The notes under the pieces are model-generated. The model searched no databases. It was not told where the DNA came from and saw nothing but the letters and a program-made list of their open reading frames with translations. The translations under genes and the position numbers were made by a program. DNA of 64,000 nucleotides from contig DYGC01000002.1 in assembly GCA_020724925.1 (NCBI GenBank), positions 2,201 to 66,200 on the forward strand. Reading direction: 5' to 3'. Of the stretch, positions 1 through 64,000 are shown piece after piece. Each line of letters starts with the position of its first letter. Positions within the stretch are counted from its first letter, which is position 1. Origin of the DNA: Candidatus Paceibacter sp. GTDB taxonomy: Bacteria; Patescibacteriota; Patescibacteriia; DYGC01.

Positions 1-1
1 T

Positions 2-2887
2 CGTTATTACGGGGCGAAAGTTATTCCGAATCGCGGGGCGTGGTTGGAAATTGAAACCGATTTGAATAATGTTATTTGGGTAAAAATTGATCGAAAGAGA
101 AAAGTTGCAGTTACTTCTTTGTTACGGGCTTTTGGAATTGCCACTGACAAAGAATTGAAAGATACTTTTGCTGATGTTAATAAGCATCCAGATATTGATT
201 ATATTCAAAATACTATTGATAAAGATGCCGCCACTAACATGGACGAAGGTTTGATGGAAATCTACAAACGTATTCGTCCGGGCGATTTTGCTACACCGGA
301 TAATGCTAAGTCTTTGATTTACGCGATGTTTTTCCGTTTTGATCGTTATGACTTGGGACGAGTCGGTCGCTATAAATTAAATGAAAGATTTGGTGATGAA
401 TTGGAAATTACTAAAGAAAATCGTGTTTTGCGTTTGGAAGACGTGGTGGGTGTGGTGAAAGAAATTATTCGTTTGAATATCACTCAAGAAGATAAGGATG
501 ATATTGATCATTTGGGAAATCGTCGTATGCGTGCTATTGGGGAATTGATTCAAAATAAATTCCGTATTGGTTTGTCTCGTATGGAGCGTATTGCTAAAGA
601 TCGTATGTCTACCATTGATCCGGAATCTTTAACTCCAGGGAAGTTAATCAATGCTCGTCCGGTGATTGCGACGGTCAAAGAATTTTTTATGTCTTCGCCG
701 TTGTCACAATTTATGGAACAGACTAATCCTTTGTCCGAATTGGAACACAAGCGTCGTATTTCCGCCATGGGGCCTGGTGGTTTGTCCCGAGAACGTGCCG
801 GCTTTGACGTGCGTGATGTGCATCCGACGCACTACGGCCGTATTTGTCCGATTGCCACGCCAGAAGGTCCGAGCATTGGTTTGGTCGGTCACTTAGCTTC
901 TTATGCGGCGATTAATGAGTATGGTTTCTTGGAAACACCTTATTATGTGGTGGAAAGAACTTTTAATGAAACCGTGAAAGAAGGAAATGAAGTTTTAGTT
1001 AAGAAAGGGGAGACTTTAACACCGGATCAAATTTGGCGTATTCAACGTCGCACCGGTGTTGATCTACGTAAATATAAATTTGATTCTAAGGTCACTAATA
1101 AAATGGTTTATTTGAATGCCGTGGCCGAAGGTCGTTATAATACTACCCCAGCTACCACCAAGATTAATAAAGATGGGAGCTTTGTCGATGAGCGTGCTCC
1201 GATGCGCGTGGTCGGCGAGCCACGCGTGGATGTGGTTAGCAAGATTGACTTTCAAGACGTCGCTTCCAATCAAATTGTGTCTATTGCCACTTCCTTGATT
1301 CCATTCATGGAACATGATGACGGGCAGCGTGCTTTGATGGGAACAAACATGCAACGTCAGGCAGTGCCAACTTTGTTACCGCAATCACCGATTGTGGGGA
1401 CTGGTATTGAAAAGAAAGTCGCTTTGGATTCCGGTTATATTATTGTTGCTGAAGAAGATGGCGTGATTAAAGAGGTGGATGCCAAACATGTTGTTTTAAA
1501 AGGTGCCAGTGGTAAATCTTACACTTATGAATTGACCAAATATCGTGGAACAAATGCCGCTACCTGTGTTACTCAAAAACCAGTGGTGGATTTGGGCGAT
1601 GAAGTTAAAAAGGGCGATGTTTTGGTTGATGGTCCAGCGATTGAAAATGGTGAATTAGCTTTAGGTCAAAATGTTTTGGTGGCCTTCTTGTCTTGGGAAG
1701 GTTGTAACTATGAAGACGCCATCGTTATTTCTGATCGTTTGATTAAAGATGATGTTTATTCATCTATTTATATTGATACTTATACGATTGAAGTGCGCGA
1801 TACTAAATTGGGACCGGAATTAATCACTTCTGATATTCCAAATATTAGCGAAGAACGTTTGAAAAATTTGGATGAAGAAGGCATTGTGCGAATTGGTGCT
1901 GAAGTCAGCTCCGGCGATATTTTAGTTGGTAAAATCACACCTAAAGGAGAAACTGAATTATCAGCGGAAGAAAAATTGTTACAGGCGATTTTCGGCGATA
2001 AGGCCAAAGATGTCCGTGATAGCTCCTTGTATTTGGAACACGGTGAACATGGTAAAGTGATTGATGTTCGTATTTTCACCCAAGAAAATGGTGATAAATT
2101 GTTGCCGGGCGTTTTGCGTATGGTGCAAGTGACGGTTGCTAATTTGAGAAAGATTGAAGTCGGTGATAAGTTGGCTGGTCGTCATGGTAACAAGGGTGTT
2201 ATCGCGAAAGTGGTGGCACAAGAAGACATGCCGTTCTTGGAAGATGGCACTCCGGTGGACATTGTTTTGTCGCCGTTGGGTGTGGCCTCTCGTATGAACT
2301 TGGGCCAGATTTTGGAAACGCATTTGGGTTTGGCCGCCAAGACTTTGGGGTACAAAGTAGCCACTCCAGTTTTGGATGGTGTCAGTGAGGAAACTATTAA
2401 AGCGGAGTTAAAGAAAGCTGGTTACCCGGAAGATGGAAAAGTGCTTGTGTATGATGGTAAAACCGGAAAAGCGTTTGATCATAAAGTGACTATCGGTTGG
2501 AAATATATGTTAAAACTGAATCACATGGTGGAAGACAAAATTCATCAACGTTCCATCGGTCCTTATTCCTTGATTACTCAACAGCCTTTGGGCGGTCGTG
2601 CTCAATCCGGTGGACAGAGATTCGGAGAAATGGAAGTTTGGGCTTTAGAAGCTTATGGTGCCGCCCATACTTTACAAGAAATTTTGACGATCAAATCCGA
2701 TGATGTGACCGGACGTTCTAAGGCTTATGAAGCCATTATTAAGAATGAAAGAATTCAACGAACCAACTTGCCGGAAGCGTTTAATGTTTTGATGCGAGAA
2801 ATGCGTGGTTTGTGTATGGATGTACAGATGATTAGTGAAGAAGATATCAATAATGAAATTGATAATAACTTTGCTCAAAACAATTAA
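2..2887 (+). CDS. rpoB: DNA-directed RNA polymerase subunit beta (N-terminus cut by window edge)
   Basis: Frame is open from base 2 (RYYGAKVIPNRGAWLEIETD precedes the first Met at 44). Hallmark beta-subunit blocks FMEHDDGQRALMGTNMQRQAVP, GRHGNKGVIAKV and QQPLGGRAQSGGQRFGEMEVWALEAYGA. rpoC follows 35 nt downstream. Confidence 0.97.
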   Translation, partial: RYYGAKVIPNRGAWLEIETDLNNVIWVKIDRKRKVAVTSLLRAFGIATDKELKDTFADVNKHPDIDYIQNTIDKDAATNMDEGLMEIYKRIRPGDFATPDNAKSLIYAMFFRFDRYDLGRVGRYKLNERFGDELEITKENRVLRLEDVVGVVKEIIRLNITQEDKDDIDHLGNRRMRAIGELIQNKFRIGLSRMERIAKDRMSTIDPESLTPGKLINARPVIATVKEFFMSSPLSQFMEQTNPLSELEHKRRISAMGPGGLSRERAGFDVRDVHPTHYGRICPIATPEGPSIGLVGHLASYAAINEYGFLETPYYVVERTFNETVKEGNEVLVKKGETLTPDQIWRIQRRTGVDLRKYKFDSKVTNKMVYLNAVAEGRYNTTPATTKINKDGSFVDERAPMRVVGEPRVDVVSKIDFQDVASNQIVSIATSLIPFMEHDDGQRALMGTNMQRQAVPTLLPQSPIVGTGIEKKVALDSGYIIVAEEDGVIKEVDAKHVVLKGASGKSYTYELTKYRGTNAATCVTQKPVVDLGDEVKKGDVLVDGPAIENGELALGQNVLVAFLSWEGCNYEDAIVISDRLIKDDVYSSIYIDTYTIEVRDTKLGPELITSDIPNISEERLKNLDEEGIVRIGAEVSSGDILVGKITPKGETELSAEEKLLQAIFGDKAKDVRDSSLYLEHGEHGKVIDVRIFTQENGDKLLPGVLRMVQVTVANLRKIEVGDKLAGRHGNKGVIAKVVAQEDMPFLEDGTPVDIVLSPLGVASRMNLGQILETHLGLAAKTLGYKVATPVLDGVSEETIKAELKKAGYPEDGKVLVYDGKTGKAFDHKVTIGWKYMLKLNHMVEDKIHQRSIGPYSLITQQPLGGRAQSGGQRFGEMEVWALEAYGAAHTLQEILTIKSDDVTGRSKAYEAIIKNERIQRTNLPEAFNVLMREMRGLCMDVQMISEEDINNEIDNNFAQNN

Positions 2888-2921
2888 ATAAAGATTTTTT
2901 AATAATTTTAAATACATAATT

Positions 2922-5900
2922 ATGGCTTCTCCTCTACAAACATTGGAATTTGAGGCGTTGAAACTCAAATTGGCCTCGCCGGAAGTGATCCGTGAATGGT
3001 CACATGGTGAAGTAACCAAACCGGAAACCATTAACTACCGCACTCAACGTCCGGAAAAAGACGGCTTGTTCTGCGAGCGCATTTTTGGACCGACTAAGGA
3101 TTGGGAATGTTATTGCGGTAAGTATAAGAAAGTAAAATATAAAGGAATTGTTTGTGATAAGTGTGGCGTCGAAGTGACTCGTTCGATTGTTCGCCGTGAA
3201 CGTATGGGGCACATTGAATTGGCTGTGCCAGTAGCCCATATTTGGTTTTTGCGTAGCGTTCCGTCCAAGATTGGTATGGTTTTGGATTTAGCCCCGCAAT
3301 CTTTGGAAAGAGTGATTTATTACGGTGGTTTTATTGTTAGTGAAGTGGATGATATGGCGAAAGCGGAATTGCTGGAACAATTGAAGAAGGAGTATCGGGC
3401 CAGCAAAAAACAAATCGAACAAGATTATCAACAACAAGTACAAAATTTGCATACTCAAGGTTTGAGTAAGACTGATTTGGAAAATGCTTTGGGGCAAGCG
3501 GAAAGTCAATATTTCTTGGAAATTAGAGAATTGGATGAAGATTATAAAGCGACTGAAAAAGAAATTGCCGACATTGTGCCAATGCAAGTTTTAAATGAAA
3601 TTGATTATCAGGCTTTATCTTTGAAGTTTGGGCATATTTTTAAGGCCGGTATTGGTGCGGAAGTGATTCATCGTTTGTTATCCAATATTAATTTGGAAGA
3701 AAAAATCGCTGAATTGAATGAAGAATTGGAAAGTGCCGGTGGTGCCAAACAAAAGAAATTGATTAAGCGCGTTAAATTATTAAAGGCTTTGCATCGTAAT
3801 AATATTCGTCCAGAATCAATGATTTTGACAGTTTTGCCGGTGATTCCTCCGGATATTCGTCCGATGGTGCCGTTGGATGGTGGACGTTTTGCCACTGCCG
3901 ACTTGAATGATTTGTATCGTCGTGTGATTAACCGTAACAACCGTTTACGAAAATTGTTAAATTTGAGTGCACCGGAAGTGATTGTTCGCAATGAAAAAAG
4001 AATGTTGCAAGAAGCAGTTGATGCTTTGTTGGATAATAGTGCTCGTCGTACTAAGACAACCGTTGCTTCTACCGGACAAAAACGTGCTTTGAAATCTTTA
4101 GCTGATATTTTGAAAGGTAAACAAGGTCGTTTCCGTCAAAACTTGTTAGGTAAACGCGTTGATTATTCCGGTCTTTCCGTAATCGTGGTTGGTCCACATT
4201 TGCGTTTGTATCAGTGTGGCGTGCCCAAGGGGATGGCTTTGGAATTATTCCGTCCGTTTATTATCAGTAAATTGATTCAACGGGAAATGGTTTATAATAT
4301 TCGTAGTGCTAATCGTTTTATTGAATCCAATCGTAGCGAAGTTTGGGATATTTTGGATGAAATCATCGCTGATGCTTATGTTTTGTTAAACCGCGCTCCG
4401 ACCCTGCATCGTTTGGGTATTCAAGCGTTCCAACCGGTTTTGGTGGAAGGTAAAGCGGTGCAGTTGCATCCATTGGTTTGTTCCGCCTTTAACGCCGACT
4501 TCGACGGTGACCAAATGGCCGTTCATGTGCCGTTAACCGAAGAAGCTCGTATTGAAGCACGGGAATTGATGTTAGCCACCAAGAATTTGTTAAAACCCGC
4601 GACCGGGGCTCCGATTTCCAGTCCGTCAATGGATATTTCTTGGGGCGTATTTTATATGACCGGTTTGGAAGCTTTGCCAGAGGGGGCGAACAAGAAAACT
4701 TATTCTTCTGTGAATGAGGCAAAAATGGCTTATAATTTAGGCCATTTGTCCTTGCGTGAGCCGATTATGGTCAAGATGAAAGCCAAAGCTAACGAAGAAG
4801 AAATGGTTTTGGAAACCAGCATGGGTAGAGTTTTCTTTAACGAAATCATGCCGGAAGAATTGCCATATTATAACGAATTGGTGGATAAGAAAAAAATCAG
4901 TGCGATTGTTTCTGAATTATTAGATCGTGCTAGTTTTGACGAAGTCGCCAAATTATTAGATCGTATCAAATACACCGGTTTTAAATATGCTACTAAGTCT
5001 GGTTATAGTTGGGGCATGGATGATATTCCGGTAATGAAGGAAAAATATAGTTTGATTGATGAAGCCATTAAAGAAGCTGATTTAGTGGAAAGCCAATATG
5101 ATATGGGTTTGTTAACCAAGGATGAAAAACATTCACAAATCGTTTCTATTTGGGCTGGTGTGAAAGATCGTGTTTCCAAGATGTCTCAAGAAATTTTGGA
5201 TAAGGATGGTTCTGTTTACAGCATGATTATTTCCGGTTCTCGTGGGTCTTGGGGGCAGTTAGCCCAGATGGCCGGTATGAAAGGTTTGGTGAGTAATCCA
5301 TCCGGCGACATTATTGAGTTGCCGATTATTTCCAACTTTAAGGAGGGTTTAACCGTGTTGGAATATTTCATTTCTACTCATGGTACTCGTAAAGGTTTGT
5401 CCGATACGGCGTTACGTACCGCCAGTGCTGGTTATTTGACTCGTCGTTTGGTTGATGTTTCTCAAGATATTATTATTTTGGATGATGATTGTCATGATGA
5501 TGAAGGTTTTGTGATTACTAAAGAAGATAGCGAAACTATTGGGACAACCGTGGTGGCACGTTTGCAAGGTCGTTGGATTTTGGATGATATTAAGGATCCG
5601 CAGACCGGAAAGCTTTTGGTTAAAGGGGATACTTTCATGACTAAGGAATTGGTCCAATCTCTAAAAGATGTTGATTTGGAATCAGCACGCATTCGCTCGG
5701 TGATGACTTGTAAGTTACGTCGAGGGGTTTGTTCCAAGTGTTATGGTTCTGATTTGACCAAACATCAACCGGTTGAATTGGGTACAGCGGTTGGTATTAT
5801 GGCCGCACAATCCATCGGTGAACCAGGAACGCAGTTGACTATGAGAACTTTCCACTCCGGTGGTGTGGCCGGCTCCGACATTACTCAGGGTTTGCCTCGT

Positions 5901-6929
5901 GTAGAAGAACTTTTTGAAGTCCGATCACCAAAACATAAGGCGTTCTTGGCCGAAGCCGAGGGCGTGGCGCGGGTTATCAGTAGTGATGAAATGGTAAAAA
6001 CCACCAAGAGCAACGCTAAATTATTGGGTAGTAATTATAAACAAAAAGTGGTGCAAATTGCTTATAATGCCGAAGATCGAGATACTTATATGTTACCATC
6101 TGGTGGTGAAATCTTGGTTAATAAAGGGGAAGTTGTAAAAAAGGGGACACCTTTATATAAGGATTCTGCTGGTAAAACCGTTAAATCTCGTAGCGCCGGC
6201 GAAGTGATTACTTTGTCTAAAGCTAAAATGGAGATTTTGACCAAGGTTGATTCTGTTTTGGAATACATTATTCCGCCAAATTATGTATTGTGGATTAAGG
6301 ATGGTCAAAAGGTGGAAAAAGGACAACAATTGACTGATGGTGTTTTGGATTTGCAGCAGTTATATTTATTGAGTGGTCGCGAAGCCGTGCAAAATTATTT
6401 GATCAGTGAAGTGCAAAATATTTACGCTTCTCAGGGTCAAAAATTAAATGATAAACACTTGGAAATCGTGATTCGTCAGTTATTCTCTAGAGTTTTGGTG
6501 ATTGATGCCGGTGATACTGATTTATTGCCGGGAGAAATTGCTGAAAAAGCAGAAGTGGTTTATCAAAATGGTTTGGTTAGCAAGGATGGTGGTCGTGAAG
6601 CCACTTATCAGGAATTGCTCTTGGGTATTTCCAAGGTGTCCTTGTCATCCAGCAGTTTCTTGGCGGCCGCGTCTTTCCAAGAAACTTCTAAAGTGTTAAT
6701 CAATGCTGCTTTGACCGGTAAGGTTGATCGTTTGGAAGGTTTGAAAGAGAATATCATTATTGGTCGTTTGATTCCGGCTGGTACTGGTTTCCAAAGAAAA
6801 GGTGAAGGTTTTGTTGATTTGGTGGAGAAATATGGCCCGGCACCGTTGGGTAAAGATGATGAGCAATGGCGTTTGGAACACGCTGCACAAGCGGAAGAAG
6901 CCGGCTTGGACGCCAAAGCCACGGATTAA
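2922..6929 (+). CDS. rpoC: DNA-directed RNA polymerase subunit beta prime
   Basis: N-terminal zinc motif [36 protein letters not shown], catalytic [15 protein letters not shown]-terminal [12 protein letters not shown]. 1335 aa, immediately after rpoB. Confidence 0.97.
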
Positions 6930-6952
6930 TAAAGGCAACTGATTAAAATACC

Positions 6953-7001
6953 AAAAAATCCCCCGTAGGGGTGTATTGCATACGCCCGAGGGGGATTTTT
7001 T
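6953..7001 (+). terminator. Rho-independent terminator after rpoC, symmetric A/T flanks
   Basis: AAAAAATCCCCC ... GGGGGATTTTTT outer stem encloses an inner GTAGGGGTGTATTGCATACGCCC hairpin related to the GTAGGGGCG repeat family. Lies 24 nt after the rpoC stop. Confidence 0.7.
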
Positions 7002-7060
7002 GATAGACGGGTAAGATTAATTTTGTTATAATTTAATTGTTATTAAATAATGATAAATTT

Positions 7061-7417
7061 ATGGAATTACCTTTAGAAAAGGGCAGTGTCCCCCCACACG
7101 ATGGAACACAAATTTCTTCTGACGAAAGAGAAAAGCTTTTAAGACAAGTAGATGCACATTTGGAAATCAGTAAGATCAGAACTTTGGAGATGTCTGTTGG
7201 AGTAATAAAAAAGGTTCATCAATTATTGTCTGAAGTTACCAGTGCTAGTGAATTATCAGAAGTGGAAAAATCCGAATTGTTGAAAAAGTGCAATGACTAT
7301 CTTATCGCAAATAATAAAACTTTAGAAAATGCAGTTTTTATGTTAAAAGAAATATTGTTCAGTCATCTTGAATCAGTGGAAAGCACTATACACTCACTTA
7401 AAGAAAAAAAATGGTAA
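7061..7417 (+). CDS. hypothetical protein, helical/coiled-coil-like
   Basis: ORF 7037..7417 in the track starts on TTG; the first ATG in frame is at 7061 (MELPLEKG...). No recognisable motif. Confidence 0.45.
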   Translation: MELPLEKGSVPPHDGTQISSDEREKLLRQVDAHLEISKIRTLEMSVGVIKKVHQLLSEVTSASELSEVEKSELLKKCNDYLIANNKTLENAVFMLKEILFSHLESVESTIHSLKEKKW

Positions 7418-7460
7418 TTTTGAGTAATTTTTGTAATAAGATAAGAAGATTTAATTATAA

Positions 7461-8849
7461 ATGAAAAATATGATTAACAAGAATCGTGTAAAAATCTCCG
7501 ATATTTTAAGCAGTGATTGGCTAGATAAGGAAGCGTTTGTTTATGGTTGGATTAGAACTTCTCGTTTTAGTAAAAATGTTTGTTTTATTGAGTTAAATGA
7601 TGGTTCTAGTTTTAAATCCTTGCAGTTGGTAATTGACATGCAATCAATATCAATTGATGAATCAAAAATGCAAACCGGGACTTGTATCAGTGCTAAAGGT
7701 TTGATTGTGAAATCACCGGGGGCGGATCAATCTTGCGAAATGCAAGTTTCAGAAGTGAAAATTGTTGGCCTGGCTGATGAAACTTATCCAATTCAAAAGA
7801 AACGACATAGCTTGGAGTTTTTACGTGAGATTCCTCATTTACGCTGTAAAACAAATACTTTTTTTGCCACGTTTAAGGTGAGAAGTAAATTGGCAAAAGC
7901 TGTTCATGATTATTTCCAGGACAGAAATTTTTTGTATATTCATTCGCCGATTATCACTTTAAATGATTGTGAGGGAGGCAGTGAGGCATTTCAAATTACC
8001 ACTTTAAATTTAAAAGAAGTTAAGGAAAAAGGCCTAGATTATTCAGCGGATTTTTTCAAGCGTCCGGCTTATTTGACAGTTAGTGGACAGTTGGAAGCCG
8101 AGCCATTTGCTCTTACTCATGGGGCGGTTTACACTTTTGGACCAACCTTTAGAGCTGATCCATCAGATACACCACGACACGCGGCTGAATTTTGGATGAT
8201 TGAGCCGGAAATGGCATTTTATGATTTGGATGATTTGTTGGAATTAATTGAGGATTTTATCAAAAACATTACCAGAAAAATCAAAGATAATTGCCAGTCA
8301 GAGTTGGAATTCTTTAAAAATTTTATTGAACCGGAATTAGATAATCGTTATGCGGTGTTGTTGGATCATAAATTTGAAAGAATTGATTTTGCTGAGGCAA
8401 TTGAGATCTTGAAACAGGCCGATCGTAAGTTTGAAGTGGAGCCTAAGTGGGGAGAAGATTTAACCATGGAACATGAACGATATTTAGTTGATGAGCATTT
8501 TAAGAAACCGGTGTTTATCACTAATTATCCGGAAAATTTCAAGTCTTTTTACATGAGAATCAATGAAGATGGTAAATCAGTGGCTTGTGTTGATTTGTTG
8601 GTGCCGGGGATTGGTGAAATCATTTCCGGGAGTCAAAGAGAAGAGCGTTATGATTTTTTGGAAAAGAGAATGTTAGCTAAAGGAATGGAAAAATCTTTGT
8701 ATGAATGGTATTTGCAGACACGTTTGTGGGGCTCGGCACCGCACGCCGGCTTTGGTTTAGGGTTTGAAAGAATGATTATGTATCTTACCGGCATGAAGAA
8801 CGTTAAGGACGTGATTCCTTATCCCCGAGCTGCTCGCAAGATTTATTAG
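7461..8849 (+). CDS. asnS: asparagine--tRNA ligase (class II)
   Basis: N-terminal OB-fold region (GWIRTSRFSKNVCFIELNDGSSFKSLQLVI). Class II motifs FRADPSDTPRHAAEFWMIEPEMAF, GSQREERYDFL, GFGLGFERMIMYLTG. Length 462 aa, typical of AsnRS. Confidence 0.9.
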   Translation: MKNMINKNRVKISDILSSDWLDKEAFVYGWIRTSRFSKNVCFIELNDGSSFKSLQLVIDMQSISIDESKMQTGTCISAKGLIVKSPGADQSCEMQVSEVKIVGLADETYPIQKKRHSLEFLREIPHLRCKTNTFFATFKVRSKLAKAVHDYFQDRNFLYIHSPIITLNDCEGGSEAFQITTLNLKEVKEKGLDYSADFFKRPAYLTVSGQLEAEPFALTHGAVYTFGPTFRADPSDTPRHAAEFWMIEPEMAFYDLDDLLELIEDFIKNITRKIKDNCQSELEFFKNFIEPELDNRYAVLLDHKFERIDFAEAIEILKQADRKFEVEPKWGEDLTMEHERYLVDEHFKKPVFITNYPENFKSFYMRINEDGKSVACVDLLVPGIGEIISGSQREERYDFLEKRMLAKGMEKSLYEWYLQTRLWGSAPHAGFGLGFERMIMYLTGMKNVKDVIPYPRAARKIY

Positions 8850-8879
8850 GGTTTAGTTTTATTCGTGATTCTTAAACAT

Positions 8880-9449
8880 ATGTCGTTGAAATTTAAAAAT
8901 CAACTTAAAGGTAAACGTTTGTTGTTAAAAAGAGCAAAACCGACTCTAGGATTGGCGGAGATTATGTTTTTAACGATTGATAAGAATCGACAGCACTTGG
9001 AACCTTGGTTTCCTTGGCCGAAATTAACGCAAAAAGTGGAAGATAGCCTGAAATATTTGTTTGATGATGAAGAGAAAACTAAAAAGGGGACAATTGTTAC
9101 GTATAGTTTGTTTATTAATAAGGAATATATTGGTAATATTTCTCTTTTTAATATTGATGGCAAAAAGAAATCAGCGGAAATTGGTTATTGGTTGGCCGCA
9201 TCACACACCAGAAACGGTTATACCACGGAGGCGGTTGGTATTTTGGAAAAAGAAGCCTTTGAAAATCTTGGGTTAAATCGAATTCAAATTAAATGTGATG
9301 AAAGAAATCTCGCGTCAGCGGGGGTGGCGGAAAAATGTTCTTATAAAAAAGAAGGTTTGTTGCGAGAGGATTCTTTTAGCGAACATTTCAATGGTTTTCG
9401 TAATACTTTGTGTTTTTCCAAATTAAAATCAGAATATAAGAAACAGTAG
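8880..9449 (+). CDS. GNAT family N-acetyltransferase (RimJ/RimL-like)
   Basis: ISLFNIDGKKKSAEIGYWLAASHTRNGYTTEAV ... NRIQIKCDERNLASAGVAEKCSYKKEG matches the RimJ/RimL-type GNAT pattern. Track start 8865 is GTG; the first ATG is at 8880. Confidence 0.75.
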   Translation: MSLKFKNQLKGKRLLLKRAKPTLGLAEIMFLTIDKNRQHLEPWFPWPKLTQKVEDSLKYLFDDEEKTKKGTIVTYSLFINKEYIGNISLFNIDGKKKSAEIGYWLAASHTRNGYTTEAVGILEKEAFENLGLNRIQIKCDERNLASAGVAEKCSYKKEGLLREDSFSEHFNGFRNTLCFSKLKSEYKKQ

Positions 9450-9485
9450 GTTTAGAATTTTCAATTGTCTCAAAGTAACAAAATT

Positions 9486-10217
9486 ATGATAAAGAAACTC
9501 GGAAAAAAAATCATCAAATGGATGGCCAATACCAGAATTCTTTTGTATCCGAGAAAAATGCTTAGGAAAATCATTAATTATGCTCTTGCCAGCAAGAACG
9601 GAGTGGTGGTTTTTTATAATGATTCAGAAAGGGCAAAGGTTTTTGATTTGATAAAAAAAATCAATAATGAAACGGAAATGTTATTGTTTGACAATGAAGC
9701 TTATCAGTTGTTTATGGCTGTTAAAAAGACGGAAAAAATAAATGGCGATCTTGCCGAAGTTGGCAGTTATCGAGGGGGCTCTGCAAAATTAATTTGTGAA
9801 GCCAAAGGCGACAAAACTCTCCATTTGTTTGATACTTTTGAAGGTTTGCCGGAGTTATCTCAGTCGGACAATCCTAAACAATTTCAAAAGGGGCAATATT
9901 CTTCGACGTTTGAGTATGTCAAAGATTATTTAAAAAATTTTAAACATGTTTATTTGTATAAAGGACTTTTTCCCGCGACTGCCGAGCCTATAAAAAACAA
10001 AACATTTTCATTTGTTAATCTTGATGTTGATTTGTATGAAGCCACCAAAGCCAGTATTGAATTTTTTTATCCAAGAATGAGCAAAGGGGGAATAATCATT
10101 TCTCATGATTATATATCTGCTCCCGGAGTTAGGAAGGCCTTTGATGATTTTTTTAAAGATAAACCAGAGCCGGTGATAGAAATGTCCGGCACCCAATGTT
10201 TGGTTGTAAAGGTATGA
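9486..10217 (+). CDS. class I SAM-dependent methyltransferase, TylF/MycF-like
   Basis: LAEVGSYRGGSAKLI (SAM motif I), LHLFDTFEGLPE, FVNLDVDLYEATKASIEFFYPRMSKGGIIISHDY. Track start 9465 is TTG; the first ATG in frame is at 9486. Confidence 0.7.
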   Translation: MIKKLGKKIIKWMANTRILLYPRKMLRKIINYALASKNGVVVFYNDSERAKVFDLIKKINNETEMLLFDNEAYQLFMAVKKTEKINGDLAEVGSYRGGSAKLICEAKGDKTLHLFDTFEGLPELSQSDNPKQFQKGQYSSTFEYVKDYLKNFKHVYLYKGLFPATAEPIKNKTFSFVNLDVDLYEATKASIEFFYPRMSKGGIIISHDYISAPGVRKAFDDFFKDKPEPVIEMSGTQCLVVKV

Positions 10218-10267
10218 TTTTATTGGTAATTTTGAGATAATAATTCTATAATTTTTTTGATTCCCAT

Positions 10268-10783
10268 ATGATAAAAATAAGAAAACATTTGAAAAAAGAC
10301 ATTCCTTGCCGCGTTAAGTGGCTAAGTAATCCTAATGTTAATAAATTTATTGGTGATGAGTTAGGGCAAAAAACAAGCTTGCCAAAAGAAAAGGCATGGT
10401 TTGATAACTATAATAAAGATAAAAATAAAAAGTTTTTCACCATTTGCGACAATACCAAGCCAATCGGCTTTATGGGGCTGTCAAACATTAGCAAAATCAA
10501 TAAAAATGCGGATTTGTTTATTGCTATCGGGGAAGACGATTATCGTGGTAAAGGGATCGGAAAAATTGTCATAAAATGGATCATTGATTATGGGTTTAAT
10601 AAATTAAAACTCCATAAAATCAACTTGGGTGTCATTAAGGACAATGTTGCGGCAGTTAATTTGTATAAATCCTTGGGATTTGTTATTGAAGGTGAAATGA
10701 AAGAAGAAGTTTTTTATAAAAATAAGTTTTATGATTTTTTATCCATGGCGCTTTTTAACGGGAAAAAAAATAAAAAATTATGA
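10268..10783 (+). CDS. GNAT family N-acetyltransferase
   Basis: IAIGEDDYRGKGIGKIVIKWIIDYGFNKLKLHKINLGVIKDNVAAVNLYKSLGF: acetyl-CoA-binding R/Q-x-x-G-x-G/A motif region. Confidence 0.75.
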   Translation: MIKIRKHLKKDIPCRVKWLSNPNVNKFIGDELGQKTSLPKEKAWFDNYNKDKNKKFFTICDNTKPIGFMGLSNISKINKNADLFIAIGEDDYRGKGIGKIVIKWIIDYGFNKLKLHKINLGVIKDNVAAVNLYKSLGFVIEGEMKEEVFYKNKFYDFLSMALFNGKKNKKL

Positions 10784-10853
10784 TTGTTACAAATTTGAAT
10801 GGCGTGGTATTATATACTTGAAAATTTTTTAATCACACAAAGGAGGCAAACCC

Positions 10854-11357
10854 ATGGGACAAGTACTGTATCCACCAAGCATCATTGATGTGTCGGGCGG
10901 CGTGATCTTTTTAGCCGGTCCGATTCAGGGCGCCAGTCGTTGGCAAGATGAAGCGATCAGAATCATTCAAGAGCTTGATGAAACACTAAACATTGCCTGT
11001 CCGCGACGGCCGACCTTGATAATGGAAGAATTCGGCAAGGCTGAATATGAAGCCCAAGTTGATTGGGAAACTCATTATTTGAGAAAAGCGGGGGCGTCGG
11101 GAGTGGTGATGTTCTGGTTAGCCAAAGAATTTGAGCACATTCCCAATCGAGCCTACGCGCAAACCACGCGCTTTGAACTGGGCGAGTGGAAAGTGCGTCA
11201 CGAACGCGATCAAGCAAAATTGGTGATCGGCATTGAGCCTGGCTTCGGTAATGAGAGATATATCAGAAGACGTCTTGGCCAAGATTGTCCGGATGTGCTG
11301 ATTTGTTCTTCACTGCAAGACACTTGCAGTCAGGCCATTAAATTTTTTTATCAGTGA
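10854..11357 (+). CDS. hypothetical protein, possibly nucleoside 2-deoxyribosyltransferase-like fold (tentative)
   Basis: Strong RBS AAAGGAGG 7 nt before the ATG. N-terminal VIFLAGPIQGASRWQDEAI resembles the Rossmann-like N-terminus of Nuc_deoxyrib_tr-like families. Visibly more G+C-rich than both flanking genes (not computed). Confidence 0.5.
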   Translation: MGQVLYPPSIIDVSGGVIFLAGPIQGASRWQDEAIRIIQELDETLNIACPRRPTLIMEEFGKAEYEAQVDWETHYLRKAGASGVVMFWLAKEFEHIPNRAYAQTTRFELGEWKVRHERDQAKLVIGIEPGFGNERYIRRRLGQDCPDVLICSSLQDTCSQAIKFFYQ

Positions 11358-11449
11358 CATTGTTGGGGGCAGTGCTTGTTCCCGAATTTTTTTTAAAAAA
11401 GCGTTCAAATGATAGAGGGAAAATTTTATATAATTTTTTAAGTATTACT

Positions 11450-12130
11450 ATGTTAAATTTTAAAAACAATATTGCAAAAGTTGAGGGTTGGCTTACTGAA
11501 GCTGAAGGGATTTTTCTTTACGAAACTGCAAAAAAAGTGAGACCCGGGAATGCAATTTTGGAAATCGGATCGTGGAAAGGGAAATCGACAATTTGTCTTG
11601 GTAAAGGCACGCAACAAGGTAATGAAGTTCAGGTTTATGCGGTTGACCCACATATTGGTTCATCAGAGCATCAAAAAATGTTTGGTAAAGTCGATACGTA
11701 TCAAGAATTTTTGCAGAACATCAAAAATGCTGGAGTGGAAAAATATGTTGAGCCAATTCGTAAAACATCAGAAGAAGCATCAAAAAATATCCGGAAATCG
11801 ATAGGATTTCTGTTTGTTGATGGGGCTCACGAATACAAATTTGTAAATCTTGATTATAAATTATGGTTTGCAAAGGTTGTTGATCAAGGAGTGGTAGCAT
11901 TTCATGATTCGTGGCATTTCCCCGGGCCGCACCTAGTTACTGCCAAAATGTTGCTTTTTTCATCGGCAATCAAAAATCCACAATTGATTGATACAATAAC
12001 TTCATTTACAAAGGTAAATAAAAATTCCTTTTTTGATAGGATCTATAATATCGGTTTCCTCTTTTTTAGATTAATATTTGGGTTTTATGGATTTCTCAAA
12101 TTGAAATATAAAGGATCGGTAATCAAATAA
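11450..12130 (+). CDS. class I SAM-dependent methyltransferase (Methyltransf_24-like)
   Basis: AILEIGSWKGKSTICL (motif I), VYAVDPH, FLFVDGAHEY. Track start 11354 is GTG and overlaps the previous gene; the ATG at 11450 (MLNFKNN...) is more plausible. Confidence 0.7.
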   Translation: MLNFKNNIAKVEGWLTEAEGIFLYETAKKVRPGNAILEIGSWKGKSTICLGKGTQQGNEVQVYAVDPHIGSSEHQKMFGKVDTYQEFLQNIKNAGVEKYVEPIRKTSEEASKNIRKSIGFLFVDGAHEYKFVNLDYKLWFAKVVDQGVVAFHDSWHFPGPHLVTAKMLLFSSAIKNPQLIDTITSFTKVNKNSFFDRIYNIGFLFFRLIFGFYGFLKLKYKGSVIK

Positions 12131-12159
12131 TAAGAAGTAATAGTTGGGGGTTTATATAA

Positions 12160-12705
12160 TTATTTGATCTCAATATCAGATTGCAAATTCGGTTTGGCAA
12201 ATTCCGGACGAGTGTTTAAAATGATATTTAAAATAGTCGCTAATTTTTTATCATCTATTGGTCTAATCGCCGGCTCGCCGCTTGCTCTTTTGAAATAAAT
12301 CGCCAAATCCGGGCCATCGGCTGCTAAATCAAAGGAAGTTAAATTACCATTAGAAATATCTTTGAAATGTTCTTTTGTTATGCCATAAGCCTCCAGTAAT
12401 TGTTTGTCATTATTTTTTTCAATCACTACATCAACTCGGGTGATGTTTTCTCCATGAACAATGATTTCAGCCACAAATTCTTTCAGTTTATTTTTGAAAT
12501 TCTTGTTGTTTATTAATTTTAAAGCAAGCGGATGAGCATTTTCCGGGAGAATATTTATTTTTTTTCTGGGTGGTTTTTTTTCCTGTTTTGACTTGTCGTT
12601 GGTTCCATGCTTAATTTTTTCTACCACTCCCTCTTTTTCCGGTTTTTCATGACTTTCCGCTTGTTGTTGAAAGAATCTTTCCCAATTGTGTTCACTGACA
12701 GGCAT
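12160..12705 (-). CDS. hypothetical protein
   Basis: 181-aa ORF 26 nt downstream of ppa on the same strand. Lys/Glu-rich N-terminal third. No motif recognised. Confidence 0.55.
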   Translation of the reverse strand: MPVSEHNWERFFQQQAESHEKPEKEGVVEKIKHGTNDKSKQEKKPPRKKINILPENAHPLALKLINNKNFKNKLKEFVAEIIVHGENITRVDVVIEKNNDKQLLEAYGITKEHFKDISNGNLTSFDLAADGPDLAIYFKRASGEPAIRPIDDKKLATILNIILNTRPEFAKPNLQSDIEIK

Positions 12706-12731
12706 AATTTAATTTTTATTTGATTAAAATT

Positions 12732-13271
12732 TTATTTTCCAAATTGCTTCTTATACATTCTCATCGCTTTTTGAATGACCGCCATGGCGGCTTTTTTGTT
12801 TTTAAAACCCTTGATTTCCACTTGGTGTTTGTCGCCTTTCAGTTCTTTATATGTTTCAAAAAAATGAATGTATTCTTTTAAGGTGTGCTTGTTCAAATCT
12901 TTGACATCTAAAGTATCGGTCCAGCGCAAATCTTTGACCGGCACGCCGATCACTTTAAAGTCCGATTGCCCGTCATCATACATTTCCAAGAGGGCCACCG
13001 GCCGCACATTTACCAAAACTCCCGGGTGGAGCGGATAAGTGGTGATGACAATCACGTCCAGTGCGTCGCCGTCTTCCCATAAGGTTTGCGGAATGAAACC
13101 ATAATCAAACGGGTAGGGCGCGGAGCTGTAGTTGGCGCGGTCCAAGGCGATTAGCCCGGTTTTCTTGTCAATTTCATATTTATTGTTGCCGCCGCAAGGA
13201 ATCTCAATGATACAATTGAATTGTTCCGGCGTTTTGTTGCCGATTTCAATGTCGTGCCAATAATGGGGCAT
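12732..13271 (-). CDS. ppa: inorganic pyrophosphatase, family I
   Basis: YEIDKKTGLIALDR, YGFIPQTLWEDGDALDVIV, DDGQSDFKVIGVPVKD: canonical family I PPase acidic active-site blocks. 179 aa. Confidence 0.92.
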   Translation of the reverse strand: MPHYWHDIEIGNKTPEQFNCIIEIPCGGNNKYEIDKKTGLIALDRANYSSAPYPFDYGFIPQTLWEDGDALDVIVITTYPLHPGVLVNVRPVALLEMYDDGQSDFKVIGVPVKDLRWTDTLDVKDLNKHTLKEYIHFFETYKELKGDKHQVEIKGFKNKKAAMAVIQKAMRMYKKQFGK

Positions 13272-13404
13272 AAGTTTGTATTTAAATTCTTAAAGCTTAC
13301 TTTTATTGTATTATATTGTGCGAAATTGGGCAAATTATGGACGCGTTTTCATTTTATTGTTATTATTGTGATATAAAACATCAACTAATTTAATAAACCA
13401 TAAT

Positions 13405-13893
13405 ATGAAAAAAACAATTTTATTTTTCGGGTTGGGGATGTTGTTTGTTTTAACGGCTTGCCAAAATCCTTTAGCTGGTCAGTCGGAAAAAACAACGCCA
13501 GTGACGACGCTCGATGCTGTCGAAAATGAACAGAGTCTTGGCATGGCGAATCCGGCTTCGGTCAATTGTCTTGAACAAGGTGGAACTTTGGAAATTCGGC
13601 AAAATAAATTAGGAGAATATGGAGTGTGTTTGTTTGAAGATAACCGTCAATGTGAAGAATGGGCGTTATTGCGCGGTGAATGTCCGGTCGGAGGGCGTAA
13701 GATTACCGGTTATGATAATGAAGCGGAAATTTATTGTGCCATTACCGGTGGTCAAGTTGAAGGTGTTGGCACTGACACTCCCATGTGTAAACGCGTGGAT
13801 GGCACCTATTGTAATGCCCAAGCTAATTTTGATGGCGATTGCCCAGATCCACATGATCCCAACCCAAGTGCCGGCAATGTGGAAACGGAATAA
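13405..13893 (+). CDS. DUF333 domain lipoprotein (putative hemolysin family)
   Basis: Lipobox LFVLTAC. ANPASVNCLEQGGTLEIRQNKLGEYGVCLFEDNRQCEEWALLRGEC is the DUF333 signature. Second Cys-rich half. Confidence 0.75.
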   Translation: MKKTILFFGLGMLFVLTACQNPLAGQSEKTTPVTTLDAVENEQSLGMANPASVNCLEQGGTLEIRQNKLGEYGVCLFEDNRQCEEWALLRGECPVGGRKITGYDNEAEIYCAITGGQVEGVGTDTPMCKRVDGTYCNAQANFDGDCPDPHDPNPSAGNVETE

Positions 13894-13900
13894 AATTTCT

Positions 13901-14932
13901 CTAAAACAAATCCTTGCACGGAAACAGCAAAACCTCGTTAATATCTTTTTTGTCTAAAAATAACATTGCCAAGCGACTCACGCCCAAGGCCACCCCCCCG
14001 CTCGGTGGTATCTCAGAGCGTAGGGCTTCGATAAAATCCTGATCAATGGCGATTTTTGTTTTTCCCAAAGACACTCTAAATTCCTGTTCTTCTTCTAAAC
14101 GTGCCAGTTGTTCCTCGGCGTTGAGCAGTTCGGAAAAGCCGTTCGCCAATTCCAAACCGTTGATGTAGGCCTCAAAACGTTCGGCATACCAGTCGTCATC
14201 AGCTTTGATTTTTGCCAATGCGGCCATGGATTTGGGGTAGTCATACAAGAATGTCAGTTTGCCCTCACCCAAAAACGGTTCCACTTCATTGAGGAATATC
14301 GCGAAAAAATGATCATCCCAGGGGGCATTTTCTGCCAATTTATAACCTTTTTCCTGCGTGATTTTTTGAATTTGCACCAAGTCACGGCAAGCATCAATAT
14401 CCACGTGGGCGTATTTAATCATCGCTTCTTTAATGCTCAAATATTCCACTTGGCTCAGATCAATGCTTTTATTTTGATAAGTAAATTTCAAACTGTTAAA
14501 CAATTTTTGACTGATATTTTGTAAAAGATTAGCCATTTCCGCCATGATTACTTTGTAATCGGCGTTGGTTTGGTACCATTCCAACATTAAAAATTCCAAA
14601 TTGTGTCGACCGCCGAAATTTTCCTCATTACGAAAACACGGCGTGATTTGGTAGATTTTTGATAAACCGCCGGCCAATAATTTTTTCATGGAGTATTCCG
14701 GAGAAGTAATCAGATAAGCGGGGAAGTTTTGTCCCTGAACATTTTTGGCAGTGGTTTCAAAAGGTGTCAGATAAGGTTCCATGCCGGGATGGGCCACCAA
14801 AATCGGGGTGTAAACTTCCAAATAATCACGTTTATTGAAAAATTCCCGAATCGTATCATTGATTTGGTTAACTTGTTTGATGGTTTTGACGGCTTCGGCC
14901 GGATTTTTTCGAATTTTTTGCCAGTTTTTCAT
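13901..14932 (-). CDS. epmA: EF-P lysine aminoacylase (LysRS-like catalytic core without anticodon-binding domain)
   Basis: YLITSPEYSMKKLLAGGLSKIYQITPCFRNEENFGGRHNLEFLMLEWY and GGVALGVSRLAML are class II LysRS/EpmA motifs. Size 343 aa with no N-terminal OB domain. Confidence 0.8.
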   Translation of the reverse strand: MKNWQKIRKNPAEAVKTIKQVNQINDTIREFFNKRDYLEVYTPILVAHPGMEPYLTPFETTAKNVQGQNFPAYLITSPEYSMKKLLAGGLSKIYQITPCFRNEENFGGRHNLEFLMLEWYQTNADYKVIMAEMANLLQNISQKLFNSLKFTYQNKSIDLSQVEYLSIKEAMIKYAHVDIDACRDLVQIQKITQEKGYKLAENAPWDDHFFAIFLNEVEPFLGEGKLTFLYDYPKSMAALAKIKADDDWYAERFEAYINGLELANGFSELLNAEEQLARLEEEQEFRVSLGKTKIAIDQDFIEALRSEIPPSGGVALGVSRLAMLFLDKKDINEVLLFPCKDLF

Positions 14933-14975
14933 AGGGGGGTGGGTTGTAATTGGTAGATGTTATGTTGTGCCGAAT

Positions 14976-15006
14976 CCGTAGGGGCGTATTCGATACGCCC
15001 CTACGG
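14976..15006. repeat. perfect palindromic hairpin repeat, GTAGGGGCG family
   Basis: CCGTAGGGGCGTAT-TCG-ATACGCCCCTACGG, 14-bp perfect stem. Sits 44 nt beyond the 5' end of epmA. Related copies at 6965, 19051, 19162, 35932, 40375, 40468, 50687 and 63903. Confidence 0.85.
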
Positions 15007-15094
15007 TTAATATTAATATTGTTTTATGTATTTTTTATATATTATCACTTTTTTGTTTAATCGCAATACGATTTATATATAAATTATATTTTTT

Positions 15095-15118
15095 AAGGGC
15101 AAATGACAATTTGCCCTT
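15095..15118. repeat. palindromic hairpin, variant of GGGCGAATGACAATTCGCCC family
   Basis: AAGGGCAAAT-GACA-ATTTGCCCTT; same loop (GACA) and architecture as GGGCGAATGACAATTCGCCC at 19166 and 40472. Confidence 0.7.
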
Positions 15119-15147
15119 TTGTCCATACAAAAGGTAGCAATTAAATT

Positions 15148-15202
15148 CCTGTGGATAACCCAGCAAAATTTTACCTTGATTTTATATTAAATATGCTATA
15201 AT
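15148..15202 (+). promoter_or_regulatory. 55-nt promoter module: CCTGTGGATAAC block plus extended -10 TGCTATAAT (copy 1 of 3)
   Basis: CCTGTGGATAACCCAGCAAAATTTTACC...TGCTATAAT. TGTGGATAA (15150-15158) is the reverse complement of the DnaA-box consensus TTATCCACA. Distance from block start to TGCTATAAT is 46 nt, identical in the copies at 50613 and 52618. Sits 27 nt upstream of the 15229 start. Confidence 0.65.
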
Positions 15203-15228
15203 TAGCATATCATAGGAAAGGTAGGTGG

Positions 15229-16332
15229 ATGATGCGTTATTTTTCCGTTTTTTGCACGGTCGCTTATATTTTTGTGGCTTGCCACAGTGACAGCAAGCGA
15301 GAAGTCCCGCCACGTGAAGATTGTGCCAATGATCTTGACGATGATGGCGATGGCTATGTCGATTGCGATGATTATGATTGTGCTTGGTCAAGCATTTGTC
15401 AGCCGGCAGTTGAGCTTTGCAATAATGGTCTTGACGATGATGGTGACCAAATGGTTGATTGTCAGGATTATGATTGTGCCGAAAATACTGTTTGCCAAAG
15501 CGTTGAACCGGTTTGTGGCAATGGTATTTTGGAGTATGGCGAGCAGTGCGACAGTTGGAATCTAGATGATTATGATTGTTGGTCCCTGGGTTATAGTGGC
15601 GGGACCTTGCATTGTACGGCCCAGTGTACTTTTACAGTGAGCTCTTGTTTTCAATGCAATAATGGCCAGTGTGAGATGGGCGAAAATGAAGTTAATTGTC
15701 CGGAAGACTGTGACGAGCCGTCCCTGTGTGGTAATGGCGTGATTGATTCTGGTGAAGAATGTGACGCCTCGAACTTACAGGGTCTAACGTGTCGCAACAT
15801 GGCGGCGGGTTATACGGGTGGAATTTTACGTTGCGCCAGTTATTGCCTGTATGATGTCAGCGCCTGTTATTATTGCGGTAATGGTCATTGCGAGTCCGGA
15901 GAAAATGTTACCAATTGTCTGGTCGATTGCCAGTATTTAAGAAATTGTGGCAACGATCTGTGTGAAGCCGGCGAAACTACCCTTAATTGTCCGAGTGATT
16001 GTCAGGGTAGCACGGGTAATTGTGGTAATGCCATCATTGATTCCGGAGAAAGCTGTGATGGTGCCAACCTGGGTGGCCAAAACTGCGTTTCTTTGGGCTA
16101 TGATTATGGCACCTTGTCTTGTGCCAGTAATTGCCAATTCAATTTGGCAAATTGCGTTAATACCAGTGGTGGGGAAATTTGTGATAATGGTATTGATGAT
16201 AATGGCAATCAGGCGATTGATTGTGCCGATGATGCTTGTTTTGATGATCCGGTTTGCCGTATTACGATGTGCGGCGATGGTTATTGCGACCCCGGAGAAA
16301 CACATAGCGATTGTCCGGCAGATTGTCCTTGA
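15229..16332 (+). CDS. secreted modular cysteine-rich repeat protein
   Basis: N-terminal signal/lipobox-like FVACHS. Three module types recur: CxNxLDDDGDxxVDCxDYDC (x3); CGNGxxxxGExCDxxNL...GYxGGxLxC (x3, resembles the myxococcal Cys-rich repeat); CGNGxCExGExxxNCxxDC (x4). Confidence 0.85.
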   Translation: MMRYFSVFCTVAYIFVACHSDSKREVPPREDCANDLDDDGDGYVDCDDYDCAWSSICQPAVELCNNGLDDDGDQMVDCQDYDCAENTVCQSVEPVCGNGILEYGEQCDSWNLDDYDCWSLGYSGGTLHCTAQCTFTVSSCFQCNNGQCEMGENEVNCPEDCDEPSLCGNGVIDSGEECDASNLQGLTCRNMAAGYTGGILRCASYCLYDVSACYYCGNGHCESGENVTNCLVDCQYLRNCGNDLCEAGETTLNCPSDCQGSTGNCGNAIIDSGESCDGANLGGQNCVSLGYDYGTLSCASNCQFNLANCVNTSGGEICDNGIDDNGNQAIDCADDACFDDPVCRITMCGDGYCDPGETHSDCPADCP

Positions 16333-16341
16333 TTTTTCAGC

Positions 16342-16371
16342 AAATCGTCGGTTTTTCGGCGATTTTTTTTT
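16342..16371 (+). terminator. Rho-independent terminator
   Basis: AATCGTCG-GTTTTT-CGGCGATT stem (one G-U) followed by a run of 9 T. Begins 10 nt after the stop at 16332. Confidence 0.7.
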
Positions 16372-16375
16372 AACG

Positions 16376-16404
16376 TTGACATTTGTTAAAAATTTCGTTA
16401 TCAT
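16376..16404 (+). promoter_or_regulatory. sigma70-type promoter for tRNA-Thr / rpmG
   Basis: TTGACA (16376-16381), 17-nt spacer, TATCAT (16399-16404). tRNA starts 23 nt downstream. Confidence 0.7.
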
Positions 16405-16426
16405 AGCGTTATTGTATGGAATCCAA

Positions 16427-16499
16427 GCCGTTTTAGCTCAGATGGTAGAGCGCATCCATGGTAAGGATGAGGTCCCGAGTTCGATCCTCGGAAACGGCT
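16427..16499 (+). tRNA. tRNA-Thr (anticodon GGU)
   Basis: Manual cloverleaf: acceptor GCCGTTT/AAACGGC, D-arm GCTC-AGATGGTA-GAGC, anticodon arm CATCC-AT GGT AA-GGATG, variable AGGTC, T-arm CCGAG-TTCGATC-CTCGG, discriminator T. No encoded CCA. Confidence 0.9.
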
Positions 16500-16536
16500 C
16501 TCTTATTTAAGAAATCTAATTTTTAATAAGATATTT

Positions 16537-16701
16537 ATGCCTTCTAAAGAACGAGAATTCCGGGTTAAATTGGAATGTACCGAATGTAAGAAAGTCAATT
16601 ACTATACCCGAAAGAACAAAAAAACGATTAAAGATCGTTTGGAAATCAGTAAGTTTTGCGAACATTGTCGTAAACATACTGCCCATAAGGAAACCAAATA
16701 A
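16537..16701 (+). CDS. rpmG: 50S ribosomal protein L33
   Basis: 54-aa ORF absent from the track (under 60 aa): [54 protein letters not shown]. CxxC...CxxC zinc-ribbon form of L33 with typical YxTxKNK and K(F/Y)C..C..HT.HKE blocks. Confidence 0.9.
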
Positions 16702-16768
16702 CTTTGTTTCCCAAAAAAGCTGTGATGTGTTATAATACCATCACAGCTTTTTGTTTATAAAAACAAAT

Positions 16769-17926
16769 ATGAAAAAAATAAATTATTTAGGTGAAGTTTT
16801 CTTTTTTGTTTGTTTACTGGGAATTTTGTATTTGTGGTATGTGATTTATAAACCGTTTTTAGGAATTTTCTTGATTTCCGCCGCCATCACGTCCATCTTT
16901 TATCCGGCGTATTTGGGAATCATGCAAAAAAGTAAGCGAATTGGTCCGTCTTTGGCGTCATTGTTGATGGTTTTGGCGATTTCTTTTATCGTGATAATTC
17001 CTTTGATTTTATTTTTGTTATATTTGTCGACGCAGGTCGGTAGTTTCTATGATTGGTTGATGAAGATTTTTGATAGCGGATTTTTGACAGTTTGGGTGGA
17101 TAAATTTAATTTATTTATTTCTCGTTTTTTCTCTTTTTCATTAAATGAGGAAACTGTTATAACGTATTTCACTAATATTGGGAGTGGTTTGAATCAGTGG
17201 TTGATATCCGCCACCAGTTCCATTATCAACAATGCTTTTCAAATGGTAACCAGCTTTTTGTTTTTAATAGTTTGTTTGTTTTTTATGTTTCGCGATGGCA
17301 AGAAGATTTTGGTGCGGATTATGCAGTGGACGCCTTTACATGATCGTTATGATTTGGAAATTTATAAGAAGTTTCAAGAAGTCAGTTATGCTGCTTTTTT
17401 GGCAACGTTCGTGACGGCGGTGGCCCAGGCCGTGGTCGCTTCAGTGGCCTATGCGATTGTCGGTTTGCCGGTTTTGTTCTTGGGTTTGGCGACGGCGGTT
17501 GCTTCCATTATTCCGTTATTTGGTACGGTCTTGGTTTGGGGTCCGATTGCTTTATATTTTATGTTTATCGGGGCATGGGGAAAAGCGATTTTCTTGGTTT
17601 TGTGGGGTTCAATCGTGATTGGTTTGGTGGATAATGTCTTGCGTCCGTGGGTGATGAAAGGCCATACCAATATTCATCCTTTTATTTTGTTCTTTGGCAT
17701 TTTGGGGGGCATAGTTACTTTCGGTTTCTGGGGAATTATTTATGGTCCGTTGATTATTGCCATCGGTTTGACGTTTTTGCATATTTATTCGTTAGAGTAT
17801 AGCCAGTTTATTTTCAGCAATCGCTTTTTGATGTCACAGCAGGAAAAAATCACATTGGAAGCGTTGCAGGAAAAGGTTGGTAAAGTGGAAAGAAAAACCG
17901 GGCGGAAAAAAATTAATAAAGCTTAA
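16769..17926 (+). CDS. AI-2E family transporter (PerM/YhhT-like permease)
   Basis: About 8 predicted TM segments. Central FRDGKKILVRIMQWTP loop and C-terminal GLPVLFLGLATAVASIIPLFGTVLVWGP ... LVDNVLRPWVM are typical of AI-2E/UPF0118. Track start 16751 is TTG; ATG at 16769. Confidence 0.8.
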   Translation: MKKINYLGEVFFFVCLLGILYLWYVIYKPFLGIFLISAAITSIFYPAYLGIMQKSKRIGPSLASLLMVLAISFIVIIPLILFLLYLSTQVGSFYDWLMKIFDSGFLTVWVDKFNLFISRFFSFSLNEETVITYFTNIGSGLNQWLISATSSIINNAFQMVTSFLFLIVCLFFMFRDGKKILVRIMQWTPLHDRYDLEIYKKFQEVSYAAFLATFVTAVAQAVVASVAYAIVGLPVLFLGLATAVASIIPLFGTVLVWGPIALYFMFIGAWGKAIFLVLWGSIVIGLVDNVLRPWVMKGHTNIHPFILFFGILGGIVTFGFWGIIYGPLIIAIGLTFLHIYSLEYSQFIFSNRFLMSQQEKITLEALQEKVGKVERKTGRKKINKA

Positions 17927-17942
17927 TTTTAAAATACTTGTT

Positions 17943-18410
17943 ATGAACAAATTTTCCTGGTTTTTTATTGCTTTGATGATTTTTAGTTTTTCTGCGTGTA
18001 GTTTTTCAAAAGTACCTGCCCCAAACCCCGAAGCACTGCCTCCGGCCACGAACGTGCCAAGTGGTGAAGCGCCAAATATTCCTGAAGAATTAATGCCTCA
18101 GCCACCGGTGGATGGTGTTGCACCAGGTGGTTTTCCGGTGGGCGGAGGGGCACCGGCAGTAAATAATCCTCCGTTGAACGAAGCCCCGATCGCTTGCACC
18201 ATGGACGCTAAGATTTGTCCGGATGGCTCAGCTGTTGGTCGTACTGCACCGGATTGTGAGTTTGCACCGTGCCCAGGGGGGTCTGCTCAAAAATGTGATT
18301 CTTGTCCGATGTTATCTCAGCCATCACCAAGTTTTTGTGAAGGTGGAATAGTTGTTGAAGGGGAAACTACCGAATGCGGTTGTCAGGGAGTACCAAAATG
18401 TTTGAAATAA
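17943..18410 (+). CDS. lipoprotein with Pro-rich linker and Cys-rich C-terminal domain
   Basis: ATG at 17943 gives MNKFSWFFIALMIFSFSAC (lipobox). The upstream part of the track ORF overlaps the previous gene. Pro/Gly-rich spacer, then CTMDAKICPDGSAVGRTAPDCEFAPCPGG and further Cys pairs. Confidence 0.7.
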   Translation: MNKFSWFFIALMIFSFSACSFSKVPAPNPEALPPATNVPSGEAPNIPEELMPQPPVDGVAPGGFPVGGGAPAVNNPPLNEAPIACTMDAKICPDGSAVGRTAPDCEFAPCPGGSAQKCDSCPMLSQPSPSFCEGGIVVEGETTECGCQGVPKCLK

Positions 18411-18525
18411 ATTTTTTTTAGGAAAACAAAACTAGAACAAAAAAGTAGAACAAAGATTTCTACTTTTTTTGTTTGGCGGTAAAATGAAAATAATTTAAAA
18501 ATTTATTATTCATAATTTCGCTTGT

Positions 18526-18987
18526 ATGGATTACAAACAACTAAACATGCCGGCCATGAAGATCGTCGGTGTCGGGGTGGACACGAACGTGGAAAATTCC
18601 GCCAAAGATTGTTATCCGGCGTGGTTGACTTTTATGGCTTTGGAAAAAACCGTGCCTAACGCTTTATTCAACAAGAAATTGTATGGCGTTTCCGTTCATT
18701 ACAATGTGCAGGCGTGCACTTTTCATTACGTGGCCGGGATTGAGGTGCGTGATTTTGCCAAAACCTTGCCGGCGGGTTTAGAGAAGTTGGAATTGCCACC
18801 GGCGCATTATTTGGTTTTCACTCATAAAGGAACATTGGATAAGTTGGGGCAGACTTATGGTAAGATTATGGAAGAAATCGCCAAAACCGGAAAAACCCAA
18901 GGTGATTTTTGGGTGGAATATTATGATGAACGTTGGAAAAATAACAGTGATGATTCAGAGTTTGATATTTGGGTACCAGTGGTTTAG
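18526..18987 (+). CDS. GyrI-like small-molecule-binding domain protein (AraC effector-binding-domain fold)
   Basis: MKIVGVGVDTN...YGVSVHYN...FHYVAGIEV...LPPAHYLVFTHKG...YGKIMEEI...WVEYYDERW...FDIWVPV follows the duplicated beta-alpha-beta-beta GyrI-like pattern. Confidence 0.7.
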   Translation: MDYKQLNMPAMKIVGVGVDTNVENSAKDCYPAWLTFMALEKTVPNALFNKKLYGVSVHYNVQACTFHYVAGIEVRDFAKTLPAGLEKLELPPAHYLVFTHKGTLDKLGQTYGKIMEEIAKTGKTQGDFWVEYYDERWKNNSDDSEFDIWVPVV

Positions 18988-18988
18988 G

Positions 18989-19230
18989 TGTCATCCTGGA
19001 TTTTTTAATAGGGTATAACAGATAGTGTTGCTATAACGTGATATGGGGAAGGGCGAATTGTTATTCGCCCCTACAGGAGAGAATAAAATTGATGTTTGGT
19101 ATTTATTATTTTTTTGTTTTTTAACAAAGATTTAACAATGTTCGTGTCCTTTGGAATCTTTCGTAGGGGCGAATGACAATTCGCCCTTGTCTCGTTTGAT
19201 AAAATTATCCAACGGGTTCCCAGGATGACA
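18989..19230. mobile_element. MITE-like composite palindromic element filling a convergent intergenic gap
   Basis: Perfect 11-bp terminal inverted repeats TGTCATCCTGG (18989-18999) / CCAGGATGACA (19220-19230). Internal GGGCGAATTGTTATTCGCCCCTAC (19051) and AATGTTCGTGT...GTAGGGGCGAATGACAATTCGCCCTT (19137-19188). The same internal order recurs at 40361-40595. Confidence 0.7.
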
Positions 19231-19240
19231 GATTCCCCGT

Positions 19241-19726
19241 TTATTTAATTTCAATAATCTCATATTTCTCTCCTCTTATCACCACCGTCTCCCCGACGGA
19301 TTTGCCAATTAACGCCGCGCCCAGCGGTGACAAATGGGAAATAATTCCTTTGCTCGGGTTACTTTCGGTGGCGCCGAGAATTTGATAGCTGACAGTTTTT
19401 CCATTGTTTTCCAAAGTGACAGTGTGTCCCAGTTTGACGCAGTCGGTGTTGCCGCCGCAATCAATGATTTCGGCGTGTTTGAGGCTGTCTTCAATTTCCA
19501 ATATTTTTTCGTTGAGTGAGCGCAGTTGTCCTTTGGCGATTTGATAGCCGGCATTTTCGGAAAAATCACCCATGCTGGCGCCGTGCCGCACTTCTTCAAT
19601 CAAAGCCGGGCGCTCTGCCAAGAGTTTGGCTAACTTTCTTTCCAGTTGGGCGTAGCGGGCGGCGGTGATGTGTTGGTCGTGGCGGCAGGATTGATACTTG
19701 CCCGGCCGACGTTTGGGAATTTGCAT
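19241..19726 (-). CDS. greA: transcription elongation factor GreA
   Basis: GDFSENAGYQIAKGQLRSLNEKILEIEDSL (coiled-coil tip with acidic residues) and C-terminal ISHLSPLGAALIGKSVGETV. 161 aa. Confidence 0.9.
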   Translation of the reverse strand: MQIPKRRPGKYQSCRHDQHITAARYAQLERKLAKLLAERPALIEEVRHGASMGDFSENAGYQIAKGQLRSLNEKILEIEDSLKHAEIIDCGGNTDCVKLGHTVTLENNGKTVSYQILGATESNPSKGIISHLSPLGAALIGKSVGETVVIRGEKYEIIEIK

Positions 19727-19845
19727 ATTATGATCAATAATTATTTTGAGTTTATTATAAGGGAAAAATCCGTGATTGTCATTATTGGCATCGGCGGTTT
19801 TATTGTGCTAAAATTTTGATATTGAATTTAAAGGAAAAATCTATT

Positions 19846-20448
19846 ATGAAAAAGCTAATTCTCACCTCTACCGGTTTGTCTAATCCCAAGGTTATCGCGG
19901 AGTTGCTGGATATGCAACCGGATATTAATAAATCTGTGGCAATTGTGGTGACCGCCTCGCGAGATAAAGAAAACAATCCTTGGAATCAATTAACTAAACA
20001 GCAGTTTTTGGATGCCGGTTTTTCCAGGGTTGATTTTGTGGATTTGGAATTTGAACTTAATTATGATTTTTCGCAATGCTCTGTGATTTTCGTTTCCGGT
20101 GGTAACACTTTTAAATTATTGAAATTTGTGCAAGCTTCGAGTTTTTTGGCGCAGATCAATTTGTTTTTGGAAAACGGTGGAATCTATATCGGTAGTAGCG
20201 CCGGCAGTATTATTGTTGCGGATGATATTAGTTTGGCTGGTTGGGGAAGCAGTGCTGATGAAAATGAAGTTGGTTTGGAAGATTTACGCGCGTTGAATAT
20301 TACGGAAGTTTTGGTGTGGCCGCATTATGAGGAAAGTTTTGAGACGGAAGTGCTCGCTTATGAAGAGAAATATCAACGGCAAGTACATCGTTTGCCGAAC
20401 GATCAAGCATTAGTGTTGCGCGATTCAGAAATAAAATTGATAAAATAA
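19846..20448 (+). CDS. peptidase S51 family protein (dipeptidase E-like)
   Basis: FVSGGNTFKLLKFV and IYIGSSAGSIIV (catalytic Ser region) plus a downstream WPHYEE His region. ATG at 19846 (MKKLILTSTG) preferred over the track TTG at 19816. Confidence 0.78.
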   Translation: MKKLILTSTGLSNPKVIAELLDMQPDINKSVAIVVTASRDKENNPWNQLTKQQFLDAGFSRVDFVDLEFELNYDFSQCSVIFVSGGNTFKLLKFVQASSFLAQINLFLENGGIYIGSSAGSIIVADDISLAGWGSSADENEVGLEDLRALNITEVLVWPHYEESFETEVLAYEEKYQRQVHRLPNDQALVLRDSEIKLIK

Positions 20449-20454
20449 TCTATT

Positions 20455-21930
20455 ATGAAAAAACATCTCCTTACTTTGATTGTTTTCTCTTCCGGAGCCT
20501 TGGTGATGATTTTGGAATTGTTGGCGGCGCGGATGTTTGCTCCGTATTTGGGAACCTCTTTGCCAGTGTGGTCGGCACTGATTGCTGTGATTTTGGGAGC
20601 TTTGAGTTTGGGTTATTGGTATGGCGGAAAATTGGCTGATCGGGGAGCGAATTGGAAACGATTTGGTCAATTTTTTTTCGTGGCCGGAGGGATTGTTTTT
20701 GTAACTTTGTTGTTGCAAAAAATAGTTTTGCAGTTTTTATCTAATTTGAGTCCTAATATTTATTGGACATCGATTGTGGCAGCTTTGCTCTTGTTTGGTC
20801 CGGCCAGCGTGGTTTTGGGGTTTGTTTCGCCATACGCCGTGCGTTTGCGTTTAACGCAATTGAATGAGAGCGGGCAAACAGTGGGTAATCTTTATGCCTG
20901 GTCGACGCTCGGTAGTATCGTTGGCACTTTGTCAGCCGGTTTTTTGTTATTGCCGGTTTTGGGGCATTTGCAATTATTATGGTTTTGTATTTTAGCTTTG
21001 TTATTTTTGGGATTTCTGGCCTATTTTTCTGATTCTTGGAAAAAGTCAGCCTTGGCTTTGTTTGCTTGTGTGTGTCTAGCGATTTGGGGAAGTTTTATTA
21101 TTGGTCTTTTCAAAAATCCTCAACTTTTAGATATTGATACGCAATACAGCCGGATTTTGATTGATGATAGTTTGTCTTATCAGGGTCGGAAAGTCCGTTT
21201 GTGGCAAACTGATTATCAAACCGCCCAGTCAGCCATGTTTCTAGATGATCCGATTGACTTGGTGCATGATTATACTAAATATTATGATTTGTTTTTGGAT
21301 TTTAAAGCCAACACCAAACAGGCACTGATGATTGGAGGGGCGGCGTTTTCTTATCCTAAATATTTTTTAGCCAATTATCCTGATAAAAAAATTGACGTGG
21401 TGGAGATAGACGGCGCCGCCGTGCAACTCGCGGAAAAATATTTTTATTTGGACGCCGATCACCCCAACTTGCAAATTTTTGTGGCTGACGCGCGCCCCTT
21501 TTTAAATAAAAATCAAAAAAAATACGACGCGATTTTTGTTGATGCTTTCACTGCCAACGCCACGATTCCTTATCAACTAACTACTGTGGAATTTGTGCGT
21601 AGTTTATCGGCTAATTTATTGGACGATGGCGTAGTGGTTCTTAATATCATTAGTCCGGTGAGTGGTGATAAAAATAAAGTTTTGCGTTCCCTGTATAAAA
21701 CCTATGCTGCTGTTTTTCCAAAATTATATTTATTTCAGATGAATAAAAAATATCCATTGGAGCAAACGCAAAATATAATTTTAGTGGCTGATAAATCTTT
21801 AAGTCCGGATAGTCAGAACTTATCTTTTTGGGAAAACGAATATTCCGCCGTGATTGATTATAATGATTTACCTTTGTTGACGGACAATTATGCGCCTGCG
21901 GATTATTATGCTTTGAATATTTTTAATTGA
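20455..21930 (+). CDS. membrane-fused spermidine synthase-like (polyamine aminopropyltransferase family) protein
   Basis: N-terminal about 7 TM helices. C-terminal domain has ALMIGGAAFSYPKYF, KIDVVEIDGAAVQLAEKYF, YDAIFVDAF, matching spermidine-synthase-type SAM-fold motifs. Confidence 0.78.
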   Translation: MKKHLLTLIVFSSGALVMILELLAARMFAPYLGTSLPVWSALIAVILGALSLGYWYGGKLADRGANWKRFGQFFFVAGGIVFVTLLLQKIVLQFLSNLSPNIYWTSIVAALLLFGPASVVLGFVSPYAVRLRLTQLNESGQTVGNLYAWSTLGSIVGTLSAGFLLLPVLGHLQLLWFCILALLFLGFLAYFSDSWKKSALALFACVCLAIWGSFIIGLFKNPQLLDIDTQYSRILIDDSLSYQGRKVRLWQTDYQTAQSAMFLDDPIDLVHDYTKYYDLFLDFKANTKQALMIGGAAFSYPKYFLANYPDKKIDVVEIDGAAVQLAEKYFYLDADHPNLQIFVADARPFLNKNQKKYDAIFVDAFTANATIPYQLTTVEFVRSLSANLLDDGVVVLNIISPVSGDKNKVLRSLYKTYAAVFPKLYLFQMNKKYPLEQTQNIILVADKSLSPDSQNLSFWENEYSAVIDYNDLPLLTDNYAPADYYALNIFN

Positions 21931-22104
21931 TTTTGTCAATTTGACAAAAAGAAAATCCTTCCATAAGCTGAAAGCACAAACAAAGATCAAGACCGATAAC
22001 AGATATTAAGATAAAGAGGAAAAACCAAAAGAGGCACACGAAAAATCCTCTTTTTTTATTTTTCAGCTGTGCTATAATTGTCTTAATAAACCTTTATCAA
22101 ATTT

Positions 22105-22827
22105 ATGGATAATCCTATGGAGCGAAGAAATAGAATCGAAGATTTTAATCCATATCAGGATTTGATTGTTGAATATCCTTTTCTGGAAGGTCAATCAGCC
22201 TTTGTTTTGGCGGTGGCTCAGGAAATGGTAGATTTTTACCAGGAACAATTGAAAGACCAAGATCGCTATCGATCTTTTGAAAAAAGTGCTACTGCGAAAA
22301 AATTGGAAGAAAAATTATTAAAATTTGTTTCAATAGCTGAAAAGTTAAGCCAGATTCATGAGGATGAATGCGTTGATGATTCTCCCTTTTTAATTGAGAA
22401 GTTTCAGGAAATTATAAAAGGCTTGACGGATGATGAGGAGTTGCGTGGTAAAAATCAAAGAAAAATTAAAAGGATTAATAAGATTTTTGCTTTAATTGAA
22501 ATTTTTGATCGTTACAATAAGATTTTTTCTAAAGGGGTAAGTAAGGAAAATCAAGAATTATATTTGGAGACCCAAAATCGTCGTTATGTTAGTTTATTTT
22601 ATTCTAGATTAGTTGAAGGTTACATTCCCGAAGATTTGGATTTGCACTCCAGAAAGTTTATTGGTTATGGTAGTAACAATAAACAAGAGGTGGAAAATAT
22701 TTTGGAAAATGTTTTGGGCTTTATTCTTAAGCCGGGCAAGGGGGGAAAATCAGAATTTGGTAAAGATGGTTTTACCTTAGAGGTGGATATCCAGGCAACT
22801 AATGAGTCTTTGAAAAATCAGGCTTGA
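22105..22827 (+). CDS. hypothetical protein
   Basis: 240-aa ORF preceded by TGCTATAAT (22070-22078). No recognisable motif. Confidence 0.55.
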   Translation: MDNPMERRNRIEDFNPYQDLIVEYPFLEGQSAFVLAVAQEMVDFYQEQLKDQDRYRSFEKSATAKKLEEKLLKFVSIAEKLSQIHEDECVDDSPFLIEKFQEIIKGLTDDEELRGKNQRKIKRINKIFALIEIFDRYNKIFSKGVSKENQELYLETQNRRYVSLFYSRLVEGYIPEDLDLHSRKFIGYGSNNKQEVENILENVLGFILKPGKGGKSEFGKDGFTLEVDIQATNESLKNQA

Positions 22828-22914
22828 TTTTATTCATTTTTTCTTGTTAAATAGTATAAATAGGTTGATTTCAGTGAAGTTATTTTTTATTTTAAAAATT
22901 TAAATTTTTATGAT

Positions 22915-23808
22915 ATGAAAACAGCGATTATTCAATGGGCAGAATGGTTTCGTGATGGTGAGGCTTTCCCGTTGCCGGATGATTTTGGCGTTTTGCGGGC
23001 TGATCAGTTGGTGGTGGTAAAACACCGCTTGGGTGTTGACATTGGACGGGTTAAGAAAATCCACGAGTTTGATGCTAACAATGATGATGTTGAGGGAAAA
23101 GAAATTTTACGCGTTGCTGATGAGGATGATAAGAAGAAATGGCAACATTTGGAAAAAGAAGCTAAGACCGCGCATCGCGTTTGTCGAGAATTGTCTGACA
23201 AACATGGTTTGGACATGAAATTAGTGCGTGCTTATTATTCTTTTGATGATAAACGTTTGACTTTTACTTTTATCGCTGATGGGCGTATTGATTTTCGAGA
23301 ATTGGTAAAAGATTTAACGCAGCAATTTCGTAAATTGATTCGTTTGCAACAAATTGGTATTCGCGATGAAGCACGTTTGACCGGAGATCTTGGGCCGTGC
23401 GGTCGTCCTTTGTGTTGTGCTACGCATTTACAAAAACTGGAAAGTATCAGTTCGGATTTGATTGATTTGCAACAATTAAATCATCGTGGGTCGGAGAGAT
23501 TATCCGGCATGTGCGGGCGTTTGGCTTGTTGTTTAAATTATGAACGTTGCGGTTATCAGGATATGGTGAGTAAATTTCCGCCAGTGGGGGTGCGCGTTAA
23601 AACCAAACAGGGAATTGGCTTGGTGACCAAACATTATTTATTGAAAAGTAAATTGGATGTTAATTTTAATGAAAATGATAAAGATGGCATTGCTGAAATT
23701 GATTTGTCTGAAGTTTTGGATTGGGAGGGGCGTGGTCAAAAAGCCCCATTACCATCTTGTGCCGGAAAATGTCATGGTGGCGATTGTCCTAAAAATTTAA
23801 ATAATTAA
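22915..23808 (+). CDS. PSP1 domain protein (YaaT/RicT-like)
   Basis: IDFRELVKDLTQQFRKLIRLQQIGIRDEARLTGDLGPCGRPLCC plus a further Cys cluster (GMCGRLACCLNYERC) typical of the PSP1 C-terminal domain. Confidence 0.85.
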   Translation: MKTAIIQWAEWFRDGEAFPLPDDFGVLRADQLVVVKHRLGVDIGRVKKIHEFDANNDDVEGKEILRVADEDDKKKWQHLEKEAKTAHRVCRELSDKHGLDMKLVRAYYSFDDKRLTFTFIADGRIDFRELVKDLTQQFRKLIRLQQIGIRDEARLTGDLGPCGRPLCCATHLQKLESISSDLIDLQQLNHRGSERLSGMCGRLACCLNYERCGYQDMVSKFPPVGVRVKTKQGIGLVTKHYLLKSKLDVNFNENDKDGIAEIDLSEVLDWEGRGQKAPLPSCAGKCHGGDCPKNLNN

Positions 23809-23820
23809 AATAGAAAATTT

Positions 23821-24810
23821 ATGTGGCGCGCTTTATTGATTCTAATTATAACAATCGGCATTTTGGGTGGCGGTTTTTATTACTTTGCTGATCACGAGGG
23901 TTGGTTTGATCAAAAGGCCGTCAGTGAGGGCGAGCAGCCACTAAATCAGGATTCAACAAGTGCGGAAGAAATTGCTCCGATTGTCGAAAATCCTTGGCTT
24001 GATTATCAATATCAAGCGAATGGCGTGAGTTTTAGCAGTAAATATCCGGCGGAAAACTGGAAGGTGGTGGAACAGTTGAATGGCAATGAATTGACAATTA
24101 TTTTTACTAATAATGACAGTTGCCAAGTTTTATATTTATTTGATATTCGTCAGGGTCAATACAAAACTGAATTGAGCAATAACAAAAGCAGTGATGATTG
24201 TGCTGAGGTTTTACGTAAGATTGTCAGTATTGCCACGATCCCGCGCTTCGGTGTTGTAATGGATGAAAGCACCGAATCTGCCACTACCACGAACGTTGCC
24301 GGAGCTGGGGACGCCAACTCCGCCCCCGTTATTGCTGAAGATAAAGTTACTGATAGTTCCAATAGTGAAACTAGCGAGACTGAATCGACGGAAGAAAACG
24401 AAGAAAACGTCGAAAAATCCGATACTCCGGTTTTGCCGACCAGTCTTTCCGAAGGGGTTCCTGATCAGGAATTGCATGAAATGACCGCTAAAGAGCGTTA
24501 TGAAAGTGCCAAAACTTTTGTGAATAACTATTTGTTGGAATATGCCAAGCGTCGTTGGGCAACGATTGAAAGTCAATTATCCGCTAAGGCTAAAGCTGAA
24601 TTAGCGGGGAAATCTTTATCGAGCGTGGCGACGCCGTTTTATTATTATGAATTATTAACGGTTTTGAAAGAAATCAAAGTTGGGCAATTTCAAGTCAATG
24701 TAAAATTAACTGATAAAGAGGAAAACCCCATTGGTGAAAGTGGTATTTACACTTTAAATTTGGTGTGGGAATATGGGGAATGGAAAATTGATAACTATTT
24801 ATTTAAATAA
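23821..24810 (+). CDS. membrane-anchored hypothetical protein with acidic low-complexity linker
   Basis: Single N-terminal TM (ALLILIITIGILGGGFYYF). Central Ser/Glu/Thr-rich stretch. No known motif. Confidence 0.6.
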   Translation: MWRALLILIITIGILGGGFYYFADHEGWFDQKAVSEGEQPLNQDSTSAEEIAPIVENPWLDYQYQANGVSFSSKYPAENWKVVEQLNGNELTIIFTNNDSCQVLYLFDIRQGQYKTELSNNKSSDDCAEVLRKIVSIATIPRFGVVMDESTESATTTNVAGAGDANSAPVIAEDKVTDSSNSETSETESTEENEENVEKSDTPVLPTSLSEGVPDQELHEMTAKERYESAKTFVNNYLLEYAKRRWATIESQLSAKAKAELAGKSLSSVATPFYYYELLTVLKEIKVGQFQVNVKLTDKEENPIGESGIYTLNLVWEYGEWKIDNYLFK

Positions 24811-24834
24811 TTTTAATAATTTAAGTGAAAATTT

Positions 24835-25392
24835 ATGATTAGTACTGCTGATTTTAAAAATGGAATGTACATCATTTTCAAAGATGACATTAACCAAATC
24901 GTGGAATTTCAACATGTTAATCCGGGTAAGGGGAGTGCTTTTGTGCGTACTCGTTTGAAGAGCTTAAAAAGCGGTAAGGTGGTGGAGTTTACCTTTAAGT
25001 CCGGAGAAATGGTCCAAGAAGCCAATGTTGAGACCAGTGATGCTCAATATTTGTTTAATGATGGCAAAAATTATGTCTTCATGGACAATAATACTTTTGA
25101 TCAATTTGAAATGCCTCATGATAGTTTGGAATATGAAGGTAAGTATTTGACAGAAGGTCTACAGGTTTTGATCTTGAAACGTAATGATATTCCGTTAAGT
25201 ATTCGTTTGCCTCGTAAAATGCAATTGAAGGTGGTAAGTGCTCCTCCGGGAGTGAAGGGGGATACTGCCACTAGTGCCAGTAAATCAGTGACTTTGGAAA
25301 ATGGTTTAGAAGTGATGACTCCCTTGTTTGTCAAAGAAGGTGATGTTATCGTGATTAATACTGATAGTGGTGAATATGTGGAAAGAGTTTAG
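24835..25392 (+). CDS. efp: elongation factor P
   Basis: FQHVNPGKGSAFVRTRLKSLKSGKV carries the conserved PGKG loop lysine. Three-domain length of 185 aa. Confidence 0.93.
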   Translation: MISTADFKNGMYIIFKDDINQIVEFQHVNPGKGSAFVRTRLKSLKSGKVVEFTFKSGEMVQEANVETSDAQYLFNDGKNYVFMDNNTFDQFEMPHDSLEYEGKYLTEGLQVLILKRNDIPLSIRLPRKMQLKVVSAPPGVKGDTATSASKSVTLENGLEVMTPLFVKEGDVIVINTDSGEYVERV

Positions 25393-25485
25393 AAAATTTG
25401 ATATACTGAAATTGGATAAGATCCTGTCCCGAAATAAATTCGGGATGACATTTGGAAATGACATAAAAAATTTAAAAATAAAAGT

Positions 25486-27252
25486 ATGGGGGATATATTG
25501 ACCGCCCTAAGCACTTGGTTTGCTGATCTTTGGATCAATATTTTTGCTTATTTAATACAACTCGGTAAATTACCTTTGCCGTTGTTGGTTTTGCGTTTAT
25601 TGATTGATTTTGGTTGGTTGGTAATTGTCTGGATCTTTCTTTGGGGTTTATTGCGCTTGTATTTGCGTAGTCGTCAGATGAAATTTTTATCACAGCAACG
25701 TTATATTTTGTTGGCAATTGATATTCCTCATGATACGGAACAAACTCCGAAAGCGGCGGAAAACTTAATTACTAATTTATCCGGGGCACACAGTCAGATT
25801 ACTTTTCGAGAAAAATGGATGGAAGGGGTGGTGCAGCTACATTTTGCCTTGGAAATTGTCAGTATTGAAGGTCATGTGCAATTTTTAGTTTATACGCCGG
25901 TGCAGTTTCGGGAATTGGTGGAAGCAGCTGTCCAATCTCAATATCCGGAAGCGGAAATTACTGAGGTGGAAGATTATACCAAGGAATTTCCTGAAAAATT
26001 TCCTGATGATAAATACAATTGGAAGGGGGGTGATTTAGGCCCGGTAAAAAGCCACGTTTATCCTTTTAGAACCTATTTGGATTTTGAACATACTTTGGAT
26101 AGTGAATTTAAAGATCCTTTGGCTTTGGTTTTGGAAAATATGAGTCGTCTTGGGAAGGGCGAACAAGCGTGGTTTCAAGTGATTGTGCGGCCGGAGGGGT
26201 TTGATTGGTTGGATGAATGTAAGGCCGAAGTGAAAAAGATTTTAGGTGAGTCTAATGCCGCTAAACAATCTTTGGCCCAAAAAATTTTATTAGCACCGTT
26301 TAACGCGATTGGTGCGGTTTTTGAAGGTGCTTTGGGAATGAAATTATTTGGTGGATCATCCCCTGATAAACCACCGAAAAAAATGTTGGATTTAAAACCG
26401 GAAGAATTAACACAAATTAAAGCGATTCAGGATAAAAAGCACAAAATCGGTTTTATGTGTAATATCCGTTTGTTTTATTTGGCAGAACGTACTCATTTTA
26501 AAGGGCCGCGGGTGTCTGCTTTGATAGGTGGTTTGAAACAACTTAATTCCAATGTCATTAATAGTTTGCGACCATATTGGAGTCAATACGGAACCGGTAA
26601 TGATTATTGGTTTGAATGGCGTCGTAAGAGTAAGGTTGCTTATAAGCAAGGTTATATGATGCGTGCTTATAAATCACGCAATATTGGTGATACTTATCCG
26701 CCGTTTATTTTAAACGCTGAAGAGTTGGCGACCATTTTCCATTTCCCAAGCTTGAAGACGGTTGGTTTGGCAATGTTGAAGCGTACTGAAAGCAAGAAAG
26801 GTGAAGCCCCGGTTAATTTGCCGATTTCCAGTGATGAGGATAAGGGTAGCACCGAAGGGACTTTACCGATGATTAAAAACTTGGATCAAGCGGATGAATT
26901 GACCTTTGATATTGATAATGATTATTTTGAAGAGCGTTTTGCGATTGATAAAGATAAATTCAAAAAAGATCGGGATGCTCGCTTGAAACGTTTGGAAGAA
27001 GCTCGTGCTCAAGCGAAGAAAGAAGATGAGGAAAAAGTGCAAGCGTTGGAAGATGAATTGGAATCGATTGTTAATGGTGAATTGAGTTCGGAAGAACTAG
27101 TGGAAACGCCGGTAGATTTGCCAAAGAAGCCGGCTAGAGAAAAAAAAGGAGCGGAGAAATTTTTTGATAATTCTCAGTCTAATAATGATGAGGAAGTACC
27201 GGAAGATTTTTTTGATAAAGGTAATCCGCCGCCGAATTTGCCAATTGGTTAA
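25486..27252 (+). CDS. membrane protein of unknown function, upstream partner of VirD4/TraD-like ATPase
   Basis: Two N-terminal TM helices, a large soluble domain, and a charged coiled C-terminus (KDRDARLKRLEEARAQAKKEDEEKVQALEDELE). Ends 44 nt before the ATPase gene on the same strand. Confidence 0.65.
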   Translation: MGDILTALSTWFADLWINIFAYLIQLGKLPLPLLVLRLLIDFGWLVIVWIFLWGLLRLYLRSRQMKFLSQQRYILLAIDIPHDTEQTPKAAENLITNLSGAHSQITFREKWMEGVVQLHFALEIVSIEGHVQFLVYTPVQFRELVEAAVQSQYPEAEITEVEDYTKEFPEKFPDDKYNWKGGDLGPVKSHVYPFRTYLDFEHTLDSEFKDPLALVLENMSRLGKGEQAWFQVIVRPEGFDWLDECKAEVKKILGESNAAKQSLAQKILLAPFNAIGAVFEGALGMKLFGGSSPDKPPKKMLDLKPEELTQIKAIQDKKHKIGFMCNIRLFYLAERTHFKGPRVSALIGGLKQLNSNVINSLRPYWSQYGTGNDYWFEWRRKSKVAYKQGYMMRAYKSRNIGDTYPPFILNAEELATIFHFPSLKTVGLAMLKRTESKKGEAPVNLPISSDEDKGSTEGTLPMIKNLDQADELTFDIDNDYFEERFAIDKDKFKKDRDARLKRLEEARAQAKKEDEEKVQALEDELESIVNGELSSEELVETPVDLPKKPAREKKGAEKFFDNSQSNNDEEVPEDFFDKGNPPPNLPIG

Positions 27253-27296
27253 AGTTGCTGTGAGTTAGTCATTTATTAAAATAAAAATACATAAAT

Positions 27297-29720
27297 ATGG
27301 GTGAACCAGGAACGGAGAAAATTACCCTTTTTGGCCAAACTAATTTTCGTAATAAAAAAGTAAAATTTGGTATCAAAACTGATGATCGTCGTCGGCATAT
27401 TTATACTATCGGAAAAACTGGTATGGGTAAGTCGCAGCTTTTGGAGAACATGATTATTTCCGATATTCGCAATGGTTATGGCGCTTGTATGATTGATCCG
27501 CATGGCGATATGGTGGAAAATATTATTAAGTGCGTTCCTCGTAATCGCGTCAATGATATTATTTATTTTAATCCGGCGGATGTTGATTATCCAATTGCTT
27601 TTAACGTTTTTGAAAAAGTGGATGTGAAATATCGTCCGCTCGTGGCAAGTGGTGTGGTCGGTGTTTTTAAAAAGATTTGGGCCGATTCTTGGGGGCCACG
27701 TTTGGAATATATTTTAAACAATTGTATTTTGGCTTTGTTGGAAGCGCCGGATAGTACATTGTTGGGCGTTATGCGTATTTTGACTGATCGTAAGTATCGG
27801 GAGCAAGTGTTGCGTCATGTCACGGATCCGATGATTCGTTATTTTTGGACAAAGGAATTTTCCAAATATCCGGAAAAGGAAATTGCCATGATTATCAGTC
27901 CGATTCAAAATAAAGTGGGACAATATTTATCCAACGCCATGATTAGGAATATTGTTGGGCAACCGATTTCCACTATTAATTTGCGAGACGTGATGGATAA
28001 TAAAAAAGTGTTGTTATTGAATTTGTCTAAAGGAAGAGTCGGTGAAGATGCCAGTGCTTTGTTGGGAGCCTTGATGATTACTAAGATTCAGCTGGCCGCT
28101 ATGAGTCGTGTTGATATTCCGGAAAAAGAGCGTCAGGATTTTTATTTATATGTAGATGAATTGCAAAATTTTGCCACTGATAGTTTTGCCGGTATTTTAT
28201 CAGAAGCCCGAAAATATCGTTTGAATTTAACAATGGCTCATCAATATGTGGAGCAATTGCCGGAGACTTTGCAGGCAGCGGTTTTTGGTAACGTCGGGAC
28301 GATGATTGCTTTTAGGGTTGGTGCCACTGATGCTGAGTATTTGGCTAAAGAATTCGCACCGACATTTATTGAAGAAGATTTTGTTAATTTACCAAAATAT
28401 CATATTTATTTAAAATTGATGATTGATGGCGTCGCTTCTCAAGGTTTTAGTGCTAATACTTTACCACCAATCGCCAAGCCGGAAGGTTTTGAATCATTGG
28501 TGATTGAAAATACCCGCAAATTATATTCGCGGCCAATTGCGTCGGTGGAGCAAGAGTTGTTGGAGTGGTGGAATTTAAATGATCAACCAGTGCCAAGCAC
28601 CGAAGAAAAATCCTCTGAAGCAAAAGAAAAAAGTGAAGGGAACGAAGATGATGTTAGTTTGGCGGAGATGAGTGAAACTGTCAAAAATCAGGTGACAAAA
28701 ATGATTCAGCAGGAGCGTGAAGATCGCAAGCATGAAGAAAAAGTTGTTCAAGTGACAGAAGTGCCGATTGCTGTACCAAAAGAATTGGAAGTGAAGAAGG
28801 CGGCTGGTTTTGAAAAGTTGGAAAAACAAGTGGTTGCTCCGCTCGAAGAAAGCGAAGGAAAATTTAATTATGAGGCGGTTGATTGGTATAATATTGATAA
28901 GAAAACTAAAGAGTTGAGTTTTGATGGTAAATATATTTGTGATGTTTGCAGTGCTGATATGTTTTTAGATTTCGCCCCGCGTTTGGATAAACCGATTTTG
29001 TGTCAAAAATGCGTCAAGAAACGCGATAAATTTATGAAGCGTGTGAAACGAGAGCGCGAAGAAGAGAAAGCTTTAAGTTTGGCAGAGCGTCAAGCCACTC
29101 AACGTTTGGCACAAGTTTCCAAGCCGATTGTTAAAACGGAAAAACCGTCTGGTGAAAACCAAAAAGTGGAAGCTAAAAGAGTGACGTCGCCGAAGGCGAG
29201 TAATTGGGGAATGATGAAAACTAATATCAGCAAGGGACAATCGAAAAAAGCACCGGAGATTAAACCGGCCGCTAAGGTAACTTTTGAAAATGAAAATTTT
29301 GAGGATGATTTAAAGGATCTTTATGGGGATCTGGCTCAACGTCAACAACAAAAACCTTCTAAAAATCCGCAACGCCCCTTGCCTCCGGCCACGATTCGAA
29401 TCGTGGGCAAGCCGGTAGCCGTTAGTAAGTCCGTTCCGGAAGAAAAAAAAGTAAAACATGAACATTTGCATACTCATTATCATGTCCATGCGGATAAATC
29501 AGTCACGAACGTTGCTAATTCAAGCGATGGCTTCGCCCCTGCGGGGCTCGCCATGACGGGGGAGTTTGACACGAAAGGCGGTAACGTCGTCAAATCCACC
29601 GCGAACGTGCCAAAACCGGCATTTAATCCCTTCGCTGATGATGAGCAGAAACCGGCAAAAAGTGCTTTGAAAGATTTGGCCCCGGGCGAAGAAGTGAGCT
29701 TTTCCAAAGATGACAAATAG
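27297..29720 (+). CDS. VirD4/TraD-like (type IV coupling protein family) P-loop ATPase with long C-terminal extension
   Basis: Walker A GKTGMGKSQLLENMI, Walker B FYLYVDELQNFAT, EARKYRLNLTMAHQYVEQL (coupling-protein signature). The C-terminal ~380 aa are low-complexity with a CDVC...CQKC zinc-ribbon-like motif and HEHLHTHYHVHADKS. Confidence 0.78.
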   Translation: MGEPGTEKITLFGQTNFRNKKVKFGIKTDDRRRHIYTIGKTGMGKSQLLENMIISDIRNGYGACMIDPHGDMVENIIKCVPRNRVNDIIYFNPADVDYPIAFNVFEKVDVKYRPLVASGVVGVFKKIWADSWGPRLEYILNNCILALLEAPDSTLLGVMRILTDRKYREQVLRHVTDPMIRYFWTKEFSKYPEKEIAMIISPIQNKVGQYLSNAMIRNIVGQPISTINLRDVMDNKKVLLLNLSKGRVGEDASALLGALMITKIQLAAMSRVDIPEKERQDFYLYVDELQNFATDSFAGILSEARKYRLNLTMAHQYVEQLPETLQAAVFGNVGTMIAFRVGATDAEYLAKEFAPTFIEEDFVNLPKYHIYLKLMIDGVASQGFSANTLPPIAKPEGFESLVIENTRKLYSRPIASVEQELLEWWNLNDQPVPSTEEKSSEAKEKSEGNEDDVSLAEMSETVKNQVTKMIQQEREDRKHEEKVVQVTEVPIAVPKELEVKKAAGFEKLEKQVVAPLEESEGKFNYEAVDWYNIDKKTKELSFDGKYICDVCSADMFLDFAPRLDKPILCQKCVKKRDKFMKRVKREREEEKALSLAERQATQRLAQVSKPIVKTEKPSGENQKVEAKRVTSPKASNWGMMKTNISKGQSKKAPEIKPAAKVTFENENFEDDLKDLYGDLAQRQQQKPSKNPQRPLPPATIRIVGKPVAVSKSVPEEKKVKHEHLHTHYHVHADKSVTNVANSSDGFAPAGLAMTGEFDTKGGNVVKSTANVPKPAFNPFADDEQKPAKSALKDLAPGEEVSFSKDDK

Positions 29721-29784
29721 CTAAATAAATGATATAAAAATAACAGGGAGCTTATTTAAAAACCTGTTATTTTTTATTAAAAAT

Positions 29785-30963
29785 ATGAGTTTTAAAACCT
29801 TAAAATCGTTATTCTCCTTGCCAATATGTTTGCTGTTTTGTTTTTTCCCTTTATTGACCGGGGCAAGTACCTTGGATGAGGGATTGTTAAATGTAGATAA
29901 TAACGTTAGTCCTGAAAATCATGCTTATGAAGTTTTGGAAACGGTTTATTTGCCGGCGGAAGTGTTGAGCGTGAGCGAAGCGCAGGTCAGTGTAGAGGGA
30001 GGCGATAATTTGAGTTTTGTGTCAGTGCAAAAAGTAAAATTAGAGCTTAAAAAAGGGGAGTGGCGTGGGGAAATCGTAGAAATAAACAACGAATTGGCTA
30101 GCAACCCTTTGGACATGAAAGTTAAAACTGGTGAGCGACTGATGTTGCAAATTGATTTGATGAAAGATGGGCAACGCCAATATTTTTTGATGGATTATTA
30201 TCGTGTTCCGACCTTGTGGTTGATTGCCGCAATTTTTATCGGTTTTTTGTTGATTTTAGGCGGTTGGAAAGGTTTAAAAACTTTGTTGGCCCTGCTATTC
30301 TCGGTTTTGTTAATTTTTTATTGGTTTATTCCGCTGACCTTGTCTGGTAAAAATCCTTTATGGGCGGCCGTCGGCGTGGCGGCTTTGGGAACAGTGTTGG
30401 CTATTTATTTGATTGGCGGACGTAGTAAAAAAAGTGTAGCTGCCATTTTGGGAACTTTGGCCGGTATTGGTGTCGCTTTGTTATTTACTTATATTTTTAG
30501 TAAGTTGGCATATTTAAACGGTTTGAGTGGGGAGGACAGTCGAGCCTTGTTTGCCGCTTATCCGAATATCAATCCTTTACCTTTATTTTTCTCGGCGATT
30601 TTAATTGGGGCGATGGGCGCGGTGATGGATTCGGCAATGAGCGTCGCTTCGGCTATTTCTGAATTGAAAAAAAATATGCCGAACGCTCCTTTTTCTATTT
30701 TATTAAAAACCGGCATGGCAGTTGGTCGGGATGTTATGGGAACGATGACCGATACTTTGATTTTGGCTTACGTTGGTGTGTCTTTACCAATGTTGGTTTT
30801 GTATTATGGGGCCGGCAGTGGGGGCGTCGGGGCTTTCTTGAATTTTGATTTTGTGGCCGAAGAAATTGTTCGTTCAATCGGTGGCACTTTGGGATTGATT
30901 GCTTCTATACCTTTAACTGCGGTGATTGCTGCTAAATTGGAAAGTCATCATTTCAAAAAATAA
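29785..30963 (+). CDS. YibE/F family membrane protein
   Basis: Signal peptide, extracytoplasmic N-domain, then about 7 TM helices with GAMGAVMDSAMSVASAISEL, the typical YibE/F motif. Confidence 0.68.
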   Translation: MSFKTLKSLFSLPICLLFCFFPLLTGASTLDEGLLNVDNNVSPENHAYEVLETVYLPAEVLSVSEAQVSVEGGDNLSFVSVQKVKLELKKGEWRGEIVEINNELASNPLDMKVKTGERLMLQIDLMKDGQRQYFLMDYYRVPTLWLIAAIFIGFLLILGGWKGLKTLLALLFSVLLIFYWFIPLTLSGKNPLWAAVGVAALGTVLAIYLIGGRSKKSVAAILGTLAGIGVALLFTYIFSKLAYLNGLSGEDSRALFAAYPNINPLPLFFSAILIGAMGAVMDSAMSVASAISELKKNMPNAPFSILLKTGMAVGRDVMGTMTDTLILAYVGVSLPMLVLYYGAGSGGVGAFLNFDFVAEEIVRSIGGTLGLIASIPLTAVIAAKLESHHFKK

Positions 30964-30980
30964 ATCATAAACTTTAATTT

Positions 30981-32759
30981 ATGCGGACGAATTTTTGGAA
31001 AAAATTTTTTCGCGGTGGAGCGTTGACCTTTTTGTTGGTCAGCGTTTTTTTGTTTTTACCGCAAGCTGGTCAAGCTGATGAAACAAGCGAATGGCAAATC
31101 ACAGATTATCAGGTTTTAATTAAGCCAATTGCTAATGATTATAAGATTAGGGTGACGGAAAAAATCAATGGTGATTTTTATACTTTGCATCATGGGATTT
31201 ATCGGTACATGCCGGTCTTCATGAAAGATACCGCCTTTACGCAAGCACGTTTATTGGTGAATGATGTTAAGGTTACCATTGATAGTGGTTTCAGTCATCC
31301 TTACACCTACAGCGATAATGGACAAATTTATTTAAAAATTGGTGATCCGGATGCTACTTTTTCCGGTCCGCGTTTATATAATATTGATTACACGATTGTT
31401 AACGGTGGTTGGCGTTATTTTGAGGACAAACAAGAAGCGGAAATTTATTGGAACGCGGTTGGGACTGATTGGCCGGTTAATATTGAAAAAGTTTCAGTAA
31501 TTTATGATTTTAGTGAATGGGCTAATTTCAACTTGGCCGAAGCCCCGTCCGCTTGCTATACCGGCGTTCATGGGGCCACGGGAACTGATTGTACTTTACG
31601 AGTGGATGGACAAAAATTGCTTGTGGAAAGTACACGTTTGCTAACTCCAGGGGAAGGTTTGACAGTCGCGGTGGCCGTCCCTTTGCATTTGGTGCCACGT
31701 CCGAGTACTTGGGAAGCGATGATTTTTTGGATCAAAGGCAATGGTTTAGCCTTTATTCCATATTTGTGGCTTTTAGCAATGATTTATGTTTGGTTTAAGT
31801 GGGGGAAAGATAAAAAAGACGAGCGGTCTTTAGTGGTGGAATATACTGCTGTTGATCAATTACCTCCAGCTACGATGTATCAAGTGTTAAAACAACGTAA
31901 TAATAAAGATTATTTAACCGCGGAAATTATCTATTTGGCCACGCGCAAACACATTAAAATTGAAAAAACTGAGAAAACCGGATTTTTTGGAGGGAAAAGC
32001 GATGATTACGCCATTGTATTGCTAAATAAAAATTATCTGACAGATCAGTCTTTAGCCGGTTATCAAGTGATGATTTTAGATTTATTGTTTCATCATAACC
32101 CGGAAAGATTTGTTTTATCTGAAGTGAAAAATGTGATGCGGGCCACGCCAACTTATTATCAAAAACAGTTTTCCGCTATTCAAAAAGAAATTAATCGTGA
32201 AGTTAAAGACGGGCAATATTTTGTTTTAACTCCCAATGTTTCATTGTTTATTACGATTGGCTTTTTGGCAACCCTTTGGTTTAGCATGGCCTTTGCCTCT
32301 GTCATGAATGAATATTTGATTCCTTTGTATTTGATTAATTTGATGATAGTTTCGGTTTTGGTATTTTTGATTGGCTTTTTTGGCATGGCCAAATATACGG
32401 ATAAAGGTTTGGATGCTCGTTGGAAATTGCGGGGCTTGGAAATGTATTTAAAAACCGCCGAAGCCGAGCGTTTTAAGTTTGGTGAGTTGACTGATTTGTT
32501 TGAAAAATTATTGCCTTACGCCATTGCGATTGGTTTATTAAAAAAATGGTTGAAAATTATGGGAGAAATCTACAAAACTCCTCCGGAATGGTATAATGAT
32601 AAGGATTTTGCCACGATGGGCATGGCCGGTTTGGCCGGTTCCCTGAATGATATGGGCAACAGCATTAGTCGTGCCATGTCAGATGCTCGTTCTTCCGGTT
32701 CCAGTGGGGGCGGATCGTCCGGCGGCGGTGGTGGCGGCGGCGGGGGCGGTGGTTGGTAG
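30981..32759 (+). CDS. DUF2207 domain membrane protein
   Basis: Signal peptide, extracellular beta-rich domain (YWNAVGTDWPVNIEKVSV), TM helices, AEAERFKFGELTDLFEKLLPYAIA block, and a Gly-rich tail SGGGSSGGGGGGGGGGGW, characteristic of DUF2207. Confidence 0.8.
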   Translation: MRTNFWKKFFRGGALTFLLVSVFLFLPQAGQADETSEWQITDYQVLIKPIANDYKIRVTEKINGDFYTLHHGIYRYMPVFMKDTAFTQARLLVNDVKVTIDSGFSHPYTYSDNGQIYLKIGDPDATFSGPRLYNIDYTIVNGGWRYFEDKQEAEIYWNAVGTDWPVNIEKVSVIYDFSEWANFNLAEAPSACYTGVHGATGTDCTLRVDGQKLLVESTRLLTPGEGLTVAVAVPLHLVPRPSTWEAMIFWIKGNGLAFIPYLWLLAMIYVWFKWGKDKKDERSLVVEYTAVDQLPPATMYQVLKQRNNKDYLTAEIIYLATRKHIKIEKTEKTGFFGGKSDDYAIVLLNKNYLTDQSLAGYQVMILDLLFHHNPERFVLSEVKNVMRATPTYYQKQFSAIQKEINREVKDGQYFVLTPNVSLFITIGFLATLWFSMAFASVMNEYLIPLYLINLMIVSVLVFLIGFFGMAKYTDKGLDARWKLRGLEMYLKTAEAERFKFGELTDLFEKLLPYAIAIGLLKKWLKIMGEIYKTPPEWYNDKDFATMGMAGLAGSLNDMGNSISRAMSDARSSGSSGGGSSGGGGGGGGGGGW

Positions 32760-32764
32760 ACCAC

Positions 32765-32854
32765 ATTGCTTTGCTTCGTGCCTTCGGCACTCGCAATGAC
32801 AGGCGTTATTGCAGGCCGTCATTGCGAGGCACAAAATGCCGAAGCAATCACGTG
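32765..32854. repeat. inverted pair of GTCATTGCGAGG...GAAGCAATC repeat units
   Basis: ATTGCTTTGCTTCGTGCCTTCGGCACTCGCAATGAC (32765-32800) and GTCATTGCGAGGCACAAAATGCCGAAGCAATCACGTG (32818-32854) are inverted relative to each other. Lies directly after the DUF2207 stop. Confidence 0.8.
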
Positions 32855-32885
32855 ATTAAAAAATAAACGTTCTCAAAAAATTCCT

Positions 32886-35501
32886 ATGCGAATAAAAAAA
32901 CAAATCGTGCTCACCTTTCTCTCCCTGCTGGGGCTTTTTGCGTTTTTCAATGTGCTACCGGCACGGGCTGAGGATGACAGTAATGCTTGGCGTATTAATG
33001 ATTATCAGGTTTATGTGAGGCCAATCGCCAACAGTTATGCCGTTTCCGTTCAAGAAAATTTACAAGTGACGTTCACTGAAGAAAGCCGTGGTATTATTCG
33101 GGATATTCCTTATAATGAAGCTCCGAGTGAATGGGAGCAAGCACCTTTGTATTATGAATCAGTGAGTGTTACTGATTTTGACGATAATCCTTTGACTAAT
33201 ATTTATTATCATGAATATGATGCTTTTCATATTCGCGTCGGCGATGCTGATCGTTATTTGTTAGGACCACAAAATTATCGTTTGAATTTGGAAATTGGCA
33301 ATGGAATGTGGCGTTATTTTAATGATCACGCGGAAATTTATTGGAACGCTATCGGTCATAATTGGCCAACTTATATTGATAAAAGTCAGGTAGTGATTGA
33401 TTTGAGTTCCTGGGATTTAGATTGGTCGCGCGTGCAAGCGATTTGTTATACTGGTGAGCAGGGAAGTAAAGAACAGGATTGTTTAGCACAAATTGATGAT
33501 AAGCAAAAAAAGATTACGATTAGCACTTTGCGAACTTTATGGCCATCCGAAGGTTTAACTTTTGCGGTCAGCGTTCCTTTAGAAAGTGTACCCAAACCAC
33601 CGCCTTTTGAATTGGTGCCCAATGCCAATATGCAGGTGGATAATCTGAAAGTTTTGTTTAAACCGTTACCTGATAGTCAAACCGTTCAAGTAACGGAAAG
33701 TTTTAATGCTTTGTATCGTAACACTCGAGAAAGATTATTGTTTCAATTGTATAATTATTGGGATGAGGAATTATTAAAAAGAAATTTTTTATATTTGGAT
33801 AATGGTGACAGTAATCATCACATTGCTTTTGGTAAGCCCGGTGATTATGGTTACTATGACGCGGCCGGTTTAATTTATTTGAATCACGATGATTTGAAAG
33901 ATCCGCGTTATGATTTTTCTTATGATATTTTGCACGGTGCTTGGTATTGGAAAGACCAGATGGCGACTTTTGCTTGGGAATTGGTGAATTATGATTGGAT
34001 GGCTTTGGTGAATGATGCCCGCGTGACCGTTGATTTAAGTGATTTTAATATTCCGGATGAGCAAATTCATGCCAGTTGCTATGTTTCCGCTTATACTGAA
34101 TATGATCCTTGCGTGATTGAAAAATCACAGGGACAATTAGATATTTCCCTTAATCGACGGTTAATGCCGGAAGAAATTTTAATGATTTATGTTAGTGTCC
34201 CGGAACAATATATTCCTCAAAAAATTTCTTTTGCTTTATGGTTGAAAATTTATTGGCCGTTAGTTTTGTTAATTGTGTTATCTTTGTTTTCGTTATGGGG
34301 CGTGTGGCAGTGGCGAGCTTCTTTGCGTAAAGAGCGAGCAGTCTTGGCGCAATATGATAGTGTTGATAAATTGCCGCCTGGTTTAACCGCTTTGATTAAT
34401 AGTCATGGTTGGAAGAATGATTACTGGACAGCCGAAATTATTTATTTTGCTACCCGTAAATATATTAAAATTGAAAATCGTGCTAAAACCGAAGAAGCGT
34501 CCGATCAGTATGTTCTAAAATTATTAAAAAGTGATTATAAAAATGATGTCGGTTTATTGCAATATCAAAAAGACTTGCTGACTTTGTTGTTTGAAGGAAA
34601 AAGTGAGTTTGATTTATCCACGGTAAAGGCTTGGTCCAGTGTCAAAAAAGAACAAATGTATACGGCTTTTGTGAAACTAAGGACAGCCGCTAGCAACGAT
34701 TTGGTGGAAAAAGAATATTTTAAAAAATCTTATGCCGGCGGATTTTCAGTTTTTTTGTCAGTGATTTTGATGTTCGCGGCATTTTGGTTTTTAGTGCCGT
34801 GGTGGCAAGGCTTTTTCTCCATGCCTTTTAAACAGTATTTTATCAGTCCTTATACTTATTTTGGCTTATTGTTGCCGATGGTGCTCGTTTATTTTCGATT
34901 AAAAGTATTTAAGATTAAAGTTTGGCCGATGGTAATTTTGGTGTTATTGATAGTGACTGCCATGACAGCCTTGCCTTTCTTGCCACCAAATTATGATTTG
35001 TTGTTGTTTGGAACCTTGATATTTTTAGCTTTGTTTGTTCTTTTTGCGATTCCCTATTGGTTAATTTTTACAGACAAGGGTTTGGATGGATATTGGCATA
35101 ATTTAGGTTTGATTGATTATCTGAAATCCGCCGAAGCAGAACGTTTCAAGTTTGGAGAGTTGACTGATTTGTTTGAAAAATTGCTGCCTTATGCGATTGC
35201 TTTTGGATTTTTAGGAAAATGGGCGGCAATTATGAAGGAAATGTACAAACAACCGCCGGAATGGCTGAATGATAAAAGAGGTTTGGTGAAATCAATGACC
35301 GCTTTGAATGGTTTGTCATTGGCAATGAATGGTTTGAACAAAGCCTTGCAAGCCGGTCACGCGGCCGGAGTGGCAAGTCGTTACGGAAGCGGGGGCACGT
35401 CTTATCGCAGCGGCGGATCAAGCGGTGGTTTCTCGGGATTTTCCGGGGGCGGAGGGTTTTCCGGTGGCGGTAGCGGCGGCGGTGGTGGCAGTCGTTGGTG
35501 A
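32886..35501 (+). CDS. DUF2207 domain membrane protein with duplicated ectodomain
   Basis: Two successive copies of the N-terminal ectodomain (YWNAIGHNWPTYIDKSQVVIDLS and a second, more divergent one around WELVNYDWMALVNDARVTVDLS). Same AEAERFKFGELTDLFEKLLPYAIA block and a Gly-rich tail ending SRW. Confidence 0.8.
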   Translation: MRIKKQIVLTFLSLLGLFAFFNVLPARAEDDSNAWRINDYQVYVRPIANSYAVSVQENLQVTFTEESRGIIRDIPYNEAPSEWEQAPLYYESVSVTDFDDNPLTNIYYHEYDAFHIRVGDADRYLLGPQNYRLNLEIGNGMWRYFNDHAEIYWNAIGHNWPTYIDKSQVVIDLSSWDLDWSRVQAICYTGEQGSKEQDCLAQIDDKQKKITISTLRTLWPSEGLTFAVSVPLESVPKPPPFELVPNANMQVDNLKVLFKPLPDSQTVQVTESFNALYRNTRERLLFQLYNYWDEELLKRNFLYLDNGDSNHHIAFGKPGDYGYYDAAGLIYLNHDDLKDPRYDFSYDILHGAWYWKDQMATFAWELVNYDWMALVNDARVTVDLSDFNIPDEQIHASCYVSAYTEYDPCVIEKSQGQLDISLNRRLMPEEILMIYVSVPEQYIPQKISFALWLKIYWPLVLLIVLSLFSLWGVWQWRASLRKERAVLAQYDSVDKLPPGLTALINSHGWKNDYWTAEIIYFATRKYIKIENRAKTEEASDQYVLKLLKSDYKNDVGLLQYQKDLLTLLFEGKSEFDLSTVKAWSSVKKEQMYTAFVKLRTAASNDLVEKEYFKKSYAGGFSVFLSVILMFAAFWFLVPWWQGFFSMPFKQYFISPYTYFGLLLPMVLVYFRLKVFKIKVWPMVILVLLIVTAMTALPFLPPNYDLLLFGTLIFLALFVLFAIPYWLIFTDKGLDGYWHNLGLIDYLKSAEAERFKFGELTDLFEKLLPYAIAFGFLGKWAAIMKEMYKQPPEWLNDKRGLVKSMTALNGLSLAMNGLNKALQAGHAAGVASRYGSGGTSYRSGGSSGGFSGFSGGGGFSGGGSGGGGGSRW

Positions 35502-35502
35502 T

Positions 35503-35668
35503 GGCGTCATTGCGAGCGACAGCGAAGCAATCACGTGGGGTATTGATTCACGAGGTTGCTTCGGTGCTATGCACCTCGCAATGACGAGCGGCGTTCACGT
35601 TTTGGTGGACCGTCGCCTCGCAATGACGAGCGGCGTTCACGTTTTGGTGGACCGTCGCCTCGCAATGG
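35503..35668. repeat. GTCATTGCGAG repeat cluster including a 42-nt tandem duplication
   Basis: GTCATTGCGAGCGACAGCGAAGCAATCACGTG, then the inverted unit TTGCTTCGGTGCTATGCACCTCGCAATGAC. The 42-nt unit CCTCGCAATGACGAGCGGCGTTCACGTTTTGGTGGACCGTCG is at 35574-35615 and 35616-35657 (identical), with a partial third copy to 35668. Confidence 0.85.
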
Positions 35669-35696
35669 GAACTTTTTATTCATAATTATAAAATCT

Positions 35697-35792
35697 ATGA
35701 TGATTGGTATCGCTGCCTTGTTAATTCTTGGCATTATCATCGGTGTGACGGTCTACGCCGGAGTGCAGGATGAGAAACGTAATAAAAAATAA
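35697..35792 (+). CDS. possible 31-aa single-TM peptide
   Basis: MMIGIAALLILGIIIGVTVYAGVQDEKRNKK: hydrophobic helix plus a basic tail. No clear RBS; the longer track ORFs upstream run through the repeat array. Confidence 0.3.
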   Translation: MMIGIAALLILGIIIGVTVYAGVQDEKRNKK

Positions 35793-35805
35793 TGTGGGTT
35801 AATAG

Positions 35806-35968
35806 GTCATTCCGGAATTTTTCCTAAGGAAAAATGTCCGGAATCCCGTGGGCGAAGCTATTCTTGCTATCTCGGGATCCCGGACAAAAATTTTTTCAAA
35901 AATTTTTTCCGGGATGACACATTACGGCCGAGGGCGAATGACAAACGCATCCTATTTCACGAACATTC
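35806..35968. repeat. composite palindromic repeat (GTCATTCCGGA / CCGGGATGAC hairpins plus reversed GGGCGAATGACA-CACGAACATTC unit)
   Basis: GTCATTCCGGAATTTTTCC-TAA-GGAAAAATGTCCGGAAT hairpin. ATCCCGGACAAAAATTTTTTCAAAAATTTTTTCCGGGATGAC hairpin. Then GAGGGCGAATGACAAACGC...CACGAACATTC, the reverse orientation of the GAATGTTCGTG...GGGCGAATGACA unit seen at 19137 and 40441. Confidence 0.7.
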
Positions 35969-35994
35969 TAAAAATGAATTATTAATAACGATCA

Positions 35995-43520: not shown

Positions 43521-43787
43521 ATGTCCTTGGTCCTAGGAGTATTATTTTATTTTTCATTCGCATTAAATATTTTTTATTTAAAAGTTTTTGCTTATATTTC
43601 TTCGGGGGTTTTTTTGCTATTTGCAGTTGAATTAGGAAATAGTGCTATTAAAATTATTGGTGTTCAACAAAAACTTGGAAAAATAACAAGATTCTTAATT
43701 TATCTCATGTCTTTATTAATTATTATAATGGTGTTTGTTAGTATGATTTCTGTGGCTATTCTGTTGGCTCAAATCAGAGAAAATTAG
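43521..43787 (+). CDS. small membrane protein (3 predicted TM helices)
   Basis: MSLVLGVLFYFSFALNIFYLKVFAYISSGVFLLFAV...LIYLMSLLIIIMVFVSMISVAILL. Track start 43491 is TTG; first ATG at 43521. Lies 75 nt upstream of the RM gene. Confidence 0.5.
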   Translation: MSLVLGVLFYFSFALNIFYLKVFAYISSGVFLLFAVELGNSAIKIIGVQQKLGKITRFLIYLMSLLIIIMVFVSMISVAILLAQIREN

Positions 43788-43862
43788 TTTGAATTTACTG
43801 ATATTAAGTGTTAAATTAGAAGTAAGATTTTGATTAGTATTTTTTCATAAAATTAAACATAT

Positions 43863-46859
43863 ATGGCATCAATTTTTAAAAACAGTAAAATCAAAGAGAA
43901 TTTGGAAAGATTTGAAGTGCCTGATTTGAAGGATAAAATTAAGTTGGTTAAAGAGTGGTATGATTATTATCACAAAGGCACTTTAAAGCAAGAAAAAGAG
44001 ATCAGTGTAGCACCTCGCTACAGTCAGTTTTTGATTGATTTGTTGGGATATAAAGGCAAACCGGCGGATGGCTATACTTTGGAAAGCGAACCAACAACCG
44101 AAGATAAAGGCGGCCAACGCCCTGATCTTTTATTGGGATATTTAAGTGGTGAGGATCGTAATATTTCAGCTGTGGTAGAACTTAAGGGCGCTGGGATTGC
44201 TTTGGACCGTCCGCAACAACGCGAAGGCAATATGAGTCCGATTCAGCAAGCTTTTAAATACAAAACGCAATATTCCAGTTGTCCCTTTGTGATTGCTTCC
44301 AATTTTTATGAAATTCGTTTGTTTCAAGACAATCAATTGGATTATGAAATTTGGAATTTGGATGATTTGGTTAATCCGGAAGATAATTATTTTCAGTTTC
44401 GTAAATTTTATTATTTACTTTGCGCGGATAATTTTGTGGCCAAGGGTGGTAAAAGTAAAACCGAGGAATTGTTAAGTGATATTAGAGTGGAAGCGGAGAG
44501 TATCAGTAAAAAGTTTTATAAAGAATATCATGAATTGAGAACCAATCTTTTACGTTCTTTGTATAAAGAAAATGAAAGTGTTCGTAGCAATATTGATTTT
44601 GGCATTGAAAAAGCTCAGAAAATTGTGGATAGAGTGGTTTTTGTGTGTTTTTGTGAAGATACCGGACTTTTGCCGGAGCATACTCTAAAACGAGTTTTGG
44701 AAAAATCCAAAGATAGTTTCGGGTCTTTGTGGAATAATTTACAAGGATTTTTTGAGGAAATTGACAGTGGCAGTGAAAAATTGGAAATCCCCAAAGGCTA
44801 TAATGGCGGTTTGTTTGCTCAGGATACGGATTTAATGGCTTTGAAAGTGAAAGATGATGTTTTGAGTAAACTTTTGGATTTGGGGAAATATGATTTTTCC
44901 GAAGATTTAACGGTTAATATTTTGGGGCATATTTTTGAACAATCAATTTCTGATTTGGAGGAAATTAAGCAGAAAGTGCAAAAGGATACGACGGTTAAAA
45001 GTAAACGTAAAAAAGATGGTATTTTTTATACGCCGGATTATATTGTGGATTATATTGTAAAAAATTCTTTGGGTAAGTATTTGGAAGAAAAAGAAGAACA
45101 ATTGAAAAATGAATACAAATTGAAAGGTGATATTTCCGATAAGACCTATGCCAAGCGTGAACGTGAAGCCTATGAAAAATACCAAAAGTTTTTACAGGAA
45201 GTCAGAGTTTTGGATCCGGCCTGCGGTTCCGGGGCGTTTTTGGTAAAAGTGTTTGATTATTTATTGGCGGAAAATCAACGCGTTGGTGCGATTTTGGGTA
45301 ATTTGTTCGGGACTGATGCTTATAATAAGCACATTCTAAAGAATAATATTTACGGAGTTGATTTGAATCAGGAGTCAGTGGAAATTACCAAGCTTTCTTT
45401 GTGGTTAAAAACCGCACAAAAGAATAAAAAGTTGACAGCTCTGGATGATAACATCAAATGCGGTAATAGCTTGATTGATGATCCGGCGGTGGCAGGAGAT
45501 AAGGCATTCAATTGGAATGCAGAATTTAAAGAAATAATGGATCAGGGGGGATTTGATGTGATTGTGGGGAATCCGCCGTATGTGAACATTGCTAATATAC
45601 CAAATAAGATAGAAAGGCAATATTATCAAAATAATTATAAAACAGTTAAAAATAAAAGCGATCTTTATAGTATCTTTTTAGAAAAGGCTACATACTTATT
45701 AAAACCAAATGGTTTATTGAATTTTATTTTTTCTAATTCTTGGCTGGGAACTGATAGTTTTAGTGAGTTTAGAAAGTTTCTTGTTGAAGAAAAATCTGTT
45801 TTGAGTTTGGTGAAATTACCACCTGGTGTATTTGAGGATGCTGTTGTGACAGCGGTTATTATATTGCTTTGCAATTCTATTCCAAAAGGAAATCATAAAG
45901 TTAATTTATTTGAATATAATGTGAATAAGATTGAAAAAATGAAACATAGTTTAAGTTATGAAAGGATTAAGAGTACAATAAATTATACTTTTTCCTTTGA
46001 GCCAGCGATTTGTTTTAAGACAGAAACTGTAAAATTGGGCGATATTGTGGAATTTTCATTAGGGATAAAAACAAGTGATGATAAACGTTTTATTTTAGAT
46101 TATAGAAAAGATGAGAATTGTTATCCCGTATTACGAGGAAAAGACATTTTTCGATATTATGTAGGAAAACCTAAAAAATATATTTGGTACCAGCCAAAGT
46201 TAATGATGGAAAAGGTTGGTGCGGGACCAAGGTGTTTGGAGGATTTTTTGAAACCTAAAATCTTCGTTCAAGATGTTGCCCAGAAAATAATTGCTTGTTT
46301 CGATGAGCATAAATATTTATCAACAGATACATTGTCGTTGGTTTATAATGTCGATAAAAAATTTAATTTAAAATATATTTTGGCATTATTGAATTCCCAT
46401 TTCGTAAATAAATGGTTCAAAAACAATTTCCCAGAAGGATTACATATAAAAATAAATCAATTAAAACAAATTCCAATTCCAAATATACCAACCGAACAGC
46501 AGGAAGTATTTGCTTTTAGATCTGATTTGATTACAAATGCGTCGGAAGAACTGCAAAATAAATTAAGTAAATTTTCTAGTCGTCTGCAATCAAGCTTCAA
46601 TTTGGCAAAAATATCTAATAAATTGGAAAATTTTTACGAATTGGATTTTGTTGATTTTATTAAAGAGCTAAAAAAGCAAAAAGTTGAAATATCCTTAAAA
46701 GATCAGGACGAATGGGAAGATTATTTCAATCAATATAAAAAGGAAATTTTAGATTTGAAATCTCAAATCGATAAAACCGACAAAGAAATTGATCAAATGG
46801 TTTACGCTTTATATAATTTAACGGATAAGGAGATCGGCGTGGTTGAGGGGGGATATTAA
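43863..46859 (+). CDS. Type IIG restriction-modification enzyme (fused PD-(D/E)xK nuclease, N6-adenine methyltransferase and target-recognition domain)
   Basis: N-terminal RPDLLLGY...AVVELKGAG...QQAFKY (D...ExK plus QxxxY nuclease motifs). MTase motif I VLDPACGSGAFLV and motif IV VIVGNPPYV. A C-terminal ~380 aa TRD-like region with a coiled tail. Confidence 0.85.
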   Translation: MASIFKNSKIKENLERFEVPDLKDKIKLVKEWYDYYHKGTLKQEKEISVAPRYSQFLIDLLGYKGKPADGYTLESEPTTEDKGGQRPDLLLGYLSGEDRNISAVVELKGAGIALDRPQQREGNMSPIQQAFKYKTQYSSCPFVIASNFYEIRLFQDNQLDYEIWNLDDLVNPEDNYFQFRKFYYLLCADNFVAKGGKSKTEELLSDIRVEAESISKKFYKEYHELRTNLLRSLYKENESVRSNIDFGIEKAQKIVDRVVFVCFCEDTGLLPEHTLKRVLEKSKDSFGSLWNNLQGFFEEIDSGSEKLEIPKGYNGGLFAQDTDLMALKVKDDVLSKLLDLGKYDFSEDLTVNILGHIFEQSISDLEEIKQKVQKDTTVKSKRKKDGIFYTPDYIVDYIVKNSLGKYLEEKEEQLKNEYKLKGDISDKTYAKREREAYEKYQKFLQEVRVLDPACGSGAFLVKVFDYLLAENQRVGAILGNLFGTDAYNKHILKNNIYGVDLNQESVEITKLSLWLKTAQKNKKLTALDDNIKCGNSLIDDPAVAGDKAFNWNAEFKEIMDQGGFDVIVGNPPYVNIANIPNKIERQYYQNNYKTVKNKSDLYSIFLEKATYLLKPNGLLNFIFSNSWLGTDSFSEFRKFLVEEKSVLSLVKLPPGVFEDAVVTAVIILLCNSIPKGNHKVNLFEYNVNKIEKMKHSLSYERIKSTINYTFSFEPAICFKTETVKLGDIVEFSLGIKTSDDKRFILDYRKDENCYPVLRGKDIFRYYVGKPKKYIWYQPKLMMEKVGAGPRCLEDFLKPKIFVQDVAQKIIACFDEHKYLSTDTLSLVYNVDKKFNLKYILALLNSHFVNKWFKNNFPEGLHIKINQLKQIPIPNIPTEQQEVFAFRSDLITNASEELQNKLSKFSSRLQSSFNLAKISNKLENFYELDFVDFIKELKKQKVEISLKDQDEWEDYFNQYKKEILDLKSQIDKTDKEIDQMVYALYNLTDKEIGVVEGGY

Positions 46860-46875
46860 GAAATAAAGAAAAAGT

Positions 46876-47592
46876 ATGGTTGAGTTATATGATTTATTAA
46901 TAGAAATAAGCGACGCCGCTGATAAGTTATTGAAAGAACAATCTCCGCCTCAAAAGGAGAAAGAAGCTTTGCTTTTATTTGCAATTGGTAAAACAGAGAA
47001 AACTTCTAAGGCAATTTCGTTTTTATGCCAAAGAGGTTTTGGACAAGATGCAGCGATGCTAAGTCGCAGTTTGTTTGAGTTAGCGTTAACAGTAGATTAT
47101 ATAATGTCTGACAAAAGTGGTTATTTAGTAAAAAGATTTTTTGCCTATGATTGGATTCAACGTAAAGAAATGTATGATTATTTAAAAAATTATGATAACC
47201 AATATAAAAATATAAAGAAAGAGGCGGAAATTGCTCAAAAAAAATATAAATATAATAAATATAGGGGGTGGTCTAAGATTAGTATTTCTAGAATGGCTGA
47301 AAAATGCGGTTGGGGGAATATGTATAAAACTATTTATAAAATATTATGTGCATTTACTCATGCTAATACAAGATCTTTTAATGATTATTTAAAAATGGAT
47401 GAAGCGAATAATTTTTTAGTTGATTCTGGCCCCAATACAAGTTTAATTGATGAAACATTAGTTTTGTCAGCATATAGTTATTTACAGGTATTGTATTATT
47501 TTGATAGTTATTTTAATAAAGATTATAAAAGTTATTTGAAGAAAATAGAAGAAAAAATAATAGAAATATGTTCAATAAAAGGATTGAATTAA
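46876..47592 (+). CDS. hypothetical protein, DUF5677-like (tentative)
   Basis: All-helical. GQDAAMLSRSLFELALTVDYI and ILCAFTHAN blocks resemble DUF5677 family members as I remember them. Starts 16 nt after the RM stop. Confidence 0.45.
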   Translation: MVELYDLLIEISDAADKLLKEQSPPQKEKEALLLFAIGKTEKTSKAISFLCQRGFGQDAAMLSRSLFELALTVDYIMSDKSGYLVKRFFAYDWIQRKEMYDYLKNYDNQYKNIKKEAEIAQKKYKYNKYRGWSKISISRMAEKCGWGNMYKTIYKILCAFTHANTRSFNDYLKMDEANNFLVDSGPNTSLIDETLVLSAYSYLQVLYYFDSYFNKDYKSYLKKIEEKIIEICSIKGLN

Positions 47593-47611
47593 ATAATAAA
47601 TATAATTTATT

Positions 47612-49081
47612 ATGAGTGACGAATTGCAACCGGTTAATGGAGAAGAATTTAAAATAGATATAAATAATTTGGCTTCTATTTTCAAAAAACACATTACCAT
47701 AGAAAATAATAATAAAATATTATTTTCCGGGAAGTTTGGAATAGGTAAGACATATTTCCTGAATAAGTTTTTTGAAACTGAAAATAATGAATATGAAGTT
47801 TTTCATTTGTATCCTGTGAATTATCAAATTTTTTCCAATGAAGATATAATAGAATTTTTAAAATATGATATTTTGGTTGAATTATTAAAAAATCATAAGG
47901 ATATTTTTAATCAAAATGATTATTCTAGTATGATAGATTATGAACAGTTATTATATTTATGGGGGAAAGAAAATGTGACAAATATTATAAAAAAAGCGTC
48001 CTCTTATTTTGGAAAGTTGGGGCGACCGTTAAATGATATTATTGTATTGGTAGAAGGTTTTTTAGAATTTAAAAGAAAAATGGAATTAGGGGATTTAGGT
48101 ATAGTAAATGATTTCTTAGATGATATAAAGAAGAGGAAAGTTCTAGAGACTGATTTAATTAGTGACTTAATAAAAAGCAAATTACAAGAAATAAAAAATG
48201 GTAAAAATGTTGTATTGATTTTAGATGATTTGGAGAGAATGGATCCGGAGCATATTTTTAGAATTTTAAATGTTTTTTCTGCTTGTGCAGATAAAGACGG
48301 TAAAAACAAATTTGGTTTTGATAAAATTATATTGGTGGCTGATTACAATAATTTAAAAAGTATATTCCATCATAGATATGGTGAGGGTACGGATTCTTGT
48401 GGTTATTTCGACAAGTTCTTTAGTATTGAGGTCTTTGAGTTTACAAATAATAATGTGGTAATTAATATGGTGGATGATATTATTTCCAAATTCATTATAT
48501 GGGATAAAAGAAAAAATTTGAAAACTGATTCTGATATAGGGATATTACGTTTTATTTTGTCTGACTTTCTTATTAATGGCATTAGTCTTTCAGGAAAGGA
48601 TCAAATCAATTTGAGGCAGTTGTTAAAAGGTATTAAATTTTCGCTTGGATATAAGTTTAATGAGGATATTTTAAATCGTGTATCCTTTCATACTTTGATA
48701 ACTCTACAATATATTAATTTTAGTATATTTATATTAATATCAATTGCTGGCGGACAAAAAAAAGAGTTATTGGTATTATTGGAAAAAATTAAGCAGTATT
48801 TAGTTCATAAAAATAAACTTATTAAAAACCTTGGCGTTCACAGACAAGCAGCAAATTTGTTGTTGCAGGGGGTGTTAGGTAGAGATGCCTTAACTGAATT
48901 TTTTGATAAAAACTGGAATAATTATAATATAAAAGGGAAAAATGGATATATAGAAAGTGTTGTTTACGGTAATGGTAACGGCAAGGATAATGGTAAAACT
49001 CTTGAGGCTCGATTGTATTATGATTTGCTAATTGAATATGTAGAAAATGATTATTATTTAAAAAATAATAATTATAATTAG
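47612..49081 (+). CDS. KAP family P-loop NTPase
   Basis: Walker A FSGKFGIGKTYFLNKFF, Walker B VVLILDDLERMDPEHIFRILNVF, then a hydrophobic insert (LITLQYINFSIFILISIAGG) as in KAP NTPases. Starts 19 nt after the previous gene. Confidence 0.8.
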   Translation: MSDELQPVNGEEFKIDINNLASIFKKHITIENNNKILFSGKFGIGKTYFLNKFFETENNEYEVFHLYPVNYQIFSNEDIIEFLKYDILVELLKNHKDIFNQNDYSSMIDYEQLLYLWGKENVTNIIKKASSYFGKLGRPLNDIIVLVEGFLEFKRKMELGDLGIVNDFLDDIKKRKVLETDLISDLIKSKLQEIKNGKNVVLILDDLERMDPEHIFRILNVFSACADKDGKNKFGFDKIILVADYNNLKSIFHHRYGEGTDSCGYFDKFFSIEVFEFTNNNVVINMVDDIISKFIIWDKRKNLKTDSDIGILRFILSDFLINGISLSGKDQINLRQLLKGIKFSLGYKFNEDILNRVSFHTLITLQYINFSIFILISIAGGQKKELLVLLEKIKQYLVHKNKLIKNLGVHRQAANLLLQGVLGRDALTEFFDKNWNNYNIKGKNGYIESVVYGNGNGKDNGKTLEARLYYDLLIEYVENDYYLKNNNYN

Positions 49082-49082
49082 T

Positions 49083-49118
49083 AAAAAAAAAGAACAGTAA
49101 TTAAACTGTTCTTTTTTT
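49083..49118. terminator. bidirectional hairpin terminator between convergent genes
   Basis: AAAAAAAA-AGAACAGT-AATTAA-ACTGTTCT-TTTTTT. Serves the KAP operon (+) and the 49131-49343 gene (-). Confidence 0.7.
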
Positions 49119-49130
49119 ACTGTTATGTTT

Positions 49131-49343
49131 TTATTGTTTGTGACATGGTTTACAACAATAGTAACATCCATCAGCGGTATTGTATCCTCTTTCTTTTGCT
49201 TTACTAATTGCATCATAGCAATTAGCGAATTTTCCTAAATAAATAGCATTGGGCGATAATGGAAGATGTCCACAATCAGATTTGTGAACTTCGTGATCGC
49301 CATTAGGTTGAGGATTTATATTTATATAATAATCAAATAACAT
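49131..49343 (-). CDS. small Cys/His-rich protein (putative metal-binding), unknown function
   Basis: 70 aa: GDHEVHKSDCGHLP ... CYDAISKAKERGYNTADGCYYCCKPCH. Recalls a widespread family of small proteins of unknown function with the HEVH..C.....C..C..CH pattern. Confidence 0.55.
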   Translation of the reverse strand: MLFDYYININPQPNGDHEVHKSDCGHLPLSPNAIYLGKFANCYDAISKAKERGYNTADGCYYCCKPCHKQ

Positions 49344-49636
49344 TTGTTTTTGGTTATTTTTTTTAATTTGACTTCCCCTAATTCCGTAAATGTGCTATTA
49401 TATTTTTATCAAGAAAAACAATAGTACATTTCTAACTCGACCTTTAATGTTAGTCGGAGTTAGAGGCAAAAATATGGTTAAAAACCATAATTTTTGTTTT
49501 TCGTCTTTTGTATTATATCATGATATGTAGTATTTAACAAGTGGCGGCTAGCGCAACATCTAGTGTTTCGGCGTGGCGTTTAAAACATTTTTTGTGTTAT
49601 AATAATATTAATATAATTATTAAAATCAAATTTTTT

Positions 49637-50185
49637 ATGGAAACCCTCAAACTCATCCTTTCTCTCTGGCCGGTTTATTTATTTTTGATTATTTTTGTTA
49701 TTGGTAAATTGGCTTTGGATTATTTTTTCAAAGACAATAAAAAAGAACACAATCTTTCCGGTTATGAAAAGAAAACGCATTTATTTGATACAAGTACAGA
49801 ATTTAATTTATATAAAATATTGCTTGAACTTTTTGGCGAGCAATATTTTATTTTTCCCCAGATAAATTACAGTCATCTTATTAAAGTTAAAAGTGCCGAA
49901 TGGAAAGAATCCCAAGCATATCGTAGTCGTATTGATCGAAAATCCGCTGATTTTGTGCTTTGTGATAAAGCTCAAATCTTGCCTTTGTTGGTGATTGAAC
50001 TTGATGGTAGCGCGCATAATATTCAAAAGAAACAAGATCGAGATCAATTTATTGATGAATTGTTGAATCAGATTAATTTGTCAATTTTACATTTAAAAAA
50101 CGATGATCTAGATCGTGAATTTGTTAAAAATGAAATTTTGAAAAAATTGGGTAATAACGAAACTGTTATATCTAATCAAACTTAA
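49637..50185 (+). CDS. DUF2726 domain protein (PD-(D/E)xK-like) with N-terminal TM anchor
   Basis: METLKLILSLWPVYLFLIIFVIG (TM), then RIDRKSADFVLCDKAQILPLLVIELDGSAHN...KQDRDQFIDELLNQINLSILHL, the DUF2726 D...ExD/K core. Track start 49541 is GTG; ATG at 49637. Confidence 0.7.
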   Translation: METLKLILSLWPVYLFLIIFVIGKLALDYFFKDNKKEHNLSGYEKKTHLFDTSTEFNLYKILLELFGEQYFIFPQINYSHLIKVKSAEWKESQAYRSRIDRKSADFVLCDKAQILPLLVIELDGSAHNIQKKQDRDQFIDELLNQINLSILHLKNDDLDREFVKNEILKKLGNNETVISNQT

Positions 50186-50196
50186 CACCACCCCCT

Positions 50197-50499
50197 ATGC
50201 CCGCCCCCCACGTTCCTACCGGTTCCAAGGTTCAGGCCCCGGCCGACCAACAGAAAAATATTGCTCATGATTTTGATTTGGAAGAAGCGTCCCTAGATGC
50301 CGGTATGGACGATGAGTCAGCATTGTTAGCGGATCCGTTTCCCTTGTCCGGGTATCATCCCGATAACGCCCGGGCGCAGGAATTGATGAACGATTATGAT
50401 TTGGACGCGGACGCCGCCGCGCGCGTCAGTGATTTGATGGATGAATATGATCTTGATCCGGATTCGGCTATTGCGATGGATGATGCAGACGGGAATTGA
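50197..50499 (+). CDS. acidic Asp-rich protein with internal 16-aa duplication, unknown function
   Basis: ELMNDYDLDADAAARV / DLMDEYDLDPDSAIAM tandem units. Visibly G+C-richer than its neighbours. C-rich leader TTAACACCACCCCCTATG shared with the gene at 51886. Confidence 0.45.
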   Translation: MPAPHVPTGSKVQAPADQQKNIAHDFDLEEASLDAGMDDESALLADPFPLSGYHPDNARAQELMNDYDLDADAAARVSDLMDEYDLDPDSAIAMDDADGN

Positions 50500-50515
50500 T
50501 AAGTCTGTGGATAGC

Positions 50516-50598
50516 GGTGTAATGGGGGATCGTGAAAAGGTGCAATGGGTTATCGTGAAAAGGTGTAATGGGTCATCCTGAAACAAGTTCAGGATGAC
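50516..50598. repeat. three 23-nt tandem repeats ending in a GTCATCCTGAA hairpin
   Basis: GGTGTAATGGGGGATCGTGAAAA (50516-50538), GGTGCAATGGGTTATCGTGAAAA (50539-50561), GGTGTAATGGGTCATCCTGAAAC (50562-50584). The last unit forms GTCATCCTGAA-ACAA-TTCAGGATGAC (50572-50598). Confidence 0.8.
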
Positions 50599-50612
50599 TT
50601 AATTCTACAACC

Positions 50613-50667
50613 CCTGTGGATAACTCGCGAAAACTTTACGTTAATTTAACGTTCGATTTGCTATAAT
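50613..50667 (+). promoter_or_regulatory. 55-nt promoter module with DnaA-box-like 9-mer (copy 2 of 3)
   Basis: CCTGTGGATAACTCGCGAAAACTTTACG...TGCTATAAT. TGTGGATAA at 50615-50623. 46 nt from block start to TGCTATAAT (50659). Confidence 0.65.
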
Positions 50668-50686
50668 AACGTTAATTATTTTTATC

Positions 50687-50714
50687 GTAGGGGCGTATGG
50701 CTATACGCCCCTAC
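50687..50714 (+). repeat. GTAGGGGCG-family hairpin inside the predicted 5' UTR of the Bro-N gene
   Basis: GTAGGGGCGTAT-GGCT-ATACGCCCCTAC. Lies between the -10 element (50662-50667) and the ATG at 50750. Confidence 0.75.
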
Positions 50715-50749
50715 CACAAAATATTAATTTAAAAAAATAACAATAATTT

Positions 50750-51559
50750 ATGGATGCCAAATCCCTATCCTTTTTTAATGGTGCCAAAATTCGTCGTGTT
50801 TGGGACGAGAAAAAACAAAAGTGGTATTTTTCGGTGGTAGATGTGGTTGGGGTTTTGACGGATAGTGTTAGATGCCGGAAGTACTGGAGTGATTTAAAGG
50901 TGAAATTAGCAGAGGAAGGTTTTCAGTTGTCCGAAAAAATCGGACAACTGAAATTTATGGCTAATGATGGTAAATATTACACTGGTGATGCGGCTGATGT
51001 AGAAACCTTATTGCGTTTGATTCAATCAATTCCTTCTAAAAAAGCCGAACCATTTAAATTATGGTTGGCCAAAGTCGGTCGAGAAAGATTAGAAGAAATG
51101 GCTGATCCGGAAAAAGCAATCATTCGTAGTCAGGAGTATTGGCGGAAAATGGGACGAAGTGAGAAGTGGATTAAAAGAAGATTGGGCGGGCAGGAAGTGC
51201 GTAACAAATTAACCGAATATTGGCGAACGCATGAGGTTGATGAAGGCAAAGATTTTGCTTTATTGAGTAATATTATTCACAAAGAATGGTCGGATTTAAC
51301 AATCACTGAACATAAAGAGTTGAAAAACTTGGATAAACAAAATTTGCGTGATCACATGTCAGAAGTGGAACTGTTTTTTACGGCGTTTGCGGAAATGGCC
51401 ACCGAACAAATTGCTGAAAGTATGGATGCGACAGGGCTGGAAGAGAACAAAATCCCTGCCAAGCAAGGTGGTGCAATTGCCAAACATGCGCGTTGCGAGC
51501 TGGAAGAGAAAACCAAAAAATCAGTGATTAGTGGGAAGAATTTTTTGAGGAAAATTTAG
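50750..51559 (+). CDS. Bro-N domain protein (DinD / phage antirepressor-like)
   Basis: KIRRVWDEKKQKWYFSVVDVVGVLTDS...RKYWSDLKVKL, LLRLIQSIPSKKAEPFKLWLAKVGRERLEEMADPE and the C-terminal KQGGAIAKHARCELEEKTKKSVIS match the common Bro-N/DinD-like family architecture. Confidence 0.72.
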   Translation: MDAKSLSFFNGAKIRRVWDEKKQKWYFSVVDVVGVLTDSVRCRKYWSDLKVKLAEEGFQLSEKIGQLKFMANDGKYYTGDAADVETLLRLIQSIPSKKAEPFKLWLAKVGRERLEEMADPEKAIIRSQEYWRKMGRSEKWIKRRLGGQEVRNKLTEYWRTHEVDEGKDFALLSNIIHKEWSDLTITEHKELKNLDKQNLRDHMSEVELFFTAFAEMATEQIAESMDATGLEENKIPAKQGGAIAKHARCELEEKTKKSVISGKNFLRKI

Positions 51560-51770
51560 AATAATTTTGATGATTTTATAAAAATTCATGCAAGAGAATT
51601 ATAATAATTTAGTTTAATTTAAGCCATTTTTAAGGAGTCGTCTACTTCTTGTTAATTGTAATTGACAATAAAACTGGATTTGATGTAAAGAAGTATGAAC
51701 AAACGTTGTAAATTTTTGCTGAATTTAGTACAGAACGAACTGCTCGAAAATCTTGAATAGTTCAATAAAA

Positions 51771-51860
51771 ATACCGTGAATTTGCTCGTTTTTTCACCCA
51801 AATTCACGGTATTTTGATGTTTTGGCGTGAATTTTTCCAATTTTCTGCTATAATTCACCT
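51771..51860 (+). promoter_or_regulatory. operator-like inverted repeats overlapping a TGCTATAAT promoter
   Basis: Perfect 14-bp inverted repeat ATACCGTGAATTTG (51771-51784) / CAAATTCACGGTAT (51799-51812). A second pair of the same half-site, GTGAATT (51827-51833) / AATTCAC (51853-51859), brackets TGCTATAAT (51846-51854). Confidence 0.6.
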
Positions 51861-51885
51861 GAGCTTATCATTAACCCCAACCCCT

Positions 51886-52614
51886 ATGTCCCGCTCTAAA
51901 CTTTACACGCCCGGTCAAAGTGAGCCTTTCAAACTCAGTCGCAGTAAACTGGAATTGTTTGTCCAATGTCCGCGTTGTTTTTATTTGGATCGGCGTTTGG
52001 GTGTCGGGCGCGTGTCCGGTCCGGCTTTCACTTTGAACAGTGCCGTTGATCATCTTTTGAAAAAAGAATTTGATATTCATCGCGTTGCGAAAACTCGTCA
52101 TCCTTTATTGGAGCAATACGGGATTGATGCTTGGCCGGTGGCCCATCCGGATCTGGATGTTTGGCGCGAAAATTTTACAGGTTTGCAATATGTGCATACT
52201 GAGACCAACTTATTGATTTTCGGCGCGATTGATGACTTGTGGATAAATCCGGCCGGTGAATATATTGTCGTGGATTATAAAGCAACTTCCAAACAAGGAC
52301 GGATTTTATCTTTGGATGATAGTTCTTGGCAGGCCGGTTATCGTCGGCAAATGGAGATTTACCAGTGGATTTTGCGGAATAATGGTTATTCGGTTTCATC
52401 CACCGGTTATTTTGTTTATTGCAATGGTCAAAAAGATCGCGAAGCCTTTGATGGTAAATTGGAATTTGAGGTCACGGTTTTCCCTTACGACGGCGATGAT
52501 TCCTGGGTGGAGCAGTGCGTCCGCGACGCCCACGCTTGTCTCAATTTAACAACGCCCCCGCCCGCCGCCCCGGAATGTGAGCATTGTGAGTATGTGAGGC
52601 GGGCGTCGGTTTAG
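51886..52614 (+). CDS. PD-(D/E)xK nuclease family protein, Cas4/RecB-like with Cys cluster
   Basis: SRSKLELFVQCPRCFYLDR (N-terminal Cys), FGAIDDLWINPAGEYIVVDYKAT (D...D-x-K core), QMEIYQWIL, C-terminal C...ECEHCEY. The ATG at 51886 follows the promoter; the track start 51814 lies upstream of the -10. Confidence 0.75.
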   Translation: MSRSKLYTPGQSEPFKLSRSKLELFVQCPRCFYLDRRLGVGRVSGPAFTLNSAVDHLLKKEFDIHRVAKTRHPLLEQYGIDAWPVAHPDLDVWRENFTGLQYVHTETNLLIFGAIDDLWINPAGEYIVVDYKATSKQGRILSLDDSSWQAGYRRQMEIYQWILRNNGYSVSSTGYFVYCNGQKDREAFDGKLEFEVTVFPYDGDDSWVEQCVRDAHACLNLTTPPPAAPECEHCEYVRRASV

Positions 52615-52617
52615 GTG

Positions 52618-52672
52618 CCTGTGGATAACTCGCGAAAAGTTTATGCTAGATTTATGGTCAGTGTGCTATAAT
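52618..52672 (+). promoter_or_regulatory. 55-nt promoter module with DnaA-box-like 9-mer (copy 3 of 3)
   Basis: CCTGTGGATAACTCGCGAAAAGTTTATG...TGCTATAAT. TGTGGATAA at 52620-52628. 46 nt to TGCTATAAT (52664). Confidence 0.65.
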
Positions 52673-52890
52673 TGTTTTGAACTTTGATTCGTCTGTGAGT
52701 CCTTCCGCGAGAGCGCTTTAGCGCGAAGCGGTTGTAGGGATAGACTATGATTTTAGTGTCACAGTCCATCAGTTTTTTCAGTGTAATCCCGGTTCAAGAC
52801 TTTTATTGTCCAAAAACCTAACACCACCTTGTTTGACTTTCAGACATTGTTTTGTTACAATTTTTGTACTTAAATCTTATTCCCAAAGTT

Positions 52891-53574
52891 ATGCGTCAAC
52901 CATATTTTCAATTGATTAAAGAATTGCGCTTGCAAAAAAATCTTTCCCAAGCGGAAATCGCCAAGCGAATTGGTGTTTCTCGTCAAGCTTATTTAAGCTT
53001 TGAACAAGGAAAAACCGAATTTAATTTATCGGAAATGATTAAAATCGCGGATATTTTGGGAATTTCCCTGGATGAAATCAAGCACGGCGTCAAGCCGGAC
53101 TATGCCAAATACAAACAAATGATTTTAGCTTTTTTGCGCAGTAATCCGAACGTTAAAATCACTAAAACGAAATTGGCGAAATTGTTGTATTTGGCTGATT
53201 TCGCCTGGTTTTATAATAATTTGCAAAGCATGAGCGGCATGGCTTATCGTAAAATTCAATACGGACCGGTGCCGGATAGCTATTTTCGTGCTTTGGATGA
53301 ACTTTTTGAAGCCGGTTCCATTGACATTGATAACACCAGTCGGGATGGTGTTTTTTTAATTTCCGAAACCGTGACCGGTGCTCGGGAAAAACTTACGTCC
53401 TTAAATGAAAGTGAATATTCTTTGATCAAAAAAATCGCCAAGAAATGGCACAATAAACGGACGCAGGAAATCGTAAAATTCACTCATGATCAATTGCCTT
53501 ATTCTTTGTGTGATGAGAATGAAATCATTCCGTATAGTTTAATCACTCAGGAAGATCCGGAAAATGTCTATTAA
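52891..53574 (+). CDS. XRE-family HTH fused to Panacea (DUF4065, SocA-like) domain: PanA-type antitoxin candidate
   Basis: HTH LSQAEIAKRIGVSRQAYLSFEQG, then LAKLLYLADFAWFY...YRKIQYGPVPDSY, characteristic of DUF4065. ATG at 52891; the track TTG at 52852 is less likely. Confidence 0.78.
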   Translation: MRQPYFQLIKELRLQKNLSQAEIAKRIGVSRQAYLSFEQGKTEFNLSEMIKIADILGISLDEIKHGVKPDYAKYKQMILAFLRSNPNVKITKTKLAKLLYLADFAWFYNNLQSMSGMAYRKIQYGPVPDSYFRALDELFEAGSIDIDNTSRDGVFLISETVTGAREKLTSLNESEYSLIKKIAKKWHNKRTQEIVKFTHDQLPYSLCDENEIIPYSLITQEDPENVY

Positions 53575-53959
53575 ACATTCGGTTAGTCTGGAAACCTTTG
53601 CCGAGCGGCATTACTCGAAAAGTTTTGCGAAAAAATATGGCCGGGCTTGGGATATAACCATTGAGGCGGTTTTGTGGGAGCTGCAAGATTTTGATTTGTT
53701 GTTAACTCGTTCAATCGCCGAGATTATTATCGCGAAAGATAAGATTAAAATTTGCAAAGTGGAATTTAAAGTCGCCGGCACGCCGTATTCGCGCCACGCT
53801 TCCGGAAATCGTTGTATCGTGGCTTGGCATCAAGATTGCGCTTTGGTAAAAATTTTATTGATTTATCATAAAAATGATTTATCGTCCAAAAACGAAACCG
53901 CCGCTTGGAAAAATTTGATTAAAGAAAATTATTTGGAATACCGCGATTTGATAAAGTGA
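53564..53959 (+). CDS. candidate toxin partner, RelE/HigB(Gp49)-like C-terminal pattern (tentative)
   Basis: Overlaps the antitoxin gene by 11 nt (ATG inside ...GAAAATGTCTATTAA). KVEFKVAGTPYSRHASGNRCIVAWHQDCALVKILLIYHKNDLSSKNETAAWKNLIKE resembles the beta-sheet core plus the ...ILL.YHK... tail of RelE-superfamily toxins. Confidence 0.5.
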   Translation: MSIKHSVSLETFAERHYSKSFAKKYGRAWDITIEAVLWELQDFDLLLTRSIAEIIIAKDKIKICKVEFKVAGTPYSRHASGNRCIVAWHQDCALVKILLIYHKNDLSSKNETAAWKNLIKENYLEYRDLIK

Positions 53960-54136
53960 TTGTTTATATCGAGCTTTTTTTAATAAAAAAAGAGGATGAG
54001 CAGCCCATCCTCGGAAAGGGGAATTTGCGGGAATCCGCGGAAAAACTCGTTAAGCTGCTATCCTGAGGCTGGATTTAACGAGTGAGAAAAGTGAGTGGAT
54101 GTTTTAATCATATCGAGTGCTAGTGATTTGTCAATT

Positions 54137-54175
54137 AAAAAAACCACGTGACCGATTGGCCACGTGGTTTTTTAT
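54137..54175. terminator. bidirectional hairpin terminator
   Basis: AAAAAAA-CCACGTGACC-GATT-GGCCACGTGG-TTTTTT between convergent genes (53959 + and 54185 -). Confidence 0.7.
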
Positions 54176-54184
54176 TTGTGAAAT

Positions 54185-54391
54185 TTATTTTCTGGCAAAT
54201 TTTGGTAACATTAACAACATGTAAATGGCGGATAAACCAACCAAGCCATAAACGATGCGAGCGATTAAGCTCATTGGGCCAAATAGATAAGCGACTAAGT
54301 CAAATTCCAAGCCGCCAACTAAGCCCCAATTTAAACCACCAATTGACAATAAGATGATGGCAATCCAATCTGCCGCATTTAAAGTTTTCAT
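54185..54391 (-). CDS. DUF378 domain membrane protein
   Basis: IAIILLSIGGLNWGLVGGLEFDLVAYLFGPMSLIARIVYGLVGLSAIY is the DUF378 signature (GxLNWGLVG...DLV). 68 aa. Confidence 0.78.
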   Translation of the reverse strand: MKTLNAADWIAIILLSIGGLNWGLVGGLEFDLVAYLFGPMSLIARIVYGLVGLSAIYMLLMLPKFARK

Positions 54392-54555
54392 AGTTTTTCT
54401 TTTTACTTTTAAAAGTGGTCAAATGACCGATATTAAAATTATATCATAAAAACTATTTTTTGAATAGATTTAGAGAAAAAACTTTTGGGTGTTATTTAAA
54501 AATTTTAATTTATTTGTTATAATATTTTGGTAAATAAAAAAATAATTTAAATTGT

Positions 54556-54990
54556 ATGGAGAACATGCAAAATGCTCCGGTAACCATGGACAAGCCCAAA
54601 ATGGCTACTTGGAAGAAAGTGTTGATTGGGATTGTGGTTTTTGTTGTCGGCGTAATCGCTTTGGCAATGTGGGCGACTTCTGGTATCGTCAAAGTAGCGG
54701 AAGAGCAATTGTCTTTGATTAAATCCGGTGATATCAACGGTGCTTATGCTTTGACATCCGGAACCTTTAAGCAAGCGACTAGTTTGGAAGTGTTCACGGA
54801 TTTTGTGAATGCTTATCCGGTTTTATCTAAAAACGCATCTGTTAGTTTTACGGAAAGACAAGTGGAAGGCGTGCAAGGCTATTTGTATGGTACGATTACC
54901 GCCGAAGATGGCACGACGATGATTATTGAATATGAGTTAATTAAAGAAAATGATGCATGGCGTGTTGTAGGTATCAATTTGACCCCGTAA
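54556..54990 (+). CDS. membrane-anchored DUF4864-like protein
   Basis: N-terminal TM (VLIGIVVFVVGVIALAMW), then VAEEQLSLIKSGDINGAYALTSGTFKQATSLEVFTDFVNAYPVL, the DUF4864 / SnoaL-like pattern. Confidence 0.55.
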   Translation: MENMQNAPVTMDKPKMATWKKVLIGIVVFVVGVIALAMWATSGIVKVAEEQLSLIKSGDINGAYALTSGTFKQATSLEVFTDFVNAYPVLSKNASVSFTERQVEGVQGYLYGTITAEDGTTMIIEYELIKENDAWRVVGINLTP

Positions 54991-55140
54991 AAATGCCTAT
55001 TGTGTTTTAAAAATCTCTATGTTATATTTAATCCGCAAGTGTTTACTTTTGATTGTCCTTACACAAATAAATCAGTGTAAGTTAGAGAGAAAGTCAAAGT
55101 GGTCGCCTTGCGTTTAATATTTATTTGTGTGAGTACAACT

Positions 55141-55479
55141 ATGGCTAAGAAGTTATATGTTGGCAATTTGCCTTACTCTACCAACGATGCGTCATTGAAA
55201 GAAATGTTCGCTGAAGCTGGTACAGTGGAAACTGCCACCATTATCATCGACAAAATGTCCGGTCGTTCCAAAGGTTTCGGTTTCGTGGAAATGTCCACTG
55301 AAGAAGAAGCCCAAAATGCGATCAGCATGTTCAATGGTAAGGAAATTGAAGGCCGCAAGATCGTTGTTAACGAAGCTCGCCCGATGGAAGATCGTCCTCG
55401 TACCGGGGGTGGTTACAATCGTGGTGGTTCTCGTGGCGGTTTTGGTGGCAATCGTCAATCTAACAATCAAGATTGGTAA
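55141..55479 (+). CDS. RNA-binding protein with RRM domain and Gly/Arg-rich tail
   Basis: RNP2 KLYVGNLPY and RNP1 KGFGFVEM. C-terminal RTGGGYNRGGSRGGFGGNR. ATG at 55141; track GTG at 55099 is unlikely. Confidence 0.9.
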   Translation: MAKKLYVGNLPYSTNDASLKEMFAEAGTVETATIIIDKMSGRSKGFGFVEMSTEEEAQNAISMFNGKEIEGRKIVVNEARPMEDRPRTGGGYNRGGSRGGFGGNRQSNNQDW

Positions 55480-55482
55480 AAT

Positions 55483-55526
55483 AAAAGAATCCCCCCTTTG
55501 GTTATTGACCGAGGGGGGATTTTTTG
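55483..55526 (+). terminator. Rho-independent terminator
   Basis: AATCCCCCCT (55488-55497) pairs with AGGGGGGATT (55512-55521), followed by T-run. Confidence 0.75.
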
Positions 55527-55567
55527 TTATATTAAAAATCGTTTTTTCAAACGAAAGGTAGGCGTAT

Positions 55568-55948
55568 ATGCAAAAAAAACAGGTTTTAGTTTTGGAGTCG
55601 GATTCTTTTTTGTTGAATGTTTTGGTAAAGTTGTTTGAGGCCAATGGTTTTGCGAGTCGCGGTTCGCAAAATATTGGAGCCGTTGATTTCATGGATGTTG
55701 ATTTTGTACCCAAGATTTACTTCTTGGATTTGTCAGTAATGGGGGACATGTCTGTGGATTGGGTTCAATATATCCGAAAAACGTATTCGGATTCGCTCTG
55801 CATTGTAACCTATGTTGCAAACGGGCCGGAATTAGTGGACTTGGCCAGTTTGCAAAACATTTTTCCCGAAGACAAAAATTGTGTCTTTGTGGAAAAACCA
55901 TTTGATTTTGGAGAATTAAAAACCATCATTCAGGGGGGGGCTCTCTAA
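55568..55948 (+). CDS. stand-alone response-regulator receiver (CheY-like) domain protein
   Basis: VLVLESDSF (acidic pocket), IYFLDLSVMG (phospho-acceptor Asp position), CIVTYVANG (Thr/Ser position), VFVEKPFDFGEL (Lys-Pro-Phe). 126 aa, no output domain. Confidence 0.65.
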   Translation: MQKKQVLVLESDSFLLNVLVKLFEANGFASRGSQNIGAVDFMDVDFVPKIYFLDLSVMGDMSVDWVQYIRKTYSDSLCIVTYVANGPELVDLASLQNIFPEDKNCVFVEKPFDFGELKTIIQGGAL

Positions 55949-56049
55949 AGTGATTATTTTCTTTTGACCGGTATTCTTATCGGTTTTTTTTATTTTTATA
56001 ATTTATAAAAATGTGCTAAAATAAAAAAAATAAATCGGAAAAATTTTTT

Positions 56050-56313
56050 ATGCAAAAAATTGGTGTTTTTGAAAAAGTGCCCCGTGGGGCAATGGTGGGA
56101 AGTGACTTGACCAACAGTGAACAAAATTTTGCTAATTTGTATGCTCAGGTGCGTGAATTGGCTGGCGATGAAGTTCCTTTAGATATTTTGGATAGATTTA
56201 AACAAAAATGGCAACATGCATCTTCAATGGTTGCGGATTTGAAAAAGCAATTAAAAGAAGTTGCTGTTGGATTTGAATTTGCATTTGAAAAATTTTGGAG
56301 CATTCAAACATAA
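56050..56313 (+). CDS. hypothetical protein
   Basis: 87-aa ORF, helical. No motif recognised. Confidence 0.45.
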   Translation: MQKIGVFEKVPRGAMVGSDLTNSEQNFANLYAQVRELAGDEVPLDILDRFKQKWQHASSMVADLKKQLKEVAVGFEFAFEKFWSIQT

Positions 56314-56331
56314 AAAATAAAAAATATATTT

Positions 56332-57060
56332 ATGCACTCGGCACATAAAGGATTTCTCTCGGCAAAATTATTATTTGTTTTAGTTTTGGCCTTGGGGGTG
56401 ATGGGATTATTGTTGTATTTGTCTCGTAGTACCACGTTCACTACCGTGGAAGTTAATTTAAGTCATTCACAACAAATTCGTTCGGAGAATTTGAAAGAGG
56501 CCGGTGCTTTGGAAAGAAAAGAATTGGTTGATGGTCGTAATGTAATTAATGTTTTTGATTTATCTGCTCAGCAAAATATCAAAGCCGATACTTGCGCTGA
56601 AAAATTTTTAGCCGATTTGCCTAGTGAAACTCGTTATTATGAAAACCGGGCCGCTAAGATGAGTTTTGAATTTCCTTATAATCCCAAGTGGGGGAATAGT
56701 AATTATTATATTTATCCGTTTGATGAAAAAGACAATGTTGTTTATTTTGGTCCGATTTTTAATAAAAATTGTTTTTGGCAACGTGCTTATAAATTGCAAA
56801 TCCATCCTCGTCGCTCAGTTTCGGATTTGTTCTCTGAAGTGGCTGAAAAATATCCGAATGAGATTCCGGATATCATTAAAATAAAAAATAAGGAAGTTTT
56901 AACTTATACTGCTTTGGATAATAACAGTTGCGAATACCCGGTTTATTATTTGCTTGGACCGGATTTTGATTATGAGTTTAGCACCATTTGTTCCGGTAAT
57001 TTGGAAAATGATCAGGCGTTTTTAGGACAAATTATTGAGACGATTAAGTATTTACCATAA
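56332..57060 (+). CDS. membrane-anchored hypothetical protein
   Basis: N-terminal TM (LLFVLVLALGVMGLLLYL). No motif recognised. Confidence 0.55.
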   Translation: MHSAHKGFLSAKLLFVLVLALGVMGLLLYLSRSTTFTTVEVNLSHSQQIRSENLKEAGALERKELVDGRNVINVFDLSAQQNIKADTCAEKFLADLPSETRYYENRAAKMSFEFPYNPKWGNSNYYIYPFDEKDNVVYFGPIFNKNCFWQRAYKLQIHPRRSVSDLFSEVAEKYPNEIPDIIKIKNKEVLTYTALDNNSCEYPVYYLLGPDFDYEFSTICSGNLENDQAFLGQIIETIKYLP

Positions 57061-57091
57061 AATATAGCTAATATAAGACTTATTTTAAAGG

Positions 57092-57120
57092 TTGACATTT
57101 TTTTAATCTAGTGTTAACGT
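57092..57120 (+). promoter_or_regulatory. promoter candidate for the 57.1-57.5 kb structured RNA
   Basis: TTGACA (57092-57097), 17-nt spacer ending TGT, TAACGT (57115-57120; keeps T1, A2, T6). The -10 lies within the short inverted repeat GTTAA-CGTA-TTAAC. Confidence 0.5.
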
Positions 57121-57126
57121 ATTAAC

Positions 57127-57522
57127 ACACAAGAAGCCAGGTTGTGCGAGCCGCAACCTGTTTTCGGTCAGCTCGGGGTTTTAGGCTCAGAATACGGTTC
57201 ATGAGTTTCCCTCTCCAATGGTTTTCTTCTCCTCCCCCGAGCTGACCACTTTCTTCTTTAAAAATTGTTCCGGGTTAAGGTCAACCGATTGACGCCGGTG
57301 GTTTTCGTACCATCTGCCAAAGACTGCCCGTGATTCCATCGGTTGACCTCCTTTCTCAACAAGCGTCTAGCAGCAATGCTAGGCGTTGGTCTTGGGGCAA
57401 AGTAATGAACCTCGGTTTGAGCTAGTGACAACGTCGCGACACAAGGTATCCTCCTTTCTTGGTTACAGCGTATGTGTGTCAACTAGCTCACTCAGAGATC
57501 ATTACCTTGCCCCTTTTTTTTT
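57127..57522 (+). ncRNA. candidate ~400-nt highly structured RNA, class unknown
   Basis: Long helices: 57165-57178/57235-57247 (13 bp perfect); 57278-57289/57338-57349 (12 bp perfect); 57364-57372/57377-57385 closed by a GCAA (GNRA) tetraloop with one G-U valid only on +; 57418-57430/57477-57490 (13 bp, one bulge); 57394-57407/57500-57513 (13 of 14), followed by T9 (57514-57522). No convincing long ORF. Confidence 0.45.
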
Positions 57523-57525
57523 AAC

Positions 57526-57552
57526 AAAAAAAAACTAGCAATTGCTTGCTAG
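57526..57552 (-). terminator. terminator hairpin overlapping the stop codon of the 175-aa gene
   Basis: On the minus strand CTAGCAA-GCAA-TTGCTAG followed by T9. The TAG stop (57549-57551) lies inside the stem. A weaker copy of the same sequence sits at 58148-58164 for the upstream paralog. Confidence 0.65.
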
Positions 57553-58076
57553 CGATGGATACTCAGTCCGAACATGTGCTCATAGAGAGCATCATAGACC
57601 TTGGCCGGTAAACGTTCATTGCTGCTGACACCAATGACGCCCGGCAGATCTTCTCGGAAAATGGTGGTCACCTTTTTTTCTTTTCTGATTTTATCTTTGT
57701 TCAGCAAGAACAAAGCTTGATCAGGTCGGTGAATCATGATGAATTCGAGCCAGTTTTCCAGGGCTCGAATGCTTCTTGCCAGGTCCGAGCGTTTCTTTTC
57801 ATCCGTCTGATTTTTGAAGGACTCTTCAAGAATCAGCAGATAATAAATGACGCTCAGGTGGTCCAGGGTGATTTCCGGGGCGATGCTGATGAAGGTCAGC
57901 AGGGGACCGGAGCAGACAAACACGAATTGGGCACGGGGAAAGTTAGGAATTAACCAGTATTTCTGGCTTTCCACCGTCATTTCGTGAATGACCAGTTCAT
58001 CAATTATCGGATGGCACTGATGGTATTTTTGAATCAATACCATTAGTGCCTTTTCATCAAATTGTAATTTGATCAT
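57549..58076 (-). CDS. hypothetical protein, paralog A
   Basis: 175 aa. RBS AAAGGAGGAAAACCC before the ATG. Shares QKYWLIPNFP and LSVIYYLLILEE blocks with the next gene (KEYWLIPYFP, LSVIYLLARHE). Confidence 0.65.
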   Translation of the reverse strand: MIKLQFDEKALMVLIQKYHQCHPIIDELVIHEMTVESQKYWLIPNFPRAQFVFVCSGPLLTFISIAPEITLDHLSVIYYLLILEESFKNQTDEKKRSDLARSIRALENWLEFIMIHRPDQALFLLNKDKIRKEKKVTTIFREDLPGVIGVSSNERLPAKVYDALYEHMFGLSIHR

Positions 58077-58160
58077 GGGTTTTCCTCCTTTGAATTTAGT
58101 TTGCTTAAAAAGTTTGAAATTGTCAAATATTTTTATTAATAAAAAACCAGCAATTGCTTG

Positions 58161-58739
58161 CTAGTCTGATTTTACCGGTGGCTTGTTTTTGTTTTTTTCC
58201 AGCCACATAATCATCAGGAAATCAGCACATTTATCCCAAACTTTTTGAGGTGGATCCTTGTCCGTGTGCAGAACGTGAAGTTTGGGGATAAACGGAAATC
58301 CGGAGATGTTCGCGGGGAAGCGCTTTAGAATTTGTTTGTTGAGCCAGGTGAACTTTTTCCGTAGGGGATGTTTGTTCAACTTGGCTTTGGCCCAATTTTT
58401 CAGCTTTTGGCTACTAAGTTGGTATTTTTCACGCGCTTGAAGGCTTTGGGCGGTTTTGGCCAAAGTTTCGTGACGTGCTAACAAATAAATTACAGAGAGA
58501 CAATCTAAAGCATTTTTTGTGTCATCTTTGACCAGGTACAGGGCCTCGGGCCCAATCAGGTAAAGATAATTTTCAAAGGGGAAATAAGGAATTAACCAGT
58601 ATTCCTTATCATCCATGAAAAATTTGTGAATGATTAGTTCTTTTCTGGTAAAAAAGGCATTGCTAAGGAATAGTTGTTGTGAAGACACAAACAACGATTC
58701 CCATCCAAATTTCAGAAGGGTTAGGTCATTTGTGTTCAT
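58161..58739 (-). CDS. hypothetical protein, paralog B
   Basis: ATG at 58739 (MNTNDLTLLKFG) is preferred: the track start 58808 lies upstream of the TTGACAATTCC...TTTTAAGCAAACTAAA promoter/leader block that is conserved with paralog A. Confidence 0.6.
   Translation of the reverse strand: MNTNDLTLLKFGWESLFVSSQQLFLSNAFFTRKELIIHKFFMDDKEYWLIPYFPFENYLYLIGPEALYLVKDDTKNALDCLSVIYLLARHETLAKTAQSLQAREKYQLSSQKLKNWAKAKLNKHPLRKKFTWLNKQILKRFPANISGFPFIPKLHVLHTDKDPPQKVWDKCADFLMIMWLEKNKNKPPVKSD

Positions 58740-64000: not shown

Follow-up and report, generated by a model that had tools for sequence, protein, structure and literature searches.

A predicted promoter class of Patescibacteria with a single DnaA box at a fixed position, conserved at orthologous genes and partly portable

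Introduction

DnaA, the replication initiator, is also an established activator and repressor of transcription, with nucleotide- and concentration-dependent effects at nrdAB and dnaA (PMC8203912; PMC12371093). The DnaA-regulated promoters of E. coli (dnaA, nrdAB, mioC and guaB) and of the B. subtilis and Caulobacter regulons have a consensus box beside a sigma-70-type promoter and presumably share a common logic, in which expression is coupled to the level or the nucleotide state of the initiator (PMC8203912; PMC12371093). The numbers and positions of the boxes in these promoters are idiosyncratic; the boxes often form pairs or clusters and often overlap the core promoter, and well-studied examples usually contain two or more of them (PMC11317965). 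Titration of DnaA by scattered high-affinity boxes is likewise an established model (PMC12371093).

Promoters that have been copied as units are represented by the putative mobile promoters, families of 50-100 nt with at least 80% identity that stand in front of non-homologous genes, within and between genomes, and that have been found in over 1000 genomes (Matus-Garcia, Nijveen and van Passel 2012, PMC3488235). Two further systems are relevant in terms of geometry. In MerR-type promoters, a -35-like hexamer and TATAAT are separated by 19-20 bp, which is beyond the optimal 17 bp. In class I CAP promoters (CAP at -61.5 in lac), the helical-face requirement is strict and the docking site of the α-CTD lies at approximately -43. 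To our knowledge, hardly anything is known of how transcription is controlled in Patescibacteria (candidate phyla radiation); full-text literature searches found no promoter classes or start-site maps for this group, and nothing relevant on DnaA boxes in Patescibacteria/CPR or at rpsF/ssb.

Regulation of transcription by DnaA and the mobility of promoters are thus each already known. The 55-nt module described here appears to combine features of both: judged from its sequence, it would represent a stereotyped promoter class with a single DnaA box in fixed geometry, clade-wide in Patescibacteria and including the rpsF-ssb-rpsR operon, a combination that was not found described. It shares with the DnaA-regulated promoters the consensus box beside a sigma-70-type promoter and a replication gene (ssb) among its targets, but differs in that it has one box at one fixed distance and orientation (approximately -55) and in that it is a stereotyped 55-nt unit that precedes many unrelated genes and is conserved across species.

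Three Copies of the Module and Their Genomic Context

The window, that is, the whole 64,000-nt stretch analyzed here, is a piece of a Patescibacteria chromosome with rpoB/rpoC at its left end, aminoacyl-tRNA synthetase genes and epmA. The + strand carries nearly all genes, the GC skew is approximately +0.2 throughout and the GC content is 39%. The same DNA is carried by JGI contig Ga0246236_1000287, and the nearest genome in the species-genome collection is 'Patescibacteria group bacterium CTOTU18523'; a look-up of the window's RpoC found no record.

Three co-oriented, intergenic copies of the module are present on the + strand, at 15148-15202 (copy 1), 50613-50667 (copy 2) and 52618-52672 (copy 3). 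They share the pattern CCTGTGGATAAC-N5-AAAA-N-TTTA, which is followed by the extended -10 element TGCTATAAT at an offset of 46 nt from the first C. Copy 1 consists of CCTGTGGATAAC at 15148-15159, in which the DnaA box TGTGGATAA occupies 15150-15158, the A/T tract AAAATTTTA at 15165-15173 and TGCTATAAT at 15194-15202. The corresponding parts of copy 2 are located at 50613-50624 (CCTGTGGATAAC), 50615-50623 (DnaA box), 50630-50638 (A/T tract AAAACTTTA) and 50659-50667 (extended -10 TGCTATAAT), and those of copy 3 at 52618-52629 (CCTGTGGATAAC), 52620-52628 (DnaA box), 52635-52643 (A/T tract AAAAGTTTA) and 52664-52672 (extended -10 TGCTATAAT). The coordinates and the 46-nt offset reported for all three copies in the initial annotation proved exact. 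As a correction to it, copy 1 and copy 2 agree at only 42 of 55 positions; copy 2 and copy 3 agree at 44 of 55 (80%).

The exact 12-mer CCTGTGGATAAC occurs three times in the window, compared with approximately 0.008 occurrences expected from the length (128,000 positions / 4^12), and a 27-mer allowed up to three mismatches gives two matches in the window vs 0.00 over 100 shuffles. The 55-nt family was also recovered by a repeat finder, with identities of 76, 100 and 80%. A two-block weight-matrix scan found no weaker copies in the window beyond the three, and the remaining near-matches to the 12-mer in the window are not accompanied by the other elements of the module.

Copy 1 is flanked by epmA, which is on the minus strand, and a Cys-rich lipoprotein gene (15229..16332, + strand), the ATG of which is 26 nt past the -10 element and is preceded by GGAAAGGTAGGTGG. 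Copies 2 and 3 are inside a low-GC defence island (approximately 42-54 kb) that contains genes for DUF3800, an MmeI-type restriction-modification enzyme, DUF5677, a KAP NTPase, DUF2726, a Bro-N protein, a PD-(D/E)XK nuclease and an XRE-Panacea pair. The Bro-N domain gene (50750..51559, + strand) follows copy 2 after an 82-nt leader with a REP-like hairpin at 50685-50710. Copy 3 starts 3 nt past the stop codon of the PD-(D/E)XK gene and is followed by the gene for an XRE-HTH/SocA-Panacea antitoxin (52891-53574) and an overlapping gene for a 131-aa partner (53564-53959), both on the + strand. Pfam confirms the kinds of gene previously named after the three copies, with a weak match to the DUF4215 Cys-repeat for the first, a Bro-N match for the second and HTH_3+SocA_Panacea for the third. 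The view that copy 3 drives the XRE-Panacea pair has to be qualified, because a canonical promoter (TTGACT-17-TACAAT, with TG; 52833..52861, + strand) directly precedes this gene and is kept in two related loci, L012 and L006. Since the gene has a promoter of its own, copy 3, 219 nt upstream, would be a second, polymorphic promoter. A 121-nt extra segment (52680..52800, + strand; z = -1.95) with ends that pair (GAACU/GGUUC) lies between copy 3 and the XRE promoter and is missing from L012 and L006. An Rfam search gave no match for the module and the leaders, two tRNAs elsewhere in the window and nothing in 16 related loci.

Members of the Family in Related DNA

The initial annotation had proposed a search for the pattern and for its position relative to genes. 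The species-genome and metagenome collections were scanned with exact patterns and all fetched DNA was scanned with weight matrices; orthologous loci were retrieved by protein, with ribosomal protein S6 and EpmA. Together, approximately 200 kb of related DNA contains 17 non-redundant members of the module family (alignment A2), and 17/17 are intergenic and have the same orientation as the next gene. With a matrix built from 10 members, all matches above 22 bits in 283 kb score at least 63.6 bits, and three more divergent members, which were found later, score 27-34 bits; the module family is a discrete class.

The rpsF-ssb-rpsR operon is preceded by the module in six species (loci L002, L019/L025, L022, L028 and L031), in which the identity of ribosomal protein S6 goes down to 49%; L025 and the window contig are from one sample. 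A second set comprises the window, L033 and L032, representing three species, in which the module precedes homologous Cys-rich lipoprotein genes divergent from epmA, with the same geometry as in copy 1. The proteins of this set are 52-67% identical, and that of the window is 52% identical to the 593-aa protein of L033 at the same position. Bro-N genes are preceded by the module at three loci (the window, L012/L006 and L002), the orthologous copies being located at L012:4315, L006:5460 (TCTGTGGATAAC) and L002:4149 (GATGTGGGTAAC), and the XRE-Panacea gene is preceded by it in the window and L012. The remaining members precede a lipoprotein gene (L006:821), a gene for a secreted protein of 491 aa that resembles an M23 peptidase by eye (L010), a GGDEF gene (L034), the region ahead of rpoB (L036) and a non-coding sequence of approximately 110 nt with a strong terminator at its end (L013), which is possibly a small RNA. 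The members in L034 and L036 are at non-orthologous places, in DNA that had been fetched for another reason.

Several other matches were excluded from the family. L003, from a cyanobacterium, is a tandem cluster of DnaA boxes (CTGTGGATAAC); L005, from Saccharibacteria, is the dnaA-dnaN spacer (oriC); and L007 contains several adjacent DnaA-box-like sites. The matches in L004 (Caulobacteraceae) and L020 are probably due to chance. L008 and L016-L018 have a different geometry and belong to another lineage, as does L009, in which the box abuts a TTGACA -35 element in a different geometry.

Anatomy of the Module and Evidence for a Promoter

With the first C numbered as position 1, the module consists of a high-affinity DnaA box with the core TGTGGATAA and the preferred flanks CC..C (positions 1-12), a variable stretch (13-17), an A-tract/T-tract, RAAAnTTTA (18-26), an A/T-rich spacer in which a small number of T/A positions, approximately one helical turn apart, are fixed (29-46) and an extended -10 element, TGnTATAAT (47-55). 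Of the 17 members, 16 have the DnaA box 38 nt upstream of TGnTATAAT and one has it 39 nt upstream. The invariant or near-invariant columns of alignment A2 are TGTGG(A)TAA, the AAA and TTTA of the tract, five spacer positions and the -10 element. This distribution contradicts the earlier statement that the 18 nt following the first block are unrelated: spacer positions 34, 35, 37, 41 and 45 are invariant across the 17 members, and sub-types of the spacer are common to several genomes, namely TTAATTTAAC.. (rpsF and Bro-N), CTAGATTTATGGTCAGTG (copy 3, L012 and L006:821), TTATTTTCACCTTCGATT (L010 and L013) and TTGATTTTATATT.A.TA (the Cys-rich lipoprotein set).

Other kinds of element were considered for the module and rejected by eye. 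The arms do not form inverted repeats, as would be the case for a 28-bp Xer/dif-like site; an ECF-type promoter (GATAAC ... CGT) would have a spacing of 14 nt, and its CGT is not conserved among the copies; and no 3-nt periodic TAG/TAA of a DnaA-trio or basal unwinding system follows the box. Weak DnaA boxes in an 11-bp register across the promoter, sought by eye in copy 2 and one rpsF copy, have only 3-4 of 9 matches.

The extended -10 element is TGCTATAAT in all three window copies and (G/A)TGTATAAT in the rpsF copies, and its columns are invariant or at least 90% conserved in the 17-member alignment. In the rpsF copies of six species, an in-frame ATG is located exactly 4 nt past TATAAT, and the N-terminal extension of S6 varies in sequence and length. 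This position of the ATG points to a leaderless mRNA that starts there and to a genuine -10 element. In several cases, a few nucleotides separate the start of the module from the upstream gene's terminator or stop codon. TGnTAtAAT without a -35 element also precedes many other genes of the window and looks like a general promoter signal of the host.

The modules were not called by a consensus sigma-70 scan, because no -35 element was found 16-18 bp upstream of the -10 element. The nearest -35-like hexamer in the window copies is TTTACG, and the corresponding TTTAC(G/A) at positions 23-28 of the family is 21 bp from the -10 element, which is too far for a normal -35 element. As in MerR-type promoters, the distance from this hexamer (TTTACG/TTTACA) to TATAAT exceeds the optimum; however, it is 21 bp in the module, the spacer contains no dyad operator and the conserved protein site is upstream of the hexamers rather than between them. 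From its sequence, we infer that the 55-nt module would act by itself as a full promoter, belonging to a special class that is predicted for one clade of Patescibacteria.

The DnaA Box and its Candidate Readers

The core 9-mer TGTGGATAA is the reverse complement of TTATCCACA, so that its identification as an exact DnaA-box consensus in reverse orientation was correct, and the 12-mer CCTGTGGATAAC is identical in 12 of 12 bases to box R1 of E. coli oriC with its flanks. Box R4 of the same origin, CTGTGGATAAC, shares 11 nt with the 12-mer. The module differs from oriC in that it lies outside any box cluster, is without a DNA-unwinding element or DnaA-trio and is followed by a promoter. The match to TTATCCACA and to the E. 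coli consensus TTWTNCACA is exact in the three window copies and in 16 of the 17 members; the only natural variant among the members, TGTGGGTAA in the L002 Bro-N copy, alters a position that is held fixed in TTWTNCACA. In the Saccharibacteria metagenome-assembled genome (MAG) L005, CCTGTGGATAAC is present in the dnaA-dnaN spacer and inside the spacer of the dnaA promoter, the boxes in both places having the form CCTGTGGATAAC(T/G). The latter box is located between TTGACG and TGGTATATT, which is the classical autorepression layout and an example of a box that overlaps the core promoter. A preference of DnaA for this box in the window's own clade is suggested by analogy, from the conservation of DnaA domain IV and from these boxes of a different patescibacterial class.

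The reading that seems somewhat better supported than not is that the module is a DnaA-responsive, partly portable promoter class, in which DnaA is predicted to bind the single box. It is also conceivable, with a smaller but appreciable probability, that the same promoter is read by something else, either a lineage-specific factor or RNA polymerase α through an UP-element or curved DNA, and that the resemblance to a DnaA box is fortuitous. The constraint on the module is consistent with such a reader, since it spans -62 to -17 and includes RAAAnTTTA and the helical-turn-spaced T/A positions of the spacer, beyond the 9-mer, and a single box is unlike usual DnaA sites. Moreover, the box is invariant even at W and N of TTWTNCACA, where variation is tolerated by E. 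coli DnaA, so that the pattern of variation gives no positive signature of DnaA. However, the identity to E. coli R1 over 12 of 12 bases would be a remarkable coincidence, as would the matching boxes in the patescibacterial dnaA/oriC region; alignment A2 shows stronger conservation in the 9-mer core than in the flanking bases, and no candidate for an alternative factor was identified. On balance, DnaA is the more probable reader of the box.

The surroundings of the boxes can also be considered from the viewpoint of replication control. The boxes might titrate or recycle DnaA, in the manner of datA or DARS, or an integrated plasmid- or phage-like element might have its origin at copy 2 and three adjacent 23-bp repeats. 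The window has more exact boxes than its length would predict (six vs approximately 0.5 expected), TGTGGATAG and three iteron-like 23-bp repeats precede copy 2, copy 2 is within the low-GC defence island, and titration by scattered high-affinity boxes has precedent, as noted above. Titration, however, requires neither a -10 element linked at 46 nt nor an orientation relative to genes, and both are shown by 17 of the 21 non-redundant exact TGTGGATAA boxes that the clade DNA (203,608 bases) contains, a census that is not an unbiased genome sample because most loci were fetched for the pattern or for an ortholog of a module-bearing gene. The fixed offset of the -10 element among these 17 boxes is 46 in 16 and 47 in one. 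RAAR-N-TTTA is in place at 18 of the 21 boxes; the -10 element and the tract are both missing from only three boxes, each of which is located within a gene of the window. Furthermore, each module contains one exact box and no box clusters were found at the modules, the iteron-like repeats, which occur beside copy 2 only, have no counterpart at the Bro-N orthologs of L012 and L002, where the module is kept, and no gene for a replication initiator (rep) is nearby. A role in replication control is consequently very improbable as the explanation of the module, and the binding of DnaA to a promoter-linked box is preferred.

Conservation and Selection

The module is retained at orthologous promoters of rpsF, the Cys-rich lipoprotein gene and the Bro-N gene in species with proteins only 49-86% identical, and the flanking intergenic DNA is randomised. 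In pairs of orthologous promoters, 44-53 of the 55 module bases are kept, whereas the 55 nt upstream of the module agree at 11-25 of 55 positions, which is the background level, in all but one closely related pair; in alignment A2, the sequence to the left of the box is unconserved. Because the module bases are kept while the upstream 55 nt are at background in all pairs except this one, the module is under purifying selection across orthologous promoters.

This finding bears on the suggestion that a single strong promoter has recently been copied as a putative mobile promoter, with the DnaA-box-like stretch as a functionless passenger. Retention at orthologous promoters with randomised flanks indicates long-term purifying selection rather than recent copying, and the box, supposedly the passenger, is the most invariant part of the module. 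There are observations that agree with such propagation: copy 3 is an insertion or deletion relative to L006, and a copy with 53 of 55 identical bases is present at an unrelated locus of L006; the spacer sub-types cross non-orthologous genes, TTAATTTAAC being found in both rpsF and Bro-N copies; a Bro-N gene with the module occurs at two loci of one MAG; and the size and identity of the module fit those of the promoter families found in over 1000 genomes (PMC3488235). Pure propagation is nevertheless unlikely in view of the long-term conservation, and a module that is maintained for its function and occasionally copied is the preferred explanation.

Proposed Mechanism and Significance

If transcription starts 5-7 nt past the -10 element, the DnaA box would be centered at approximately -55 (±2) and the A-tract at approximately -43. 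Domain IV of DnaA would sit on the only box of the module, always on the same helical face and at approximately -55, and would from there modulate RNA polymerase bound through the extended -10 element. This layout resembles that of class I CAP and UP-element promoters, in which the downstream edge of the protein site is likewise at approximately -50 and an A-tract is centered at approximately -43. Because of this resemblance, class-I-type help is slightly favored, in which DnaA would be positioned just upstream of the α-CTD on the A-tract, edge to edge, like CAP at lac. The proposed activator differs from the CAP dimer in being a monomeric DnaA domain IV, and the core of the module differs in being a near-perfect extended -10 element that may need no help. 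Since the extended -10 element apparently is sufficient elsewhere in the genome, an activator seems unnecessary, which favors repression or another role. Repression, in which DnaA-ATP would spread from the box in the downstream direction, has almost the same probability as activation. The conservation of the spacer and the A-tract is not explained by DnaA alone and counts against this mechanism.

Activation and repression alike would link the state of replication initiation to rpsF-ssb-rpsR, surface proteins and some mobile defence genes, and the unit would occasionally be copied in front of new genes. More tentatively, and with rather less confidence than for a DnaA-responsive promoter class as such, it can be proposed that DnaA has taken on the role of a global transcription factor in this clade of Patescibacteria with very small genomes, by means of a dedicated promoter class that spreads as a copyable unit. 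In such a system, one R1-type box at approximately -55 would be followed by a bent A/T tract, a -35-like element out of register and the extended -10 element; promoters of this class would control rpsF-ssb-rpsR as well as genes for cell-surface proteins, signalling and mobile defence, and newly acquired genes could be plugged directly into the replication or growth signal.

If this proposal is true, the defining feature of this DnaA regulon would be one constant promoter layout instead of boxes at scattered positions, and a minimal genome would be seen to employ its replication initiator a second time, to regulate ribosome, replication, surface-protein and defence genes according to the growth state. 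The module could then also serve as a compact, ready-made and probably regulated promoter for the emerging genetics of Patescibacteria.

Portability of the Module

Portability of the unit is most evident at copy 3. At the junction between the stop codon of the PD-(D/E)XK gene and the XRE promoter, L006 has no module, L012 has a 79-nt insert with the module at its start, and the window has the module and a further 121 nt; copy 3 is an insertion/deletion polymorphism. A copy of the copy-3 sub-type, 53/55 identical, is located at L006:821, 4 nt past the stop codon of an unrelated gene and before an unrelated lipoprotein gene, at a non-orthologous locus with flanks unrelated to those of copy 3. 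The presence of this copy at an unrelated locus in another genome indicates that the unit also moves. Copies 2 and 3, as well as copy 3 and L006:821, show at least the 80% identity in front of non-homologous genes by which putative mobile promoters are defined, and copy 1 (42/55) falls below this level. The module differs from putative mobile promoters in being kept at orthologous positions over long divergence and in carrying a recognisable regulator site, and these two features suggest that the family is more than a recent copy event. The module pattern has no matches in viral contigs, which gives no sign of a phage origin of the module.

The initial annotation had offered two readings of the module, a shared regulon signal and a portable promoter cassette. 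The former is borne out in part, by the conserved orthologous promoters and by the 17 of 21 boxes in a fixed context, the upstream flanks being randomised in all but one pair; the latter agrees with the absence of copy 3 from the orthologous L006 site and with the 53/55 copy at a non-orthologous L006 locus. Both readings thus find some support and are not exclusive, and the module offers a clean natural case in which one regulatory unit shows conservation as well as mobility. The Bro-N gene provides a further observation of this kind: together with the module, it is present at two loci of one MAG, and L022 contains a Bro-N remnant at that same position.

Sequences surrounding the DnaA-box modules

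Directly 5′ of the module copy that precedes the Bro-N gene (copy 2), the window carries three tandem 23-bp repeats, GGTGTAATGGGTCATCGTGAAAA (50506-50583; 86% matches), and a near-DnaA box, TGTGGATAG, lies ahead of them. These repeats are missing at the Bro-N orthologs in two related loci, L012 and L002; at the corresponding position in L012, the spacer leading up to the Bro-N module is filled by a hairpin array (3950-4300) that comprises seven different palindromes with loops of the CAAATTG type. One 23-bp unit recurs, together with the hairpin GTCATCCTGAAACAAGTTCAGGATGAC, at 8748-8800 in a further related locus, L022, next to a C-terminal remnant of Bro-N. The window repeats could serve a Bro-N-associated element as iterons or operators.

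Downstream of copy 3, a 121-nt segment (52680-52800) is found only in the window and is lacking in L012 and in L006, another related locus. Its ends pair (GAACU.../...GGUUC), and the segment forms a single closed fold of -36.3 kcal/mol (z = -1.95). Possible identities are an inserted MITE-like element and a small RNA transcribed from copy 3.

On the minus strand of another related locus, L013 (3845-3957), the module is followed by approximately 110 nt that contain no ORF and close with a strong intrinsic terminator, AAAGGCCG...CGGCCTTTTCTTTT (z = -2.9). This stretch, which has no Rfam match, gives a candidate small RNA whose promoter would be a DnaA-box module. Upstream of a GGDEF gene in L034 (1196-1240), a terminator-like hairpin, GGAACTCCTGCAAATGCAGGAGTTTTTT, lies within approximately 15 nt 3′ of the module; it could be an attenuator or a terminator belonging to the upstream epmA. 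In L036, a tandem duplication of approximately 134 nt (1-58 and 135-192) spans the module and its upstream flank, and the -10 is kept only in the second copy (135-192).

In the promoter of dnaA itself, in a Saccharibacteria locus (L005, 2069-2100), TTGACG and TGGTATATT are separated by a spacer that contains CCTGTGGATAAC, a textbook layout for autorepression, here in a patescibacterium.

Start codons close to the -10 element

Start codons are located exactly 4 nt 3′ of a TATAAT -10 in one window gene, where a TTG start at 7037 follows TGTTATAAT at 7024 (site 7024-7039), and in rpsF of six species, where the start is ATG (L002, L019, L022, L025, L028 and L031). With such spacing, the lineage may commonly make leaderless mRNAs.

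Repeats and a defence island in the window

A REP-like hairpin family, GTAGGGGCGAATGACAATTCGCCCTT, has six copies in the window, in both orientations (15091, 19045, 19161, 40369, 40466 and 50685); the copy at 50685 is an insertion in the 5′ leader of Bro-N, and orthologs do not have it. A second family, TTGCTTCG..stem..CTCGCAATGAC, is found at the ends of consecutive genes (29528, 32771, 35556 and 38635). Long diverged direct repeats (158 nt at 80%, 85 nt at 71% and 79 nt at 76%) between 30981-32759 and 32886-35501 suggest that these adjacent genes are paralogues, and the second of this putative pair contains DUF2207 domains. At 35574-35657 there is a perfect 42-bp tandem duplication. Finally, a defence island of low GC content (27-34%; 42315-50185), with tandem GGTTGACAA repeats bordering it to the left (42203-42257), encodes DUF3800, an MmeI-type restriction-modification enzyme (998 aa), DUF5677, a KAP NTPase and DUF2726.

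Follow-up and report, generated by a model that had tools for sequence, protein, structure and literature searches.

A predicted PanA/PanT toxin-antitoxin pair with a HigB-2-like putative toxin in Candidatus Paceibacter sp.

The panAT locus and its regulatory sequences

The window, i.e., the whole 64,000-nt stretch of DNA analysed here, carries two overlapping genes, panA and panT, encoding an antitoxin-type protein and a predicted toxin, respectively (Table 1). Both ORFs were found exactly where an earlier reading of the letters alone (the sequence-only reading) had placed them, and all peptide strings cited in that reading were present in the ORF translations. An alternative, longer panA would start from the TTG at 52852, but this codon precedes the -10 box and finds no support in the homologues.

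Table 1. Features of the panAT locus (positions are those of the window; residue numbers are those of the encoded protein).
Feature	Position	Strand	Basis or remark
Repeated promoter-like element, TGTGGATAA then TGCTATAAT	52617-52675	+	Repeats found at other sites
Operator-like site A (TGTCCAAAAACCTAACA)	52807-52823	+	Imperfect inverted repeat, type TGTCAA-N-TTRACA
panAT sigma-70-type promoter	52833-52861	+	-35 TTGACT 52833-52838, 17-nt spacer, TG-extended -10 TACAAT 52856-52861
Operator-like site B (TTGACTTTCAGACA)	52833-52846	+	Overlaps -35 box
panA, 227-aa antitoxin (predicted)	52891-53574	+	ATG start; HTH_3 and SocA_Panacea Pfam matches
PanA HTH_3 domain (residues 9-63)	52915-53079	+	Pfam
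PanA SocA_Panacea domain (residues 95-203)	53173-53499	+	Pfam, PF13274
PanA C-terminal tail (residues 204-227)	53500-53571	+	Conserved in homologue alignment
Overlap of panA end and panT start, 11 nt (ATGTCTATTAA)	53564-53574	+	Sequence inspection
panT, 131-aa HigB-2-like predicted toxin, RelE/ParE fold	53564-53959	+	AF2, Foldseek, profile search
PanT putative catalytic residues	K65 53756-53758, R83 53810-53812, Y101 53864-53866, K103 53870-53872	+	HigB-2 alignment
Hairpin between A-run and T-run	54137-54175	.	Sequence inspection; 178 nt past panT stop

PanA had been described as a fusion of an XRE helix-turn-helix (HTH) and a Panacea domain, and both domains exceeded the Pfam cut-offs. The HTH_3 match (E = 7.9e-17) scored 61.5 bits against a cut-off of 23. 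The SocA_Panacea match (E = 1.1e-13) scored 52.5 bits against a cut-off of 25.7 and spanned positions 1-111 of the 113 in the profile, placing PanA among the Panacea (DUF4065) proteins. The NCBIfam SocA_antitoxin model gave only 20 bits (cut-off 190). In an alignment of 80 homologues, the C-terminal tail that follows the Panacea domain was as conserved as the domains themselves (mean 0.71). Modelled by AF2 from its own sequence alone, PanA reached a pLDDT of just 48.6, a poor result in which only the HTH is confident and the Panacea domain and tail are uninformative.

The ATG of panT lies within the final four codons of panA, as the sequence-only reading had claimed, and residues 3-4 of PanT are dictated by the overlap. 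By a direct check for an ATG at -11, the same overlap was found in 52 of 80 related loci, and about 10 more showed a -14 overlap; across the family, the two genes are separated by overlaps of -11 or -14 or by gaps of +2 or +3. We considered whether panA contains a conserved Shine-Dalgarno sequence for panT and rejected the idea, as just 21 of the 52 loci with the -11 overlap have one, which makes coupling through the overlap more likely than an internal ribosome-binding site. The overlap is likely the site of translational coupling between panA and panT.

A promoter scan found the sigma-70-type promoter upstream of panA with 10 of 12 matches plus the TG motif, and this TTGACT-17-TACAAT promoter is the one kept across the family. 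It is accompanied by two operator-like sites, of which site A is a candidate binding site for the HTH of PanA. Counted with motif patterns defined post hoc, after inspection of the data, TGTC-N8-11-NACA occurred upstream of panA in 69 of 79 related loci (6.5% of shuffled sequences), TTGAC-N4-6-NACA in 58 of 79 (2.5% of shuffles), and sites A then B, in that order, in 42 of 79 (0.01% of shuffles). The HTH_3 domain, together with repeats that flank and overlap the -35 box (42-69 of 79 loci), corresponds to the regulatory arrangement of type II toxin-antitoxin (TA) modules; PanA is predicted to bind the repeats.

The sequence-only reading had assigned the pair its own promoter module at 52618-52672. 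A conserved element containing TGcTATAAT does exist there, but it is not specific to the pair: it recurs at 50613-50667 and, as a third copy, at 1224-1282 of L085, the closest relative, in which the element is found downstream of panT. We rejected the element as the specific panAT promoter for these reasons; the family-conserved promoter and operator sit at 52807-52861 instead. The element could provide extra read-through transcription into panAT.

The terminator proposed in the same reading was borne out by inspection insofar as a hairpin and a T-run are present. The stem comprises 7 bp (CCACGTG/CACGTGG), a self-complementary BLAST match spans 54138-54173, and the hairpin was missed by the terminator scan because its loop is longer than 8 nt. 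It may terminate transcription in both directions and so also serve the convergent DUF378 gene (54391-54185). Rfam searched at gathering thresholds found nothing in the whole window, and a permissive Rfam search of 52600-54250 gave sub-threshold matches only, driven by the terminator.

Fold and putative active site of PanT

PanT gave no meaningful match to Pfam, NCBIfam, PADLOC or PHROG models, or to viral structures searched with Foldseek. The AF2 model (pLDDT 90.7, pTM 0.85) has the topology beta-alpha-alpha-(alpha)-beta4-alpha, and ranks 1-27 of the Foldseek matches in the PDB were RelE/ParE-superfamily toxins throughout, with probabilities up to 1.0, placing the model in the RelE/ParE superfamily (BECR fold). 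The leading matches were HigB-2, aRelE, RelE, YoeB and HigB, the best being V. cholerae HigB-2 (8a0x_D; E = 5.6e-4, probability 1.0), and aRelE (1wmi_A) had a TM-score normalised on the target (TMt) of 0.71. The query-normalised TM-scores were modest (0.44-0.50), partly because PanT carries an extra strand and extra helices.

Sequence comparison led to the same toxin. Neither phmmer with PanT nor a profile of 47 close homologues found any match among PDB sequences at E <= 10, and HigB-2 was reached only with a broader profile of 104 diverse representatives, which, when searched against 177,635 PDB sequences, retrieved HigB-2 entries alone below E = 0.5 (E = 0.009). The similarity of PanT to HigB-2 is weak (23% identity): BLASTP gave E = 4e-5, and hhalign against an alignment of the HigB-2 family gave E = 2.9e-5 with a probability of only 74%. 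A Pfam scan of the 47 and 104 family members (151 in total) yielded no recurrent family and none above threshold. As for PF06296, to which HigB-2 belongs, the window PanT had no match, and a sub-threshold match was seen in one of the 47 and one of the 104 members (E = 0.051 and 0.014, respectively). By these comparisons, PanT is to be regarded as a relative outside the current PF06296 model, not as a Pfam-defined member.

The catalytic residues of HigB-2 have been defined experimentally as R51, R64, Y82 and K84 (PMC5416850). In the BLASTP alignment they correspond to K65, R83, Y101 and K103 of PanT, respectively; the partner of R51 differs by method, hhalign placing it at K69. The four PanT residues were invariant in 77 of 77 relatives and at least 90% conserved among representatives at 50% identity, and PanT accordingly retains the active-site positions of HigB-2/RelE-type mRNases.

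The RelE/HigB-like C-terminal half noticed in the sequence-only reading is thus backed by the AF2 model and Foldseek, the PDB profile search and the conservation of the putative catalytic residues, and the fold search suggested there as a check returned the RelE/ParE fold with HigB-2 as the best match. The same reading left the toxin unassigned and offered a new PanT class, which we could not uphold: PanT can be assigned, by alignment and model, to the HigB-2 (PF06296-like) branch of the RelE/ParE fold as a putative toxin, and cluster T14 (see below) already lists the pairing.

Distribution of the pair and its proposed mode of action

A full-length PanA homologue was found directly upstream of panT in all 78 related GTDB species loci that have upstream DNA present, and likewise in three distant relatives (L086, L087 and L088), so that the suggestion to look for Panacea genes beside the homologues was answered in favour of the pairing. 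We saw no orphan panT among the 78 loci. At two loci, a split panT sits beside an intact panA, and no locus shows the reverse, a pattern of decay like that of TA modules. This constant pairing, amid flanking genes that vary between loci, agrees with the PanAT pairing criterion of Kurata et al. (2022). The pairwise identities of PanA and PanT were correlated (r = 0.70), with none of 999 Mantel permutations as high, in keeping with co-divergence of the two proteins. A relative at 98% protein identity (95.8% nucleotide) occurs in a different neighbourhood, the homology stopping exactly at the panT stop codon, and the panAT module appears to be mobile. In metagenomes, the panT family falls into at least 675 clusters when grouped at 90% identity and at least 214 when grouped at 50%. 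An obligate three-gene system including the upstream PD-(D/E)XK nuclease was rejected, as homologues of the latter lie within 3 kb in only five other loci and at varying positions.

We consider it likely, from sequence comparison and the structural model, that the locus is a type II PanA/PanT TA module with a ribosome-dependent mRNase-type PanT. panA and panT would be transcribed from the promoter at 52833-52861, and PanA, probably as a dimer, would bind the repeats at 52807-52846 around the -35 box through its XRE HTH and repress the operon. Translation of panT would be coupled to that of panA via the observed 11-nt overlap. PanT would be a HigB-2/RelE-type endoribonuclease, most likely one that enters the A site of the ribosome and cuts translated mRNA by means of K65, R83, Y101 and K103, as the fold, the alignment and the residue conservation suggest. 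PanA would bind PanT directly through the Panacea domain and/or the 24-residue C-terminal tail. The HTH is probably not the PanT-binding part, because a distant family member is partnered with a 165-aa PanA that lacks it. If PanA is lost, or switched by some cue, free PanT would arrest translation. The module, which is often found amid restriction-modification and other defence genes, likely contributes to island stabilisation and/or abortive-infection-type defence, albeit this role is speculative. Toxicity of PanT, neutralisation by PanA, complex formation and RNase activity are what we infer here; in the study of Kurata et al., PanAT pairs formed direct complexes, and for one MqsR-type PanT the cognate PanA gave no rescue (PMC8832971).

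Whether panAT acts primarily in anti-phage abortive infection, with Panacea sensing a phage cue and freeing the mRNase, or as a selfish addiction module or island stabiliser bears on the role of the module, and the former reading overlaps with the TA interpretation rather than excluding it. The genes upstream of panAT in the window encode a type IIG restriction-modification (RM) enzyme (E = 5.5e-133), the defence candidate PDC-S13 (E = 6e-113), a KAP NTPase and a Cas4-like nuclease; the pair also lies amid RM or candidate defence genes in L001, L003 and L086, and the hypothesis of Panacea as a sensor has already been published (PMC10440598). Nevertheless, the copies in L085, L087 and L088 adjoin pilin, dehydrogenase or molybdopterin genes, and PADLOC has no match to PanT and matches PanA with generic HTH models only. 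We therefore regard a primarily anti-phage role as possible but doubtful. It is attractive to speculate further that the HTH-Panacea/HigB-2-like pair represents a widespread sensor-effector defence of Patescibacteria, in which Panacea senses an infection cue and frees a ribosome-dependent mRNase, although we hold this to be unlikely. If that reading is true, it would provide an abortive-infection system in ultra-small episymbiotic bacteria. Within this reading, the PanT subfamily, which no curated model recognises, might have a codon or target specificity of its own, given the invariant residues E111, T112 and W115 and the extra beta-strand.

It is improbable, in our judgement, that PanT uses the RelE/ParE fold otherwise, e.g., to poison DNA gyrase in the manner of ParE or to act as a nuclease independent of the ribosome, with the rest of the module unchanged. 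RelE and ParE do share one fold with different targets (PMC10440598, PMC11980606), the ParE-like PfiT (9w3a) is among the Foldseek matches, and three invariant PanT residues (E111, T112 and W115) have no counterpart among the catalytic residues of HigB-2. Nevertheless, in structure and in sequence PanT is matched best by mRNases (HigB-2, RelE and YoeB) and not by ParE, and it keeps all four catalytic positions of HigB-2, each of them invariant. The least probable reading, in which the pair does not arrest growth as a TA module and the 131-aa protein is a non-toxic partner of the XRE regulator (a co-repressor or a degenerate RelE-fold protein), can appeal to the eight predicted PanTs that were non-toxic in E. 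coli (PMC8832971) and to the lack of any curated family model matching the protein, but is at odds with the strictly conserved putative catalytic tetrad, with the finding that panT never occurs without PanA while two loci combine a broken panT with an intact panA, and with an overlap architecture typical of TA modules.

With the type II TA interpretation, a 'hypothetical protein' outside all curated models becomes a predicted RelE/HigB-2-type toxin with four named putative catalytic residues. In hundreds of lineages of uncultured Patescibacteria, it is an obligate companion of Panacea antitoxins. Its family offers a clean case in which to ask whether a toxin of the RelE fold is neutralised by the Panacea domain of its antitoxin or by the conserved C-terminal tail, and a Pfam or NCBIfam model of the PanT family would improve the annotation of candidate-phyla genomes. 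No new kind of system is revealed, the pairing having been predicted by Kurata et al. (2022; PMC8832971).

Comparison with known systems

In Dataset S1 of Kurata et al. (2022), an HTH-bearing PanA and a HigB-2-like PanT form cluster T14 (pT15), a predicted pairing whose members are annotated as 'hypothetical protein'; it includes the pairs of Ca. Saccharimonas aalborgensis (WP_128569608.1/WP_015641600.1) and TM7 HOT_356 (WP_129619246.1/WP_129619247.1) (PMC8832971). As in the window, T14 has the HTH as the N-terminal domain of PanA and the antitoxin gene first. Its spacing is -11 nt in Saccharibacteria and +2 in Bacteroidetes members, both of which also occur in the family studied here, and its toxin matches HigB-2 by HHpred at 99.7%, in line with the HigB-2-like window PanT. 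Compared by description with WP_015641600.1, WP_129619247.1 and WP_067091868.1, the family agrees in architecture, taxon, -11 distance and HigB-2 assignment; no named RefSeq entry was retrieved either by looking up clusters or by searching with P0212, a divergent member, as the seed. The window copy differs in coming from another, uncultured Patescibacteria-type genome, and metagenomes contain far more of the family than the handful of RefSeq entries given for T14. From architecture, taxon and fold, we think it very likely that the two families are one. The window pair is very probably a further member of a pairing already predicted in 2022, not a new PanT class.

V. cholerae HigB-2 of the HigBA2 system (PDB 5JA8, 5JA9 and 8A0X; PF06296) is the best structural and sequence match to PanT. 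Besides the corresponding putative tetrad, the two proteins share a basic beta2-beta3 loop and a C-terminal helix, whereas PanT exceeds HigB-2 by 20 residues and has an additional strand (52-58) and additional helices. Unlike panAT, HigBA2 has the toxin gene first, and HigA2 has a disordered N-terminal neutralising segment, a C-terminal HTH and no Panacea domain.

The toxins of E. coli RelBE and archaeal aRelE-aRelB have the fold seen in PanT (1wmi_A, TMt as above; 4fxh, 2khe), and both are autoregulated type II TA systems with the antitoxin first, as proposed for panAT. RelB, a ribbon-helix-helix protein that neutralises through a C-terminal helix, is unrelated to PanA, and the catalytic Tyr of RelE (Y87) is on helix alpha3, whereas that of PanT, like that of HigB-2, would be on the last strand.

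On the antitoxin side, both SocAB of Caulobacter, which contains the founding Panacea/DUF4065 protein, and MqsR:PanA of B. fungorum have an antitoxin with a Panacea domain. SocA belongs to type VI and serves as a proteolytic adaptor for SocB, an inhibitor of replication, unlike the proposed type II panAT. The B. fungorum PanA also carries an HTH, and its partner is an RNase from the broader RelE-like group, although this PanA neutralises its toxin through a zinc-binding domain, which the window PanA lacks.

The gene pair and its conservation across genomes

The gene pair in the window is a predicted PanA/PanT type II module, genuine and intact, and represents a new member of a kind already catalogued. 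Both open reading frames described in the sequence-only reading were found, together with their 11-nt overlap, in which the panT ATG lies within the last four panA codons (GAA AAT GTC TAT TAA), and every peptide string quoted there was recovered. The proposed fusion of an XRE helix-turn-helix (HTH) to a DUF4065/Panacea domain was borne out by matches of PanA residues 9-63 to Pfam HTH_3 (E = 7.9e-17) and of residues 95-203 to SocA_Panacea PF13274 (E = 1.1e-13; 52.5 bits against a cut-off of 25.7); NCBIfam and PADLOC gave generic HTH-type matches only.

Both proteins are constrained by the overlap: with TAT as the PanA Tyr codon, PanT has Ile3, and with TAC it has Thr3; a panA stop of TAA, TAG or TGA sets PanT residue 4 to K/N, S/R or D/E, respectively. 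Conservation in the last 24 residues of PanA, past the end of the Pfam domain, matches that of the domains, and this tail is a candidate neutralising element. The Panacea domain can neutralise a toxin directly or act as a platform for Phd-C, PAD1 or ZBD elements, and a sensor role has been proposed for it (Ernits et al. 2023, PMC10440598).

In a scan that took one genome for each GTDB species, 170 loci were found and 80 of them retained; two of the 80 begin at a contig edge and hence have no upstream DNA, leaving 78 informative. A full-length HTH-Panacea homologue (224-258 aa, E = 1e-73 to 1e-108) was found directly 5' of panT, on the same strand, in all 78. Loci first flagged as unpaired were artefacts of toxin ORFs called too far upstream, the PanA end being as expected in each. 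Whether PanT homologues neighbour Panacea genes elsewhere, a question raised by the sequence-only reading, was thus answered affirmatively, and the same holds for three distant PanT relatives (~30% identity). Their partners are a 234-aa HTH-PanA (locus L086), a 230-aa HTH-PanA with an 11-nt overlap (L088) and, for a 143-aa relative (L087:2523-3432), a 165-aa Panacea-only PanA with a 20-nt overlap. This natural 'truncation' shows that PanA need not carry an HTH to be partnered with a PanT relative. Among the 80 loci, a direct check placed the ATG at -11 in 52, and the overlap is -14 nt in about 10 and replaced by a gap of +2 or +3 in six.

Pairwise identities of PanA and PanT are correlated (r = 0.70; 0/999 Mantel permutations as high). 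The panT ORF is in two pieces beside an intact panA in L028 (2944-3393) and L067 (3001-3399), which looks like decay of the toxin with the antitoxin kept, and an intact panT beside a broken panA was seen in none of the 80 loci. Such asymmetry is the pattern expected of a toxin-antitoxin pair.

Many GTDB records with the module (L009, L012-L014, L017, L019, L020 and others) bear the title 'uncultured Gammaproteobacteria', 'Candidatus Saccharibacteria' or 'Pacearchaeota archaeon'. Such titles are probably placeholders or wrong assignments, and, standing on records of a Patescibacteria-type module, they make title-based taxon counts unreliable.

Predicted fold and active site of PanT

Single-sequence searches with PanT returned no match in Pfam, NCBIfam, PADLOC, PHROGs or PDB sequences. 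Its homologues form at least 675 clusters at 90% identity, nearly all of 130-131 aa, mostly from Patescibacteria-type MAGs and without any Pfam annotation; an exhaustive HMM search gave 214 clusters at 50% identity. The AlphaFold2 model, built from an alignment of 47 homologues, was confident (pLDDT 90.7, pTM 0.85), with the topology b1-a1-a2-a3-b2-b3-b4-b5-a-a. When this model was compared with the PDB by Foldseek, ranks 1-27 were RelE/ParE-superfamily toxins throughout. The leading matches included V. cholerae HigB-2 (8a0x_D; E = 5.6e-4, prob 1.0), archaeal RelE (1wmi_A; target-normalised TM-score 0.71), T. thermophilus and E. coli RelE, M. tuberculosis RelE proteins (RelBE1, RelBE2), E. coli and Shigella HigB, YoeB and PfiT.

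A profile of 104 diverse PanT-family representatives, run against all 177,635 distinct PDB sequences, found HigB-2 entries only (E = 0.009) below E = 0.5, with SGNRCI...LLVYxKND facing GGSRII...LLTIYGKNE. Pairwise BLASTP with HigB-2 (query identical to PDB 5JA9_C) gave E = 4e-5 and 23% identity over 83 residues, and hhalign against a shallow HigB-2 family alignment gave E = 2.9e-5 at a probability of 74%. The sequence-only reading had sensed a likeness to RelE/HigB and left the toxin unassigned; the likeness is upheld by the Foldseek and profile matches, which together with the model allow PanT to be assigned as HigB-2-like. HigB-2 itself falls in Pfam PF06296, and all 151 PanT-family members scanned were below the threshold of PF06296, so that the window PanT is a relative outside the current model and not a Pfam-defined member.

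HigB-2 requires R51, R64, Y82 and K84 for activity, alanine mutants losing 170- to 3000-fold (Hadzi et al., PMC5416850). BLASTP sets these opposite PanT K65, R83, Y101 and K103, in a register that agrees with the predicted strands (model b3, 61-67, being HigB-2 b2) and makes PanT loop 68-81 the counterpart of the disordered basic loop 53-63 of HigB-2; the R51-K65 equivalence is less certain, because hhalign sets R51 against K69. All four PanT residues are invariant in 77/77 relatives from genome loci and at least 90% conserved among the 50%-identity representatives. E111, T112 and W115 are likewise invariant and have no described HigB-2 counterpart. PanT is accordingly a predicted HigB-2/RelE-like mRNase.

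Expression signals and neighbourhood

Alignment of the 130 nt 5' of panA from 79 loci showed a common architecture. The pattern TTGAC-N4-6-NACA overlaps the -35 box in 58/79 loci (2.5% of shuffles), and an imperfect inverted repeat, TGTCAA-N-TTRACA, lies farther 5' in 69/79 (6.5% of shuffles). The repeat followed by the -35 pattern is found in 42/79 loci and in 0.01% of shuffles, an enrichment that, like those of the single patterns, is indicative and no clean test, since the patterns were set after the data had been seen. These operator-like repeats fit HTH-mediated autorepression by PanA, and the module is very likely autoregulated. The -35 box stands 34-38 nt from the panA ATG in most loci among L001-L084, which implies leaderless panAT mRNAs there; the distance is 58 nt in the window, with about 22 nt of leader.

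The sequence-only reading had placed the promoter of the pair at 52618-52672. The element is real but does not belong to the module as its promoter, because a second copy (50613-50667) lies 5' of the Bro-N gene and the copy in L085, the closest relative, lies 3' of panT (1224-1282). Read-through from it into panAT is possible. Within the repeat (~55 bp, CCTGTGGATAACTCGCGAAAAGTTTA...TGCTATAAT) is a perfect DnaA-box-like TGTGGATAA, a sequence with 6 occurrences in the window and an expectation of 0.9; a GC-rich hairpin follows both window copies, and the genes 3' of the repeat differ among genomes.

Features of the panAT region in the window
Feature	Position	Strand	Remarks
Type IIG RM enzyme	43863-46859		5' of panAT; E = 5.5e-133
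DUF5677 protein	within 43863-51559		5' of panAT
KAP NTPase	within 43863-51559		5' of panAT; in a low-GC stretch (47000-49500 approximately, 24-28% GC)
DUF2726 protein	within 43863-51559		5' of panAT
Bro-N protein	within 43863-51559		match to PADLOC candidate PDC-S13, E = 6e-113
Cas4-like PD-(D/E)XK nuclease	51814-52614		just 5' of panAT
Repeated promoter-like element	52617-52675	+	TGTGGATAA then TGCTATAAT
Operator-like sites	52807-52823; 52833-46	+	patterns from 79-locus alignment
panAT promoter	52833-52861	+	TTGACT-17-TACAAT, TG extension; promoter scan; 30 nt 5' of ATG
panA	52891-53574	+	227 aa counted from ATG
panT	53564-53959	+	131 aa
sRNA-like unit	54134-53982	minus	between panT and bidirectional terminator

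L085 carries a PanT of 98% identity and is 95.8% identical in nucleotides over window 52771-53959; the homology ends exactly at the panT stop codon, and the genes 3' of the pair (PsbP-like, prepilin peptidase, pilins) differ from those of the window. The window pair comes after several defence-type genes, and 43863-51559 looks like a defence island. RM or defence genes also flank the pair in L001, L003 and L086, and not in L085, L087 or L088; a Bro-N gene is again near panAT in L017, L034 and L043. Very close homologues of the Cas4-like nuclease (E = 1e-91 to 1e-110) lie <=3 kb from panAT in five other genomes (L001:7043-7813, L020:5466-6212, L021:217-978, L025:3408-4160, L070:4851-5606), at varying positions relative to the pair, the L025 gene starting 15 nt after panT. 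The nuclease could be an occasional accessory gene or mark a shared insertion neighbourhood.

The minus-strand sRNA-like unit has a promoter-like TTGACA-16-TATGAT (54134..54107, 11/12 matches) and a strong intrinsic terminator (54012..53992 plus a T-run), and its ~125-nt RNA has a folding z of -3.6. It matched no Rfam family and had no copy in other panAT loci.

Relation to catalogued Panacea systems

The present analysis adds a predicted fold and active-site assignment for PanT, obligate panA-panT pairing shown across about 80 species and a map of the predicted panAT promoter and operator. PanA/PanT systems were defined by Kurata et al. 2022 (PMC8832971), with 88 toxin clusters, 343 HTH-bearing PanAs, a predominant antitoxin-first order and direct PanA-PanT complexes. 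In Dataset S1 of that study, cluster T14 (pT15) is assigned to HigB-2 by HHpred (99.73%), and all its members are labelled 'notest'. T14 is paired with HTH-PanA in Ca. Saccharimonas aalborgensis and TM7 HOT_356 (A|T order, distance -11), Cryosericum (-8), and Pedobacter and Flexibacter (+2, +6), and with PanA without an N-terminal domain in Methanobacteria (PMC8832971). The window pair shares the architecture, -11 signature, taxon group and HigB-2 assignment of T14, and +2 spacings and a MAG labelled Bacteroidia (L037) also occur in its PanT family. Compared by these listed features, the two families are very probably the same. The suggestion of the sequence-only reading that PanT may be a new class therefore does not hold, HTH-PanA with a HigB-2-like toxin being catalogued as T14. 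As clusters T28, T58 and T59 are likewise RelE/ParE-like (PMC8832971), the class that combines Panacea antitoxins with RelE-fold toxins is already known, whether or not the window pair belongs to T14.
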